Origin: an uncultured Bacillota bacterium
GTDB taxonomy: Bacteria > Bacillota_I > Bacilli_A > RFN20 > CAG-288
Length of the DNA stretch: 64,000 nucleotides
Assembly: GCA_949284445.1 (NCBI GenBank)
Contig: CASDVP010000009.1
Span: 14,609-78,608, forward strand
Reading direction: 5' to 3'
The translations under genes were made by a program, and so were the position numbers. A model generated the notes under the pieces. That model was given only the letters and a program-made list of their open reading frames with translations, did no database searches and had not been told where the DNA came from. Positions 1 through 64,000 of this stretch are shown piece by piece. How positions within the stretch are numbered: position 1 is the stretch's first letter; each line of letters begins with the position of its first letter.

Positions 1-1660
1 TTGTTTTAGTGTCATCGCTTGTCAAATAAAATCTGGCTTCGAAATCACTATAGAAGAAGCCATCAGGATCGATCTCTTTTTCAGTATCATCTTGTTTGGC
101 TCCAATTGTTAATTCGGCATCGAAATGATCATAAGCTCGAGGAGTCGAACCACTTATCAAATTGCCTTCTTCATCAAAGCAATCTTCAGCATACTCATCT
201 CTTTGATAATGAATTTCTTTGAAATTGTTATTTTCAAAGATTAATTCTAAGTTATAAATCTCTGAATAATCGATAGAATCATCTCTGTAGTTTAAAGTGA
301 TAGTTTCACCTTCAGATGTGATTTCTACTCCATTTGAAGCTTGATTGAAGAAGATTAAGTTTAACAAATCTTGGTTGATATAATTGCCGATACCATAGCT
401 GTAGTTTTGACTATAACTATAAGGTAGAATCGCTGGTAAAGAAGTGTATTCTTTAGCCTCTTCTTCTGAGATATAGCCGGTGAAGAAAGAGGAATCGGCG
501 ATCACATATTGCTTTTGGTTGAGAGTTTTATCACCATCCTTACTGATAAAATAGACATTATCTCCATATCTAGTGTAATAATCTAGATGAGAGGAGCCAT
601 CATAATCAGTGATCTGGTTATAAATAACTCCGTTATAGACTTGATAGGTGTTTGAATAAGTGCTTGGAGTCGAAAGATTTCTATTCTTAGAAGAGAAAGA
701 TAACGTTCCACCAGTTATCTTTTCAGATTCGTTTTCTATCGCTGCTGAAGTATATGAATTGATTTTATCTTCGTTGACATCGTTCTCGTTATCGCTGACA
801 CTGATTGAAATAGTTATAGAGGAAATATCAGGATTAGCTAGTGAAGAAATCATGATGATCGCTTCACCTCTTGCTACGCCCTTTAAAACACCATTGCTGA
901 CAGTAGCAACGCTTGGATTACTGCTTAAATATCTCAACTCTTTATTTGTGGTATTAGCAGGTGTAAAAGTGACATTGATCGGTAATTCTTCATTTATGCC
1001 GATCACTTTTCTGACAAAATCTGTCGAAATGCTAGTCGGTAGTATCTCATCTTGTTCAACAGTGATTTTGATGCTATCAGTAGCACCATTCTTACTTTTG
1101 ATGATTAAATCGGTAGATCCGACAACAAGACCTGTAACTTCTACTTGACCAGTTTTTAATGTGGCAGAAATTATTTTTTGATCATATTCTAAGCTCAAAT
1201 CATCTAAAGCGATTGTTTCTGGTTTTATAGCAAAGTTTATAGTTGTAGTTTCACCGACATTTATTGTCTTTTCTTCTTGCTCAAAAGTTATGCTCTCCTC
1301 ATCAGTGATAGTCACTTTTAAAGTCTTTGTAGTGCCATCATCGGTTTTGATAACCAGATCTGTTTGACCAGCTTTTAAACCGGTGATGCTGATGGTATCA
1401 TCAGTGATCGAATTGACATGAATCATTGTGGTATCGTAATCAAGAGTGATCTTTTGATTTTTATCAGAGGAGATGATCGAATATGTCAAAGATATATTTT
1501 CACCAACCTTTAACTTCAAACTTTCACTTGATGTTTGAATCACGGTTGAATCAACTTTCTCAGTGACTGAAGAACTAGTGTCTTGACAACTAGCTAAAGA
1601 CAATCCAAAAGCTGAGAGGCAAATCAAGCTTAATGCTAAATATCCTTTGTTTTTTTTCAT
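1..1660 (-). CDS. Surface lipoprotein, partial. The N-terminus is in the window and the C-terminus runs off the window start. It has Big_2/Ig-like segments.
   Basis: The ATG lies at 1660..1658 on the minus strand, with a GAGGTG RBS 4-5 nt upstream. The N-terminus reads MKKNKGYLALSLICLSAFGLSLASC, i.e. a signal peptide plus LASC lipobox. I translated the first and last codons by hand and the frame is open to position 2. The long-ORF track is missing here because there is no stop in the window. Plus-strand ORFs 19..222 and 660..1148 are short antisense artefacts. Confidence 0.55.
   Translation of the reverse strand, partial: MKKNKGYLALSLICLSAFGLSLASCQDTSSSVTEKVDSTVIQTSSESLKLKVGENISLTYSIISSDKNQKITLDYDTTMIHVNSITDDTISITGLKAGQTDLVIKTDDGTTKTLKVTITDEESITFEQEEKTINVGETTTINFAIKPETIALDDLSLEYDQKIISATLKTGQVEVTGLVVGSTDLIIKSKNGATDSIKITVEQDEILPTSISTDFVRKVIGINEELPINVTFTPANTTNKELRYLSSNPSVATVSNGVLKGVARGEAIIMISSLANPDISSITISISVSDNENDVNEDKINSYTSAAIENESEKITGGTLSFSSKNRNLSTPSTYSNTYQVYNGVIYNQITDYDGSSHLDYYTRYGDNVYFISKDGDKTLNQKQYVIADSSFFTGYISEEEAKEYTSLPAILPYSYSQNYSYGIGNYINQDLLNLIFFNQASNGVEITSEGETITLNYRDDSIDYSEIYNLELIFENNNFKEIHYQRDEYAEDCFDEEGNLISGSTPRAYDHFDAELTIGAKQDDTEKEIDPDGFFYSDFEARFYLTSDDTKT
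1650..1657 (-). repeat. Homopolymeric A8 tract (T8 on the plus strand) covering codons 2-4 (KKN) of the lipoprotein gene that starts at 1660.
   Basis: Read directly: ATG AAA AAA AAC on the minus strand. Confidence 0.9.
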
Positions 1661-1673
1661 ATTTCACCTCTTT

Positions 1674-4600
1674 TTATGCTTTAGGTGTGATGGTTAGTTC
1701 AATATAGAAATTGCTGTCTGGAATACTTAAGGAAATATAGTCACCAGTATAGTGGAAACTATATTCTTCTCTAAAGTATTTCTTTACATCATTTTCCATT
1801 GTGTAGCCAGTTATGGTGTATTTGTTGGTATCAGTTTGAGCGTTGTCATTTAACCAAGCAACTATTGTAGTTCCTGCTTTAACGCCATTATTTAAATCGA
1901 CAATAGGAGCATTAGAACCATATCCATTTCTGAAAGTGATATATTGTTCAACTTCACCGACAAAAGTAGGTGTATAAGTTGGATATTTAGCCGTGACAGG
2001 TGTGATGATTACTTCTTCAGCAGGCATAATGAATTTGATATTGAGTGTTGTAGATTTGAATGTAGTGATATCATTGAGCAATTCAACATCTGTACCAGAA
2101 GCAGTTTGAACTTTAAATTGTGGGCCATCAAGATATTCAATTTCATTGGGGTCATTTAATTTAATTTCGACATTCATTCTATGTCCGACATAGCCTTGTT
2201 CATAGGTATCACCCCAGCTAGAATCACCCTCCCTGATGGTCATAGAGATTCTGTCATCAGTGCTATTTAAAGTGATTGGATGCTTTTCTTCTTCGGTTAA
2301 GTCTAAAACAATTTCAGCATCTTCAGCAGGCATTGTGAATTGATATTCTCCACCTGTTCCTGCAGTTAAAGTAGTAGTTCCACTTGCGGTGACTAAAGAA
2401 ATAGAGTTAAGTGTGAAGCCGTTATTCACTGAACCTAGACCGATAGTTAATTCTTCACCAGCATTCACTTTATCTCCAGAATTGATTCTTTCACCATAAG
2501 CATTTGATATATTTACAGTGCCTATTCCTTCGGGCTTAGTAAATGTTAAACTGTGAGTTGTCACTGATTCAGTTGTAACTTTGATAGCAACATCTTTATC
2601 AGGCATGATGAATGAATATTTTTGATGCGAGTACTGGTTTGGAGTCAAATCGATTGTTTCATCATCTAAACTGACATCAGTGATCTTATAGCCTAGACTA
2701 TTATGGACAGTGAATTCGACTTCATCTCCAGGTAAGTAGTCATCGTCTAATCCAGTTATCGTATATGCTTCACTTTCTTCGTATGTCACTTTTCTTCTTT
2801 GAGCGACTTCAAAGACGATATTGATTTCACCTTCTTCAGGATAATCGAATGTCCAACCGCTCCAGCCTTCTTCACATGCTTTGCCTTCTTGATAATAGAT
2901 ATTAGTTATTTCATAACCTTCAACAGGCTTGGCTTCAATTTTTGCAGTATGACCAGGGGCTAATTCTGTGATTTCTTCACCACTCCAATCATCGTCATCA
3001 GTGATAGAATAGCTAGCGATAAATTCATTAGGTGTGACATTGATCTTCTTTGGCTGCCCGACAATAAAGGTGATAATGACATTCTCTTCAGGCATGGTGA
3101 ACTCAACTTCGTCACCATAACCGCTGGTATAAACATTGTCTCCAGTTTCAGTTTCGACTGTACAATCCACATAGTACCAACCTTCATCAGCGGTGACAGT
3201 AAATTCAACGTCATCACCTGGTGTGTAACTATCCTTTAATCCTTCTAATGTTAGATGTTCATCATTGACAAGAGTCACAGTCTTAACACCAACATATTCG
3301 GCATCTATTTCAATTCTAAAGCTGGTTTCATCGGTGATTGAATAGTTGTATAAATAATATAGATTGGGAGTATTATATGAGGGACTTGCAAAACGTGAGG
3401 TAGTGCTCTCGTCCAAATAATAATAAATATCCTTGATTTTTGTTCCAGCCTTAGGAATCACGTAGAAATATAAGTCTTGTAGTTTATATTTTTGATCAAC
3501 CTTAAGACCATAGAAATCAACTAAAGAATCATCATATTCAATTGAGGTCAACGTTAAACCATCTTCGACTGGATCTGAAACAGGAGCAATGATCAATTCT
3601 GCATCGGCTGACGGCATCTTAAAAGTGACTTCATATTCACTGCTTGAAGCGGTGCTTTCAAAAGCATAAGATGTGCCGTTTACTAATAATTCATATGATG
3701 AGAATTTATATGTGCTACCTTCTTTGATACGAAGAACAACATCTTCACCTTCCGCGTATTCGTTTCCAACTTTGACATCATTTAAGACTTCACATCCTTT
3801 TTCAATAGTCTGAATAGAAGTGATGGAATAGGATTGAGCAGAGTATTCAGTAGTTAAAGTGACGGTGACAGCTTTGGCAGGCATTTCAAAGATGTATTGT
3901 TTGCCTTCAGTCACTGCTGTGAGCTTTACTTCACCATCATTCACTTTGATGTCTTTGAATAAATAATGAGGTTCTAATGTGATGTTTAAGGTGATGGCTT
4001 TTCCTTCTTTGGCTTTATCACCTTTTACACCATCAACTAATACTTCAACGCTTCCGCCGGTCACAGGTGCAACTGTAATATTGAAGCTCGGGATTTCAGC
4101 AGTGATGACTGTGACAGTCACATCGCTTGTTCCCATTACAAATTGATAACTTGATTGTTCAGTTGTCGCTGCTTGCACACCGCTCCAATTGATAGAAGTG
4201 AATGAGTGATCTTCGTCTATTTCTAAAGCAAAAACAACTGTTTGACCTTCTAATGCAGTAGTGACTTCTTTACCGCTGACAAAGAATTTTCCTGTAGCTC
4301 CTTCTCCTAATTTAGCAGTGAGAGTATGTGATGGGATATTTTCGACTGTCAATGTTAAGGAGACGTCTTGATCAGGCATCACAAAAGTATAGATATCAGG
4401 ATCGGTTTTTGATTGTGTCAACTGAACATCATCGCTTACGAGGTTTTTAACTCTTTGGGTAGTGCTAGTGGTTGTGACTCTCACTTCGATCTCGTCTCTA
4501 TAAACTGCACTAGCAACTTTTGTGTCATCTTTATAGAATTCAACTGTGAATCCTTCTATCTGATTGACGCTTAATGAGTGAGCGGAATAGACCTTATCTT

Positions 4601-4953
4601 TGAAAGTGACGGCTACTGAGACATCTTCGTCAGGCATGACGAAAGTATAAGTCACACCTTCTTTGACAGCAGTCGTTTGAACTTTTCCGTCGTTTACTAA
4701 AATACTTTCAAATTCTTTACCTTTAACGACTTGAGATATTGAAACAGTGACTGTTTCACCGGCTTTTGCAGAGGTTTTATCAGTGCTGACTTTAGCGTCA
4801 GTCGTTGATACGACACTTATCGAATGGGTTTCCTGTTTAGATGTTTCATTGCTTGAGGTGGGGGTAGTTTCACAACTCGTCAAAGCAGAACCTGTTGTCA
4901 AAGCAAAGGCAGAGAAGACTAATAATGCACCTAGAATACGTTTCTTTTTCATA
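1674..4953 (-). CDS. Large repetitive surface lipoprotein, about 1093 aa, with many tandem beta-sandwich/Ig-like repeats.
   Basis: The ORF track extends to 4982, but the internal start MKKKRILGALLVFSAFALTTGSALTSC at 4953 has an AAAGGA RBS 10 nt upstream and gives a classic signal peptide plus LTSC lipobox. A motif of the form YxFxMPxxDVxVxVxF recurs more than 8 times, for example TYTFVMPDEDVSVAVTF, YTFVMPDQDVSLTLTV, YQFVMGTSDVTVTVI, YIFEMPAKAVTVTLTT, YSFIMPDKDVAIKVTT. Confidence 0.75.
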
Positions 4954-4971
4954 AATTTCGTTTCCTTTCTT

Positions 4972-7581
4972 TTATTTGACAAAATTGAACGTTAAGTTAC
5001 CGTCTGATTGAACAACTTCTAAACTTATTTTATCAGCTTCAACTTCTAACAAATTGATTTCATCGACTAAATCTGCTGTATCTTTAATATAATAAGGGGA
5101 GATACTAGTAGCACTGATATAATCATTATAATTACCATATTGAGATATTGACCATTCAAATGTGATAGTTCTATCTCCGATTGTGATCACTGCATCACCT
5201 TGTGATAAAGAACTCGAGGTATAAGTGAATGTGAGAGTTGCATCATTAGCTTCATCAGTGAAAGTTCCATAGTAGTAATTGACAGAATAGAAAGTGGCAT
5301 AGCTTATATCTTTGTAAGCAGAATTTTTGAAATCACATTTAGTGCTGTTGAGTTTATTAGAAGACACTGCGTTTTCAGCTAAACTCGCTGTCGCACTGAA
5401 GCTATTAACATCATCACTTTCACCATCTAAGACCAGTTGATCACCATTGATCTTAACATTGAATTGGATTGGTGTGTCATTTACATAGATAGTGAGAACA
5501 CCGCCTTGTGCGATTTCAATTTTATTATTGATAGTGCCACTATATGAGCAATATAGATATGTTCCAACGATTTCATCTAATGTGATCGGTTTTAAGACTT
5601 TATAAGTCTGAGTGGTAGATATCCTTTCATTTGTTAAAGAAGTAACTTTAATTTTTGCTTCTCCTTCTTGTAAGAAAGTCACATCGAATGTGGTTTCTCC
5701 TTCTTCATTAGCAACAGCGGTACTAGCTACATTCGAAATCGAAACTATTTCTGGAGTCAATGCTTCAATCTTAACGTCTTGTATTGCATATGATGGTTCG
5801 ACTTTAGCGGAGAAATGATAAGTTTCACCTACATAATAATTGTTGTTATAATTCACATTTCTAATGGTTATTTTGTTAGGATCAGGAGCAGATATTTGGA
5901 TTGGTATTTCAGCCTGTATATCGTTGTAATCATTGCCGACAATGATCGTTGTATTGCCTGGCGAAGTCACTGAATAATTGCTGTAATTTTTAGTGATGTG
6001 TTTTTCATCGAAAGATTTGATATAAAAATTATCGGTGTCGATTGCAGTAGCTGGTAAGAATTGAATGCCCAAATCGGCTTCCTCAAAAGTATCACCAGAT
6101 CTCAGGTTTGCACCTATTCCAAAAACTGTTTGTGTAAAGTAAACAGTGGGATCGAAAAGGAATTCATCAACAGCTGTTCTTTCATCATAAGTAGCAGTGA
6201 ATGTTGAGGTGACTCTCTTATTTATAGTCGCATCTTCTTTTAAAACATAATCACCGGTGGTTGCATCTTTTTCAACATCGCTTGAATCATATTGATCTTT
6301 GATAAAGGTTGCTGAGGCTAGGTGGCTATCATTATCGAATTCAAGAGTGAGATCATAATTGTAAATATATGTGGTTGAATATGAGGAGTAATATTCAAAA
6401 TTACTACTTTCAACAATCAAAGCATCACCAATAACATCTTTGTATCGACTTGTTAACTTTAAGGCGCTTATATAGTCATCTAAATAAGTATCTGGCAAAT
6501 AAGCAGGATCGATCACTTGGTGCATAGTAGTCGATAAGAAAATCAATGTATTACCAGAAAAGCCAGCGACTTCTTTTTTAGCTTCTTCAAGAGTTATACC
6601 TTCTAATTCACTATCTTCAGTGATGATTCTTTCACTTTCAGCGTTGTTACTATTGTTACTCTCCACGATGTTGACATCATAAAATTGTTTATCATCGTAA
6701 TAATATGCGTGAGTATCGGTGATAGTTTTATCATCGACGACAGTTTTTTCTTGCTCATAAGTTTGGTTGGTATGATATGAAGTGGTTATGACTTTTTCAT
6801 CATTTGCTTCCGTGCTGTAATCAATCGTCTCTATCTTTAATTCGCTGCTGATAGCATTGTTTGAGAAGTTTACAGGTATTGTTTCTAATAAAGCATTTAA
6901 ATCATCAGCCGTCTCTACTAATGATAAAGGCTGTGAAAAACTATTTGGAGAGATGCTTAATAAATCAGGATTAGAGAAATCGACTTTAAATGAGAAATTG
7001 CCTTTGATTTCACTTTTGATCTTATCTTCTTCTTTATAGAAATATCTTTTTATCTCGTCAGTGGTTGATAATGATTCATAAGAAAAAATATCATCATCGG
7101 CTTTCACATAAAAAGTTTCGTTATAAAGAAGTGGAACATCGTTGAGTGTAAAAGTAAAATCACTGTTTTTAGTGAACGGATATTCTGATGTGTCAGTCAC
7201 TAGACTGATTGAAGCATACGTCGAATCAGTTTTCGTGAAGTCAATCTCATCAGATTCTTTTGATATGGAGATATCATAGACGCCTTCGTTGATGACGATT
7301 ATGTTGTCTGATTTGCCTTTTTTGAAGCTGCTTTGATCTTCTTGCTTGATATTGTCATAGGTGAGCTTTTTACCGCCTTCTAGCTTGAATGAATCGTTTT
7401 TTCTTAATGGCACATCAGTCAATTCGAATGAAGCTTCAGTCTCTTTGAAGGTGCTGTTAGCATCGTTGTTTCCTATCAATTTATATCCAGAATTGGTGGA
7501 GTTAGGACTTCCTTCACAGGAAACTAGACTTATTGCTAAAAAAGAAAAAGCAAAGAATACGATACTTTTTTTGTTCCGCAT
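4972..7581 (-). CDS. Surface lipoprotein, about 869 aa, with Ig-like/Big_2-like C-terminal modules.
   Basis: I chose the internal start MRNKKSIVFFAFSFLAISLVSC at 7581 over the ORF-track start at 7644. It has an AAAGGA RBS 10 nt upstream and an LVSC lipobox. Near the C-terminus is a Big_2-like stretch: EGETTFDVTFLQEGEAKIKVTSL. Confidence 0.75.
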   Translation of the reverse strand: MRNKKSIVFFAFSFLAISLVSCEGSPNSTNSGYKLIGNNDANSTFKETEASFELTDVPLRKNDSFKLEGGKKLTYDNIKQEDQSSFKKGKSDNIIVINEGVYDISISKESDEIDFTKTDSTYASISLVTDTSEYPFTKNSDFTFTLNDVPLLYNETFYVKADDDIFSYESLSTTDEIKRYFYKEEDKIKSEIKGNFSFKVDFSNPDLLSISPNSFSQPLSLVETADDLNALLETIPVNFSNNAISSELKIETIDYSTEANDEKVITTSYHTNQTYEQEKTVVDDKTITDTHAYYYDDKQFYDVNIVESNNSNNAESERIITEDSELEGITLEEAKKEVAGFSGNTLIFLSTTMHQVIDPAYLPDTYLDDYISALKLTSRYKDVIGDALIVESSNFEYYSSYSTTYIYNYDLTLEFDNDSHLASATFIKDQYDSSDVEKDATTGDYVLKEDATINKRVTSTFTATYDERTAVDEFLFDPTVYFTQTVFGIGANLRSGDTFEEADLGIQFLPATAIDTDNFYIKSFDEKHITKNYSNYSVTSPGNTTIIVGNDYNDIQAEIPIQISAPDPNKITIRNVNYNNNYYVGETYHFSAKVEPSYAIQDVKIEALTPEIVSISNVASTAVANEEGETTFDVTFLQEGEAKIKVTSLTNERISTTQTYKVLKPITLDEIVGTYLYCSYSGTINNKIEIAQGGVLTIYVNDTPIQFNVKINGDQLVLDGESDDVNSFSATASLAENAVSSNKLNSTKCDFKNSAYKDISYATFYSVNYYYGTFTDEANDATLTFTYTSSSLSQGDAVITIGDRTITFEWSISQYGNYNDYISATSISPYYIKDTADLVDEINLLEVEADKISLEVVQSDGNLTFNFVK

Positions 7582-8069
7582 AATATTTTTGTCCTTTATG
7601 GCATATACTCTACAAAACCAGAACATTTTTGTAAAGAATGACAAAAAAGTAGTTTTTATTTAATTTTTCTATATAAAAACAGTATTGAATTTTAATGTGT
7701 TTAAATAAAAAGAAGTAAAAAAGCCTAAAAATAAATCAAAAGAGAAAAAATATTGATAAAATTAGAAAGCCAAATTTGATTTTAAATTGCTAGCGGTGAT
7801 TGATATTAAATTTCCGGTCTTAAAAATAATTATTAGTAAGCGCTTACACTGATTCATGAATTTTTCTGTTATCAATTCTTAAATTGCGGGTGTTGTTAAT
7901 GCTTTTTTATAAAAAATGAGTATATTTTCGATTATTATTGATATTGAAATGAAAATTATCAGTATTTTTAAATATCTGATATCAAAGAAAAGCAATATCA
8001 CTTGTTATTTTTATAATACTTGGAAATTTTATATACTTTTTTAGTTAACAAAACAAAGGAGTGAAGCTT

Positions 8070-9494
8070 ATGAATAAAGTTCTAAAACGAACATTTATTA
8101 TTGCTAGTGGTTTTTTGTTATGCGCCTGTCAAGCAAGACCACAGAGCAGTGTTTCGACTATACCACCACAACCAGAAGGTCTTTATACTAGATTGACTAG
8201 AGCTATTTCAGCCTTGAACAATTTTTCTGCATCTGGAACATTAGAATATGCTGCTTATGATTTACAGGGCGGAACAACTCTTGATCAATCTACATATTTA
8301 TTAGAAATCGATCTCGCCGATGAATCATATTATTATTCTGAAAATGATTTAGCGACTGGTGAAGTCATCTTTGAAGAACGTTTCATCAAAAATGAGCAAG
8401 GCAGGTTTGTTCAAGAGAGCTTGAATTACAACACTAATACAGTCGATGAAATCGTTTATACCGAGAATTATGATGATGTTATGGATAATCCTCTTTTAGA
8501 TATCGAAGTTCAAGACTTAGATGCGATCAAGGGGCAACTAGATTGGTATGATATCAAAGATTTATCATTAGCAGCGTTAGCCACTCAATTTTTAACTGGA
8601 TATGACACTGTTTCAGAGGATGCTTTGAGCGTCGCTCAATACGCGATTCATTATGATGGTGAATATTTTGATCAGATGAGAATATTAGTAGAAGCCTATG
8701 ATGATTATTTAGAGCCTACTTATGGTGAACAATATTTATTCACATTGCAGCTCAGTCAGTTTGGAACTGCTGAAACCAAAGAGATCACACCATTTGAAAC
8801 CACTAGCAATCATACTGCATTGCAGATTGGCTTGAATAAATTAGCCAGTGCTAAGAATATGACTGTCAATGTTTCATCACAATCTATCGATGGCAAAACA
8901 ACTTATGATGAACATAGTTATATGCTCGATTTCGAAAATTATATTTTCTTAGATCCTGTAGTTTTCACTAAAAACATCTATGAGAACGGAGAAGTGGTCA
9001 GCACTCATCAATGCTATTCGGTTTATAAACAAGTCGGTGAAAACATCAACCTTAACGATAATCTCACCAGCAATGATGGAACACTGATGATCTTCGATTT
9101 AGATGCTGAGACGAATGAAGTGGTAGATTCTGATGATTTCAACGAATATTATGGAACTAATGGAAATTATAATTTCACCACTTTGATTCCATATTTCAAT
9201 CTTCTTGCTGCTGCTTGTTATAAAGACACTGGTGATATGACTTTTAAACCATATATCACCACTTATGATTATGCGACAGCTGCTTTCATCCCGTTCGGTG
9301 CTAGTTATGCGATGTCATCTTCAAAGAATAATATGACTATTTATGTAAAAAATAATTCTGTAGAAAAAGTAGAACTCACCTATTCTGAACAAGATGATTC
9401 AGGATTTGGAACCGTGAATAAAGCTGATGTCATATCATATGATGATTTAGATACTACTGTCATTCCAGACTATGTTTTAAATTTGGGAGAATAA
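8070..9494 (+). CDS. Putative lipoprotein, 474 aa, function unknown.
   Basis: ATG at 8070 follows an AAGGAG RBS at 8056-61. The ORF track begins at an upstream GTG at 8061. The signal peptide MNKVLKRTFIIASGFLLCAC has cysteines at the predicted cleavage region. Confidence 0.7.
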   Translation: MNKVLKRTFIIASGFLLCACQARPQSSVSTIPPQPEGLYTRLTRAISALNNFSASGTLEYAAYDLQGGTTLDQSTYLLEIDLADESYYYSENDLATGEVIFEERFIKNEQGRFVQESLNYNTNTVDEIVYTENYDDVMDNPLLDIEVQDLDAIKGQLDWYDIKDLSLAALATQFLTGYDTVSEDALSVAQYAIHYDGEYFDQMRILVEAYDDYLEPTYGEQYLFTLQLSQFGTAETKEITPFETTSNHTALQIGLNKLASAKNMTVNVSSQSIDGKTTYDEHSYMLDFENYIFLDPVVFTKNIYENGEVVSTHQCYSVYKQVGENINLNDNLTSNDGTLMIFDLDAETNEVVDSDDFNEYYGTNGNYNFTTLIPYFNLLAAACYKDTGDMTFKPYITTYDYATAAFIPFGASYAMSSSKNNMTIYVKNNSVEKVELTYSEQDDSGFGTVNKADVISYDDLDTTVIPDYVLNLGE

Positions 9495-9498
9495 TGAA

Positions 9499-11130
9499 AT
9501 GAAAAATAGAAAATTATTGAGTATTTGTGCTATCGCTTTTTGCGGATTAGCGTTAGCGAGTTGTCAAAAAGGTAGCAACACCACAAGTTCAACTGAGCAA
9601 TACACTAAGACCGACTATACAGATGGTTTGATCTTTGAACTGAACGAATCCCAAGATGGTTATATCGTCACTGATTATTTATCTATCGAAGATGAAGTTG
9701 TCATCCCTGAGTTATATGCTGGTTTACCAGTCAGAGAAATCGGTGCTGAATGCTTCCAATATGATGACATTGTTGAGATCGAATTGCCGAGATCTTTAAG
9801 AAAGATTGGTGATAGAGCGTTTGAAGGTGTCAACGGATTGATTGATATTGTCATTCCAGAAGGCGTTGAAGAGATTGGAACTGAAGCTTTCTATTATAGT
9901 TCAACGATGGAAAGCGTCACTTTACCTTCAACTTTAAAATCGATCGGCTCATCTGCTTTCGGTTTAGCCACTGAATTCAATGAGATTAATGTCGCTGAAA
10001 ACAACCAATATTTTAAAGATATAAGCGGTGTTTTATACAGCAAAAATGGAACGGTTTTATATTGCTATCCTCAAGGAAAAGCTAACACCACTTATGATAT
10101 ACCAGACACCGTTACCACTATCGCTGATCGCGCTTTTTATGCCTCTACCAATCTGACTTCAATCACCATTCCTGAAAATGTCGAATCTATCGGTTTTAGA
10201 TCTTTAGCAGCTTTGAGTAACTGCACACAGATATCTATCAATCCGACAACTTCTAAATTGAAAACCATCGGTGCTAAAGCGTTTAGTGAAAATAGGAGCA
10301 TTCAATCATTTATCATTCCTAAATCGGTAACTTCTTTAGGTGAAGGTGTTTTTTATGGTGATAGTTCATTGACAGCTGTTTCATTTATGAACACGATGAC
10401 AAGTATCCCAGATTCTTTCTTTGAAAGTTGTTCAAAGCTTAAGACTGTAGTCATTCCATCGACTGTTACTTCAATCGGTAAAAGCGCCTTTGAAGGTTGT
10501 GGTGCTATCTCTGTATTAGATTTACCTGCAAATCTAGAGACGATCGGAGAAGGTGCATTTAATGCTTGTAAATCATTAACTAGTGTTACAATCCCTTCAA
10601 AGGTTACTGCTCTTCCTGAAGATGTATTCGGATATTGCTCTAATCTCTCCAGAGTCACTTTACCTGCTGGATTAAAGACTATTGGAACTAGAGCTTTTGC
10701 TGGTACTGCTTTAACTGCTTTAGATTTAAAAAATACACAGGTTGAAAGCATTGGTGCAACTGCCTTCTTCCAAGTGGATTCCTTGACTGATGTCAATTTT
10801 CCTAGCACTTTAAAAGAGATTGGAAATCAAGCATTCCAAGGTACTAGTATCGCAAATCTCGAATTGAATGAGGGCTTAGAGAGTTTAGGAGAATGGGCTT
10901 TTGGTGATATTCATGAGTTAGCTAATGTTTATTTGCCTTCTACCTTAAAAGAAGTTGGTCCCTGCTGCTTCCAATGGAATCAAATCGGTGAAGGTGTGGT
11001 AAATTATTACACACCTTTAGCAAGTATTCCTTCTACTTGGGATGAAAACTGGGTTGTTGAAACAGCTGCTAATATTCATCTTTCTTCTTCTTTAGATGAA
11101 TACCATAATGCTATTGCTACTACAGAATAA
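9499..11130 (+). CDS. Lipoprotein with BspA-type leucine-rich repeats (LRR_5-like).
   Basis: N-terminus MKNRKLLSICAIAFCGLALASC (LASC lipobox). It has more than 15 tandem repeats of about 23 aa of the form xIGxxAFxxCxxLxSVxIPxxVxx, e.g. IGDRAFEGVNGLIDIVIPEGVEEIGTEAFYYSSTMESVTLPSTLKSIGSSAF. This is the hallmark of BspA-like LRR surface proteins. Confidence 0.8.
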   Translation: MKNRKLLSICAIAFCGLALASCQKGSNTTSSTEQYTKTDYTDGLIFELNESQDGYIVTDYLSIEDEVVIPELYAGLPVREIGAECFQYDDIVEIELPRSLRKIGDRAFEGVNGLIDIVIPEGVEEIGTEAFYYSSTMESVTLPSTLKSIGSSAFGLATEFNEINVAENNQYFKDISGVLYSKNGTVLYCYPQGKANTTYDIPDTVTTIADRAFYASTNLTSITIPENVESIGFRSLAALSNCTQISINPTTSKLKTIGAKAFSENRSIQSFIIPKSVTSLGEGVFYGDSSLTAVSFMNTMTSIPDSFFESCSKLKTVVIPSTVTSIGKSAFEGCGAISVLDLPANLETIGEGAFNACKSLTSVTIPSKVTALPEDVFGYCSNLSRVTLPAGLKTIGTRAFAGTALTALDLKNTQVESIGATAFFQVDSLTDVNFPSTLKEIGNQAFQGTSIANLELNEGLESLGEWAFGDIHELANVYLPSTLKEVGPCCFQWNQIGEGVVNYYTPLASIPSTWDENWVVETAANIHLSSSLDEYHNAIATTE

Positions 11131-11135
11131 ATATT

Positions 11136-12818
11136 ATGAAAAAGAATAGAATTGCACTTTTAGCCTTATATTCTTTATTGATTCCTTCTCTTTTTCTGAC
11201 ATCTTGCACTGATAATAGCAGTCAACCATCTTCATCTACTACAGAAAAAGATGAAATTCGATTAACCATCACTAGCACTGCCGAATATATCGGCCTTAAC
11301 GAATATGCTTATCTGACCACTTCTGATCAAAATGGGAATCCAGCAGATGTTGATTATTCATCTAGTGATAAAAAGATCGCAACTGTCTCTTCTACTGGAA
11401 CAGTTAAAGGTCTTTCTTATGGCGAGGTTGTTATCACTGCAACTAGTAAGGAAGATTCAAGCATTACAAGCTCTATCAAGATCACTGTCGGTGAATCCTT
11501 AACACTATATAGTGTTATAAGCAGGCTTTTAAAAGCTGATTCTTATAGAACGACATATACAGCTAGGTTCAAATATTTATTCACGACTTATAGTTTTAAT
11601 AATGTCGAAGACGTGAATAAAGATACCTATTACTTTGATGCTATCGATGAAAATGACTGGTTTAAAGATATCGGTTATGCTTCCAGAAATTATGAGACTT
11701 TTGAGTTTTCTAAAACTGGTGATAAAGTCTCTGATGCCATCTACTTAAGAAATTATTATGAAAACTATTCTGATTTTCTCTATTTAGCTACTGAGATGTC
11801 TGGTAACTATTATTCTTTAAATCCTGATGAAGATGGTATTTATGATTTAAAAAACGGTGTAGATACTTCTTTGTTTTTAAATCTTGTTTTTCAGAATGCT
11901 GATCTGCCTGTCAGTTTTAGTTTAGATAATGTTTTTAATGATATCACGGCGATCAGCGCTCAAGTCTTGGCAGTTGATTCATTTAAAATCGATATTCATT
12001 TTGATAAGGGAACTTATGCTTCTGAAGGATTTATCACTTTAGAATTTTCTGATTTTAATAATGTCGATTTATCGTATGTCGATGATTATTTAAAAACTAA
12101 TGAGATAGATGTTCCGACTACTGATGAAAGAATCTTAAGAATCCGTGAATTGATCGCCGATTATAATTACACTTCAAGCTTAGGAACTACCACTACTTAT
12201 GACGAGAATGATGAAATCACTGGCTCTATTTCTAATGGTGAGTTACATTTCACAAATGATTACCTTTACTTCAATTATTCGGATGAATATATAGACTATG
12301 TCAATTCAAATCAAACAGTTCAAAAATTGGTCAGAGGTGGTTATATCAATCTTTCAGATGGCGTCTATACTTTTTTAGTCGATGAAGATCAAAATATCAC
12401 CATTGATTCCAAATGGAACTATGTTGATGAAGAAGGAAAGCCATATACTCAGTATCAAGATTATTATCCTAATATAACTTTAGCCATGAATATGATCGCT
12501 GAAGAAAACAAATTATATTCATTTATTTCTGATTCGACTACTATGTTTGATGGTACGGAGTTTAAAAGTGATTCTTATGTTTCATTAAATATAGCTGCTC
12601 AATTAGATAATGAAGCATTAGAAGCTGGGGGCACTCCATATGGCTTGTATGTAGGCTTAAAAGATAATAGTGTTGATGAAGAAGCAGTAGTGGGATTAGG
12701 ATGTTCTTTTGTATTCAGTGATATGGGTGGTATTGTGATCCCTCCTATCTATACGACTTATACTGCTTTTGGTAAAGCTAATGTCGATTTTATCGATACA
12801 TATTTAGCTTCCTTATAA
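11136..12818 (+). CDS. Lipoprotein with an N-terminal Big_2-like domain.
   Basis: N-terminus MKKNRIALLALYSLLIPSLFLTSC (LTSC lipobox). Big_2-like segment: SSSDKKIATVSSTGTVKGLSYGEVVITATSKEDSSITSSIKITV. Confidence 0.7.
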   Translation: MKKNRIALLALYSLLIPSLFLTSCTDNSSQPSSSTTEKDEIRLTITSTAEYIGLNEYAYLTTSDQNGNPADVDYSSSDKKIATVSSTGTVKGLSYGEVVITATSKEDSSITSSIKITVGESLTLYSVISRLLKADSYRTTYTARFKYLFTTYSFNNVEDVNKDTYYFDAIDENDWFKDIGYASRNYETFEFSKTGDKVSDAIYLRNYYENYSDFLYLATEMSGNYYSLNPDEDGIYDLKNGVDTSLFLNLVFQNADLPVSFSLDNVFNDITAISAQVLAVDSFKIDIHFDKGTYASEGFITLEFSDFNNVDLSYVDDYLKTNEIDVPTTDERILRIRELIADYNYTSSLGTTTTYDENDEITGSISNGELHFTNDYLYFNYSDEYIDYVNSNQTVQKLVRGGYINLSDGVYTFLVDEDQNITIDSKWNYVDEEGKPYTQYQDYYPNITLAMNMIAEENKLYSFISDSTTMFDGTEFKSDSYVSLNIAAQLDNEALEAGGTPYGLYVGLKDNSVDEEAVVGLGCSFVFSDMGGIVIPPIYTTYTAFGKANVDFIDTYLASL

Positions 12819-12956
12819 CCTATCAGTTTCACTTGAAGAGTTTCTGATTTTTAAGGCTTCTTTTTGGCTTGTCAAAAATTCAAGAATTGAGCACAAATAC
12901 CTAAAGTAAAAATGAGTTATGTTGTATAATTTAATAGATTAAACGAGGAGAACATT

Positions 12957-14630
12957 TTGGCATATCAAGCATTTTATAACAAATATCGTCCACAGACTTT
13001 CGATGAAGTGGTCGGTCAAAAAGCGGTTGTCGCTACTTTGAAGAATGCGATCAAAGAAAACAAAATAGCTCATGCTTATCTATTTTGCGGTCCTAGAGGT
13101 ACTGGCAAGACAACGATGGCTCGTCTTTTTGCAAAAGCTTTAAATTGCAAATCCGGTATCGGTAATCAATGTAATACATGTGATTCTTGTCAAGCTATCA
13201 TCAAAGGTGAACATCCTGATGTCATCGAAATCGATGCTGCTTCTAATTCCACTGTCGATAGCGTCAGACAATTGATCGACAGCGTTTCTTATCAACCGAT
13301 TATGTCTAGATATAAAATTTATATCATTGATGAAGTTCACAACATGTCTAATTCAGCCTTCAATGCTTTATTAAAGACCTTGGAAGAGCCACCTTCATTC
13401 GTTGTTTTTATCTTAGCAACGACTGAACCACAAAAGATTTTGCCGACTATTCTTTCTCGCGTACAGAGATTTGATTTTTCAAAAGTGATGAAGAAAGATT
13501 TAATTTTTAATATGGACAGGATATTAAAGAATGAGCATATCACTTTTGAAGAAGGCGCATTAGACTTGATAGCGTCCTTATCGGATGGCGGTGTTAGAGA
13601 TTCTCTTTCATTGCTAGATCAAGCTGTTTCTTATAGCGGTGATAATCTGACTGTTCATGACGTGGATACTTTATTCGGATTGATGTCTATCGAAGATGAG
13701 ATTCATCTCATCAATTTGATTTCTGGAAAGAAAACCGATGAAGTGATCAAGCTCATTAAAGATAAATACGATAAAGGTATTGATATCATAAGATTACATA
13801 ACGATTTAATTGCTTTATACAAAGATGCTCTTATTTATTCGATCACTAAAGATTCTGGCTTGTTAGAAAAGGCTAATCTTGAACAGATCAAACTGATCAA
13901 AGATGATGTTAGTTCTTTAAACAGATACATCAAAGAATTGATCGTTTCAAAAAGAGATTATCGCACTGCTGATAATGTTTTTGCTCATTTTGAATTAGCA
14001 TTATTAGGTCTGATGACTGAAGAAACTTCACATCCTACAGTGATTCTTCAAAAAGAAAAAACTGTTGATGTAAATAGCATTGTAAAGAAAGCTCAAGAAT
14101 CTGAACAATTAAAAACTAAACCGGTCACTATAACTAAAACAAATGTAAAAAAAGGTTTTGAAGCTAAGAAAGTTGAAGAGATCAAAACTGAAGATAAAAT
14201 CGTTTATAGTGCTGATGAAATTTTGAATTTGATGGAGCAAGCCGATAAAGAAGAGAGGCTCAAGGTAGCTGGTAAGTGGGGACTATTACAAAATCTTTTC
14301 ACATCTAAAAGAGCTTATGAAGCTAGGGCTTTAGCCAGTTGTAAACTGCGTTTAGTCGCTAAAGATATCTTGCTGGTCACATCAAATTTGACTAGTGAGG
14401 TTAATAAGATCAATAACAAGAGTTCCCAAAATATATTGATGGATATTTCTCAAGAACTCTTCGGTAAGGCTTATCATATCTTGCCTATCCCTGATAAAGA
14501 ATTCATGGATTGTTATATGAGTTATAAAACAGGTAAAAAAGTAGATATTAGAGAGCCTAACATTGATTTTGGCACTGAAAAGAAAGAGTCTAATTCCACA
14601 CAATTTTTTGATGAATTGATGAATGGTTGA
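12957..14630 (+). CDS. dnaX: DNA polymerase III subunit gamma/tau.
   Basis: TTG start at 12957 with a GAGGAG RBS 6 nt upstream. The N-terminus MAYQAFYNKYRPQTFDEVVGQ matches the conserved DnaX N-terminus. It has Walker A GPRGTGKTT, the zinc module CxxC..C, and the IIDEVH box. It ends with TGA. Confidence 0.95.
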   Translation: MAYQAFYNKYRPQTFDEVVGQKAVVATLKNAIKENKIAHAYLFCGPRGTGKTTMARLFAKALNCKSGIGNQCNTCDSCQAIIKGEHPDVIEIDAASNSTVDSVRQLIDSVSYQPIMSRYKIYIIDEVHNMSNSAFNALLKTLEEPPSFVVFILATTEPQKILPTILSRVQRFDFSKVMKKDLIFNMDRILKNEHITFEEGALDLIASLSDGGVRDSLSLLDQAVSYSGDNLTVHDVDTLFGLMSIEDEIHLINLISGKKTDEVIKLIKDKYDKGIDIIRLHNDLIALYKDALIYSITKDSGLLEKANLEQIKLIKDDVSSLNRYIKELIVSKRDYRTADNVFAHFELALLGLMTEETSHPTVILQKEKTVDVNSIVKKAQESEQLKTKPVTITKTNVKKGFEAKKVEEIKTEDKIVYSADEILNLMEQADKEERLKVAGKWGLLQNLFTSKRAYEARALASCKLRLVAKDILLVTSNLTSEVNKINNKSSQNILMDISQELFGKAYHILPIPDKEFMDCYMSYKTGKKVDIREPNIDFGTEKKESNSTQFFDELMNG

Positions 14631-14641
14631 TGGAGGTGAAT

Positions 14642-14986
14642 ATGGAAGACGAGAATATCAAAAAAGCTGAACAAGCTACAAAAATGGCTATGCTTCAAGA
14701 CCGAGCTAAAGAATTTCAAGATAAAAATCGTGAATTGCAGAACAAAGAATATCAAGGACGTGTTCAAGGCATAAATATATCTATGAAAGGTGATTTTGTC
14801 GTCACTAATGTGCATATTGATCAAAGCTTTTATGAAACGGCAAGCAAGGGTCAAATAGAACTAGCTATCACTAAATGCCTAGCTAATTTACACACCGCAG
14901 TTGAAAATGATATTCAATTGTTAGCAAAGCAATTCCAAGACGAAATTGTTCGTATGCAAAAAGATAACACCGATGGAACATATTGA
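14642..14986 (+). CDS. ybaB: Nucleoid-associated protein YbaB/EbfC.
   Basis: ATG at 14642 follows a GGAGG RBS at 14632-36. The ORF track starts earlier at a TTG that overlaps the dnaX stop. The protein is about 114 aa and sits between dnaX and recR as in Firmicutes. Confidence 0.85.
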   Translation: MEDENIKKAEQATKMAMLQDRAKEFQDKNRELQNKEYQGRVQGINISMKGDFVVTNVHIDQSFYETASKGQIELAITKCLANLHTAVENDIQLLAKQFQDEIVRMQKDNTDGTY

Positions 14987-15584
14987 AACTATTAAAGAAC
15001 TGATAGCTTGTTATAAAAAGCTTCCAGGTATCGGAACCAAGACAGCTGAACGTTTAGCATACGCGACGCTTCGTTTGTCAAAAACTGATCGCGATGCTTT
15101 TCAAATCGCACTTTCTGATGTGGATTCAAAAGTTAAATTATGTCCACAATGCGGGACATATTTTGAAGATCGTTGCCCGATCTGTTCTGATCCAAAAAGA
15201 AACAAAAAACTTTTATTAGTAGTCAGTGATAGCAAAGATATTTTAGCTATTGAGAGGACGGGCACTTATAACGGCTTATATTTCACTTTGAATGGCAATC
15301 TTTCACCTTTAAAAAATAAAACAGCCAAAGATATCGGAATCGATGAGTTAAAAAAAAGAGTTGAAAGAGATCAGATAAATGAAGTGATTTTAGCTCTTCC
15401 AACATCATTAGAAGGAGAAACCACTGCTTTATATATAACTAATGTTTTAAAAGACGAACCAAATGTGAAAGTATCACGCTTGGCTTATGGCATTCCGATC
15501 GGAACAAACTTAGAATACTTGGATGAAATGACAATTTCACAATCTCTTAAAGGAAGAGTGGTTATCTCAGGAGAAAACAAATGA
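14973..15584 (+). CDS. recR: Recombination protein RecR.
   Basis: The internal ATG at 14973 gives MEHIETIKELIACYKKLPGIGTKTAERLAY, a conserved RecR N-terminus with a helix-hairpin-helix. It also has a C4 zinc finger (CPQCG..CPIC) and a Toprim domain. It overlaps ybaB by 14 nt, and its stop overlaps the tmk start in an ATGA arrangement. Confidence 0.9.
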   Translation: MEHIETIKELIACYKKLPGIGTKTAERLAYATLRLSKTDRDAFQIALSDVDSKVKLCPQCGTYFEDRCPICSDPKRNKKLLLVVSDSKDILAIERTGTYNGLYFTLNGNLSPLKNKTAKDIGIDELKKRVERDQINEVILALPTSLEGETTALYITNVLKDEPNVKVSRLAYGIPIGTNLEYLDEMTISQSLKGRVVISGENK

Positions 15585-16213
15585 ATAAAGGGCTATTTAT
15601 CACTTTTGAAGGATGTGATGGCTGTGGAAAAACCACGGTGATGAAATTAGTATGCGAACAGTTAGTAAAACAAGGTTATGATATTTTGCAGACGCGTGAG
15701 CCTGGCGGTAGCACTATCGCTGAAGAGATCAGAAGCATCATCTTAGATAAAAAGAACACCTTGATGGATTCTAGAACGGAAGCATTGCTTTATGCAGCTT
15801 CTCGAAGACAGCATTTAGTTGAAGTTGTCTTACCAGCTTTAAAAGAGAATAAAATAGTTATCTGTGACCGCTATTTGGATTCTTCTTTAGCTTATCAAGG
15901 ATATGCTAGAGGAATCGGCATTGATAACGTCATGTCTATCAATTCTTTTGCGATCGATAAGACGTTTCCACAGCTGACGATATTCCTTGATCTGACTCCC
16001 GAAGAAGGATTAAAACGCATCGCTAAAAACGATCAAAGAGAAGTCAATAGGCTTGATTTAGAAAAAATTTCATTCCATCAAAAAGTTTATGAAGGATATC
16101 AAATCTTGATCGAGCGTTATCCGGAGAGAATCAAAGTTGTTGATGCTCGAAAAGAGATCAAAGAAGAAGTTGATGATTGTATTAAATTGATATTAGAGAA
16201 AATAAATGGATAA
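15581..16213 (+). CDS. tmk: Thymidylate kinase.
   Basis: FITFEGCDGCGKTT P-loop, with DRY and LID motifs. AGGAG RBS 8 nt upstream. Confidence 0.9.
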   Translation: MNKGLFITFEGCDGCGKTTVMKLVCEQLVKQGYDILQTREPGGSTIAEEIRSIILDKKNTLMDSRTEALLYAASRRQHLVEVVLPALKENKIVICDRYLDSSLAYQGYARGIGIDNVMSINSFAIDKTFPQLTIFLDLTPEEGLKRIAKNDQREVNRLDLEKISFHQKVYEGYQILIERYPERIKVVDARKEIKEEVDDCIKLILEKING

Positions 16214-17195
16214 GACAACATTATTAAAAGCAGAGCCAAAATTAGCGAAGCTTTTTATCAATTCACGCAAGCAAAATCGTGTTGCTAATGCCTATCTTCT
16301 ATATGGAAGCAGGAATGCACCACTAAAAGAAACTGCTATTTATCTAGCAAAATCTTTAAGCTGTGAACAAGATTTGCTTGCTTGTGATAACTGCCCGAGT
16401 TGCAAAAGATTTAATAATGGGATCAGACCTGATTTCCATCTGATTGATGGTGAACAGAACACTATTAAAAAAGATGATGTCAAATCATTAGAAGCCGCTT
16501 TTTCATTATCAGCTTTAGAAAAGAATCATCGCTTGACATATGTCATCAACCGCATTGAAAATATCACTGAAGAAGCATCTAATTCTTTATTGAAATTCTT
16601 AGAAGAACCGAAAGAAGGACAAGTGGCTTTTCTTACCACTTATAACATACAGAAAGTTTTACCGACCATCCGATCGAGATCATTAGAGATCCGTGTAGAT
16701 CCTGTTTCACCGAAAGATTTCTATGAGAGCTTATTAGAGAAAGATTTTGTTTTAGAAAAAGGTGAACATAAGCACTTATCGATTACGGAAGCATTTGTTT
16801 TGAGTCGTTTTTATTCAAATATTGATGAAGTAGAACAGCTTTTAAAAGACGGCTTTTTTGAAACTGGTTTTCTAGCCGCTGAAGAATTTCTTAATGATTT
16901 AGTGGTCGATTATAAGAAAGCTTGCTTCACACTTTTGAAATCTACACAGCAGATAAAAGATGCTCAGTGTTATAATTGGTTATATCTGACCATCAATGAG
17001 ATTTTCACATTAACTTTATTAAACGATGAATCAGATAATCCATTCCAAGAGATCATCCGATCATTAAATGGTCATCGAAATGCTATCAGGGATGGACAAA
17101 AGATTATCAGTGAAGCTTTGGCTTTAAAGCAGATCAATCTCAATCAGACTTTAGTCATAGCTAGATTAGCTAAAGCAATTAACGAGGAATATTGA
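16206..17195 (+). CDS. holB: DNA polymerase III delta-prime subunit.
   Basis: It follows tmk as in the conserved Firmicutes order. It has an AAA+-like fold with a degenerate P-loop and a CxxC zinc module: CDNCPSC. Confidence 0.85.
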   Translation: MDKTTLLKAEPKLAKLFINSRKQNRVANAYLLYGSRNAPLKETAIYLAKSLSCEQDLLACDNCPSCKRFNNGIRPDFHLIDGEQNTIKKDDVKSLEAAFSLSALEKNHRLTYVINRIENITEEASNSLLKFLEEPKEGQVAFLTTYNIQKVLPTIRSRSLEIRVDPVSPKDFYESLLEKDFVLEKGEHKHLSITEAFVLSRFYSNIDEVEQLLKDGFFETGFLAAEEFLNDLVVDYKKACFTLLKSTQQIKDAQCYNWLYLTINEIFTLTLLNDESDNPFQEIIRSLNGHRNAIRDGQKIISEALALKQINLNQTLVIARLAKAINEEY

Positions 17196-17196
17196 T

Positions 17197-18318
17197 ATGA
17201 CAACTTTAATCGGAATCCCTTTTGATTTTGTTGGTATGACTTATTATTCCACCAACAAAGATGTTGAAATAGGTTCAAAAGTGGTTTGTACTACACCGCA
17301 TGGAACATTTATCGGAACTGTAGCTAAGATCAGAAAGCCTAGTGAAGAAGAATTAGAAAAAGCTGATTTTGATACGATTTTTCCTCCGGTAGATCGCATC
17401 GCTAATTTTCAAGATCTAGCTTTTGATAGAGAAGCTAAAGTTAAAGAAGCTGAAATTGCCAAGGTTACTCAGCAAGAATCAGATGAATTAAAGCTGAATA
17501 TGAATATTTTGAATGCCTATCTAGATCTATCTAGTGATAAAGCATTGATCACATTTACTTCAGATAACCGTGTGGATTTTAGAGAACTTGTCAAAATTCT
17601 GATCGGCATGTTCCATCTCCGCATCGAGTTAAGACAGATCGGCCCTCGCGATCAGGCTAAATTGATCGGTGGTATCGGCGCTTGCGGATTACCCATCTGT
17701 TGCTCGACTTTTCTAAATTCTTTTGATGGTATATCTATCGCTATGGCTAAAAATCAATTGCTAGCTATCAATATCCCAAAGCTTTCAGGTCAATGTGGAA
17801 AATTGATGTGCTGTTTAAAATTCGAAGATGAAGCTTATGCACAACTAAGACCTAATTTTCCTAAGATCGGTGATAAAATCACTTATCGAAAATCGGAATA
17901 TGAGGTGACTGGATTAAATGTTTTGAGCGGAATTATCACTGCTTATAATGGTGATAATTATGAAAACTTTACTAAGGAACAATATGAACGTGTTCAGCAA
18001 GGTTTAGATAAAGGCGATGAAGATGAATTGATCACTGATATGAATGCAGGAGTTGATTTATCAGGTAAAGGTATAGAAGATACCAAGCAAAGAATCGAGC
18101 AGATCAAACGCTCTGAAGAAAAACATTTAGAAGAATTGAAAAATAAAGCGAAGAAAGCTAACAATAATAACCGCAATCGAAATAGCCATAATAATCGTAA
18201 TGATTATCATCGCTATTCCAAGAATGTGAAAAAAGACACTGGTTTTATCCCAGTTTCTCAAATTGCAGATCGTGAGGTATTAAATGTCAAAGCCGTCAAA
18301 AACGATGAAAAAGAATGA
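17197..18318 (+). CDS. yaaT: PSP1-domain protein (YaaT/RicT-like) with a low-complexity basic C-terminal tail.
   Basis: GAGGA RBS. The position after holB is conserved. A cysteine cluster (GACGLPICCSTF, CGKLMCCLKF) is typical of the PSP1 C-terminal domain. The tail is N/R-rich: NNNNRNRNSHNNRNDYHRY. Confidence 0.8.
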   Translation: MTTLIGIPFDFVGMTYYSTNKDVEIGSKVVCTTPHGTFIGTVAKIRKPSEEELEKADFDTIFPPVDRIANFQDLAFDREAKVKEAEIAKVTQQESDELKLNMNILNAYLDLSSDKALITFTSDNRVDFRELVKILIGMFHLRIELRQIGPRDQAKLIGGIGACGLPICCSTFLNSFDGISIAMAKNQLLAINIPKLSGQCGKLMCCLKFEDEAYAQLRPNFPKIGDKITYRKSEYEVTGLNVLSGIITAYNGDNYENFTKEQYERVQQGLDKGDEDELITDMNAGVDLSGKGIEDTKQRIEQIKRSEEKHLEELKNKAKKANNNNRNRNSHNNRNDYHRYSKNVKKDTGFIPVSQIADREVLNVKAVKNDEKE

Positions 18319-19147
18319 TGCTAGTGAAGGACTAGTCGCATTAGTTTCAACACCGATCGGTAATCTTTCCGATATAACTTATCGAGCTGTAGATTATTTA
18401 AGAGAAGCTGATATCATCGCTTGCGAAGATACTAGAAACACGGGTGTATTGTTAAATCATTATCAAATAAAACCTAAAAAATTAATTTCGCTCTATGCCC
18501 AGACAGAGGCTAAAAATTCTGTCTCTTTAGTGAATGAAGTTAAAGAGAAAAAATTGAAATTAGCCTATTGCTCAGATGCTGGTATGCCTGGCATTTCTGA
18601 TCCTGGCTGTTTATTGATCAAAGAAGCTATCAAACAAAATGTGCATGTCACTGTCTTACCAGGTCCTAATGCTGCTTTGTCTGCTCTAGTTTTATCCGGT
18701 ATAGACACTGCTGATTTTTCATTTTATGGGTTCTTGCCGACTAAGGCTGGCAATATTAAGACTATTTTAAACAAAATAAAAGATAGACAAGAAACTTTAA
18801 TATTTTATGAATCACCAAATAGAGCAGTAAGCACCTTGCATATTATGAGAGAAGTTTTTGGTGATGAAAGAGAATTTGCTCTCGTCCGGGAATTGACTAA
18901 AATCTATGAAGAAGTGATCCGCGGGAAACTCGGTGATATCGACGAACTAGTCACAGATGTCAAGGGTGAATGCGTGATTGTTGTAAATGGTTTTCATGGT
19001 GAAAAAGAGATCGATGAACGCCAGTTAAAAAAAGAAATATCTCAATTATTAAAAACAGGTAAACCTTTAAAAGAATGCGCTAAAGAATTAGCTACTAAAT
19101 ACGATTTAAAGAAAAACCAAATATATAAATTAGGTTTAGATATTTGA
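18284..19147 (+). CDS. rsmI: 16S rRNA (cytidine1402-2'-O)-methyltransferase RsmI.
   Basis: LVSTPIGNLSDITYRA motif. GTGAGGT RBS 8 nt upstream of the ATG at 18284. An alternative ATG at 18305 lacks an RBS. Confidence 0.85.
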   Translation: MSKPSKTMKKNDASEGLVALVSTPIGNLSDITYRAVDYLREADIIACEDTRNTGVLLNHYQIKPKKLISLYAQTEAKNSVSLVNEVKEKKLKLAYCSDAGMPGISDPGCLLIKEAIKQNVHVTVLPGPNAALSALVLSGIDTADFSFYGFLPTKAGNIKTILNKIKDRQETLIFYESPNRAVSTLHIMREVFGDEREFALVRELTKIYEEVIRGKLGDIDELVTDVKGECVIVVNGFHGEKEIDERQLKKEISQLLKTGKPLKECAKELATKYDLKKNQIYKLGLDI

Positions 19148-19148
19148 T

Positions 19149-19997
19149 TTAGTCATGAGTGATATCGGCTTCTTGTTTATAATGGATTTGTGCTAGTTGG
19201 TCTTGGCAAGTCATCTTTTCGATGATCAATTTGACTATTTGTTCTAATTTGCTGTTTTCAGAATAATTAGCCTCACAGATGAAATCGACTCTTTCATCTG
19301 CAAATAATTTAGATGCTAATGGCTTTTTACCGCGTGAATAAACCGCGATTGATTGTCCACCTTTTTCTCTCACTAATTTCATGCAGGGAACATCAGTTAA
19401 TCCATCAGCGATATAAATCATATTTCTGAATGGGATTGTGCGTTCGGATTCCGGTGTAGGATCATTGATCTTATCGTTATCAGAAATATCTAGAACTCCC
19501 TTGTTGATACGGAAAAGAAATTGTGTTTTGGTGGTATAGTTAATGACGCTTTTTGGCCAGACGGCTACATCATTGATATAAAGGAATTCGCAAGCGAAGA
19601 TCTTTGTAAAATACTTTGAAATAGGAGATCCTTCTATTATTTCTTTATTTCCAGAAGAGATGACATAATGCTGAATCTCAACACCTTTATCTTCACCATA
19701 TTTATCGATTCTAGGAAACCAGGTGTCAACACCAGGGAATAGCTTTACATTAGCTCCCATCTGGACAAAGCTTTCACGATTGATAGGAAGGTTCTTTTTT
19801 TTAGCTTCATCAAGCATCAAATACATATAGGTCAAAAGAGAATCCATATGATATTCTTTTGACATCTCGTTGCATTTATTCCAAAACTCGGTCGGTTTAA
19901 TATTTAACGCAGGGATGAAAGAATAATTTTGCATATCAGTTGTGCAAAGAGTCTTATCGAAATCATAGAGGAGAGCTATTTTTGTTTTATAAGCCAT
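19149..19997 (-). CDS. HAD-superfamily hydrolase.
   Basis: I chose the start at 19997 (MAYKTKIALLYDFDKTL) because it has an AAGGAG RBS. The DxDxT motif I is LYDFDKTL, and the motif IV-like segment is IYIADGLTDVPCM. It is convergent with rsmI, and the two stops are 1 nt apart. Confidence 0.6.
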   Translation of the reverse strand: MAYKTKIALLYDFDKTLCTTDMQNYSFIPALNIKPTEFWNKCNEMSKEYHMDSLLTYMYLMLDEAKKKNLPINRESFVQMGANVKLFPGVDTWFPRIDKYGEDKGVEIQHYVISSGNKEIIEGSPISKYFTKIFACEFLYINDVAVWPKSVINYTTKTQFLFRINKGVLDISDNDKINDPTPESERTIPFRNMIYIADGLTDVPCMKLVREKGGQSIAVYSRGKKPLASKLFADERVDFICEANYSENSKLEQIVKLIIEKMTCQDQLAQIHYKQEADITHD

Positions 19998-20367
19998 ATG
20001 TTCTCCTTGTTTTATCATTATGTTGATGAAATGCTTTTTTCTTATTTTATCACAATTAGGGCTTATAAAACTAAATGTCTAAATAGATTGAATATTAATG
20101 GTCATTCAAGCAGTTTAATGTGATGGCTTTATCAAACCTAAGTCTTCTTTCTGATTAGGAGTTTTATTGATGTATTATACATACATGATGGGTATTTATT
20201 GGTTATAGTTAATATAAAAGATGATGAGACTTTTAAGCGGTAGAAATAGCGTAGCGCTTTCAACGGTCTATGTATATGAAAAAGCTCACAGTGTGAGATA
20301 TTTATATTGAAAATGGATTTTTTTATTTATAATATATATGTGTCTATGAAAGGAGACCTTATTCAAA

Positions 20368-21123
20368 ATGGAAACTTTTACTCCCAAAGATGTGCAAGTT
20401 ACTGAAAATGAAGTAAAACCGATAGTCTCATCTGCAGCCTTCCCGATGATAAAAGTGTTTTTATGGATGGGTTTAGGTTTGTTGATCACTGGCATCATAT
20501 CATTAGGATTACCAAATCTTTTAGCTATCATTCCATCTGAGGCTAGTTATACAACTTATGTCACTTTGATGATTATCTCAGCTATCATCATGTTTCCTTG
20601 CGTATTGATAGTTAATTTTAAGAGCCTTAAGCCTAAGTCGATCGGCATCAGAATAGCTTATATTCTTTATTCTATTGCTATCGGTGTTATGTTATCTTCA
20701 GTTTTTATGACCATTTTAGCTGTTGATGGTCCTAATGCTATCATGACAATTTCAATGGCTTTCTTGATCTCTGCTGGTTCTTTCTTATTAATGGGTCTTA
20801 TCGGTACTTTAACTAAGAAGAATCTCAGTATCCTGTATCCTTTATTAACTGCTTTATTGATGGGATGTTTGATCATCTCTTTAGTCAACTATTTCATCGG
20901 CAGCTCAATGGTTTATTGGATCACTGACTTCATTATTTTAGGAGTCATCTTAGTCATTTCAGCTGTTGATATTAATCGTGTGAAGAAACTTGCTCAAGCT
21001 AGAGTATTAGATGACAATCAAAATTCTTTAGCTGTCTATTGTGCTTTTAATCTTTACGTCGACTTTATCAATATTTTTATCAGAGTATTGATGTATATTT
21101 TTGTTTTTATGCGTCGTGATTAA
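20368..21123 (+). CDS. Multi-pass membrane protein, probably Bax-inhibitor-1/YccA family.
   Basis: About 7 predicted TM helices. An N-terminal cytoplasmic segment is followed by FPMIKVFLWMGLGLLITGIISLG, resembling the BI-1 family first helix. AGGAG RBS 12 nt upstream. Confidence 0.5.
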   Translation: METFTPKDVQVTENEVKPIVSSAAFPMIKVFLWMGLGLLITGIISLGLPNLLAIIPSEASYTTYVTLMIISAIIMFPCVLIVNFKSLKPKSIGIRIAYILYSIAIGVMLSSVFMTILAVDGPNAIMTISMAFLISAGSFLLMGLIGTLTKKNLSILYPLLTALLMGCLIISLVNYFIGSSMVYWITDFIILGVILVISAVDINRVKKLAQARVLDDNQNSLAVYCAFNLYVDFINIFIRVLMYIFVFMRRD

Positions 21124-21150
21124 ACATCACTGATAAAATTAAAGACTCAT

Positions 21151-21185
21151 GCCTAATGGTGTAAAAACTGTTAGGCTTTTATTTT
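21151..21185 (+). terminator. Rho-independent terminator after the BI-1-like gene.
   Basis: Arms GCCTAA and TTAGGC around a 14-nt loop, followed by TTTTATTTT. Confidence 0.45.
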
Positions 21186-21240
21186 GTTCATGTGATTCAT
21201 ATATCAAAAGAAATGACTTATAATTATTTATTGAAGAAAT

Positions 21241-21747
21241 ATGAATAAAACATTTCAAAAAGAACCATTCTATTCAAAGTTTGTGAATGAGGACAATTTA
21301 TCACAGATTGAAGACAGCAAAATCAAACGCAAGTATTTTTCTAAGACATATGTGATCGCTGTTTTTGCCATGCTACCTGCGTTATATGCGACATTCATCG
21401 GATTTAATTTCACGCACCTTTTTTCTATCATCATATTCGTTATGGCTGTCATATCAGAAGTGGTCGCTATAGCGGCTTTGATCAAACTATATCTCATCGA
21501 CTCTGAGCACCATGTGTTCAGAAGAAAATTATATTTTTGGTTATTTTATCTTGCTTTTTTTGTAATAGGAATAGGAGCCTGTATTTGCGCGGCGTTTAAT
21601 ACGAAATTTATCGGAAATGATGATGGCTCGTTCAGAGTGGTTTTTAACCCTGCTTATTTCTTTTTTATATTCTTTCCTATCTATCTTGGATATATGCTTT
21701 TTTGCTATTATTCGTTTTTGAAGTGCTTTGTTAAATATTTGCGCTGA
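21241..21747 (+). CDS. Small hypothetical membrane protein with about 4 TM helices.
   Basis: ORF with hydrophobic helices and no recognisable motif. Confidence 0.45.
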   Translation: MNKTFQKEPFYSKFVNEDNLSQIEDSKIKRKYFSKTYVIAVFAMLPALYATFIGFNFTHLFSIIIFVMAVISEVVAIAALIKLYLIDSEHHVFRRKLYFWLFYLAFFVIGIGACICAAFNTKFIGNDDGSFRVVFNPAYFFFIFFPIYLGYMLFCYYSFLKCFVKYLR

Positions 21748-21749
21748 AT

Positions 21750-23069
21750 TTATAAATCTAAACTGTTTTGATCTAATAAAAATTCTTTTAAACCGATTAT
21801 TAAAATGCCATTGTCTTTTCGATAATGCTTAAAGTTGTTTCTTACTACGATTATTTTCTTAAAATAATCTCTTATATTAGTCAGCGGTTTTTCTTCCTGT
21901 TCCATTTTGTGAATATCTTCGATCGAATAGACTGATTGAACATAATATTTTTTACTTTCTTGATAGCAAACAAAATCAACTTCTAACTGCTTTCTTACAT
22001 AATTTTGGTTTATATTTTTTTCACTGATTTCTACTGAACCAACATCGATGTTGTATCCTCGATATTTAAGCTCGTTATAGATGATGTTCTCCATGATATG
22101 AGGTGGGTCTTGCTCTCTAAAGTTTAAGCGTGAATTTCTTAAACCGATATCTGAAAAATAATATTTTGATTTTGCTTTGATATATCTTCTTCCCTTTATG
22201 TCATATCTGTTCGCCTCATCGATTAAAAAGCTATCTTTCAGGTATCCGATATGCTTTTTAATGGTTGGACGAGTATAAATGATTTTAGATTTACTTTTGA
22301 ATGTGTTCTCAATATTAGTTGGACTAGTGAAGGAGCCGATTGAGGAAGCTAATATATCAATCAATCTTTCAAATGAATCCTGGTCTTCTATTCCGTTTCT
22401 TTCTACGATATCTTTAATATAAATTTCAGTGAATAAATTGCTGAGATAAGAAGCTTTTTGCTTTTCACTGCTCATAGATAGAATAAGAGGCATCCCACCA
22501 TAATAGGTGTAGTCTTCATATGCTTTTTCAAATTCTATTTCTTTCTGTGCAGAATAAAACTCTTTAAATGATAGAGGATACACTTTTATCTGATCTCCTC
22601 TTCCTCTGAATGTGGTGATGATATCGTTGGATAATAAATGAGAGTTGCTACCGGTCACATAGATGTCTAAATTTGGTTTCCTTAAATAACTGTTTAAAGT
22701 TCCGACGAAGTTATCTAGTAATTGAATCTCGTCTAACAGCAGGTAATATGGTCCATCATCGATTATCAAATCATTGATATAAGCTCGGAATTTTTTTGAA
22801 TTTACTAGAAAAATACGGTTGGATTTATCATATATTTTTGTTGGCTCGTCATTATGATATTTTTCTAATTTATCGATATCTTCATCAGTATCGAAAGCAA
22901 AGGTGATTATTCTTTCTTTAGGTATCCCCTTTTTGATCAAATAATCATAAAACAATTTAAAAACCAAATAAGATTTTCCACATCTTCTTATTCCAGTGAT
23001 AACTTTTACTAAGCCATTGTTCATTCTTGATATCAAATCATTTAAATATAGATCTCTGTTTATGGTCAT
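21750..23069 (-). CDS. AAA+ superfamily ATPase of the COG1373 type, with a C-terminal DUF4143-like domain.
   Basis: I chose the start at 23069 (MTINRDLYLNDLISRM) for its GAAGGA RBS. Walker A is ITGIRRCGKSYL and Walker B is LLLDEIQ. The C-terminal region resembles DUF4143. Confidence 0.75.
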   Translation of the reverse strand: MTINRDLYLNDLISRMNNGLVKVITGIRRCGKSYLVFKLFYDYLIKKGIPKERIITFAFDTDEDIDKLEKYHNDEPTKIYDKSNRIFLVNSKKFRAYINDLIIDDGPYYLLLDEIQLLDNFVGTLNSYLRKPNLDIYVTGSNSHLLSNDIITTFRGRGDQIKVYPLSFKEFYSAQKEIEFEKAYEDYTYYGGMPLILSMSSEKQKASYLSNLFTEIYIKDIVERNGIEDQDSFERLIDILASSIGSFTSPTNIENTFKSKSKIIYTRPTIKKHIGYLKDSFLIDEANRYDIKGRRYIKAKSKYYFSDIGLRNSRLNFREQDPPHIMENIIYNELKYRGYNIDVGSVEISEKNINQNYVRKQLEVDFVCYQESKKYYVQSVYSIEDIHKMEQEEKPLTNIRDYFKKIIVVRNNFKHYRKDNGILIIGLKEFLLDQNSLDL

Positions 23070-23224
23070 AATTGATCCTTCACTTTCATTTTCAGATTTT
23101 GCAAGTTCTTGCAATTTTCGAAAATGACGAATGCTTTTCAAACGTTAAAATCACTTTAAGTCTCTTTTGTTTGTGAGCAGAAAACACTTCTCTATAAGAA
23201 TAATAACTATCAAAAAATGTATTT

Positions 23225-24221
23225 ATGTTAAAAAGAAAAATAGATTTATATTTATCCGAATGAAAAAAATCGCCCAATAAGAAACCTCTGATTATCAAAG
23301 GCATGAGACAAGTTGGTAAAACCACTTCGATCAGAAATTTTAGCCATAGTTATGATTGTTTTTAGAGGTGAATTTTGTACTGGAACCGAAGTATAAAGCA
23401 GTATTTGAAGACACTGATGATGCTGAAGAGATTGTGAAACGCATCTCATTATTGAATAACAAACAGATTTTACCTGGTAAGACATTATTTTGCTTGATGA
23501 CATTCAAGAATTTCCGAGCGCTTTAACAAGTTTTAAGTCTTTTTATTATGAATAAAAAAATACCACGTTATAGCTTCTGGTTCATTATTCGGAATCGATT
23601 ATAAAAACATAACCTCTGTTCCTGTTGGTGCTAAAGAAGAAATCAAGATGAGATCTTTAGATTTTGAAGAGTTTTTGTGGGCGAAAGGCTATGATTCATC
23701 TTTTGTTGATGAAATATATCAATATTTAATCAATTTAAAAGAACTACCTCCTTTTTATTTGAAACTATTGTTTGATTTATTTGAAGAGTACTTATTGATA
23801 GGTGGTTTGCCTGAAGCTGTTTTTAAATATGCGATGCTAGGTCATGGTGCGAGATTATCCTTGCGTTCAATAGATAAGAGATGCTGGCTTGATCAATATA
23901 GTTAATAATTTAAAACTTTTAGATAAACCATTATCTATTAATAAGTTAGATAATAATTTCCGAATGTATTTTTCAGATACAACTTTATTTTTGAATCAAT
24001 TAGATAAACAAGATAAAGAAAAAATAAGAATAGATAAAGACTATGATATTTTTAACGGCGCTTTTTATGAAAATGTCATCTGTGAAGCTTTGATAAAACA
24101 AGAATTCGAACCTTATTTTTATAAAAGCGAGGATGCTACTGTCGAGCTTGATTTTTTCCTCAGAGTAAAAGATGGCTTAGTTCCGATAGAGGTGAAGAGA
24201 AACCGAGGAAGAAGTTCATAA
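23225..24221 (+). pseudogene. Decayed paralog of a COG1373 AAA+ ATPase with an in-frame stop and several frameshifts.
   Basis: MLKRKIDLYLSE is followed by TGA at 23261. Family motifs then continue in shifted frames: PLIIKGMRQVGKTT (Walker A), ILLDDIQEFPSALTSFK (Walker B), ASGSLFGIDYKN, SLDFEEFLWAKGY, LIGGLPEAV, and the DUF4143-like ELDFFLRVKDGLVPIEVK. This spans ORF fragments 23648..23905 and 23889..24221. Confidence 0.65.
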
Positions 24222-24446
24222 AGTTTATATTAGATAAAAAATCCCGGTAGATATAAAGCTATCTAAAACTAATATTTCTCACAATGAGAAAATCATCAAT
24301 ATTCTTTACGCATTGACTTTTCTATTACAACGTTTCTTTAATGAATCACCGCTTTTCAATTATCATCGATGAGAGAACTGAGTCTTTCAAAACTAGCGAT
24401 ATTTGTTTCTTTTTTGTAAATTATTGAAATGTTTTAAAAAAAATCT

Positions 24447-24474
24447 TTGACTTTTAAATATCATCAATTATAAT
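24447..24474 (+). promoter_or_regulatory. Sigma70-type promoter of the str operon: TTGACT, 16 nt spacer, TATAAT, with an upstream A8 tract as a possible UP-like element.
   Basis: TTGACT at 24447-52 and TATAAT at 24469-74. A8 at 24436-43. It lies about 110 nt upstream of rpsL. Confidence 0.55.
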
Positions 24475-24582
24475 TTTCCTTGTCTATGCGCGGGGTTTAG
24501 CCCGTTCTTTTTATGGGAAGAACAGAAAACGCCCGGAGCTGTGGACGAAAAATTAATAATATTTGCATTCGGGAGGAAAGAA

Positions 24583-25008
24583 ATGCCTACTATTAATCAG
24601 TTAGTGCGTCATGAAAGACGCCAACCCGTCTACAAGTCTAAATCACCTGCTTTAGGCAAGAGATGGGATTCATTAAACAAGAGAGAAAGATATATTCCTT
24701 CTCCACAAAAGAAAGGTGTCTGTACTCGTGTCGGTACCATGACTCCTAAAAAACCTAACTCTGCTGCTCGTAAATACGCCAGAGTCAGATTATCCAACGG
24801 TTATGAAGTCACTGCTTATATCGGCGGTGAAGGCCACAACTTACAGGAACACAAAGTCGTCTTGATCAGAGGCGGACACGTCCGTGATTTACCTGGTGTC
24901 AGATATCACATCGTTCGTGGTGCCTTAGAATGTTTCGGTGTTGAAAACCGTAAACAAGGTCGTTCCTTATATGGAACCAAGAAAGACGGCAGCGTCCAGA
25001 AGAAGTAG
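24583..25008 (+). CDS. rpsL: 30S ribosomal protein S12.
   Basis: MPTINQLVR...PKKPNSA...[19 protein letters not shown] 6 nt upstream. The ORF-track start at 24541 is an upstream in-frame extension. Confidence 0.95.
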
Positions 25009-25031
25009 TTTGAAGAAGGAGTAACTATATT

Positions 25032-25505
25032 ATGCCTAGAAAGAATGGTTCTGTTCAAAGAAGAGATGTCCTCCCTGATCCTATCTATAATTCCAAATTG
25101 GTCACAAGACTTATCAACCGTATCATGTTAGATGGTAAAAAGGGCACTGCTCAAACTATCCTCTATGGTGCTTTTGATAAAGTCGCTGCTAAGACTGGAA
25201 AACCCGCTCTCGAAGTCTTCGAAATCGCTTTAGGAAACATCATGCCTGAAGTCGAATTAAAGGCTAGAAGAGTCGGTGCTAGTAACTATCAAGTCCCGAT
25301 CGAAGTCGCCCCTGAAAGAAAAGTGACTTTAGGCCTCAGATGGTTAGTCACCTATGCTCGTTTACGTAACGAGAAGAATATGACCGATAAGCTCGCTGGT
25401 GAAATCATCGATGCTGCTAACGGCACTGGTGGTGCAGTCAAACGTCGTGATGATATGCACAAGACTGCTGAAGCCAACAAAGCTTATGCTCATTATCGTT
25501 GGTAA
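25032..25505 (+). CDS. rpsG: 30S ribosomal protein S7.
   Basis: MPRKN...[18 protein letters not shown]. Confidence 0.95.
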
Positions 25506-25531
25506 TTCGTTTTTTAAAGGAGAAATCACTT

Positions 25532-27661
25532 ATGGCAATGGATAACGACCAGGCGATGGTTGCGACCTACGAGGCCGTACCTCTTGATCATGTTAGAAAC
25601 ATCGGCATCATGGCTCATATCGATGCTGGTAAGACTACTACTTCCGAACGTATCCTCTTCTATACTGGTAAAACCCATAAGATCGGTGAAGTTCATGATG
25701 GCGGTGCTTCCATGGACTTCGATCCTCAGGAACAAAAGAGAGGTATCACTATCTATTCTGCAGCTACAACCTGCTTATGGAAAAATTATCGTATCAATTT
25801 GATCGATACTCCTGGACACGTCGACTTTACCGCTGAGGTTGAAAGATCTTTACGTGTTCTCGATGGTGCTGTCTGTGTTCTCGATGGTAAAAATGGTGTT
25901 GAGCCTCAAACTGAAACCGTTTGGAGACAAGCTGATAAATACAATATTCCTAGAATCGTCTTCGTTAATAAATTGGATGCGACTGGTGCAGACTTCGAAA
26001 TGTCAGTTGAATCTATCAAGACTAAACTCGGTGGAAATGGTGTTGCTATCGCTTATCCTGTCGGCTTAGAGAATCGTTTGTTAGGTTTGATCGACTTGAT
26101 AGAGATGAAGGCTTGGTTATGGGATTTAGATCCTAAAAAGTCTTCGCTCATGTCACCTAATATCGTCGATTTAGATCAGATTCCTGCTGGCTATGAACAC
26201 GATATCGAACAAGCTAAGCTCTATAGAAGTCATATGTTAGAGCAATTGGCTAATTTCGATGATGATATCATGGCTTGCTTATTAGAAGAGAGCGAACCCA
26301 GTCCTGAAGACATCAAAAAAGCTATCAGAAAATGCGTCTTAGCTGGTTCCATCTATCCTTGTATCCCTGGCTCTGCTTATAAAAATAAGAGCGTCCAATA
26401 CTTATTGGATGCTGTCACTGAATTTTTACCTTCACCATTAGATGTCAAACCTTCTGTCGGTAAAGATTCACAAGGAAACGATGTTGTCTGCAATCCTGAT
26501 CCTAAAGGACCTTTCGTCGCTTTAGCCTTCAAGATCACCACTAACCAATTCGGTAATATGTGCTTCTTCCGTGTCTATTCAGGTTCTATCAAATCTGGTT
26601 CTTATGTTTATAACGTCAGAAAAGGCGCTAAAGAACGTGTCTCACGTTTAATCTTAGTCAACGCTTCTTCTTCTGAAACTATCGGTGAAGCTAAAGCAGG
26701 TGAAATCGCAGCTGCTATCGGCTTCTCTGCAACTAGAACTGGTGATACTTTAGTCGGTGAAAATGATCCGCATATCACTCTTGAATCCATCAAATTTGCT
26801 GATCCTGTCATCTCTGAAGCTATCGAACCAGTTTCTAAGAACGATCAAGATAAGATGGCTACTGCTCTTATCAAATTCACTGAAGAAGATCCTACCTTCC
26901 ACTACTATACCGATAAAGAAACCGGTCAAGGCATCATCGCTGGTGTCGGTGAACTTCAACTCGATGTCAACGTCACTCGTTTAAGAAATGATTACAAGAT
27001 CGCTTGTAAAGTCGGCGCACCTCAGGTCGCTTATAGAGAAACCATCAAAACCACTGCTGAGTGCGAAGGTAAATACATCAAGCAATCCGGTGGTCATGGT
27101 CAATATGGTCACGTCGTCTTCCGTATGGAACCTAACCCTGGTAAGGGTATCGAATTAGTCGATGCTATCACCGGTGGTGCTATTCCTAAGGAATTCATCA
27201 AACCTTCTTTGGACGGCTTGAAGGATGCTATGGAAAGAGGTATGATCGCTGGCTATCCTGTCATCGATGTCAAAGCTACCTTGTTCTATGGTTCCTACCA
27301 CGATGTCGACTCTTCAGAAGCCGCTTATAGATTAGCTTCTCAACAGGCCTTAAAGGTCGCTGCTGAAAAATGTCATCCTGTCATTCTTGAACCTATCGTC
27401 AGAGCTGATATCACCACTCCGCTTGATTATGTCGGAACCGTTATGGGAGATATCTCTTCTAGAAGAGGTTCAGTTGAAGGTATGATTCAAAAAGCTAATG
27501 CTCAAGTCATCACGGCTAAGATCCCATTAGCTAACATGTTCGGTTATATCTCTGATTTGAGATCTATGACTCAAGGTAGAGGTATCTACAACATGGAGTT
27601 CGATCACTATCAAGAAGTCCCTCGTTCTGTTCAAGAAGAGATCGTTAAGAAGAGAGGTTAA
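25532..27661 (+). CDS. fusA: Elongation factor G.
   Basis: ATG at 25532 ([10 protein letters not shown]...) follows an AAAGGAGA RBS. The ORF track starts earlier at a [17 protein letters not shown] and DTPGHVDF are present. Confidence 0.95.
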
Positions 27662-27735
27662 CACCTCCCTTCTTGCAAATTACACTTAAAAAGTGTATAG
27701 TCATTAAGAATCTATTTTGGAGGAAAAAATAAATT

Positions 27736-28920
27736 ATGGCTAAACAAAAGTTCGACCGTTCCAAGCCGAATGTTAACATCGGTACTATCGGTCACGTTGA
27801 TCACGGAAAGACTACTCTCACTGCTGCTATCACTCAAACCTTAGCTAAAGAAGGCTTAGCCCAAGCTATGCGTTATGATCAGGTTGATGCAGCTCCTGAA
27901 GAGAAAGCTCGTGGTGTTACTATTAACGCTGCTCACATCGAGTACGAAACTGCTAGTAGACACTATTGTCACGTCGACTGCCCTGGACACGCTGACTACA
28001 TCAAGAACATGATCACTGGCGCCGCTCAAATGGATGGTGCTATCTTGGTCGTCGCTGCTACTGATGGTGTTATGCCTCAGACCAGAGAACACGTCTTATT
28101 AGCTCGTCAAGTCGGTGTTCCTTACATCGTTGTTTTCTTAAATAAATGCGATGCTGTCGATGATCCTGAACTTATCGACTTAGTTGAAATGGATGTCCGT
28201 GATTTATTAAGCAAGTACGGTTATCCGGGTGATGAAGTTCCTGTCATCAGAGGTTCTGCCTTAAAGGCTTTAAACGGCGATGCTGATGCTCAAAAATCCA
28301 TCATCGAGCTCATGAATGCTGTTGATTCCTATATCCCAACTCCTGCTAGAGAAAATGACAAACCATTCTTAATGGCTGTCGAAGATGTCATGACCATCAC
28401 CGGTCGTGGTACCGTTGCTACTGGTAGAGTTGAAAGAGGTATCATCCGTCCTAACGATGAAGTCGAAATCGTCGGTATCAAAGATACCCGTAAATGTGTC
28501 TGCACTTCCTTAGAAATGTTCCGTAAGACTCTTGATTATGCTGAGGCTGGTGATAACGTTGGTGCCTTATTAAGAGGTGTCGATCGTGATCAGATCGTCC
28601 GTGGTCAAGTCTTATGCAAACCTGGTTCAGTCACTCCTCATAAGAAGTTTAAGGCTCAAGTCTATGTCTTAAAGAAAGAAGAAGGTGGCCGTCATACCGC
28701 TTTCACCAACAACTATAGACCTCAGTTCTATTTCAGAACTACTGATGTCACTGGCACCATCACTCTTCCTGAAGGCACCCAAATGGTCATGCCTGGCGAT
28801 AACGTTGAGTTAACTGTTGAGCTCATCCATCCTATCGCTATCGAAGCTAACACCAAGTTCTCCATCCGTGAAGGTGGTCACACTGTCGGTGCTGGTACCG
28901 TCTCCGCTTTACTCGACTAA
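27736..28920 (+). CDS. tuf: Elongation factor Tu.
   Basis: [33 protein letters not shown] and DCPGHADY are present. GGAGG RBS. Confidence 0.97.
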
Positions 28921-28941
28921 TCTGTAATTCTTAAGTAAATT

Positions 28942-28973
28942 AAAGCTATCTCAGAAATGAGGTAGCTTTTTTT
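28942..28973 (+). terminator. Rho-independent terminator of the str operon.
   Basis: AGCTATCTCA, gaaa loop, TGAGGTAGCT (one G-U pair), then T7. Confidence 0.7.
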
Positions 28974-29026
28974 GATCTCAAAATGTTAAAAATACGCGAT
29001 TTATTGCGAGGTTTTTAAAGAAACAC

Positions 29027-29056
29027 TTGACGAACTGGGGGGGGTGTTAATATTAC
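29027..29056 (+). promoter_or_regulatory. Putative promoter with a G8 homopolymer in the spacer.
   Basis: TTGACG -35 at 29027-32. Candidate -10 elements are TATTAC at 29051-56 (18 nt spacer) or TAATAT at 29048-53 (15 nt spacer). G8 at 29037-44. An AGGAGG RBS sits 8 nt before the ATG at 29075. Confidence 0.35.
29037..29044 (+). repeat. Poly-G8 tract.
   Basis: Read directly: ctGGGGGGGGtg. A G8 run is rare in AT-rich DNA. Confidence 0.9.
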
Positions 29057-29074
29057 ACGTAGGAGGTAAATGTA

Positions 29075-29332
29075 ATGAGTGATAGTGCAAGAATCCGTCA
29101 TTGTCAAGATACGAAAGAGATGAAAAGAGTCATGGAAGATTTGATCACTGCAGTTTATAAAGTTGAATCACGTGGTGAGAATAGCGCCCTTATGGCCAAG
29201 AAAGCCCCCAAGAATAAACATGGGTTGGTATTCTTATGTACTTTCTGGTTCACGCTTGGAATCGGTAACCTCATCTATGCTCTTCTCCCATCTAAGAATG
29301 ACGATAAAGTCATGCTTAAGATAGATAATTAA
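29075..29332 (+). CDS. Small (85 aa) hypothetical single-TM protein.
   Basis: Strong AGGAGG RBS. C-terminal hydrophobic helix GLVFLCTFWFTLGIGNLIYALL. Confidence 0.45.
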   Translation: MSDSARIRHCQDTKEMKRVMEDLITAVYKVESRGENSALMAKKAPKNKHGLVFLCTFWFTLGIGNLIYALLPSKNDDKVMLKIDN

Positions 29333-29526
29333 TCAAACAAAATATTGCTCGGCAGATCACTACTGACTGTTAGGCAATATTTTTTATTTGTTCTATTCAT
29401 TTACATAAAAGTTGTCAAATATTACTTCAGGTTTCAAATTTAGAAATACAGGTTGCTTTTGATATAACAAAGCTAATTTTAATATGTAAAATCAGTGTTC
29501 AAGATTCAAAGGCACATATGACTGCT

Positions 29527-32205
29527 TTAGATATCATATTTCGTCAGTATCTTATGCGGAGTTTTTAATAACAAGATAGCTAATGGGATCATAATCGCTA
29601 TGAAGACTAACAGATATCCAGCAAGGGCACCTAGCACAATAGCGCTGACTGGTGCGACTATTGAAGTGATGACAAATATCAAAGCGATCATCAATAAGTA
29701 AGGGATCAGGAATTGAGTAGTCAGAGTGATGAATGTGTTGATCACATAATGCATCACTATTTGAATGCGTTTCATTCCTAAGGAACGATAAATTCCGATC
29801 GCTTTTAAGTCGACAGCCATTTTAGATCTGAATAACAATGCGTAAAGCAGCAATTCTATACCTGCGATGATGATTATTACAGTGTAAACAGTGACGAGAA
29901 CATCGTTATTGGATTGAGAAAGAATGCTGGTATCAGTCGCTTTTAAATCTTCTTTATTTTTGTAATATGAAATTGTTTTAGAAAGATTACCGGTTAAAAA
30001 GATGTAGTAAGTGGTCGATTGTCCAAAAAGATTTCGATAAGTGATAGTTTTTATGCTTTCACCGATTTTTAAATCTACTGGGTGTTTTTCATCAGCATAT
30101 ACCATTAAATCATCATTGCCAGTAAAAGTTCCAATGACGAGATAATTATCTAGGACAAATGACTGATTCGGCTGATAATCTGAGACGATATATTTTAGAT
30201 TATTTAGCCATGATTCATTGATGTAGACTTTAGGATAAGTGCTATAGTTATTTGTTGTGTTAAAGTCTTTGAATTGTGATTTTCCTTCATTTCGACTAGA
30301 GATGGTAGGAACGTTATTAAAGATGTAATTAAAGAATAAATTCGAATACTTCGTGTCGTTTTCAGGAACATATAAACGATAGTCTTGTTCATCAGTGACA
30401 TTGTTATATAATTCTTTTAAAAATGTAGAGGCTTCTTCTTTATCTGTATTTCCTGTCAAATTGATCAGGCTTTTATAGTTCAATAGATAATTTTGAATGC
30501 CTTGTGAGATTTTTATAGTAGAAACAGTTGGATCTTCAATGATTTGTAACTCAGATAATAATTCAAGGAGTTGTTTTCTCTGATTGATAATATCAAAATC
30601 TGAAGATTGATAAATGATGTTTGAGCAGTCATTAAAGAAAGAAAACCAAAATATATCTAGATTATTATTTAAATTACCGACGATGATAAGATTCATCGAA
30701 TAGTCGATGATATCTTTGATCGTATAATTCTTTAGAGCACCATATTCATCATAAAAAGAGATTGTGGTTCCTTTTAAAGACTTTATATCTGGATGCTCAG
30801 AATCGATGAGATTTAAGGCGAATTCTAAACTGATAACCACTTCATCATCTTTGATATCATTCATGTGATCATAGTTGATATAAGAGAGACTTAAATCTTT
30901 ACTGCCAAACAAGTTGCAAGGTTCGTTATTGGTGTAAATCGGATTAAAAGTTAAGTTAGTAACACCTTTTACATTATTTTCGGGATCAAAGATGATCTCT
31001 TTTAATTCTTCGTTTGATAATAGACTGTTTTCTCGATAGATGACAACGTTTTTAGAGCTGTCAAATTGAGAAGCTAAACTATTATAACTTTCGTGCAGAA
31101 CACCGAGTATGGTGGAACCGATCGCTAAGGAGATCGCGATGAATATCGATAAGATCAAAGTTAATTTTCGTTGTTTTTTAGTGATGCTATTTTTAAAGAA
31201 GCCAGGGGTGAAAAAGACATGTTTTCTCTCATTTTTGAAATCAGAAGTGTCGTAAGTATCAACTTGGGAAAGTGCTCTTTTTCTTTTAATTTCTTTTTGT
31301 TCAGCACTGATCTTATCAAAATCAGAAGTTAAATCTTCTTTAGTGACTTGAAAGTCATCAGGAATATAGATATAGTTTTTACCATTTTTAACAAATATTT
31401 TTATCTCTGATGAAGCAGTATTAGTCTCATCACTCATCAGTGAAACATTGATATTTCCGACGGTTGATGAATGATTCTTGATTGTGATCTCTTCTGGTTC
31501 TTCACCAGTTTCAGTCGCTTCTTTTTCTTTATTAAATTCTTTTAGATCCAGTTTACCGTCTTGGATGTGATAAATGATATCTGCGTATTTATTTGCTAGG
31601 TTTTCGTTATGAGTGACACAGATGATCAGCATCTTCTTAGATAACTTTTTAAGTATGTCCATAATAGCAGCGCTATTATCGCTATCTAAATTGCCTGTCG
31701 GTTCATCTGCTAATAAGATTTTAGGCATGATGGCAATAGCTCTTGCTATAGCTACTCTTTGCTTTTGACCAAGCGATAAAGAAGAGGCCTTTCTTCTTTT
31801 ATAAAGGATTAAACCAACCGCTTTTAAAGCAGCATCAATGCGTTTCTTCTGTTCGGATTTATCAACTATTCCACTGATGATCAAACCTCGTCTGATATTC
31901 TCAGTGATAGTGATATCTTCATCGATATAAAAATCTTGAAAGACATAACCGATGTTACAAGCACGATATTTATCAAAAGTAAAAGGCTTATAACCGGATA
32001 CGGTTACCGAATCATCATAAGTTATCTGACCATCATAATCATCAAGACCACCGATGATGTTTAAAAGCGTGGATTTACCAGAGCCAGATTTACCGAGTAA
32101 AATGACTAAACCATTATTCGGAAGTTCTAAAGATAAGGAGCTGACAGCATTGATGGTTTGAGAACCATTTTTGAATTGCTTATCAATATTTGTTAGTTTG
32201 ATCAT
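29527..32205 (-). CDS. ABC transporter ATP-binding plus FtsX-type permease fusion (MacB-like).
   Basis: I chose the start at 32205 (MIKLTNIDKQF), which has a GGAGG RBS 8 nt upstream lying inside the end of the upstream gene. Walker A GKSGSGKST, signature LSLGQKQRVA, Walker B LLADEP. A large extracytoplasmic domain sits between TM1 and the three C-terminal FtsX-like TM helices. Confidence 0.85.
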   Translation of the reverse strand: MIKLTNIDKQFKNGSQTINAVSSLSLELPNNGLVILLGKSGSGKSTLLNIIGGLDDYDGQITYDDSVTVSGYKPFTFDKYRACNIGYVFQDFYIDEDITITENIRRGLIISGIVDKSEQKKRIDAALKAVGLILYKRRKASSLSLGQKQRVAIARAIAIMPKILLADEPTGNLDSDNSAAIMDILKKLSKKMLIICVTHNENLANKYADIIYHIQDGKLDLKEFNKEKEATETGEEPEEITIKNHSSTVGNINVSLMSDETNTASSEIKIFVKNGKNYIYIPDDFQVTKEDLTSDFDKISAEQKEIKRKRALSQVDTYDTSDFKNERKHVFFTPGFFKNSITKKQRKLTLILSIFIAISLAIGSTILGVLHESYNSLASQFDSSKNVVIYRENSLLSNEELKEIIFDPENNVKGVTNLTFNPIYTNNEPCNLFGSKDLSLSYINYDHMNDIKDDEVVISLEFALNLIDSEHPDIKSLKGTTISFYDEYGALKNYTIKDIIDYSMNLIIVGNLNNNLDIFWFSFFNDCSNIIYQSSDFDIINQRKQLLELLSELQIIEDPTVSTIKISQGIQNYLLNYKSLINLTGNTDKEEASTFLKELYNNVTDEQDYRLYVPENDTKYSNLFFNYIFNNVPTISSRNEGKSQFKDFNTTNNYSTYPKVYINESWLNNLKYIVSDYQPNQSFVLDNYLVIGTFTGNDDLMVYADEKHPVDLKIGESIKTITYRNLFGQSTTYYIFLTGNLSKTISYYKNKEDLKATDTSILSQSNNDVLVTVYTVIIIIAGIELLLYALLFRSKMAVDLKAIGIYRSLGMKRIQIVMHYVINTFITLTTQFLIPYLLMIALIFVITSIVAPVSAIVLGALAGYLLVFIAIMIPLAILLLKTPHKILTKYDI

Positions 32206-32206
32206 C

Positions 32207-34531
32207 TCACTTTCCTCCGGCATCTTTTAAAATCTGTCTCATGCTTCTTTTCTTCTCTTTGAGATAGAAATTCAAGCATAATAAGAAAGCGAAGAAGAGT
32301 ATCAACAAGCTGATGATGACAAATATATACCAATATGCTCTATAGCTGTTAACAACAGTCATAAAGATCGTAGGAACGATGATACTAGCTGCTAATAGAT
32401 AAGTGATGACAAGTGGTATTTCAATCAATAAGAGTCGTATGAAGAAGAGGATTTTAGTTGAAAAGCCCAAGGTTTGCATGACTCCAAAATCCGGATTGTA
32501 CTTTCTTAATACCATATTTAAAATCGGACTGGTTAAAGATAATATCACGACTAAAAAGATTATCAATCCAAGCATAAATCCAACAGTGCTAACCATCACG
32601 TAAAGGCTAGGACGATTATTGATAGCTGATATTTGATAATGACTTTCAGCATTATACATTCTATATTCGTTACTGTAGGCTTCATAAAAATCATCTGCTT
32701 CTTTATCAGAAGTAAAATAAGCAGTGCTCAAAAGGTTTAATTTATAAGAAATATAATTTAAAAGTGTTTCTGAATTGCTTGTCAGATTGATGATGCAACT
32801 ATCAGTTGACGTGTTATCAAGATAGATGTCATGAGTGTTGTACTGTGCTGTTTCATCATAGTCATATTCGACATCACCATAATACTCTCTTAAGTTTTCA
32901 TAGAAAGAAGTGATGGAAAAGGTTTTATTTAAAATAGTGATCTCTATATCATTTACAAGATTGCTATAAACTGAATTGATCAAAATATTAGGTGCTCGTT
33001 TATAAAAGGTATCAGTTGAGATTTTGTATGGTATTTCATTACCTTTGATTGAGATTGAAAACATATCGTTGCTCGATAGATTTAAAGGGAAAGTACTGTA
33101 ATTATCTTCTAGCAGATTATTCAACAAAAAAGCTTCTGCATTTTCATTGATGATCTCATAAGCTGATTGATTAAAAACGATGACTATATCATTAGATTCA
33201 GAATCCAATGTTCCAAATCCGCTTAAAGTGAAATCACGAAGTGGAGACACTTGATAATTAGCTAAATTGAGAATGCCAGTGACTTGGTCTTTTAAAGCGT
33301 GGGAAAAGAAGGCTTTATAATCGTCACATTCGATTTTAGACATGTTGCTTTCATCATAGAACACTTGATAACTGGGAGTATCTATACTGCGTTTTTCGAT
33401 AATTTTAGCGTTTTGTGGTTTTACTAAGCTTGGTTTTGCAGATAACCTACTAACGCTTCCATCATCATAAGAGAATGATAAATTAAAATCTAAATAGTTT
33501 AGTACACTTGTTTTATCAACAAGAGCATTTTCATACTTTATGTTTGAATTGTTGCTATCATCATTTAAGATTAACACAGACTGATCTACCATGTTGTTTG
33601 TGAAAGGCTGAAAGGCTTGAGCAATGTTAGCATCGATGTTAGATTGGATTCTATCTGCGCAGAAAACAAATCCAAAAGAAACTCCAATCGCTGCTAATGC
33701 TAATAGAATCTGTGCTAAACAGGTAAGAATGAATTTTTTAGGAGAAGAAATGATTATTTTAAGGCTTGAATAAAATGTAGAACCGATACTCGGATTTGAA
33801 ATTAAAGGTGACTCTTCAAATGAAGTATCATTTTCGGTGAGATATTTGTCTTTTAATATCTCATCTTTTTCAATTTGACCATCCTTCATCGTGATATGTC
33901 TAGTGGCTATATTTTTGATCAGATCATATTCATGAGTCACAAAGAGAATCAGATGATTTTCTTTAATCTTGTTTATCAATTGAATGATTTCTTCAGAAGT
34001 TTTAGAGTCGAGATTTCCAGTCGGTTCATCGAACGCGATGATCGGTGAATTGATCGCTAAAGCTCTAGCGATGACAACTCTTTGTCTTTCACCACCAGAA
34101 AGTTTGACCACTCTTTCATGCATGCGATTTTCTAAACCGCATTCGATCAATCGTTGCTTAGCGATTTCAACCGCTTCTTTGTGCTTATAGCCTCTATTTC
34201 TTAATGCGATGATCAAATTACTCAATGGAGTTAATGATTGAAATAAGTTGTATTCTTGGAAAACAAAAGATACGTATTCACGTCTGAATTCTCTGATTTC
34301 TTTATCGCTGAAATCAGCAGTGCTTTTATCATTGAATATGATGTCGCCTTCATCATAGTTATCCATCAAGGTTATGACGTTTAAAAGCGTTGTTTTACCT
34401 GATCCTGATTCTCCAGTGATAGCGACAAATTCCCCTTTTTCAAAGGTCAGATTGATGTCTTCGATCCCTTTTGAAGAAGTAGTGCCATCACTATAGTATT
34501 TCGATACATGATCAAGTTTTATCAATGACAT
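32207..34531 (-). CDS. ABC transporter ATP-binding plus FtsX-type permease fusion (MacB-like), paralog of the downstream gene.
   Basis: GESGSGKTT, LSGGERQRVV, IAFDEP. AGAGGA RBS. Its TGA stop lies 1 nt before the downstream ATG, so the two are tightly coupled. Confidence 0.85.
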   Translation of the reverse strand: MSLIKLDHVSKYYSDGTTSSKGIEDINLTFEKGEFVAITGESGSGKTTLLNVITLMDNYDEGDIIFNDKSTADFSDKEIREFRREYVSFVFQEYNLFQSLTPLSNLIIALRNRGYKHKEAVEIAKQRLIECGLENRMHERVVKLSGGERQRVVIARALAINSPIIAFDEPTGNLDSKTSEEIIQLINKIKENHLILFVTHEYDLIKNIATRHITMKDGQIEKDEILKDKYLTENDTSFEESPLISNPSIGSTFYSSLKIIISSPKKFILTCLAQILLALAAIGVSFGFVFCADRIQSNIDANIAQAFQPFTNNMVDQSVLILNDDSNNSNIKYENALVDKTSVLNYLDFNLSFSYDDGSVSRLSAKPSLVKPQNAKIIEKRSIDTPSYQVFYDESNMSKIECDDYKAFFSHALKDQVTGILNLANYQVSPLRDFTLSGFGTLDSESNDIVIVFNQSAYEIINENAEAFLLNNLLEDNYSTFPLNLSSNDMFSISIKGNEIPYKISTDTFYKRAPNILINSVYSNLVNDIEITILNKTFSITSFYENLREYYGDVEYDYDETAQYNTHDIYLDNTSTDSCIINLTSNSETLLNYISYKLNLLSTAYFTSDKEADDFYEAYSNEYRMYNAESHYQISAINNRPSLYVMVSTVGFMLGLIIFLVVILSLTSPILNMVLRKYNPDFGVMQTLGFSTKILFFIRLLLIEIPLVITYLLAASIIVPTIFMTVVNSYRAYWYIFVIISLLILFFAFLLCLNFYLKEKKRSMRQILKDAGGK

Positions 34532-34848
34532 TTGTTTTCCTCTTTTTATAAATTATCTCATATCTGGAAGCGGTGTTTAAGCTTTTTAAGAAGAGCATGC
34601 CTAGATGAAGCCATGATAATATTGTAGAAATTGTTAGAAATATGAATGATTTAGAGACAGAAAGTAAAAAAGAAACCTTTTCAGCAGGAATGTTTTAATG
34701 GGTATGAAGGAGTTTTTAGAAAAATGGATTCGTTTAGAGAAAAATGTTAAGTCAAGAATATAGTTATTAGATTTTATGTGGTCAGATAAAAGATGCCTTT
34801 CTTCTTGTGCTTTAGCAGGAATAATCTAGAAAATTATCTGTGCTCTTT

Positions 34849-34857
34849 TGATATAAT
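34849..34857 (+). promoter_or_regulatory. Extended -10 promoter element TGaTATAAT about 15 nt before the SIR2-like ORF start. This implies a leader of only a few nucleotides with no SD.
   Basis: ttTGaTATAAT at 34849-57. The ORF ATG is at 34872 and no purine-rich SD lies between them. Confidence 0.45.
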
Positions 34858-34871
34858 AATTTCGTTTAATT

Positions 34872-36176
34872 ATGAAAAAAGAAGAAAGAGAAAATTATAT
34901 ATTTCAAAAGAAGTGCTTATTAGTCTTACTTTTTTTGTTTTATTTAAATGATGTCAGTTATGATGCGATCACTTTAAGGTCTTTTGGATTTCACTTTGAC
35001 CCATCTTGTAACTTTAAAGCGATTGTCAGATCTAAGAAAGATCATATCCATAAATATGTGTGTCATATTTTTAATTCTACTAGCGGCGTCAATTATGAAA
35101 AGCTAGACGTAATGGGCAATGTTAATATTGTCAAAGTAAAAAAGATCGATGGTCAAGAGTTTATTTTTCCCGAAGCATCTTTGAATATTTTTATCGATGG
35201 TGCTGGATTTGTAGCTTTAGGATATATGGAAGGTAAGCAGATCGAATATCGATTAGTAAAGAATAAAAAAGAAGTCACTGATAATCTCTTATATACGCTT
35301 TCTAGTGATGCTTCATTAGATTCTAAAAACTCAACAGCTTCTTCATTTTTATTATGGATATTAAAATTTTATACGACAAAATTACATACTGACTTAGTGA
35401 TGGGCGCTGGTATCAACGAAGATTATGGCGCTAAAAACTGGCCGGGATTAATCGATGCTTTGAACAATGATTTTTATAAAGGCGATTATAAATTTGCTTC
35501 TGAGATTAAGCATTATGTCGGTAAAGAATTGTTCACAGATCCGATGGTGATGAAGACAAGCGGATTCGATCCCTATAAATCTTTAAGCAGAGAACTATAT
35601 CTATTCAAAGAAGCAAAGAGCTTCAATGATTCTGATTCGACATTATCCCATTGTGTGGACTTTATTAAAGCCCATCCACACACCTCAGTCATCACTTATA
35701 ACTATGATACCAATTTAGAATATCTGTTAAGAAAACGCGATATTCATTACAATACAACTTATGATGATAATTCTTTTGTCAATCAAGAAGCGATAGTTGA
35801 TATTTATCATGTGCATGGATTATTGCCGTATGATAAATATGATCAAAAGAAGTTCACAGATTCATTAATATTTAATGAGAGTGAATATTATTATCTATAT
35901 AACAATCCTTATTCTTGGAATATTGCTAAGCAATTGCATGATTTCAAATTTAACACTTGTCTTTTTATCGGCATCTCTCTCACTGATCCAGATATGAAGA
36001 GAATATTAGAATTAGCTAATAATTACTTGAAATTCAACTTTATTTTTTTAAAGAAAGAAAAGAATTATTCGCCGACAGTGTTTAAAGATTTGACTTCTTA
36101 TTATTTCACTTTTGATCTCATCGTCATTTGGATAGATGAATACGAAGACATCGCTAAATATTTAGAGGCTCTATAA
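34872..36176 (+). CDS. SIR2_2-family (defense-type sirtuin/NADase-like) domain protein with an unrecognised N-terminal domain of about 170 aa.
   Basis: Motifs in order: LVMGAGINEDYGAKNWPGLIDAL (the GAG..P.W..L box), SVITYNYDTNLEYLL (the TTNYD-type box with Asn), VDIYHVHGLLP (the HG box with His), and CLFIGISLTDPDMKRIL (the GySxxD box). Confidence 0.7.
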   Translation: MKKEERENYIFQKKCLLVLLFLFYLNDVSYDAITLRSFGFHFDPSCNFKAIVRSKKDHIHKYVCHIFNSTSGVNYEKLDVMGNVNIVKVKKIDGQEFIFPEASLNIFIDGAGFVALGYMEGKQIEYRLVKNKKEVTDNLLYTLSSDASLDSKNSTASSFLLWILKFYTTKLHTDLVMGAGINEDYGAKNWPGLIDALNNDFYKGDYKFASEIKHYVGKELFTDPMVMKTSGFDPYKSLSRELYLFKEAKSFNDSDSTLSHCVDFIKAHPHTSVITYNYDTNLEYLLRKRDIHYNTTYDDNSFVNQEAIVDIYHVHGLLPYDKYDQKKFTDSLIFNESEYYYLYNNPYSWNIAKQLHDFKFNTCLFIGISLTDPDMKRILELANNYLKFNFIFLKKEKNYSPTVFKDLTSYYFTFDLIVIWIDEYEDIAKYLEAL

Positions 36177-37289
36177 ATGGAAAAGACAGATCAGATCAAT
36201 CCGAAATATTTAGATGTTTCACCGATTTCTAAAGGTAAGAGAATGCTAGTTTATCTCGCTGATCTTTTTTTGAATTTTATCATCGCAGTAGTCCTTTTTG
36301 CAGCACTTGTTTATCCGATAGCTAGAGTAATCGCTTCTTCTGATGAAACCGATAAAGCTAGAAGCTTGAATGAACAAGAAAGAATCGATGTTCTTTATAA
36401 TAACGATTTATTAGATTTTGATGAAAATGCCGAATATAAATACGATTTAAATGAGTCTTTAAGATACAGCGCTAATCTTTATCTTTTAGGATTTTTAAAT
36501 GACACATTTTCACCGGATTATTTCAAGACTTTTTATGTCGATTATTTAGGAAATGATTATCAATATTTAAAAGATGCTATTCGTGAAAGAGATGATTATG
36601 ACTTTTTTAATTATGAACAAGAAAAACTGATTTTAAATGATGAATATAAAAACAAATTCATGCCATTACTGGATGAAAATGATCAGCTTTCAAGCACTGC
36701 TCAGGCTGATTACGATCATTTTATAAATAGTTTTTTCGCTCATATTTATTCGGATTTGATGAACGAATTGTTGACTTCAAAAGTTATCACAGAAGTTTCT
36801 CCTTTATACCGATATCGCTTGCTGGATGCTGAAAATAAAAAGATGACAGAGGAAGAGAACATGGTGGCAGTCTATGCTACTTATGTCTCATACTTTTTAG
36901 CATCTATCATCTATTTTTTAGTGGTACCTTTGATATCTAGTAATGGTAAGACCATCGCCATGATGGCGATGAGAACCGAGAGAATCGGTGATAATAATTT
37001 CCAAGTGCTTTCTCGTAAAGAACGGATCATCAACTTTTTATATCAGCTGATATTCGCTTTGCCTTTGATCATGTTTATCCCTGTTATGTATATACCGATA
37101 ACGACTATTTTCAGTCTTCCATACCTTTTATATCTTTCTTTGATTTCACTCGGGTTTGTTTTAATATCTTTTGTGTTTGTTTTCATCAATAGACTTCATC
37201 GCAGTTTAGTAGATTATTTATCAAAGACTATTTTGATATCTAAAGATTTATTAGAACAGATTTATGTCACTAAAGGATATATAAAATAA
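36177..37289 (+). CDS. Membrane protein, RDD-family-like: N-terminal TM, a soluble insert of about 180 aa, and 3 C-terminal TM helices.
   Basis: Its start is coupled to the upstream stop (TAAATG). The N-terminus KGKRMLVYLADLFLNFIIAVVLF fits the R..A..(I)D pattern of RDD proteins. The C-terminal TM helices include FLYQLIFALPLIMFIPVMYIPI and LLYLSLISLGFVLISFVFVFI. Confidence 0.6.
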   Translation: MEKTDQINPKYLDVSPISKGKRMLVYLADLFLNFIIAVVLFAALVYPIARVIASSDETDKARSLNEQERIDVLYNNDLLDFDENAEYKYDLNESLRYSANLYLLGFLNDTFSPDYFKTFYVDYLGNDYQYLKDAIRERDDYDFFNYEQEKLILNDEYKNKFMPLLDENDQLSSTAQADYDHFINSFFAHIYSDLMNELLTSKVITEVSPLYRYRLLDAENKKMTEEENMVAVYATYVSYFLASIIYFLVVPLISSNGKTIAMMAMRTERIGDNNFQVLSRKERIINFLYQLIFALPLIMFIPVMYIPITTIFSLPYLLYLSLISLGFVLISFVFVFINRLHRSLVDYLSKTILISKDLLEQIYVTKGYIK

Positions 37290-38356
37290 TGTCAGAAATG
37301 AGCGTGTATGATGTGAGTCCTAACCGTGAGAAGAAGGTTGACTTGCATGTCCAGTATGTGAGAGCAAGAACTTATAAAAAAGTCTTTGCTAAAATCATAG
37401 ACCTTTTATTGCTTGCCGTTGTAGGCGTTCTTTTATTTGTGGCTACTAGAGCGACTGTTCAAGCTTTTCCTGCTTATCAAAATATCCAAGAGCGCATCAA
37501 CACTACTTTAGAAGATAGTGGAATTTATGTCAAAAATGGTGATGATTTAATCGATTCAGTTGATTATTACAACAGTAAAAAAGATGATTTATCTTCTAGC
37601 GCTTTGATGAACCAAGTAGAAGGTGTTATAAACAAATTCTATTCTTATGTCGATACTTTAGTGACTAAAGGTGATATAAGAAATGAAGATTATCAAAAGA
37701 TGTTATCTGATTATGATGAATTTAGAGAAAAGATCACATATAGTGAAATACATCTTTTTATCAGAGATACAAACGACACTTTGATCCGAAATCCAGATTT
37801 CAGCCGTGAAGAAGAGACATACATGATATATGTTGATAATGTTTATATTCCCTTTATCGATTCATATTTAAGAGGATATTTGCTCACATATTTTCCACAA
37901 TATTTGAAGGACACGGAATTTATGAGCAAGATGATCTTGTTAGTGGAATTACCTATCGCAGTTTTCTTATCAGCGATTTTAGTTTATTTAGTACCACCAT
38001 TGATCTTCAGACGAAACCGCCAGACCATCGGTCGTTTGATCTATAAGATCGGATTGATAAATAATGATTTATTTGCAGTTCCACTGAAGAAGTTTTTGAT
38101 ATATGCAGTTATTGTTATATTTTTAGAAATCGCATTGTCGTTTTTAACTCTAGCCATTCCTTTGATAATCTCTATCTCTCTGATGGCTTTTTCTAAAAAG
38201 AAACAAGACTTTGCTGAATATATGGTTCAGATCCAGCAAGTTGATATTTCAAAAGAGAAGATATATCGCAATAAAGAAGAGTTAGAAGTGGCACATTTGA
38301 AACTCAATCGTGCACCTGTGCAATTTAAAAACATCACATTTGATGAAAATCCATAG
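37289..38356 (+). CDS. Membrane protein, RDD-family-like, paralog of the upstream gene.
   Basis: TAATG overlap with the upstream gene. N-terminus YVRARTYKKVFAKIIDLLLLAVVGVLLF. Same topology: one N-terminal TM, a soluble insert, and 3 C-terminal TM helices. Confidence 0.6.
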   Translation: MSEMSVYDVSPNREKKVDLHVQYVRARTYKKVFAKIIDLLLLAVVGVLLFVATRATVQAFPAYQNIQERINTTLEDSGIYVKNGDDLIDSVDYYNSKKDDLSSSALMNQVEGVINKFYSYVDTLVTKGDIRNEDYQKMLSDYDEFREKITYSEIHLFIRDTNDTLIRNPDFSREEETYMIYVDNVYIPFIDSYLRGYLLTYFPQYLKDTEFMSKMILLVELPIAVFLSAILVYLVPPLIFRRNRQTIGRLIYKIGLINNDLFAVPLKKFLIYAVIVIFLEIALSFLTLAIPLIISISLMAFSKKKQDFAEYMVQIQQVDISKEKIYRNKEELEVAHLKLNRAPVQFKNITFDENP

Positions 38357-38574
38357 TATATGACTAAACATTTGTGTATTTTGCAAAATAGTGTAAAAAA
38401 ATCTATGCGCTTTCATTGTCACAAAGCGTTTGATATGTCCGAAAATGTCGTTATTATGTAAAAAGTCCGTAAAATTAGGTTTTAAAGAATAACAAAAAAC
38501 GCTATAATATTAAGAGAAATCTTTTCTACAGCTCAGCAGATCTTATAGTTATCTATATTATGAGGGATTAGTCA

Positions 38575-40116
38575 ATGAAACGAAAAAAGAACGTGTTGTC
38601 CTCAATTCGTCTACTGTTGGTGTCTCTGTTGCTGATTTGCTTCTTACCATTTAACCTTTCTTTTTCCGACTCTGGTGTTCGTCTTGAAACCGGAAGCGTC
38701 ATAAGAAAAGCTAACGAATCTGATTCTAAGAACAATGGTCTGCAAGAAAATGCATTGCCGTTGACTGATTTAGATCCTGATTTTAAAGCCACAATCACCA
38801 ATCGTTCTTTTACTGATACTTGTCAGTCTTTTTCACTCACTTTTTCTACTGCTACTTCTGAATTTGATTATACATTTGGATACTATGGCGATGGTGCTTT
38901 AGATTTGCCATTGATCCTTCAATACGATGTTTTACTTGCCGATGGTTCTACTGAAACCCGTTCTTTAGAGATAGCTAATTCTAATAGAAATGGTAATTAT
39001 CAGCCGTTAGGTGTGAGTTTTTCTCCTAGATTACCTATGACAGTTGATATCTTACTGACTCCTGGTGAAACAGTTGTTCAAGATAGTTTATTATTCTTCA
39101 ATATATTTACGATTGCTAAATCTACGGTGTTTGATCCGAGTACTAATACTTATCCTTATGTTCCAGGCGAGCAACCATATTTTGTTGATGAATTTGTCTA
39201 TGATGATTTTGCAGAAACAAATGTCGATTTAACTCAATATATCGATGTTAAGTTAGATAATATTTCTACCTTTTTAAATTATGCCTCTATCACTGCGACA
39301 ATCTACAATAATAGCTCACCTTTATATGAAGAACAGATGATAGGTACACCAGGCTTTGTCACAAATCAAGATCGTTTAGAAAGCGGAGACTTCAGATACG
39401 ATTATCAATTTGCTAATCTCATGAATTCCTATTTTATCTTCTATTATGAAGACGGCGAACAATTGAATATCCCGCTTTTGAATAACTCTTTAAACACTTC
39501 TTTTAGAATAAATGAAGGAAACACCACGATACACTTACTAGTTCAAGATATTGATTTCAATGGCTTAACTGGTGTTTCACTTTGTGCAACTAATTTCAAT
39601 ATCGGTATTGTAAATAAAAAATCTTTAGCTGATATAAATAACGCTACTTTCTCTGTCCGTCTCGGTTCACTTTATTTCAATCTCCGTGAAGGACAGACTT
39701 CTATTTATTATATCAATATCGGCATGATCTTATTGATCACATTATTGTGCTTTAGCACTGTATATATATTAGGAATTGTTGGTGCATATTTCTTCTTCAA
39801 GAACAAATATAAAAATGATGAGTTCAAGAGAGTCAATACTAAACAATTCTTTAAGATCAATATCTTAGGTTATCTTGCAGTCACTGTTATCTTGATGGAT
39901 ATTATGATCATCTGTTTCAGAGCTTGCTTATTAGGAAGTGAGCTAGCTATGTATAATCCATTAGATAACTATATAGTTTGCTTATCGATAATCGGAATTC
40001 TCTTCATCGGATACTTTATCAAGTATTTTGTTACTAATATCAAAGCTTACTTAGAAAGAAGAGCAATAAATAAGTTACAGCTTGATAAAGATAAAGCAGA
40101 TGATGGCACAAATTAG
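38575..40116 (+). CDS. Hypothetical secreted/membrane protein with a signal peptide, an extracytoplasmic domain of about 330 aa, and 4 C-terminal TM helices.
   Basis: GAGGGA RBS. N-terminus MKRKKNVLSSIRLLLVSLLLICFLPFNLSFS. It sits immediately upstream of the ABC ATPase. Confidence 0.65.
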   Translation: MKRKKNVLSSIRLLLVSLLLICFLPFNLSFSDSGVRLETGSVIRKANESDSKNNGLQENALPLTDLDPDFKATITNRSFTDTCQSFSLTFSTATSEFDYTFGYYGDGALDLPLILQYDVLLADGSTETRSLEIANSNRNGNYQPLGVSFSPRLPMTVDILLTPGETVVQDSLLFFNIFTIAKSTVFDPSTNTYPYVPGEQPYFVDEFVYDDFAETNVDLTQYIDVKLDNISTFLNYASITATIYNNSSPLYEEQMIGTPGFVTNQDRLESGDFRYDYQFANLMNSYFIFYYEDGEQLNIPLLNNSLNTSFRINEGNTTIHLLVQDIDFNGLTGVSLCATNFNIGIVNKKSLADINNATFSVRLGSLYFNLREGQTSIYYINIGMILLITLLCFSTVYILGIVGAYFFFKNKYKNDEFKRVNTKQFFKINILGYLAVTVILMDIMIICFRACLLGSELAMYNPLDNYIVCLSIIGILFIGYFIKYFVTNIKAYLERRAINKLQLDKDKADDGTN

Positions 40117-40129
40117 GAGATAGGATATT

Positions 40130-42049
40130 ATGGAAATTAAACTTAAGAATCTCACTAAAATCTTCCCAGGAAACCCAAAGAAAAATATCAGAGATACTAT
40201 CGCTGTAAACAATTTGGATTTTGAAGTTCCAGATGGAAAACTGGTTGGATTATTAGGCCCTTCAGGCTGTGGTAAGTCAACTACTCTTTATATGATTTCC
40301 GGTCTATTGAAACCGACTTCTGGTGAAGTTTGGTTTGGTGATCAAGAAGTCACTAATCTTCCGCCTGAAAAGAGAGGTATCGGTTTAGTCTTCCAAAACT
40401 ATGCGTTATATCCTCACATGACCATCTATAAAAACATCGAATTCCCGCTCACTAATTTGAAAGTTGAAGTTCCCTTAGTCGCTTTCTACAAATATGAAAT
40501 CCATTATACATATACGATGCAACCCGATGATGACGTCAAAGGCATTGTCTATGCTATCACTCAGCTCATCAGCCGTATCGGATTAAAAAAGAAAACCTGT
40601 CGTGTCACTTCTAGCGAAGTGGTGAATGGAATATTGAATCTTGTCGTTTTATTAGATGGAGTTTCTCCTGAAAACAAAGAGGTTTTCTTAGAAAACGCTA
40701 AGAAAATTGTTAATTTCGATTCTGTTGAAATTCAAGCAGATCAGGTTTCTGATGCCTTATTCGATGCGAAGGTCAGAGCGGATGTCAATAGAGAAGCTAA
40801 TCCTGATGAAACAGCGACTATAAACTTTATCGGACATTTACCTGAAACCTTCACAACCGATAAGATTGATGAATATATCAAAATTGAATCTGTCGTTATG
40901 TCTAAATTTGGACATATCGAATCCATAACCATTTTCAAATCTAAAACTTGTTATGAAATCGTCGCACGTATCAAGAATGTTAAAACCATATCTTTAGAGG
41001 AATTCAAATCCGAAGTTCAACAGGCTCTTGAATTCACTCAAGTCAGTTTTGGTATCAGCGATGTTTCTAGTAAAACTTTTGAAAAACAAATCAAATTAAA
41101 ATTAAAAGAAAGAAAATGTGTCTATTCTGATTTGAAACTTTATTACGAAGATGAGAAACTCCGTTTCTTCATCATCCTTAAAAAAGCCCCTCGCGATGTC
41201 ATTGATGAAGCTATCAGCTTTATGACTACTGAATTCGGCTTATCAAATGTTAACTCTGAAATCAAAACAGCTATCACTCATCGTAAGCTCACCAAAGAAG
41301 AGAGAAAAGAAATTGTCTATGAGACGGCTAAATTGGTCCAGGTCGAAGAATATTTAGAAAGAAAACCATCTCAATTATCAGGTGGTCAACAACAGCGTGT
41401 CGCTATTGCTAGAGCTCTTGTTAAAAAACCGAAAGTCTTATTATTAGATGAACCTTTATCCAACTTGGATGCCCGTTTGAGGTTGCAGACCAGAGAAGAG
41501 ATCAAAAGAATTCAAAGAGATACTGGTATCACTACCGTTTTCGTCACTCACGACCAAGAAGAAGCTATGTCTATCTCTGATAAAATAGTCGTTATGAAAT
41601 TGGGTGAAGAACAACAGATCGACACTCCTCAAAACGTTTACAATTCACCTGCTAACTTATTCGTCGCTCAATTCTTAGGAACACCGCCTATCAATGTTTA
41701 TAAAGGTCGTGTTGAAAATAAAGTTCTTTATTTAGGAACCGAACCTGTTTATAAACTTGAAAAAGATATCGCCGATCAACCTGTCTATATCGCTATTCGT
41801 CCTGAAGGTATGAACGTCAATCAAGAAAAGCAAGGCGAATACGGCTTCCACGCTGATGTAGAAATGATTCAAGTCTTAGGTAGAGACTTATTTATCGTTG
41901 CTAAGAATGAATTCTGTACTAAGCCGACATTCAAAGCTATCATTTCTGCTGAACAACAGGTCGCTCATGGCAGCATTTTCATCACTCTTAAGCCGAACAA
42001 ATTCTTCATCTTTGATGAAAAGAATGAGCAGAGAATCTATTTAGATTGA
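40130..42049 (+). CDS. ABC transporter ATP-binding protein of the MalK/UgpC/MsmK type, with a roughly 280-aa insertion between the Q-loop and the signature motif and a C-terminal TOBE-like domain.
   Basis: Walker A GPSGCGKST and Q-loop GLVFQNYALYPH lie near residues 45-95. Signature LSGGQQQRVA and Walker B LLLDEPLSNLD lie near residues 415-440. The C-terminus resembles a MalK regulatory domain. AGGAG RBS. Confidence 0.9.
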   Translation: MEIKLKNLTKIFPGNPKKNIRDTIAVNNLDFEVPDGKLVGLLGPSGCGKSTTLYMISGLLKPTSGEVWFGDQEVTNLPPEKRGIGLVFQNYALYPHMTIYKNIEFPLTNLKVEVPLVAFYKYEIHYTYTMQPDDDVKGIVYAITQLISRIGLKKKTCRVTSSEVVNGILNLVVLLDGVSPENKEVFLENAKKIVNFDSVEIQADQVSDALFDAKVRADVNREANPDETATINFIGHLPETFTTDKIDEYIKIESVVMSKFGHIESITIFKSKTCYEIVARIKNVKTISLEEFKSEVQQALEFTQVSFGISDVSSKTFEKQIKLKLKERKCVYSDLKLYYEDEKLRFFIILKKAPRDVIDEAISFMTTEFGLSNVNSEIKTAITHRKLTKEERKEIVYETAKLVQVEEYLERKPSQLSGGQQQRVAIARALVKKPKVLLLDEPLSNLDARLRLQTREEIKRIQRDTGITTVFVTHDQEEAMSISDKIVVMKLGEEQQIDTPQNVYNSPANLFVAQFLGTPPINVYKGRVENKVLYLGTEPVYKLEKDIADQPVYIAIRPEGMNVNQEKQGEYGFHADVEMIQVLGRDLFIVAKNEFCTKPTFKAIISAEQQVAHGSIFITLKPNKFFIFDEKNEQRIYLD

Positions 42050-42059
42050 GGGAGAAAAC

Positions 42060-43130
42060 ATGCAAGAACCGATGCTTCGTGAGCAAAAAAGCTTAACAGC
42101 GGTAAACGATTTCTTTGAAAAACGTCCTCAATATGAGGAGAGTTTTGATCGAGGAAACAACACCATCATCAGGCTTGTCGCTCCCACTAAAGAGAATGCT
42201 AAGCCTTATAAAGTGACTGGTATTCAAGATACGGCTTCCAATAATAATTGGAAAGCTTGGTTATATTTAGGACCAGTTCTCATTTTATTAGTCGTTTTCT
42301 TACTTTATCCGTTGATCAACACCATCTGTATCTCTTTTATGGAAAACTATAGTCAAATCACTGGTCATTCAGATGGGTTTACATTAGATAACTTTGGTGT
42401 TATCTTCGGCATCACTAAAACAGCTGGTGGAGGTTATGAACAGAACTTTTCACAATACGCTATCCCCAATACATTTATTATCGTTATATTAACTGTTCCG
42501 ATTTCTACATTGATCGCTTTATTGATATCAGTAGCCTTAAATTCCTTAAAATGGTTTAAAAAGTTCTTACAAACAGTTTTCTTCTTACCATATGTCACTA
42601 ACGCCATCGCCATCGGTATGGTCTTCTCTGTTATGTTTGATGACTATGGTATTATCAATACCATCTTCAACACTGATATCGTCTGGATTGTTGGTGCTGA
42701 TAGAGCTACGGCTATGATCCCGCTTTGCATCTATATCGTCTGGTCATCGATTCCGTTTAAAATTTTAGTTTTCTTATCAGGGTTACAAGGTATTGATGCT
42801 CAATATTACAATGCAGCTAAGATCGATGGTGCCTCAAAATCTAAAACATTATGGAGAATCACTGTTCCTTTGATGTCACCACAGATTCTTTATATCGTCG
42901 TCACTTCATTCATCGGCGCTTTTAAGGAATATTCTTCAATCGTCGGTTTATTCAATGGGCCTGGTACTATCAACGGTTCTCATAATATGTATACGATTGT
43001 CTACTATATTTATGATAACCTTGCCACTCATACTTCTTATGCGGCAGCTGCAGCTGTCTTCTTATTCGCTGTTATCTTGGTCTTCACTGGTTTACAATTG
43101 TTTGTATCCAAGAAGAGAGTTTACTATTGA
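42060..43130 (+). CDS. ABC transporter permease, MalF/UgpA-like.
   Basis: Six TM helices. EAA-like loop AAKIDGASKSKTLWRITVPL. GAGGGAG RBS. Confidence 0.85.
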   Translation: MQEPMLREQKSLTAVNDFFEKRPQYEESFDRGNNTIIRLVAPTKENAKPYKVTGIQDTASNNNWKAWLYLGPVLILLVVFLLYPLINTICISFMENYSQITGHSDGFTLDNFGVIFGITKTAGGGYEQNFSQYAIPNTFIIVILTVPISTLIALLISVALNSLKWFKKFLQTVFFLPYVTNAIAIGMVFSVMFDDYGIINTIFNTDIVWIVGADRATAMIPLCIYIVWSSIPFKILVFLSGLQGIDAQYYNAAKIDGASKSKTLWRITVPLMSPQILYIVVTSFIGAFKEYSSIVGLFNGPGTINGSHNMYTIVYYIYDNLATHTSYAAAAAVFLFAVILVFTGLQLFVSKKRVYY

Positions 43131-43144
43131 TGGAGGAGAAAGGC

Positions 43145-44131
43145 ATGTCAGAACCTAAAAATTCATTAGCTATGAAAACCTACATCGATTTCTCCGAAGT
43201 CAAAATTAATAACGATATCACTTTATCCTTAGCTGATTCAGGTCAAACTGTGGAAGCTATGAGAAAGAGAGAAAAAGTGACTTCTATCGTTTCCACGATT
43301 ATTCTTTATGCGGTCGTTCTCTTTTTGGCTCTTATCATGATTTTCCCGTTCTATTGGATGATCATCACTTCTTTGAAGAGTAATACCGAAATCGATTATA
43401 TTGAACAGACTATTTATCCTTCTGTTATCATGTGGTCAAACTACGTTTATGTCTTCCAAACATTTGATTTTTTACAATATATGATGAACACCATCATCGT
43501 TGCTATCTTCTCGACGATCGGTACACTCATAACCACGATCATCGCTGCCTTCGCTTTTGCAAGATTACAATTCAAAGGCCGTGAGGCTATCTTCTTAATC
43601 TTCTTGATGACGATGATGATTCCAGGTGAGATGATGGTTATTTCTAACTATATTACAGTCGCCAGTTTCGGTTGGATCGGAAACGGACAGACGAGAATCG
43701 AAGCCTATGCGGCTATGATCGTCCCCTTCTGGATCTCAGTCTTCTACATCTACTTATTAAGACAGAACTTCAAACAGATTCCTAATGAATTATATCTAGC
43801 TGCTAAAGTTGACGGTAAGTCTGACTGGTCATTCTTATGGAGAGTCATGGTTCCCTTAGCAATGCCGACATTGATCTCTATCACCATCTTGAAGTTCATG
43901 GGAACTTGGAATTCTTATGTCTGGCCAAACTTAGTCACTAATGATGTTGACTTCCGTTTGATATCTAACGGTTTAAGAGGCTCAGCATTTACGGATGCGG
44001 ATACTCAGAAGACCTCATACGGTTATCAAATGGCAGCTACAGTTCTAGTCACTGTGCCTCTCTTCTTGCTATTCATCTTCTTCAGGAAGTATATTATGAG
44101 AGGTGTCGGACGTGCAGGTATTAAAGGTTAA
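43145..44131 (+). CDS. ABC transporter permease, MalG/UgpE-like.
   Basis: ATG at 43145 follows a GGAGGAG RBS. The ORF track starts earlier at a TTG overlapping the upstream stop. EAA-like loop AAKVDGKSDWSFLWRVMVPL. Confidence 0.85.
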   Translation: MSEPKNSLAMKTYIDFSEVKINNDITLSLADSGQTVEAMRKREKVTSIVSTIILYAVVLFLALIMIFPFYWMIITSLKSNTEIDYIEQTIYPSVIMWSNYVYVFQTFDFLQYMMNTIIVAIFSTIGTLITTIIAAFAFARLQFKGREAIFLIFLMTMMIPGEMMVISNYITVASFGWIGNGQTRIEAYAAMIVPFWISVFYIYLLRQNFKQIPNELYLAAKVDGKSDWSFLWRVMVPLAMPTLISITILKFMGTWNSYVWPNLVTNDVDFRLISNGLRGSAFTDADTQKTSYGYQMAATVLVTVPLFLLFIFFRKYIMRGVGRAGIKG

Positions 44132-44196
44132 GGTTTGATTTCTCATATCGAGAATTAAACATATATTGAAAATGATTTCAAAAAGGAGGAAATCAG

Positions 44197-45684
44197 ATGA
44201 AAAATCTACTTAAAGTCTTGCCTCTTCTTTCTGTTTTAGTTCTTACTGGATGCGATAATACTTCTAACAATAATCACACAGCTCAACCAGGTGATGAAAA
44301 TTATATAGCCGTGATCGATACACCAGTCGAGATCGAAATTTGGACAACTATCGGTTCTGGTAATCAAACCGCCTTCGATACCATGCTTGATCGTGTGAGA
44401 AGACTTGAACCGAATATCACTATTAAAAATACTTATCAAAACAGTATGGGTTATGATGAGCTTCATGATGCTATTGTTAATGGTTTCCCAGCTAACAATT
44501 ATCCTGATTTAGCTTATTGCTATCCTGATCATGTCGCTGATTATATCAACGCTGGTAAGGCAGTTAATTTAGATACTTATATTAATGATCCTGAAATCGG
44601 ATTATCTGAAGAAGATAAGAAAGATTATTTTGAAAAATTCTTAGCTGAAGGTCAAGAATATACGATTCCTGGTACTTATTCTGTTCCTTTTGCTAAATCA
44701 ACTGAAGCTATGTATTATAGCGGAGCTTTAATCGGTACCGATTTAAGAGGTATTGATCCTACTATTAATAATGGCAAGCCATTAAATGAAGCTTATTTTA
44801 ATGATCTCTCTTGGAGTGAATTATTTGATAAACTCTGTCCTGCTCTCATCAAATATAATGAAAAATTAGCTAATGATGGTAATGATAAAACTAATCCTCT
44901 CATCGACTTAAATGCTAATAGCAACGCTGGTATCGTCGGTTATGACTCTGATGATAACCTCTTCATCACTTTAGCTCAACAATACGGTTATGACTATACT
45001 GATATCGATGAAACTGGTAAGGGTGAGATTCTCTTCAATAATGATGGTATGAAAGAATTATTGATGAAGTTCCATGATTGGGCTAACAAACGTTATATCG
45101 TTTCTCAAGGTACTACTGGTTCTTATACTTCTAATCTTTTTACCGCCAATCAGTGTTTATTCAGTATTTCTTCTACTGCTGGTGTCACTTATTTACATAG
45201 TCAAAACAATCCGGTGGTCAATGTCGCTCCTATTCCACATGCAGAAACTGAATCTGACACTTACAACGCTCAAATCTCTCAAGGACCTTCTTTCTGCGTT
45301 TTAGATAAAGGAAGTGAAGATAGACGTAAGGCTGCTTGGGTGGTTTATAAGTTATTAACTGATACCACTAATAATACTGAATGGTCTATCTCTACTGGTT
45401 ATATGGGTATCAGACAATCTTTCTATGAGACTGCTGAATATAAAGCAGCTTCTAGATTACCCTCTGATGATACTACTCAACAGGCTTTATTAGCTAAAAA
45501 CTGGATTTATTTACCTACTGTCAGTGATAGAGTTTATACTTCGCCTGTTTTCAAAGGTTCTGCCGATGTCAGAGATGCTGCTGGTGGTTTGATGACTAAA
45601 GCTCTTACCAAAGGCGAGTTGACTGAGCAACAGCTTGAAGAGGCTTTTGTCGCTGCTGAAAATGAGGCTAAGAACGCTCTCTAA
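44197..45684 (+). CDS. Solute-binding lipoprotein of the ABC importer (family-1-like SBP).
   Basis: MKNLLKVLPLLSVLVLTGC (LTGC lipobox). AGGAGG RBS. Paralogous to the next gene: AYCYPDHVADYINAG versus AIAYPDHVAEYLAS. Confidence 0.8.
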   Translation: MKNLLKVLPLLSVLVLTGCDNTSNNNHTAQPGDENYIAVIDTPVEIEIWTTIGSGNQTAFDTMLDRVRRLEPNITIKNTYQNSMGYDELHDAIVNGFPANNYPDLAYCYPDHVADYINAGKAVNLDTYINDPEIGLSEEDKKDYFEKFLAEGQEYTIPGTYSVPFAKSTEAMYYSGALIGTDLRGIDPTINNGKPLNEAYFNDLSWSELFDKLCPALIKYNEKLANDGNDKTNPLIDLNANSNAGIVGYDSDDNLFITLAQQYGYDYTDIDETGKGEILFNNDGMKELLMKFHDWANKRYIVSQGTTGSYTSNLFTANQCLFSISSTAGVTYLHSQNNPVVNVAPIPHAETESDTYNAQISQGPSFCVLDKGSEDRRKAAWVVYKLLTDTTNNTEWSISTGYMGIRQSFYETAEYKAASRLPSDDTTQQALLAKNWIYLPTVSDRVYTSPVFKGSADVRDAAGGLMTKALTKGELTEQQLEEAFVAAENEAKNAL

Positions 45685-45742
45685 AAATCATTTAATTTTG
45701 ATTTATTAAAGTAAGCCCATCTGATCAAGGAGGAAATCGCTT

Positions 45743-47155
45743 ATGAAACATGCAAAATTATTATCGTTGGTTGCTCTTCTACCTGTTTTAGGTGGGCTAG
45801 CTTCTTGTAATCGTGCTGCTGATGATACTATTTATTTTTGGCACACATGTGGTCAAACAGTAGTCACTGAGTTAGAAAATAGAATCGAAGAATTTGAACA
45901 ATTAGTTTTAGAAAACGAAGGCAAAGAGATAAATATCAAACTAGACTATCGCGGCAGTTATGATGACATACTTGAATCTATCAGAACGGCTTTTACTACT
46001 GGCGATCAACCGACATTAGCTATTGCATATCCTGATCATGTTGCTGAATATTTAGCTAGTGAGAATACTCCAGGTCAATATGTTGTTGATTTAACAGACT
46101 ATATCAATGATCCTGAAGTCGGCTTTGGAAAAGAAGCTTGGATCGGAGATACTGAGGTTTCTGATTTTGTCGACGCTTTCTATGAAGAAGGTTCTTCTTA
46201 TGGTAGAGAAGGAATTTATTCTCTTCCTTTGATGAAATCGACTGAAGTCATGTATTATAACAAGAACATTGTTTTACCTGAAATAACTAAATATAAGCCA
46301 GAATTAGACACTACTGAAAAGGCTGAAAATTGGCTTAATAATCTATCTTGGGATGAATTTATGGACTTCTGTTATTATCTCAAAAAGAATTATGTGCCTG
46401 CTGGTGTTTCTGAATTTTGGCCTGCTTTTTATGATTCTGATTCCAATATGTATATCACTGCATCTATGCAAAAAGAAATACCTTTCTTAGGATATGATGA
46501 TCAAGGAAAAGGTGAAGTTTTATTTAATAATGCTCAAGCTAAAGAGATGGTTCAGCAATTTAAAACTTGGTATGATGATGGACTTTTCACAACCAAGGGT
46601 GTAGAGGGAAAATACGGGTCTAATTATTTTACTAATATACAATGCTTATTTGACATCGGCTCTTCAGGAGGTGCTGGTTATAATTATCCTGCCGGTGGAA
46701 CTTTTGAGGTCGGTATTTGCCGAGTCCCTGCTTTTAATAACGACAATCGTTTATATGTCACCCAAGGTTTAACAGCGACAGTGTTAAAAGCTGGTGATGA
46801 CTACGATGGTGAAAAAGCTTTATACGGATATAAATTTTTGAAATATTTGACTTCCACTGATGTTAATACTGAACTCTGTATCAATGGTTCAGAAGGCTAT
46901 GTTCCAGTCAGAAAATCTTCGTATGAAACAGCTTTATTTAAAGATTTTTCGAGTAATAACAGATTGATGGTCGGCCAAGTCGCTAATATTGTTGCCAATA
47001 ATATTCAAGGTCATTATTTCAATACTCCTTGTTTTAAAGGTTCTGCTTATGCTAGAGATGCGGTAGGTGGACTATTGTCACAAGTTTTTACCAATAACCG
47101 CACGATAGATGAAGCATTTACCAAAGCTGAAAATGATACTTTAAATCAGATGTAG
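45743..47155 (+). CDS. Second solute-binding lipoprotein, paralog of the upstream gene.
   Basis: MKHAKLLSLVALLPVLGGLASC (LASC lipobox). AGGAGG RBS. Shared blocks with the upstream SBP include TEVMYYN and VLFNNAQAKEMVQQFKTW. Confidence 0.8.
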   Translation: MKHAKLLSLVALLPVLGGLASCNRAADDTIYFWHTCGQTVVTELENRIEEFEQLVLENEGKEINIKLDYRGSYDDILESIRTAFTTGDQPTLAIAYPDHVAEYLASENTPGQYVVDLTDYINDPEVGFGKEAWIGDTEVSDFVDAFYEEGSSYGREGIYSLPLMKSTEVMYYNKNIVLPEITKYKPELDTTEKAENWLNNLSWDEFMDFCYYLKKNYVPAGVSEFWPAFYDSDSNMYITASMQKEIPFLGYDDQGKGEVLFNNAQAKEMVQQFKTWYDDGLFTTKGVEGKYGSNYFTNIQCLFDIGSSGGAGYNYPAGGTFEVGICRVPAFNNDNRLYVTQGLTATVLKAGDDYDGEKALYGYKFLKYLTSTDVNTELCINGSEGYVPVRKSSYETALFKDFSSNNRLMVGQVANIVANNIQGHYFNTPCFKGSAYARDAVGGLLSQVFTNNRTIDEAFTKAENDTLNQM

Positions 47156-47168
47156 TGAGGTGATTGAA

Positions 47169-48545
47169 ATGAAAAAGAATATCTTAAATTGTTTATTAAT
47201 ATTACCAGCGATTATGGTATCGCTCACCACTAGCTGCGCAAAAAAAGATAATTTACCTGCTTGGGTCGATTATATCAACGATCCGACAGTTAAACTGAGC
47301 CTTGATTATAATGATCGCACTTTTATTGAAGATGGTATCGAAGAGGTTTCCTTAGCTACTGCCATCGATGGCGATACAGCTCATTTCAGAACTGCTGATA
47401 ACGATCTGATCAAAGCTCGTTATTATGGTATCGATACTCCTGAAAGCACTGGTAAAGTTCAGCCTTTCGGAAGAGGTGCTTCTAATTTTAATAAAGAAAA
47501 ATTACATGCTGCTGATGAGCACGGTACTATCGTCATCACCAGTGTCAGTGTCGATCAATATGAAGCTCCTGAATTTGATTCTACAGGTGAACGTTATGTT
47601 TCTTTGATTTGGATCAATACTGAAAAAGAGCATGCACCTTCATCTGAGTTGACGCTTCTGAATTTATGGATCGTTCAAGAAGGGTGGTCTGATGTTAAAA
47701 ATGTTAATGATTTACCTGAATATCAAGATATTTTCTATGCTGCCAATCGACAAGCTAGAATCTATAAAAAGAATCTTTATTCAGGTGTAGATGATCCTTT
47801 ATTTAACTATGGTGGCTATGAAGAAGCTATCATTCCTGATATCAGTAAAGAGATTATCGCATCTATGCAGGATGAAAGCCATGTCAATGCCTTTGATGGT
47901 CGAAAAGTCAGATTTAATGGAACAGTTGCTGGCTTGTCTAACAACATCCTTTATTTGACGACTTATGATGAAGAGACAGGTGAAAATTATGGTGTCAATT
48001 TCTTCACTGGAATGGGTGCTGTCGATTCTCGATATACTACTCCTGGTGCTTATCTAGAAGTGTTTGGCTTATGTCAAGATGATGAAAACTTCGGTTTCCA
48101 ATTAACCGATGGTAATTTCAACATCTATTCATCAGCTGATAGCGCTGCTAAAGTTGTCTATGAAGCTAGCGAAAACACTGAATATCCGCTTCATGTCAAT
48201 GAGTTTAAACCTAGTGAATTGGGTGCTGAAGACTATGATGTGCTTAACTGTGCAGTGTCTTTGACCGAAGAAGTTGTTGTCAGCAATTGTTATATCAATC
48301 AAAATACTTATACATTATATTTAGAAGATACTAAAGGTAATCCTTTGGATTTTGATATTTACATTCCATTTACTTATTATTGGAAGCCAGGGGATTATAC
48401 AACTCGTGTTGATGATGCAAGTACCATGATCGGCGAAAAATTCAATCTTTCTCATGGTATCTATACATTCCATAAAACTACTTCCGGTAAAATCAATTGG
48501 CAGATCACTATCTGTAACAATAAAGATTTCTTAGTTGTAGAATAG
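47169..48545 (+). CDS. Lipoprotein with a staphylococcal (thermo)nuclease-like SNc domain and a C-terminal domain of unknown function.
   Basis: ATG at 47169 follows a GTGAGGTG RBS. MKKNILNCLLILPAIMVSLTTSC (TTSC lipobox). The thermonuclease signature is AIDGDTAHFRTADNDLIKARYYGIDTPE, i.e. DGDT..x9..R..GIDTPE. Confidence 0.8.
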   Translation: MKKNILNCLLILPAIMVSLTTSCAKKDNLPAWVDYINDPTVKLSLDYNDRTFIEDGIEEVSLATAIDGDTAHFRTADNDLIKARYYGIDTPESTGKVQPFGRGASNFNKEKLHAADEHGTIVITSVSVDQYEAPEFDSTGERYVSLIWINTEKEHAPSSELTLLNLWIVQEGWSDVKNVNDLPEYQDIFYAANRQARIYKKNLYSGVDDPLFNYGGYEEAIIPDISKEIIASMQDESHVNAFDGRKVRFNGTVAGLSNNILYLTTYDEETGENYGVNFFTGMGAVDSRYTTPGAYLEVFGLCQDDENFGFQLTDGNFNIYSSADSAAKVVYEASENTEYPLHVNEFKPSELGAEDYDVLNCAVSLTEEVVVSNCYINQNTYTLYLEDTKGNPLDFDIYIPFTYYWKPGDYTTRVDDASTMIGEKFNLSHGIYTFHKTTSGKINWQITICNNKDFLVVE

Positions 48546-48562
48546 ATTGAGGGCTAAATGTT

Positions 48563-49036
48563 ATGTATTGTTGTCATTGCGGATATGAACTAAATATCGA
48601 TAAAGTGGAGAAGAATACTGATTCTCACACTTTGTTTGAGGATTCAAATATCGATACGGAAGTGAAGTATGTTTGCCCTCGATGCGGTCATCTGATCCAT
48701 AAACATGTCAATGAACAAGAGATAAAAACTTTATCAGCTGCTAGTCATGCGGAAATACAAAGAGGTCGTAATTTCTTTGCTAATGGCATGTCTCTTAATC
48801 TTGTTGGTGCGATCATCTTATTATTAGCGATCATCTTCTTAGTCTTATCGCATAAACCAGCTAATAATTTTGCTCTTGTCACCGATTGTCCAGAGTTCTA
48901 TGTATCCGTTGTCGCTTTTGTTATCAGTGCGATTCTTATTGGAGTTGGTATGGTACTGACTATTATGGGTGTTCTTAAGAAAACCAAGTACCAACAGCTT
49001 CTTAAGGATATACAAAATCAAGTTTTCTTCCAGTAG
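48563..49036 (+). CDS. Small zinc-ribbon protein with 2 C-terminal TM helices.
   Basis: CHCG and, 33 aa later, CPRCG. Two hydrophobic helices. TGAGGG RBS. Confidence 0.55.
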   Translation: MYCCHCGYELNIDKVEKNTDSHTLFEDSNIDTEVKYVCPRCGHLIHKHVNEQEIKTLSAASHAEIQRGRNFFANGMSLNLVGAIILLLAIIFLVLSHKPANNFALVTDCPEFYVSVVAFVISAILIGVGMVLTIMGVLKKTKYQQLLKDIQNQVFFQ

Positions 49037-49077
49037 TTTAGTTTTTTACATGAGATATCAAAAAAGGAGGATAAATC

Positions 49078-52000
49078 ATGAAAAAGAAGTTCTTGTTGTC
49101 TCTTGCTGGTCTCTTGTCTTTAGTCGGTATGGTCAGTTGTACAGAAACTTCTAATAAGCCTAATGTAAGTGTTACAACTAATTTGCCTGCTCTTTCTACT
49201 TTATCTATTTTAAACAAAGATGAATTACAGAGCGATTGGCATTTAGATGATAACTATCGTACTCTTGATGTTAGCGGTGGTGAAAACGTCAATATTCAGC
49301 AATATATCTATTCAAATCAAGTTACCATCACTTCTTCAGATTCTAGTGTTATTGCCACGTCTGGATTGACTTTAACTCCGCGAAAAGTTGGTAAATCTAC
49401 TATTACTATTGCTTATAATAATTCTGAATTAAAAGATTCAGTTGAAATTGAGATTTTAAGTGCTCATAAATTAACAAGCGATTCCAGCTTTGTTGTTTTT
49501 GACGAAAGAACTAGTCAATTGACTTATAGTATTGGCTCCGATACAACGAGACCGGATGATTTGAGTAAACTAAAATACACTGACCAAGCAGCTACTGATG
49601 TCGCTTGGACTTCTTCTGATACATCTATAGCTACTGTTTCTGATGATGGTGTAGTTTCGGCTGTCAAGAAACCAGATGCTGATACTTCTGTCACGATCAC
49701 TGCTACATTAAAATCTAATCCTAAATATACTAAAACTATTACTATTGATGTATTCGAAAAAATACCTGTAGTTGCTATCAGTGCATTAGATGATTATGAG
49801 ATTGGTGATACTGCATTTGTCAGAGGTGTGGTTGTTGCTAAGACTACACAAGGATATCTTATCGATGATGGTACAGCTGCTGTTTATGTATTTTTAAAGG
49901 ATGATCCAGCAAATATTAATATTGGTGATTATTATGAAGTTGGTGGAGCCCTTGCTGCTTATAATGGCGCATTGCAATTTACTGCAGATGCTGCCCAAAC
50001 AAAATTATCTGAAACAGCACCAAAACCAAGAGAAGCAATTGCTTTAACTAAAGAAATTGCAGATGGTTGGAAAACAAAGAGTGCTTCTACAGAAAAGCAA
50101 CAATATTCTACAACTGAAATTGCCAAGTATTCTTGGACTGCTGTCGCAGCTAAAGATGGCAAATATTGGGTAATTAATTTAGAAGGCTCTACTACTAAGA
50201 TTGAAGCATCATATATGCCTAACAATTTTAAGTTAGAAGCAGGCAAAACCTATAATATTGAAGCTTATTTCGGTGGATATGCTGGACCTAATTATGGTGA
50301 TTATGCAGCAATGTATATTACTTCCGTAGAAGAAACTGAGCCTTTAGGCGTTAATGTACAATTGGATCAAACAGCTGTCACTTTAACTAAGGGACAAACG
50401 ATTACTCTTAAAGCATCAGTATATGGTGCTGAGAATACTTCTGTCACTTGGAAGAGTGATACAGAAACTGTTGCTACTGTAACTGAGGAAGGAGTGGTTA
50501 CTGCTGTAGCTAATGGAACAGCTACTATCACTGCCACTTCAGTTGAGGATAATACTAAGAGTGCCACTTGTGTTATTACTGTCGCAGATGAAGTTGCGGA
50601 GCCAAAACAAAAAGTAGTTAATTCAGTTAGTGAGATTACTAACGATACTGCTAAAGATTTATCACAAGTGTATATTATTGAAGGAACAGTGTCTAAGTGG
50701 TATAAAGATAATTCAGATGGAACTAACTATGGAAACTTCTATATTAAAGATTCTACTGGTGCTGAGTTATTAGTTTATGGTGCTACAGCTGATGCGTCAG
50801 TACTATCGTTTGATAATCATACTGCAGAATATAGTTATGATAATCCAGCAAATTTCAAAACAAATGAGTATACTAGCAAAATAACTCTTGGATCTAATAT
50901 TACATTAGCGGCTGTTAGAACTGAATTTAGTGGCACTAAACAACTTAATGCAATAGTTTTAAGTGCTGATGACACTTTTGTTGTTAACTATGATGTTGAT
51001 ACAACAGGTGTTACGGAAGGTAGTGCCAGTAACGTCTATTTGTATGAAACAACTGGAAAAATTACTAGATGGTATGACGAAAATGATGATGCAGGACAAT
51101 ATGGTAATTTCTATATTCAAACTGAAGGAAAAGAAGAGATTTGCATTTATGGTGCAACTGCTCAAGCAGATAGTCTAAAATTTGATCCTGAAACTGGAAA
51201 TTACTATTTATCTAATCCACAAGATTTCTTGACTAATGAAGCCACTAAGGATTTAAAGATTGGAGACTCGATTACTATTCGTGGATTTAGATCTGATTAT
51301 AATGGTAGTGTACAATTGAAGGGCATTGTTGTTACTGATAGTCAAAATGAAGATCCGGACCAATCAGTTAAATTATCTGAACTTAAGTCACTAGAAAATG
51401 GCACTAAATTCATTTCGCGTGGATATTACATGGGAAAGAATGATACTTCTTACGAGGGAAATTATAATGCTGTTTATGTAGCTGATGGGTCTACTTCGTA
51501 TTTACTTTACAAAGTATCAGAAACCTTGTTACCAGATAATCTAGTTCCTAATGAGACGATAATTGAATTTTCTGGTGTAATTAGTAACTATACAAAGGAA
51601 GATAGCACCATTTATGAAGCGACAGCTTCTGAAATAACTATTGTTGATAGCGATGAAAGCATAGTTAAGCCAACTATTCATACAATTAATGCTGAGAATC
51701 CTGAATTTGATTTGAATGCTGGTGTTGAACATAATAAAGTGAATATTGAAGATGCAACAGTTACTGATGTTTCTGTTGGAAATTATGGCAATACTACAAT
51801 TTACTTTAATGTTGGGGAAAGTGATACAGAGTATTCTATTTATTTAGATAGCAGGTATACTAATTTAGAAGATGAAGACTTAGCTGAATTAGAAGCTGGT
51901 GATAGTTTTACAACATCTACTTGGATTGCTGCTAATACTGGCAAAACTCCATTTACATATAATTTTGCTTATGTTGAAAATTTTGTTAGAACACCTAAAC

Positions 52001-52749
52001 CTATTGTTGCTCCTACGTCATTAACTATTAAAGCAAATGGAGATGCCACTACTGTTGAAGAGAAGAAAACACTTCAATTGTTTGTAACTGCTGAACCAAC
52101 TAATGCTGATTTAGATGCTGATTGGTCTAGCAGTGATAATGGAATTGCCACTGTATCTGATACTGGTGTTGTTACTGGTGTGTCCAAAGGAAAGGTGACT
52201 ATTACAGCCACTTCTAAAATTGATGCTAACATTAAGGCAACCATTGATTTAGAAGTATTAGAAAATACCACACCTGTTGGAGCTAGTATTGTATTTGATA
52301 TGACTGCTGGTTGGGATGGTAAGAAAGTTTCTAATGATACTTTTGACAGCAACCAATTAGATTCAAACGCGACTCAAGCTTACTTTAACTCAATTCTCCC
52401 TGATTCGGGAATCACCATTACAAATGCAGCAAATATTAAGAAGGGAAAAGCAGGATTAAATGGGATTGCTCTGGGAACTGGTAGTAATGCTGGAACACTT
52501 CAATTTACTACTACTAGTCAAATTAAAGGTGTTAAAATAACTGCACTTGCATGGGGTAGTGATGAAGCAGTTGCTATAGTTAATGATTCTGAACCTCAAA
52601 ATGTAAAATCTGGTGAATATTCTGAAGCTGCGAGCGGAGATTATGAATTGGTTTTTAATTTTGACACTCCTACTACAGAGATTAGCATCAAAAATAATGG
52701 TAAGAATCAAAGATTTGCTATTCTTAAACTAGAATTAATTCTTGCTTAA
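49078..52749 (+). CDS. Giant surface lipoprotein (1223 aa) with several Big_2 domains and repeated OB-fold-like modules.
   Basis: AGGAGG RBS. MKKKFLLSLAGLLSLVGMVSC (MVSC lipobox). Big_2 examples: VTLTKGQTITLKASVYGAENTSVTWKSDTETVATVTEEGVVTAVANGTATITATS and KTLQLFVTAEPTNADLDADWSSSDNGIATVSDTGVVTGVSKGKVTITATS. Repeated modules of about 100 aa follow the pattern Y..G.....WY......G.YGNFYI....G.E...YGATA. Confidence 0.8.
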   Translation: MKKKFLLSLAGLLSLVGMVSCTETSNKPNVSVTTNLPALSTLSILNKDELQSDWHLDDNYRTLDVSGGENVNIQQYIYSNQVTITSSDSSVIATSGLTLTPRKVGKSTITIAYNNSELKDSVEIEILSAHKLTSDSSFVVFDERTSQLTYSIGSDTTRPDDLSKLKYTDQAATDVAWTSSDTSIATVSDDGVVSAVKKPDADTSVTITATLKSNPKYTKTITIDVFEKIPVVAISALDDYEIGDTAFVRGVVVAKTTQGYLIDDGTAAVYVFLKDDPANINIGDYYEVGGALAAYNGALQFTADAAQTKLSETAPKPREAIALTKEIADGWKTKSASTEKQQYSTTEIAKYSWTAVAAKDGKYWVINLEGSTTKIEASYMPNNFKLEAGKTYNIEAYFGGYAGPNYGDYAAMYITSVEETEPLGVNVQLDQTAVTLTKGQTITLKASVYGAENTSVTWKSDTETVATVTEEGVVTAVANGTATITATSVEDNTKSATCVITVADEVAEPKQKVVNSVSEITNDTAKDLSQVYIIEGTVSKWYKDNSDGTNYGNFYIKDSTGAELLVYGATADASVLSFDNHTAEYSYDNPANFKTNEYTSKITLGSNITLAAVRTEFSGTKQLNAIVLSADDTFVVNYDVDTTGVTEGSASNVYLYETTGKITRWYDENDDAGQYGNFYIQTEGKEEICIYGATAQADSLKFDPETGNYYLSNPQDFLTNEATKDLKIGDSITIRGFRSDYNGSVQLKGIVVTDSQNEDPDQSVKLSELKSLENGTKFISRGYYMGKNDTSYEGNYNAVYVADGSTSYLLYKVSETLLPDNLVPNETIIEFSGVISNYTKEDSTIYEATASEITIVDSDESIVKPTIHTINAENPEFDLNAGVEHNKVNIEDATVTDVSVGNYGNTTIYFNVGESDTEYSIYLDSRYTNLEDEDLAELEAGDSFTTSTWIAANTGKTPFTYNFAYVENFVRTPKPIVAPTSLTIKANGDATTVEEKKTLQLFVTAEPTNADLDADWSSSDNGIATVSDTGVVTGVSKGKVTITATSKIDANIKATIDLEVLENTTPVGASIVFDMTAGWDGKKVSNDTFDSNQLDSNATQAYFNSILPDSGITITNAANIKKGKAGLNGIALGTGSNAGTLQFTTTSQIKGVKITALAWGSDEAVAIVNDSEPQNVKSGEYSEAASGDYELVFNFDTPTTEISIKNNGKNQRFAILKLELILA

Positions 52750-52772
52750 TTATTTTCTTTAGAATAAATATG

Positions 52773-52806
52773 TGTCCTGCCGTAAAGGCAGGACACTTCT
52801 TTTCTT
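52773..52806 (+). terminator. Rho-independent terminator after the giant lipoprotein gene.
   Basis: GTGTCCTGCC, gtaaa loop, GGCAGGACAC, then TTCTTTTCTT. Confidence 0.7.
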
Positions 52807-52849
52807 GACTAATCGGTGCGAAAATAAGATAATATTTAAGCACCTTTTT

Positions 52850-52937
52850 GGAGTGATACTCAAGTTGGTGAAGAGGAGTCCCTGCTAAGGACTTAGGGGG
52901 AGCAATCCCCGCGAGAGTTCAAATCTCTCTCACTCCG
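52850..52937 (+). tRNA. tRNA-Ser (anticodon GCU), 88 nt, with a long variable arm and no encoded CCA.
   Basis: Acceptor GGAGTGA pairs with TCACTCC and the discriminator is G. Anticodon stem AGTCC/GGACT with loop CTGCTAA. Variable arm GGGGGAGCAATCCCC. T arm GAGAG-TTCAAAT-CTCTC. Confidence 0.85.
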
Positions 52938-52953
52938 TATTTGACCGAAATTT

Positions 52954-52976
52954 GCCCTAATTCTAGGGCTTTTTTA
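52954..52976 (+). terminator. Rho-independent terminator after the tRNA-Ser.
   Basis: GCCCTA, attc loop, TAGGGC, then T6. Confidence 0.6.
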
Positions 52977-52981
52977 TTTTC

Positions 52982-53003
52982 TGTTTGCACTTTGTTTGCA
53001 CTT
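52982..53003 (+). repeat. Perfect tandem direct repeat of 2 x 11 nt (TGTTTGCACTT) just upstream of the -10 of the polysaccharide locus.
   Basis: Read directly. It is followed by TATAAT at 53010-15 and an AGGAG RBS at 53025-29. Confidence 0.8.
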
Positions 53004-53039
53004 TTTATATATAATAATTTAACTAGGAGCATGATATTT

Positions 53040-54026
53040 ATGGATTTAAAACATATGTTGTTAACTTTAAACACCATTCCTTTATCCATGAGCTATCTAA
53101 GATACAAAAAGGTCAGAACATATCAAAAATTAAACAAAAATGAGAATGATGTAAAACTGTTTATTAAAGCCAGCAAGTATAAAGAAAAATACTGGCTTGC
53201 TATGTATAAATATCTTGATAAGCATTATTCGTATATTTTAAACAAAGAATATCATAAGCATTATGATACTCATACAAGCGAAAAGAATATTTATGTTTTA
53301 TGGCTTCAAGGCGAAGATAAAATGCCAATGGTATCACAAATCTGTTTAGAAAGATTGAAATTATTAAATCCAGATATCAATATTGTAGTTTTAACTTCTG
53401 AGAACTTAAAACAACATAAGATTGAACTTCCTGATTATATTCTAGAAAAATACCAGAAAGGTTTTATTTCAGCTACTATTTTATCTGATTTAATAAGGAT
53501 TTCACTTTTAGCTAATAATCAAGGATTATATTTAGATGCGACGGTTTATTGTCTTAAACCTCTTCCAAAATGGTATTTTGATGTACCTTTCTTTTCTTTA
53601 AATTCTCGCAATTTATTTGAAACTGTGGGTAATATTATTCGATTCGATAATTTTGAGTTTGGAGAAGTTTATGCTTTAGGTGGAACATCTCCATTAATCT
53701 ATTCAATGGCTAAAGATATTTATTTTGATTATTTAAAACATCATGGTGTTGTTCCTTGCTATGAATTCACATATTATATTTTCCGTTATCTTTATTATCG
53801 ATGTGAAGCCGTGAGAAATATGATCAATCAACTTCCCAGTAACAATAAGCATGCTGAATTTTTAGTAAATTATTATAATGATGGCGATTTAGATAAACAA
53901 ACTTCATTTAAATTTGATAATGATGATGCTTTTATTAAACTGTCTAATAAGTTAGATTTTTTAAACAGATATGATAAAGCAACTTTAAAGCAGTTAATTG
54001 AAGATTTAGTCAACAGACATTCTTAG
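53040..54026 (+). CDS. Glycosyltransferase of the Gly_transf_sug / capsular-polysaccharide-synthesis family, with a DxD motif.
   Basis: ATG at 53040 (MDLKHMLL) follows an AGGAG RBS 10 nt upstream. The ORF track extends upstream across the terminator. Motifs: IYVLWLQGEDKMP and LSDLIRISLLANNQGLYLDATVYC. Confidence 0.7.
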   Translation: MDLKHMLLTLNTIPLSMSYLRYKKVRTYQKLNKNENDVKLFIKASKYKEKYWLAMYKYLDKHYSYILNKEYHKHYDTHTSEKNIYVLWLQGEDKMPMVSQICLERLKLLNPDINIVVLTSENLKQHKIELPDYILEKYQKGFISATILSDLIRISLLANNQGLYLDATVYCLKPLPKWYFDVPFFSLNSRNLFETVGNIIRFDNFEFGEVYALGGTSPLIYSMAKDIYFDYLKHHGVVPCYEFTYYIFRYLYYRCEAVRNMINQLPSNNKHAEFLVNYYNDGDLDKQTSFKFDNDDAFIKLSNKLDFLNRYDKATLKQLIEDLVNRHS

Positions 54027-54119
54027 TATTATTTTATCCTTAAAGCTTGGAAATATGACCACCATTTAACCCTCTTAAAACAATAGCTTTTATATTGTTT
54101 AAAAAGTATAATTTAAGGG

Positions 54120-54557
54120 ATGAAACAATTATATGATATCAATGCTTTAGCTAGAGTCTTATCCGTTTCGCCATCTGATATTTTTAGAATTGAAATATCA
54201 GAAGTGAATCGGGTTTTGCCTGGTAAAATTGGTGATAGATATTATTGTGTCATTAAATCTGATCGTTTCATCTGTTATTATTTAAAGAATGGAATCATCA
54301 ATAGCCAGGTCAGTCTATTATTCAAAGATTTTCAAGAAGCTAAATTCTTTTGTAAAAGAGGAAAATTATATTTTGAAAGTAATTTTAAAGGATACTTTTT
54401 TCCTTTTTATGCTAAAAGAGCTGCTTGGAAATCAAAAGCTGGAAAATCATTTATTAATCATTTAAGCAAACAAGTGAACATTAAGAATATAAATGATTAT
54501 AAATTAGCGACAGGAAAGTTATTTGTCTTTAGCTATCTTAATCATTTATTTGGCTGA
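54120..54557 (+). CDS. Hypothetical protein, 145 aa.
   Basis: ORF inside the glycan locus with no recognisable motif. Confidence 0.4.
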   Translation: MKQLYDINALARVLSVSPSDIFRIEISEVNRVLPGKIGDRYYCVIKSDRFICYYLKNGIINSQVSLLFKDFQEAKFFCKRGKLYFESNFKGYFFPFYAKRAAWKSKAGKSFINHLSKQVNIKNINDYKLATGKLFVFSYLNHLFG

Positions 54558-54624
54558 TGTTATATTGAATTGACTATTATATTGCTTTAAGCAAGTGAAT
54601 GTTTAAAATAATGTTTTGTTGATT

Positions 54625-56121
54625 ATGGCTAATTTTTTTAAAAAAATAACTCTGGATAGCAAGTCGATCAAGGTAAATGCTATTTTTAATAGCATTTATC
54701 AAATTTTGGTGCTTTTAGCTCCATTGATAACTACCCCTTATATTTCGCGCGTTTTAGGTGTAGATGCTATAGGAAGTTATCAGTATTGTTATTCGATTAT
54801 GAATTATTTCACCCTAGTTGCAATGTTTGGTTTTTCAGATTATGGAATTAAAAAGATAGCCGAGTTGCGAGATGATAAGTCAAAAAGATCTAATGCTTTT
54901 TGGGAAATCATGTTTTCCAAAGGCCTCATTTCTTTGATTTGTTTAGTAGTTTATTTCCTTGTCACTCTCATATTATTTTCTGGCACAGAAATGATGATCT
55001 TTTTAGTCATGTCTCTGTTTGTGATTTCGGTACTATTAGATCCGACTTTTTATTTTCAAGGGCGAGAAAACTTTATATCGATTTGTATAAGAAATATCAT
55101 AGTTCGTTTGTTTACAATCGCAATGATATTTGTTGTGGTTCATTCACCAGATGATGTAGTTCTATATGCGCTAGTTTTAGCTGGCAGTAACTTATTATCA
55201 GCTATCATTATGTTTTTCTCGTTTAAGGGCAGTATTAATAAGCCTAATTTTAAAGAAATGCATGTTCTCAATCAATTCAAGCAATCATTCCCCTATTTTA
55301 TCCCTGCATTATCAATATCATTATTCACTTCTTTAAATCAAACCTTATTAGGCTCAATTTTAAAGAATGATACAGTTAGCGGCTATTATGCTCAAGCTAT
55401 TAGGTTTTCTAATTTAATCGGTTCTTTTGTTGGTTCGCTGAGCACAATTATGTTGTCGCGTATCTCATATTTGCACGCTCATAATGACGAAGAACAAGTG
55501 AAACACAAGGTTAAAGTTGCATTTCATGCTGCTTGGGCTGTCGGTTTACCATGTGTTTTTGGTATATGTGCTATCAGTCATGTTTTGATTCCAGTATTTT
55601 TAGGACCTGGATATGAGCCAGTTATTTATTTGATTTATATCATTGCTCCAATCGGTATTATTTCACCGATTAATACTTTATATGGAAACGTGTATTATAA
55701 AGCCTACAATAAAATCTGGTATCAGACAGGTATCTTATTAACAGCAGCAATCGTATCTATATCTCTAAATTTCTTATTGATCCCTAAATTTGGTGCAACA
55801 GGTTGTGCGATAGCATCTCTTGCTGCTGAATTAGTCCAAGTACCAATCTATATGTTTTTCTCGCGAAAAACATTTGATCACAAAGAATTGTTTAAAACCA
55901 TAATCAAGCCCTTTGATGCTTCACTTCTTATGATGATTGCTATATTTGTACTAGATAATATTATTGGGAAATTGCTTTCTAACACACTAGCTGTAATCAT
56001 CTATATTCTAGTCGGCATTATAGTTTATGGTTGTTTCATTTTGCTATTTAAAGATGATTTTGTAGTTCCATTAGTGAAAAAAGGTTTTATAAAAATTAAA
56101 ACAAAGATTTTTAAGAAATAG
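54625..56121 (+). CDS. wzx: Wzx-type oligosaccharide flippase (polysaccharide biosynthesis protein, MOP superfamily).
   Basis: About 12-14 TM helices. The N-terminus AIFNSIYQILVLLAPLITTPYISRVLGVDAIGSY is typical of the Polysacc_synt family. Confidence 0.75.
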   Translation: MANFFKKITLDSKSIKVNAIFNSIYQILVLLAPLITTPYISRVLGVDAIGSYQYCYSIMNYFTLVAMFGFSDYGIKKIAELRDDKSKRSNAFWEIMFSKGLISLICLVVYFLVTLILFSGTEMMIFLVMSLFVISVLLDPTFYFQGRENFISICIRNIIVRLFTIAMIFVVVHSPDDVVLYALVLAGSNLLSAIIMFFSFKGSINKPNFKEMHVLNQFKQSFPYFIPALSISLFTSLNQTLLGSILKNDTVSGYYAQAIRFSNLIGSFVGSLSTIMLSRISYLHAHNDEEQVKHKVKVAFHAAWAVGLPCVFGICAISHVLIPVFLGPGYEPVIYLIYIIAPIGIISPINTLYGNVYYKAYNKIWYQTGILLTAAIVSISLNFLLIPKFGATGCAIASLAAELVQVPIYMFFSRKTFDHKELFKTIIKPFDASLLMMIAIFVLDNIIGKLLSNTLAVIIYILVGIIVYGCFILLFKDDFVVPLVKKGFIKIKTKIFKK

Positions 56122-56142
56122 TCTTTTATGAAAGGGTACAAA

Positions 56143-56904
56143 ATGGATGATATAAAAATTATAGTAGCATGTCATAAGCCTGTTAACACTATACCTGAAT
56201 CAAGTATTTATTTACCAGTAGAGGTTGGAGCAGCTTTAAGAAATGAACATTTTCTAGATACTTTAGATAATACTGGTGATAATATTTCTGCTAAAAATCC
56301 TAGCTATTGTGAATTAACAGGACTCTACTGGGCATTTAAACACTTAGATTATGATGTTCTGGGCTTAGTTCATTATCGACGCTTATTCATGAAATCTAAT
56401 CTTTGTGTTAGAAAGAATATAAAAAATGTGATCACTGAAAAAGAGATCAACCGACTTTTATCTGATCATGATTTTATTCTTCCAAAGAAAAGACATTATT
56501 ATATCGAAACCAATTACTCACACTATATTCATGCCCATAATAAAGAAGCATTAGATAAAACTGGTGAAATCATAAAACAATATTATCCAGAATATTATTC
56601 ATATTTTCAAAAACATATGAATAAAAGAACTGGACATTATTTCAATATGTTTATCGCTAAAAAAGAAGTTATCAACCCATTCCTGACTTGGATGTTTGAT
56701 ATTTTATTTAAACTAGAACAAGAGATCGATTTAAATGATTATCAGGGTGTAGAAAGACGTGTGTTTGGATATATTTCTGAATTATTATTTGATGTTTATA
56801 TCTCTAAAAACAATCTAAAAGTTAAGAATCAAAAATACTTGTTTTTTGAAAAACAGAATTGGGTTAAGAAGATATTTAATTTCATCAAAAGAAAGTTTAA
56901 ATAA
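56143..56904 (+). CDS. DUF4422-family protein (exopolysaccharide biosynthesis).
   Basis: IKIIVACHK...DNTGDNISAKNPSYCELTGLYWAFKH...GLVHYRRLF matches the DUF4422 pattern. The start could instead be the ATG at 56128. Confidence 0.65.
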   Translation: MDDIKIIVACHKPVNTIPESSIYLPVEVGAALRNEHFLDTLDNTGDNISAKNPSYCELTGLYWAFKHLDYDVLGLVHYRRLFMKSNLCVRKNIKNVITEKEINRLLSDHDFILPKKRHYYIETNYSHYIHAHNKEALDKTGEIIKQYYPEYYSYFQKHMNKRTGHYFNMFIAKKEVINPFLTWMFDILFKLEQEIDLNDYQGVERRVFGYISELLFDVYISKNNLKVKNQKYLFFEKQNWVKKIFNFIKRKFK

Positions 56905-56916
56905 TGGGTTTTTAAT

Positions 56917-57900
56917 ATGAAGTTAACTATTTGTATTGTTAATTACAACAAGTCAAAATATCTTCCAGATTTATTTGATTCATTAATTCAACAAACTGAT
57001 AAAGATTTTTCTATTCTATTTGTAGATAATTGTTCTACAGATAGTTCTATTGAAGTTGTTAACAAATATAAAGCTAACCTACCTATTGAACTTATATATG
57101 AAAGCCGAAAAGGTGTTCAATTTGCTAGAAATACAGCACTTAGCAATGTGAAAACAGACTATTTCACTTTCGTAGACGCAGATGATATTGTTGCAAAAAA
57201 TTATGTATCTTTTATTAATGGTTCACTTCCTGTAGATGAACTATTGATGTTTTCTTTTAAGACTTTTGAAGATAAAAAAACCATACAACAATATTTAGAT
57301 GGTGCTCAGGATTTTGAAATAAAAAAAGTCAAATTAGAAAAACGAATGTACTCATTTCAATCGATAGAAGGGATTGAAATGACTTATTTATGGAATAAGG
57401 TCTTTAAAAAGTCTATTTGCGACACTTTTGATATAACATTTGACGAGAGCGTTGGAATAGGAGAAGATTGCTTTTTTATAGATAAATATCTTGAACATAT
57501 TTCATCAATTCTAGTCAGCAAACAAGTGCTTTATTTTTATAGAAAAGCCGAGGATTCACTGATGAATTATTCATCCATTAATGAGTTAGTGATAAATAGA
57601 TTCTTGTCTGAAATAAAGCGGTGCGATTATTTAAATGAAGTTTTAGATGTTTCTTCTAGTGAATATTTAGAATGGATGACACATGAGATATGGATATATA
57701 GAAATATCTATAGATTGCTCATCAGAGCAAATAGAATAGATTATGCGAATAATTTCCTTAATAATTATTTATCATCTGTCAAACAGAGATTAAAGAAAAA
57801 CAAGGTTATATCATTGTTAAGACTAAAACTGTTTATCAAATTAATCGGAAAGAAAAGATATTTTGGGATCGTTTCTAAAAAGCCCCAAAAGAATAGATGA
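56917..57900 (+). CDS. Family-2 glycosyltransferase.
   Basis: LTICIVNYNKSKYLPDLFDSLIQQT...FVDNCSTD...FVDADD. This is a GT-A fold with a DxD motif. Confidence 0.8.
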   Translation: MKLTICIVNYNKSKYLPDLFDSLIQQTDKDFSILFVDNCSTDSSIEVVNKYKANLPIELIYESRKGVQFARNTALSNVKTDYFTFVDADDIVAKNYVSFINGSLPVDELLMFSFKTFEDKKTIQQYLDGAQDFEIKKVKLEKRMYSFQSIEGIEMTYLWNKVFKKSICDTFDITFDESVGIGEDCFFIDKYLEHISSILVSKQVLYFYRKAEDSLMNYSSINELVINRFLSEIKRCDYLNEVLDVSSSEYLEWMTHEIWIYRNIYRLLIRANRIDYANNFLNNYLSSVKQRLKKNKVISLLRLKLFIKLIGKKRYFGIVSKKPQKNR

Positions 57901-59044
57901 ATGCATCATTAAAGTTGTGTAATCCTAGTGCGCCGACAATGAATAAAGCAAAATAGGAGACTAAAATTAACGTTTTATTAATCCTATAGTTATTGCTGTT
58001 TTTAAGAATGACTGGAACTATCAAGATTCCTACACAAGAAAAGATAGAAGCTAATCTATTCATGATCCACCAATTGATTTTTAATAGTGAAAAACAAGCT
58101 GAGACAACAATGGAGTAGAATGAAATACTTTGTGCAGTAGTCAATTCAGCAGTTTTAGCTTTATCAACATATAATATCAACTGCATATTCTGAGTTTTAT
58201 TAAAATTATTAGTAGGTGCTGGGATCAGTAATTGTTTATAAACAACAGTTTTATGGTTATATGAACTTAATATTAATACTATACATATGAGTGGGAACAT
58301 CAAATCAAATATGGCATTCATCGTACCCCAGGATGTAAAAAAGACGCTTGTTAAGTAAAATTCATAATGAAGTAATCTAACTATTGGAACGAGAATATTA
58401 TCTCCTAAAATCAAAACAACAAAGGCACCACAAGCTATTGCTAAAAATACCGCGATATTCTTTTTTATGAATGGGCATAATATTAATAAAGCTAAAACGA
58501 TGTTTATCTTATGAAATAATGCAGATAATAAACAACCTATTAAATAAAGAATATAATGTTTCTTTTTTAAACATGGTATAAATAACAATACAATTGCTGT
58601 TCCTAAGTATTGGCGCATAAGATTAAAACTTATGAAATAGTTAAAAGATAATAAATATAGCAAGATAGAAAAAGAAGGATCTGGTGACATCTTAAAAATA
58701 AAATACAAGACACCAAAGTTTATGATAAAGCTAGTCACTAATAACATGAACTGAGGATTTGAACTTATCTTGTAACAGAGATTAAATAATAGAGAAAATC
58801 CAAATTCATATCTCACATTAGTGAACGGAAATGGTGAATTGCCTATCTCTTCATAAGCATCGATGTACATCTGAGTATCAGTTCCGACATCCGCTGATCT
58901 TAATCCGGAGACCAAAGTTAAAACAATAAGGGAATAACTGAATAACCAAATCTTGTGATACCTTGAATTTTTAGTCACTAAAGATACTATAAAAATAGAT
59001 AAAATAATCGCTAAATAAAATAAAATCGTCTGTATCAAGGTCAT
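57875..59044 (-). CDS. EpsG-family membrane protein (Wzy-like polysaccharide polymerase).
   Basis: About 10 TM helices. SGLRSADVGTDTQMYIDAYE matches the EpsG signature G(L)R..vGtDt..Y. Confidence 0.7.
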   Translation of the reverse strand: MTLIQTILFYLAIILSIFIVSLVTKNSRYHKIWLFSYSLIVLTLVSGLRSADVGTDTQMYIDAYEEIGNSPFPFTNVRYEFGFSLLFNLCYKISSNPQFMLLVTSFIINFGVLYFIFKMSPDPSFSILLYLLSFNYFISFNLMRQYLGTAIVLLFIPCLKKKHYILYLIGCLLSALFHKINIVLALLILCPFIKKNIAVFLAIACGAFVVLILGDNILVPIVRLLHYEFYLTSVFFTSWGTMNAIFDLMFPLICIVLILSSYNHKTVVYKQLLIPAPTNNFNKTQNMQLILYVDKAKTAELTTAQSISFYSIVVSACFSLLKINWWIMNRLASIFSCVGILIVPVILKNSNNYRINKTLILVSYFALFIVGALGLHNFNDAFIYSFGAF

Positions 59045-59084
59045 TTCAAGATATTATACTACAGAGATAAATTCTGCTTTTGTA

Positions 59085-60008
59085 TTATCTCATAACTTTG
59101 TCGTATAAATGATTGATGAGAGAAGTTTTTTTCAAATTATCGATATTAATTCTCCAATTCAATTTTTGTGGGATTTTACTGATTTCATTTATATGCTTTT
59201 CTGTCACTTTGTAATTTAAATGATTTGTTAAATAATAAATATCATTGTCAGATTTATTATATTTTGCAAAATTCAAAATCACATCGTGATCGATCTCATT
59301 TATAGCGCATAGCATCAACATAATATCAATTAAAAAATAAGGTCTTTCTTCTAATTTTTCTATGGAATTAATCATCATTTCTAAAAAACAAGTGAACAAT
59401 ATCGAGTGTTTATTTGCTCCTATCAAGAATGTTGACCAGCAGCAATGGGTGTTTTTATATGAGAAAAAATGCGTTGTGTTTTCAGTGACAAGAGTAACAA
59501 AATTAAACTCAGAGAGCTGCTTTTTAAAGTTGATCGGTTTATCTATATATAAGGTTGAATCTATCCAGACACCACCGATTTGTGATATACAGGCTGCTCT
59601 AACAAGATCACTAAACATTTGAATTGAAAGCTCATTATTTTCTAGTTTGTTATAAATAGAATCTGGTAACCTAAGCAAAGTTTTTACATTATTTTTATCA
59701 ACCATTATGATGTTATATTCGTTCTCATATAATTTTTTCACTTGTTTATAACACATTTGAACTATTTTAGGGGCGTTATCAATACCATCATACCAAAAGA
59801 AAAAAATATTATTACTCGGTATGTATTCGTTGGTTTGAACTTTATATTTTTCTAAAATAGGTTTATTTAATTGCTCACAAATAGGCAGATATTTTTTGAT
59901 ATCATCAATAGCCTTGTTATGAGCTATTTTTCTTTTCAAAATGATTTTAAGGCCATTTGTGAAACCATAAGTTTGAATGTAATTAGCAATTTTATTTAAT
60001 GTGCTCAT
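59085..60008 (-). CDS. Glycosyltransferase of the Gly_transf_sug / Caps_synth family, paralog of the gene at 53040.
   Basis: ATG at 60008 (MSTLNKIANY). The ORF track starts at an upstream GTG. Motifs: IFFFWYDGIDNAPKIV and FSDLVRAACISQIGGVWIDSTLY. Confidence 0.7.
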   Translation of the reverse strand: MSTLNKIANYIQTYGFTNGLKIILKRKIAHNKAIDDIKKYLPICEQLNKPILEKYKVQTNEYIPSNNIFFFWYDGIDNAPKIVQMCYKQVKKLYENEYNIIMVDKNNVKTLLRLPDSIYNKLENNELSIQMFSDLVRAACISQIGGVWIDSTLYIDKPINFKKQLSEFNFVTLVTENTTHFFSYKNTHCCWSTFLIGANKHSILFTCFLEMMINSIEKLEERPYFLIDIMLMLCAINEIDHDVILNFAKYNKSDNDIYYLTNHLNYKVTEKHINEISKIPQKLNWRINIDNLKKTSLINHLYDKVMR

Positions 60009-60041
60009 ATCTCTCACCGTTTATTGTAAAATATTATAGCT

Positions 60042-60821
60042 ATGAATGAACAAGATTTAAAAATATTTATTGTGACACATAAAAAGTTTAACAAGCCGAA
60101 ATACGACGGCTATTATACTCTAGGTGTTGGGGATGATCAAAATAATATTGTCACTGATTTTCATGATAACACTGGTGATAATATCACTTCTAAAAATAAA
60201 AGCTTTTGTGAGTTAACTGCTTTATATTGGATCGATAAAAATGTTGATTGTAAAACAATTGGTTTAGTGCATTATAGAAGATATTTTTATCATCGGTATT
60301 TAAGTTTGTTTAAATACAAGTTATATTCTGTAGCGGAAATTAATAAAATTTTAAAAAAATATAAGGTGATTCTTCCGGTCCCTTCCATTCAAGCTGATAA
60401 AACATGGAAATGTGTATATGAACATTATTCACATTTTCATTATAAGAAAGACTTAGATGCTACGATTGAAATCATCAAAGAAATATATCCGCAATATTAT
60501 GATTCGTGTATGAAGGTTTTAAAAAGCAAAAAAATCTCATTGTGTAATATGGTTATAACATCAAAAGAAATATTGAGTGAATATTGTGAATTTTTATTTA
60601 ACATTTTATTCAGACTTGAAAAGCAGTTAGATATTTCGAATTATGATGATTATCAAGTTCGTATCTATGGCTTTTTAGGTGAATTATTGATCAATGTCTT
60701 CTTTGAACATCACAAAGAATATAAGATTAAATATCTACCTGTTTGTACAACCACTATTTCACCGATAAAAACCTATTTTATGAAATTTATCGGCTCAATC
60801 AGAAGAGTGATAGTCAAATAA
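60042..60821 (+). CDS. DUF4422-family protein, paralog of the gene at 56143.
   Basis: LKIFIVTHK...DNTGDNITSKNKSFCELTALYWIDKN...GLVHYRRYF. Confidence 0.7.
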   Translation: MNEQDLKIFIVTHKKFNKPKYDGYYTLGVGDDQNNIVTDFHDNTGDNITSKNKSFCELTALYWIDKNVDCKTIGLVHYRRYFYHRYLSLFKYKLYSVAEINKILKKYKVILPVPSIQADKTWKCVYEHYSHFHYKKDLDATIEIIKEIYPQYYDSCMKVLKSKKISLCNMVITSKEILSEYCEFLFNILFRLEKQLDISNYDDYQVRIYGFLGELLINVFFEHHKEYKIKYLPVCTTTISPIKTYFMKFIGSIRRVIVK

Positions 60822-60836
60822 TATTGGTGATTTAAA

Positions 60837-61838
60837 ATGATTTCAGTTATTATTACTTGTTACAACGCAGATAAAACAATAATTAGAGCTATTTCTTCTT
60901 TAGAAAACACATCTTTTAAAGATTATGAGATTCTTGTAATAAATGATGGCTCTACTGATAAGAGTCGAGAATTAGTAGAGGAATATATGACTTCACATCC
61001 AAAGGTGAAGTTATTGAATCAAACTAACTTAGGTATTGCTGGTGCTGCATCAAACGGGATTCGACATGCGACTGGTGATTATTTGATGTTTTTAGATGCT
61101 GATGATTATGTAGATGAAGATTATTTAGCCTGCATCAATGCCAGAATTAATAATTATGATATTTTAGCGCTTAGTTACAAGGTGGTTGATGAAAAAGGAA
61201 AAATACTTCAAGAAAAAATAAAACAAAATCAGCAATTTGATGATGACAAAGATATGAAAGGACTATTGAATAAATTATACTTTGACAATCATTCTTTTTC
61301 GGGATTTAAATATGTACCCATATATAAATGGACAAAAGTTATAAAAACCAGTATTGCCTTAAAAGTTGTTAGTGAATATGAAAAAGAAAATTTTGTCTTA
61401 TATGAAGACATGTGTCTGACTCTATTATGTGTTGCCAATGCCAAAAACTTAAAGATCACTGACTATTGTGGTATTAATTATGTTCAGCAAGCAAAGACAC
61501 ATTCTAGGAGCCATCAAAAATCATATGACGATTTGCTCAAATTAAGACAAAAACTCAATATGTTTTTGAATAGATATTGTGTCACATATAATTTAGATAA
61601 ACATATATTTGACACCATGGATTTTGATGTCTCAAAGTTTTATTTTTCTAGATTCATTAAAAGCCATAGCTTTAAGGAAGCAAAATCATTTTTTAGAAAG
61701 ATGATCAAAGATGAAGACTATAAGCGCGGACAAAAATTAACTGATCCGAGCGGTGAATCATTCAAAAGAAAAGTCTATTGTTATTTGTTAAAACACAATA
61801 TGTTTTTAGCGATATATTTTGTGTTTAAACATTTATAA
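60837..61838 (+). CDS. Family-2 glycosyltransferase, paralog of the gene at 56917.
   Basis: MISVIITCYNADKTIIRAISSLENTSF...LVINDGSTD...FLDADD. Confidence 0.8.
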   Translation: MISVIITCYNADKTIIRAISSLENTSFKDYEILVINDGSTDKSRELVEEYMTSHPKVKLLNQTNLGIAGAASNGIRHATGDYLMFLDADDYVDEDYLACINARINNYDILALSYKVVDEKGKILQEKIKQNQQFDDDKDMKGLLNKLYFDNHSFSGFKYVPIYKWTKVIKTSIALKVVSEYEKENFVLYEDMCLTLLCVANAKNLKITDYCGINYVQQAKTHSRSHQKSYDDLLKLRQKLNMFLNRYCVTYNLDKHIFDTMDFDVSKFYFSRFIKSHSFKEAKSFFRKMIKDEDYKRGQKLTDPSGESFKRKVYCYLLKHNMFLAIYFVFKHL

Positions 61839-61856
61839 ATCCGATCAAATAGTGTA

Positions 61857-62255
61857 TCAGTAAAACAACCTATCCAGTTCAACAGCAGTTGACTTGTTTC
61901 TATTATGATTTAAAGCACTAGCTTTATAAACAATTTTACCCTTTGCAATATCATCGGGTACACCATCTAAATTTATAATCTTTTTTAATAGTCTTGTGAA
62001 AGAAGCGCGCGAATCTTGAAAAGACTTGTTAAAAAAGCTATTAAATATTTCCTTATTTCTTTCAACTTTGCTTTTTGAAAGTTTTTTGCAGGTTCTTTTT
62101 TCTTTCTTTTCTGTGTCAAAATTGTTGAGAAGATCAACGATGCTATCAAAAATAGTTTTCGTCTTGTTCTTTTTATATTCACCTTTGAAGCGACTTTGAG
62201 GTTTCGTTGTTTTAATTGTCGACAATATTCGTTTTAGATCGATTGTTTTACGCAT
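61857..62255 (-). CDS. Small, very basic, Lys-rich hypothetical protein of 132 aa.
   Basis: ORF with about 25% K/R and no recognisable motif. It lies downstream of the NERD gene on the same strand. Confidence 0.4.
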   Translation of the reverse strand: MRKTIDLKRILSTIKTTKPQSRFKGEYKKNKTKTIFDSIVDLLNNFDTEKKEKRTCKKLSKSKVERNKEIFNSFFNKSFQDSRASFTRLLKKIINLDGVPDDIAKGKIVYKASALNHNRNKSTAVELDRLFY

Positions 62256-62360
62256 AGTTTCTACCTTTTATTTAAGACCACGTTAATTTAGCACTAATAT
62301 TATAGCCATGCTTTTAAAATGAAAAAGGTTTTTGCGTTGTTATGGTCTGTTTTAAGTGTC

Positions 62361-63101
62361 TCATCGCTTCTTGTGCATATTATCTTCATCTAAATCCATT
62401 GAGAAATTACATTTGGGATAACGTGAGCAACTATAAAACGGACCGCGCCTACCTGCTTTTATGACTAATGGGGCTTTACAGCGAGGACAGATCATCGAAG
62501 ATTTTATATCTTTTATTCTTTCTTTTGCTTTCTTGGCTAATTCTTCAGGAGAGATAGTTTTGCTCAAGTCATTCTTCTTTAATATGTCATAAATCAGTTT
62601 GATATCATTTGGCGTATATAACGGATAAATCTTTTTATTGCTGATGTAGTCAAACAAGTCTTTAATTTTAATGACGCTCTCAGCAAGAACGTTTAATTCA
62701 CCGCGTGTAAAAACTATCAATCCTTCAAAATAATAACTACTATTATTTATTAGCTCTTTAATAGCCATCAAATGGCAATAATTTTGCCTTAATGGATTCA
62801 AAATATTAGAGACGTTTCTTGTATAAGGGTTATGTATGACCCACCTAGAATCGTCATACTTACCATAAATATTACCAGCATAATTTTTGGTTTCTATGCA
62901 GAACAATCCGTTGCTTCTAAGAAGAACATGATCTATTTGATGATAGTAACCGTCATCCTTTTTTAAAATCAGGTCATTAATAAGCGCATCCCCTTCTTTT
63001 AGAAGACTATTTAAGACTGCTTTTACTTTTTCTTCGCCTTGCCTTCCATGTCTTGTGCGTGAATCCTTTATTTCTCTGCTGCTATATTTGATTTGCTCCA
63101 T
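62361..63101 (-). CDS. NERD-domain (nuclease-related) protein with a C-terminal topoisomerase-type C4 zinc ribbon.
   Basis: GAGGTG RBS 8 nt upstream. The NERD-like core is DHVLLRSNGLFCIETKNYAG. The C-terminal CPRCKAPLVIKAGRRGPFYSCSRYPKCNF matches the Topo I-type zinc ribbon pattern. Confidence 0.75.
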   Translation of the reverse strand: MEQIKYSSREIKDSRTRHGRQGEEKVKAVLNSLLKEGDALINDLILKKDDGYYHQIDHVLLRSNGLFCIETKNYAGNIYGKYDDSRWVIHNPYTRNVSNILNPLRQNYCHLMAIKELINNSSYYFEGLIVFTRGELNVLAESVIKIKDLFDYISNKKIYPLYTPNDIKLIYDILKKNDLSKTISPEELAKKAKERIKDIKSSMICPRCKAPLVIKAGRRGPFYSCSRYPKCNFSMDLDEDNMHKKR

Positions 63102-63441
63102 ATTTAGTCACCTCAACTATAATTAGCTAAAAAGAGGACTAAAAATCACAAAACTAACAAGTAAGCGCTTTCAGGAATAAAGTTTGTAATTATATGTTTA
63201 AAAAAGCCAAAAGCTTATAGAATGTCCAATATATAAAGCTTTTAAGAAAAAAAGAGTGATTTTTTAGCTTCCTTTTTTATTTTCAAAAGCATAAAAAGAT
63301 TTATGCGAAAAGTCCGCAGCTCTAGCATATTTTTAGTATATAAATTGTCGATTTAGAACTTGTGCGTCTTTCTTGAAATAAAACCCATTTTGCCATATCA
63401 TAATAACAAAGTCATTCGAAACATATTTTTAGGAGGAGACG

Positions 63442-64000
63442 ATGGAAATACCTAGCAAAAAATCTTCTTTGACAGTCATCGAAAATGAGCGATCACAATA
63501 TGCAATGAATTTTGCTGATAATGATGAACAACATAACCAGAATAGATCATCAAACAATCAGCCAAATAATCCTAATAACAGAGGCAAAAATCGCGGTTTC
63601 TTTTCTATAGCTTTTTTAGTTGTAGCCCTTATCGTTATTTTAGCTTTGATGTTATATTTCTTTGTCGTGCCTTCAACCAATGGCCGCAGTGTCACATTTA
63701 GAGAAGCAGATGTCACTTATAGAGTTGATACAAACGGAGATAATATCCCTGATATAACTTCGGATGGTCATCCAGATTTTGGAACATCTTCTAGTGGAAC
63801 GACTGATTTGAACTATGATTTCTCTATCAAAACCGACTCTAATCCAAAAGGCATAGTCATGGACGATAGTTCTTTGGGCGATTTAGCAAGACTATTGTTA
63901 ACACCTGAGACCAGTCAGATCACAATTGTTGTTGCACAGAGCAATGCTTCTAGTGAAATTACTTATTTAAGCGGTACTTTTAAACAATTAAATAATAATG
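63442..64000 (+). CDS. Bitopic membrane protein, partial (C-terminus beyond the window). It has a low-complexity N/Q-rich cytoplasmic head, one TM, and an extracytoplasmic domain.
   Basis: AGGAGG RBS 5 nt before the ATG at 63442. Low-complexity region SSNNQPNNPNNRGKNRG. TM helice FFSIAFLVVALIVILALMLYFFVV. The frame is open to the window end. Confidence 0.55.
   Translation, partial: MEIPSKKSSLTVIENERSQYAMNFADNDEQHNQNRSSNNQPNNPNNRGKNRGFFSIAFLVVALIVILALMLYFFVVPSTNGRSVTFREADVTYRVDTNGDNIPDITSDGHPDFGTSSSGTTDLNYDFSIKTDSNPKGIVMDDSSLGDLARLLLTPETSQITIVVAQSNASSEITYLSGTFKQLNNN

Follow-up and report, generated by a model that had tools for sequence, protein, structure and literature searches.

A predicted lineage-core SIR2_2 enzyme ahead of an RDD pair and a nuclease-linked ABC importer cluster in reduced-genome Bacilli

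We describe a 434-aa SIR2_2 protein encoded in a 64,000-nucleotide stretch of DNA from an uncultured Bacillota bacterium (the whole stretch analysed, hereafter the window), where its gene lies ahead of two RDD-type membrane protein genes and an ABC importer cluster. The explanation that we prefer, and hold with about even confidence, is that this protein is an autonomous, lineage-core, NAD-cleaving SIR2 enzyme gated by its own N-terminal domain, which in this subclade heads a nucleic-acid-scavenging importer cluster. A preliminary description of the locus had proposed a dedicated defence module of the SIR2 protein with the two membrane proteins. The features on which the analysis rests are collected in Table 1.

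Table 1. Features of the SIR2-RDD-importer region, in window positions.
Feature	Position	Strand	Description
Extended -10 element TGATATAAT (TGnTATAAT)	34849..34857	+	14 nt before the SIR2 ATG at 34872
SIR2 protein gene	34872-36176	+	434 aa; SIR2_2 (PF13289) member
Private N-terminal alpha/beta domain of the SIR2 protein	34872..35252	+	residues 1-127 (~130 aa)
SIR2_2 (SIRim-type) NAD-binding catalytic domain, predicted	35253..36176	+	residues 128-434
RDD1, split-RDD membrane protein	36177..37289	+	Pfam RDD 25.3 bits; hydropathy and charge analysis
RDD2, distant RDD1 paralog, same architecture	37289..38356	+	Pfam RDD 29.3 bits
513-aa exoprotein	38575..40116	+	signal peptide, large extracellular part, three C-terminal TM helices (hydropathy)
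Ugp/Mal-type ABC importer	40130..44131	+	639-aa ATPase (insert ~260 aa) and two permeases
Two lipoprotein solute-binding proteins (SBPs)	44197..47155	+	Pfam SBP_bac_8, SBP_bac_1
SNase-family (thermonuclease-like) nuclease, end of importer cluster	47160..48545	+	Pfam SNase 34 bits

Results

The SIR2 protein and its N-terminal domain

A Pfam profile search placed PF13289 on residues 272-388 of the SIR2 protein (51 bits; cut-off 24.5), and the same domain was present in all homologs among the matches listed (at least 120). The motifs were located at GAG 178-180, W190, YNYD 276-279 (with N277 and D279), HVHG 313-316, and GISLTD 367-372; G178, A179, G180, N277, D279, and H315, together with all NAD-site residues, showed no variation in any of the 72 family sequences, outgroup included. 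All the conserved SIR2_2 blocks listed in the preliminary description were found with this invariance, but the order it gave as P.W was inexact, the Trp standing before the Pro (NWPGL). A fold search with the predicted model returned ThsA, KomC, DSR2, SIR2-HerA, and Avs5 as closest, and the fold was nearer to that of ThsA than to classical sirtuins. PADLOC gave weak SIR2-domain matches for the protein, with the ThsA model reaching 24 bits over the SIR2 part only, and gave no matches for its neighbours. The ORF at 34872-36176 encodes a genuine SIR2_2 protein, of the immune-type sirtuin fold, with an intact NAD pocket.

The sirtuin Rossmann fold and the conserved Asn and His would also suit a classical housekeeping protein deacylase of the CobB/Sir2 type. 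This explanation is disfavoured and seems to us highly improbable: the Pfam match was to SIR2_2 and not to SIR2, and the Zn ribbon is absent from the protein, because its sequence contains no CxxC pair. Placement in a housekeeping deacetylase clade, which the preliminary description had named as telling against its proposal, was accordingly not what was found.

The N-terminal domain gave no Pfam or NCBIfam match. AlphaFold2 modelled it as a long hydrophobic helix (residues 3-25) and 6-7 strands, with pLDDT mostly 80-95. Neither phmmer, run exhaustively against 1.84e9 representatives, nor a profile search found the domain outside its own family and fragments; matches at E ~1e-4 (P0167-P0169) were rejected as chance, their Pfam content being unrelated. 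The helix contains 11 consecutive hydrophobic residues, its Y9, K13, K14, L16, and L17 are invariant, and the model places it confidently within the domain. We considered whether it could act as a TM anchor or a signal peptide and judged this unlikely, as the hydropathy peak (1.67) barely exceeded the threshold of 1.6; the helix may still associate with the membrane.

Promoter and gene junctions

The extended -10 element without a Shine-Dalgarno (SD) sequence that had been described ahead of SIR2 was confirmed, with a spacing of 14 nt. Direct reading of the sequence between TGATATAAT and the ATG revealed no SD, and transcripts would have a leader of only about 7 nt. An identical element lies 12-20 nt 5' of the SIR2 ATG in loci L001, L002, and L034, and many other orthologs have a -10-like hexamer ending 6-8 nt before the ATG, from which the mRNA would be leaderless. 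The element was missing from the promoter consensus scan because it lacks a match to the -35 hexamer; terminator and promoter consensus counts in the window were at chance level, and Rfam matches within the window were none. SIR2 usually appears to have a promoter of its own right against the start codon, and in the window's subclade one transcript probably covers SIR2, RDD1, and RDD2.

The TAAATG and TAATG junctions were read directly from the sequence as had been claimed: TAA 36174-36176 of SIR2 is followed by ATG 36177-36179 of RDD1, and TAA 37287-37289 of RDD1 overlaps ATG 37289-37291 of RDD2. SD-like sites precede RDD1 (AGAGG 36164-36168) and RDD2 (AAAGGA 37272-37277). Overlapping genes are frequent throughout this compact genome, and the coupling of SIR2 to the RDD genes is therefore weak evidence.

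The RDD pair

The Pfam RDD profile (PF06271) scored RDD1 at 25.3 bits and RDD2 at 29.3 bits, where the cut-off is 24.1, a marginal result confined to the C-terminal parts of the proteins (profile positions 34-136 only). In both proteins, an acidic insert of ~165-185 aa separates the first TM helix from the 2-3 that follow it. In RDD1, TM1 spans residues 27-45 and is followed by an insert of ~185 aa and then three TM helices; in RDD2, the helical insert covers approximately residues 54-205. The insert is probably extracellular. The R..A.D motif was read from the sequence of TM1. The proteins thus share with the RDD family the R...D motif of TM1 and the bundle of C-terminal TM helices, barely above the cut-off, and differ from it in the helical, probably extracellular insert that splits the domain and in their occurrence as an obligate pair beside an ABC importer. 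One RDD protein has been characterised, a Na+(Li+,K+)/H+ antiporter from Halobacillus andaensis (PMC5996927).

BLASTP revealed no significant similarity between RDD1 and RDD2, and an RDD2-family HMM matched RDD1 orthologs at 1e-6 to 1e-10; by this profile evidence, the two are very distant paralogs. RDD1 orthologs adjoin RDD2 in all RDD loci. Pfam, hydropathy, and the RDD2-family HMM together bear out the earlier account of two paralogous RDD-like membrane proteins with a soluble insert, and its coordinates for the three ORFs (34872-36176, 36177-37289, and 37289-38356) and its SIR2_2 and RDD family calls, all above the Pfam cut-offs, were likewise correct. Outside the membrane, the RDD proteins evolve fast (24-45% identity), while SIR2 is conserved. 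Other exposed proteins of the region are equally divergent (SBP 45% identity, exoprotein 29%), and the fast evolution is therefore not specific to the RDD proteins.

The downstream importer cluster

The 513-aa exoprotein, whose gene is preceded by promoter-like sites at 38430-38508, matched no family in Pfam, PADLOC, or NCBIfam. In loci L001, L002, L017, L018, L080, and L083-85, a homolog of 500-714 aa is encoded between RDD2 and the ABC ATPase gene. Pfam recognised the importer ATPase as ABC_tran in two stretches, and BPD_transp_1 was found in orthologs of the importer; its best NCBIfam matches were UgpC, UgpA, and UgpE, all below the equivalog cut-offs, and UgpB was a further top match of the cluster, also below its cut-off. 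The SBPs weakly matched the Mycoplasma Lipoprotein_X and P68 lipoproteins (below cut-offs), and the top NCBIfam match of the SNase-family nuclease was thermonuclease NucI, again below the cut-off. Another importer-linked nuclease, with an Endonuclease_1 domain, was found in locus L085.

With its UgpC/A/E-like importer, lipoprotein SBPs, and adjacent SNase-family nuclease, the region resembles Mollicute operons of the MG185-189/MPN133-136 type, a likeness drawn from below-cut-off profiles. To our knowledge, the RDD pair, the exoprotein, and SIR2 are not parts of Mycoplasma importer operons. In Mycoplasma, nuclease and ABC genes are reported to make up operons for the uptake of nucleotide precursors (PMC12115388).

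Gene neighbourhoods

Two samples of neighbourhoods, both without species de-replication, were compared: 79 loci centred on SIR2 and seven centred on RDD, the latter from look-ups of RDD2 homologs. SIR2 and both RDD genes occurred together in 54 of the 79 SIR2 loci, whether co-directional, divergent, or transposed; the co-occurrence of the three genes in other genomes, which the preliminary description had proposed as a check, was thus seen. RDD genes were present, for example, in L013, L014, L021, L027, L028, and L045, and in some genomes the RDD-pair/ABC module is duplicated (L021, L034, L045/46). A further 21 orthologous SIR2 loci were without RDD genes, and SIR2, including its N-terminal domain, was unchanged there. 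In the RDD-centred loci, the exoprotein (500-700 aa) and the Ugp-like importer were adjacent in seven of seven and SIR2 in one of seven; in three lineages (L080, L083, L084), tuf directly precedes RDD1 with no SIR2 between them. In a sister clade, the order HAD phosphatase-SIR2-PsuG-PsuK was found in eight loci, where -1 to 16 nt separate SIR2 from PsuG. Two ORFs of ~300 aa coupled to the solo SIR2 were considered as diverged RDD genes and rejected, as they encode soluble PsuG (PF04227, ~400 bits) and a PfkB kinase. Upstream of SIR2, some loci carry rpsL-rpsG-fusA-tuf, and other neighbours include RNase R/SmpB, TldD/PmbA, CopA, MalQ, and RimO.

These patterns bear on an alternative that develops the membrane-associated NAD-dependent regulatory module offered in the preliminary description, and in which SIR2 would dock on an RDD1/RDD2 heteromer as an NAD-dependent regulator (through ADP-ribosylation or NAD sensing) of the importer or the envelope. 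In many loci where SIR2 and RDD1 are co-directional, their tight stop-start junction or overlap has been conserved, and the hydrophobic stretch in the N-terminal helix of SIR2 would fit such docking. In L011, L012, and L053, where the ABC cassette is found upstream, SIR2-RDD1-RDD2 was shifted as one unit, a point in favour of some functional link; SIR2 also remained next to RDD1 when inverted (L003, L004, L007, L033, L060), and the survival of this adjacency through three different rearrangements counts against the explanation that we prefer. However, the importer is present in all seven RDD-centred loci but SIR2 in only one, the 21 RDD-free loci retain an unchanged SIR2, one clade couples it to PsuG/PsuK, and gene overlaps are commonplace in this compact genome. 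A dedicated membrane module is possible, is not favoured, and appears quite unlikely.

Neither Pfam nor PADLOC revealed TIR, SLOG, Macro, HerA, pAgo, or KomA/KomB in the SIR2 protein or in its window neighbours, which are RDD proteins, ABC transporters, and tuf, in agreement with the earlier statement that known SIR2 partners (TIR, SLOG, HerA, pAgo) are absent, and the same searches found no defence genes near SIR2. A defence-island location, which had been raised, was not borne out, as the neighbours of SIR2 are housekeeping genes. The proposal that SIR2 and the RDD pair form a dedicated defence module is also unsupported in view of the partition of the RDD genes with the importer, the RDD-free SIR2 loci, and the lack of defence hallmarks.

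Evolution and distribution of the SIR2 family

Orthologs of SIR2 are 55-95% identical, the next relative drops to 30%, and the whole family forms a single 50% cluster. The dN/dS of SIR2 (0.018) is the lowest in the gene block (neighbours 0.03-0.12), and its N-terminal domain is highly conserved; SIR2 is under very strong purifying selection. No orthologs were found in viral contigs, plasmids, or phages, and synteny with tuf and other housekeeping genes is maintained across lineages in which tuf is merely 80-91% identical. The family thus shows none of the generic hallmarks of defence genes (patchy mobile distribution, location in islands or mobile elements, rapid evolution). Judged from the loci sampled, SIR2 appears to be inherited vertically and to belong to the core genes of a gut lineage of reduced-genome Bacilli (Ca. 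Enterosoma-like MAGs). The nearest outgroups are defence-like: an Mrr_N-SIR2 fusion (L008), and a locus on a Klebsiella plasmid surrounded by antirestriction, WYL, and TA genes.

The protein could be a fixed (domesticated) immune effector, that is, a chromosomally resident, single-gene abortive-infection NADase in the style of DSR1/DSR2 or SIR2-only systems, whose N-terminal domain would sense infection and for which the RDD pair might optionally serve as a phage-entry sensor. The biochemically characterised prokaryotic SIR2_2 proteins are all anti-phage NADases, and the whole SIRim clade, which is enriched in defence neighbourhoods, is regarded in the literature as probably immune (bioRxiv 2024.09.18.613514). 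The closest folds, the intact catalytic Asn and His, the defence-like outgroups, and the divergence of the RDD extracellular parts beside a conserved effector are consistent with such a role. On the other hand, neither patchiness nor mobility was seen in the viral contigs, plasmids, and phages searched, the housekeeping synteny is long-standing across tuf-divergent lineages, and defence genes are missing nearby; the low dN/dS and the conserved N-terminal 'sensor' are the opposite of an arms race, and the divergence of the RDD proteins is matched by that of the SBP and the exoprotein. We consider an immune effector unlikely.

Discussion

The preferred explanation, an autonomous lineage-core enzyme, can be set out as follows. 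SIR2 would cleave NAD+, as an NADase or in ADP-ribosyl transfer, and its N-terminal domain, by analogy with ThsA, KomC, and FAM118B, may gate this activity through ligand binding or oligomerisation. Its role would lie in core physiology, most plausibly in nucleotide/NAD turnover or growth arrest, and not in mobile anti-phage defence. RDD1 and RDD2 would form a heteromer that serves the downstream importer as a membrane accessory, and would not be dedicated SIR2 partners; the importer cluster, made up of the exoprotein, Ugp-like importer, SBPs, and SNase-family nuclease, resembles the Mollicute nuclease-linked ABC uptake operons.

SIR2 recurs beside the nuclease-linked importer, PsuG/PsuK/HAD, and RNA-decay genes, and on this ground we put forward, tentatively and with more doubt than confidence, a non-immune reading in salvage or growth control: this may be the first bacterial SIR2_2/SIRim clade recruited to a core non-immune job, as a regulated N-glycosidic/NAD-cleaving enzyme of nucleotide/NAD salvage or growth control in a reduced-genome gut lineage living on scavenged nucleic acids. 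We know of no established housekeeping role for an NADase-type enzyme, and a literature search found nothing relevant on SIR2 with RDD or SIR2 with pseudouridine. FAM118A/B sets a precedent, being a SIR2_2 clade with vertical inheritance and tight regulation (PMC12700824). Compared with these vertebrate SIR2_2 proteins, the present one is bacterial and has a different N-terminal domain, and evidence of filaments or paired paralogs is lacking.

The protein also differs from the known defence systems. Unlike ThsA of Thoeris, it has no SLOG/Macro sensing domain and no TIR ThsB partner, its extra domain is N-terminal and unrelated, its match to the PADLOC ThsA model is limited to 24 bits, and its distribution is vertical, not patchy. 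KomA/KomB, HerA, pAgo, and a STAND domain, which mark KomC (Kongming), SIR2-HerA (Nezha), SPARSA (SIR2-APAZ/pAgo), and Avs5, are absent here; in contrast to the ~1000-aa architecture of DSR1/DSR2 with its long sensor region, SIR2 has 434 aa and a non-defence context.

At present, a bacterial SIR2_2 protein is taken for an immune NADase almost as a matter of course. A lineage-fixed SIR2_2 clade under the strongest local purifying selection, in housekeeping and nucleotide-scavenging operons, would have one of two meanings. If the interpretation is right, either bacteria have domesticated an abortive-infection effector fold for core physiology, paralleling vertebrate FAM118, or immunity genes can turn into permanent core genes in reduced genomes. 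Either meaning would change the reading of 'SIR2 family protein' calls in gut MAGs, and the obligate RDD pair with the exoprotein beside a Ugp-like importer provides a concrete, testable association with nutrient uptake for the poorly understood RDD family.

Intact SIR2_2 active site behind an orphan N-terminal domain

The three ORFs lie exactly where the preliminary description placed them, and the TAAATG junction and TAATG overlap joining them could both be read directly from the sequence. The proposed family assignments also held: Pfam identified SIR2 as a SIR2_2 protein (51 bits; cut-off, 24.5), and both membrane proteins matched RDD marginally (25.3 and 29.3 bits; cut-off, 24.1). NCBIfam added nothing beyond Pfam for the three proteins, PADLOC returned only weak SIR2-domain matches for SIR2 and no match for its neighbors, and Rfam gave no match across the 64-kb window.

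Coordinates of features in the window and in homologous loci (L numbers)
Sequence	Feature	Position	Strand	Length
Window	Two ABC ATPase-permease fusions	29527-34531	-	898 and 774 aa
Window	Extended -10 element, TGATATAAT	34849-34857
Window	SIR2	34872-36176	+	434 aa
Window	RDD1	36177-37289	+	370 aa
Window	RDD2	37289-38356	+	355 aa
Window	Promoter-like sites 5' of the 513-aa protein gene	38430-38508
Window	Importer ATPase	40130-42049		639 aa
Window	SNase and Big_2/OB-fold protein	47160-52749		1223 aa (Big_2/OB-fold protein)
L008	Mrr_N-SIR2_2 fusion	7224-9005		593 aa
L009	SIR2 neighborhood with NfeD and Band_7	8340-11021
L066	HAD phosphatase to PfkB kinase	9309-13128
L085	Big_2 protein and Endonuclease_1	53-3621

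By its sequence, SIR2 is a bona fide SIR2_2 enzyme with intact active-site residues: G178, A179, G180, W190, N277, D279, H313, H315, G316, G367, S369, and D372 did not vary in any of 72 sequences. Conservation was strong over the full length, including the N-terminal 170 aa, when 25 homologs were aligned. The protein contains no CxxC pairs and therefore no Zn ribbon. The AF2 model (pLDDT 75, pTM 0.78) featured a well-predicted N-terminal unit, composed of a helix (residues 3-25) and seven strands, followed by a Rossmann domain. In a profile search of PDB sequences, ThsA was the sole match (E 0.25).

An exhaustive phmmer search with residues 1-172 yielded 12 matches among 1.84 billion representatives: one full-length representative of the SIR2 family, eight fragments of that family, and three at chance level. 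A profile search with residues 1-130 recovered only fragments of SIR2's own family, and five diverse SIR2 N-domains had no Pfam match at relaxed thresholds. Homology to the nearest outgroup begins at residue 128; therefore, the private N-domain comprises approximately residues 1-127 and, as judged from these searches, is an orphan.

The extended -10 element reported upstream of SIR2 is perfect, lies 14 nt 5' of the ATG with no SD, and is kept in L001, L002, and L034. In many other orthologs, including L040-L043, L049, L051, L059, L061, L066, L068, and L073, a -10-like hexamer stops 6-8 nt short of the ATG, likewise with no SD, and the SIR2 mRNA is probably leaderless; still other orthologs have an ordinary SD. 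The family thus seems to have switched between modes of translation initiation, and the promoter elements abutting the SIR2 starts imply that SIR2 usually has its own predicted promoter. After RDD2, no terminator-like site was found, and promoter-like sites precede the gene of the 513-aa protein. Because co-directional gene overlaps are common across the compact window, the stop-start coupling only weakly supports a functional link.

The importer is the constant partner of the RDD pair

RDD genes directly adjoin SIR2 in 54 of 79 SIR2 loci (not de-replicated), most commonly in the order fusA-tuf-SIR2-RDD1-RDD2-(exoprotein)-ABC ATPase-permease-permease-SBP(-SBP). In L011, L012, and L053, SIR2-RDD1-RDD2 are instead found downstream of the ABC cassette, and SIR2 and the RDD-ABC block are divergent in L003, L004, L007, L033, and L060. 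A copy of the RDD-pair/ABC module flanks SIR2 on each side in L045/L046, and an extra RDD pair follows the SBP in L021 and L034. The large ABC fusions between tuf and SIR2, which overlap by 17 nt, are confined to the window and to L001, its closest relative; in the other lineages, tuf is immediately 5' of SIR2 or RDD1.

The second of two rival readings is that SIR2 and the RDD proteins form a dedicated membrane module. That the SIR2-RDD1 adjacency survives rearrangements favors it, yet both a sample centered on the RDD pair and SIR2 clades without RDD genes argue against it. The sample comprised seven RDD2 homologs, 33-38% identical to the window RDD2. At all seven loci, RDD1-RDD2 adjoin the same ABC importer together with a homolog of the 513-aa protein that is 500-714 aa long (in divergent orientation in L081), whereas SIR2 was present in only one, L018; thus, it is the importer, not SIR2, that consistently accompanies the RDD pair. 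In L080, L083, and L084, RDD1 directly follows tuf (123-bp gap in L080), and upstream of the pair in L085 lies a Big_2 protein followed by an Endonuclease_1 nuclease. Since tuf of L080 shares only 81% identity with the closest SIR2-linked relatives, its lack of SIR2 reflects a deep lineage split rather than recent gain or loss. The arrangement described for the window is real, but its reading as a new SIR2-RDD defense system is only partly supported.

RDD1 and RDD2 showed no significant similarity by BLASTP; however, an RDD2-family HMM detected RDD1 orthologs (1e-6 to 1e-10), so they are distant paralogs. RDD2 was modeled with good confidence (pLDDT 86): its TM1 is long, its helical insert (~150 aa) contains small hairpins, and a TM bundle lies at the C terminus. 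Hydropathy and charge analysis points to a cytoplasmic N terminus and an extracellular acidic insert. The sole characterized RDD protein is a cation/proton antiporter (PMC5996927).

The importer has UgpA- and UgpE-like permeases and a UgpC/MalK-like ATPase with an insert of ~260 aa, located between approximately residues 113 and 373, that splits ABC_tran into two stretches; ATPase orthologs span 476-658 aa, so the insert varies in size. The two SBPs are lipoproteins that weakly resemble Lipoprotein_X and P68 of Mycoplasma; next come an SNase-family nuclease and a protein with Big_2 and OB-fold domains. Nucleases and giant Big_2 surface proteins flank the importer cluster on a side that differs by lineage, downstream in the window and upstream of the RDD pair in L085, consistent with a surface apparatus that captures and scavenges nucleic acids. 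In Mycoplasma, nuclease and ABC transporter genes are described as sharing operons that serve to take up nucleotide precursors (reviewed in PMC12115388). The window cluster resembles them without proven membership, because all NCBIfam matches were under the equivalog cut-offs.

SIR2 is vertically inherited and lies in housekeeping contexts

RDD genes were absent from 21 orthologous SIR2 loci with sufficient flank, which on the NJ tree fall into two clades, a basal one and a large one. Among these loci, SIR2 has other conserved neighbors: RNase R-SmpB upstream with TldD/PmbA downstream, or ArsR-CopZ-CopA upstream with MalQ-RimO downstream. In eight loci of one clade (L061-L064, L066, L068, L073, and L075), a HAD phosphatase precedes SIR2, and a PF04227 protein of the pseudouridine-5'-phosphate glycosidase (PsuG) family (375-419 bits) and a PfkB kinase, for which pseudouridine kinase was the top NCBIfam match, follow it; the SIR2-to-glycosidase gap is -1 to 16 nt. 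It is unusual to find a SIR2_2 gene inside a nucleoside-catabolism operon. In the Erysipelotrichaceae-labeled lineage (L009, and also L010 and L049), two unannotated proteins of 247 and 128 aa come after SIR2, and then NfeD and a stomatin-like Band_7 protein, a neighborhood that is also membrane-associated and unrelated to RDD.

The best 120 SIR2 homologs were all ~434 aa, 60-95% identical, and labeled as Candidatus Enterosoma, Bacilli bacterium, or Erysipelotrichaceae MAGs; across GTDB and metagenome contigs, orthologs showed 55-95% identity. The next relative, at 30% identity over the region starting at residue 128, is a Lachnospiraceae MAG Mrr_N-SIR2_2 fusion (L008) encoded between a SpoIIE-type phosphatase and thrS, possibly a DNA-sensing SIR2 effector. 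IMG/VR contigs, PLSDB plasmids, and GenBank phages contained no SIR2 orthologs, only partial SIR2-domain matches of ≤43% identity, one of them surrounded by antirestriction, WYL, and TA genes.

For the 14 loci in which the block is complete, identity to the window had a median of 85% for tuf, 71-73% for the permeases, 63% for SIR2, 58% for the ABC ATPase, 45% for the SBP, 38% for RDD2, 35% for RDD1, and 29% for the 513-aa protein. Between the window and L001, where dS is near saturation and dN/dS values are approximate, SIR2 had the block minimum (0.018), compared with 0.03 for the permeases, 0.04 for RDD2, 0.05 for ABC, 0.053 for tuf, 0.07 for RDD1, and 0.115 for the 513-aa protein.

The main rival reading, a lineage-fixed immune effector, draws on the known biology of the SIR2_2 fold and on published work that treats all members of the SIRim clade, the immune-type SIR2_2 sirtuins, as likely immune (bioRxiv 2024.09.18.613514). 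Every evolutionary signature measured here speaks against it. SIR2 has a private N-domain, is under very strong purifying selection, is inherited vertically, lies in housekeeping contexts, and varies in operon membership; the RDD pair consistently accompanies a nuclease-linked Ugp-like importer. We consider that SIR2 would cleave NAD+ under the control of its N-domain, by analogy with the ligand- or oligomer-gated ThsA of Thoeris, KomC (PMC13454610), and FAM118 (PMC12700824), and that it would serve a core role rather than a mobile defense function. We regard SIR2, with its orphan N-domain, as a SIR2_2 protein that has been domesticated or become fixed in its lineage. Its recurring contexts (the nuclease-linked importer, PsuG/PsuK/HAD, and RNase R) suggest, as a lead only, a link to nucleotide or NAD turnover.
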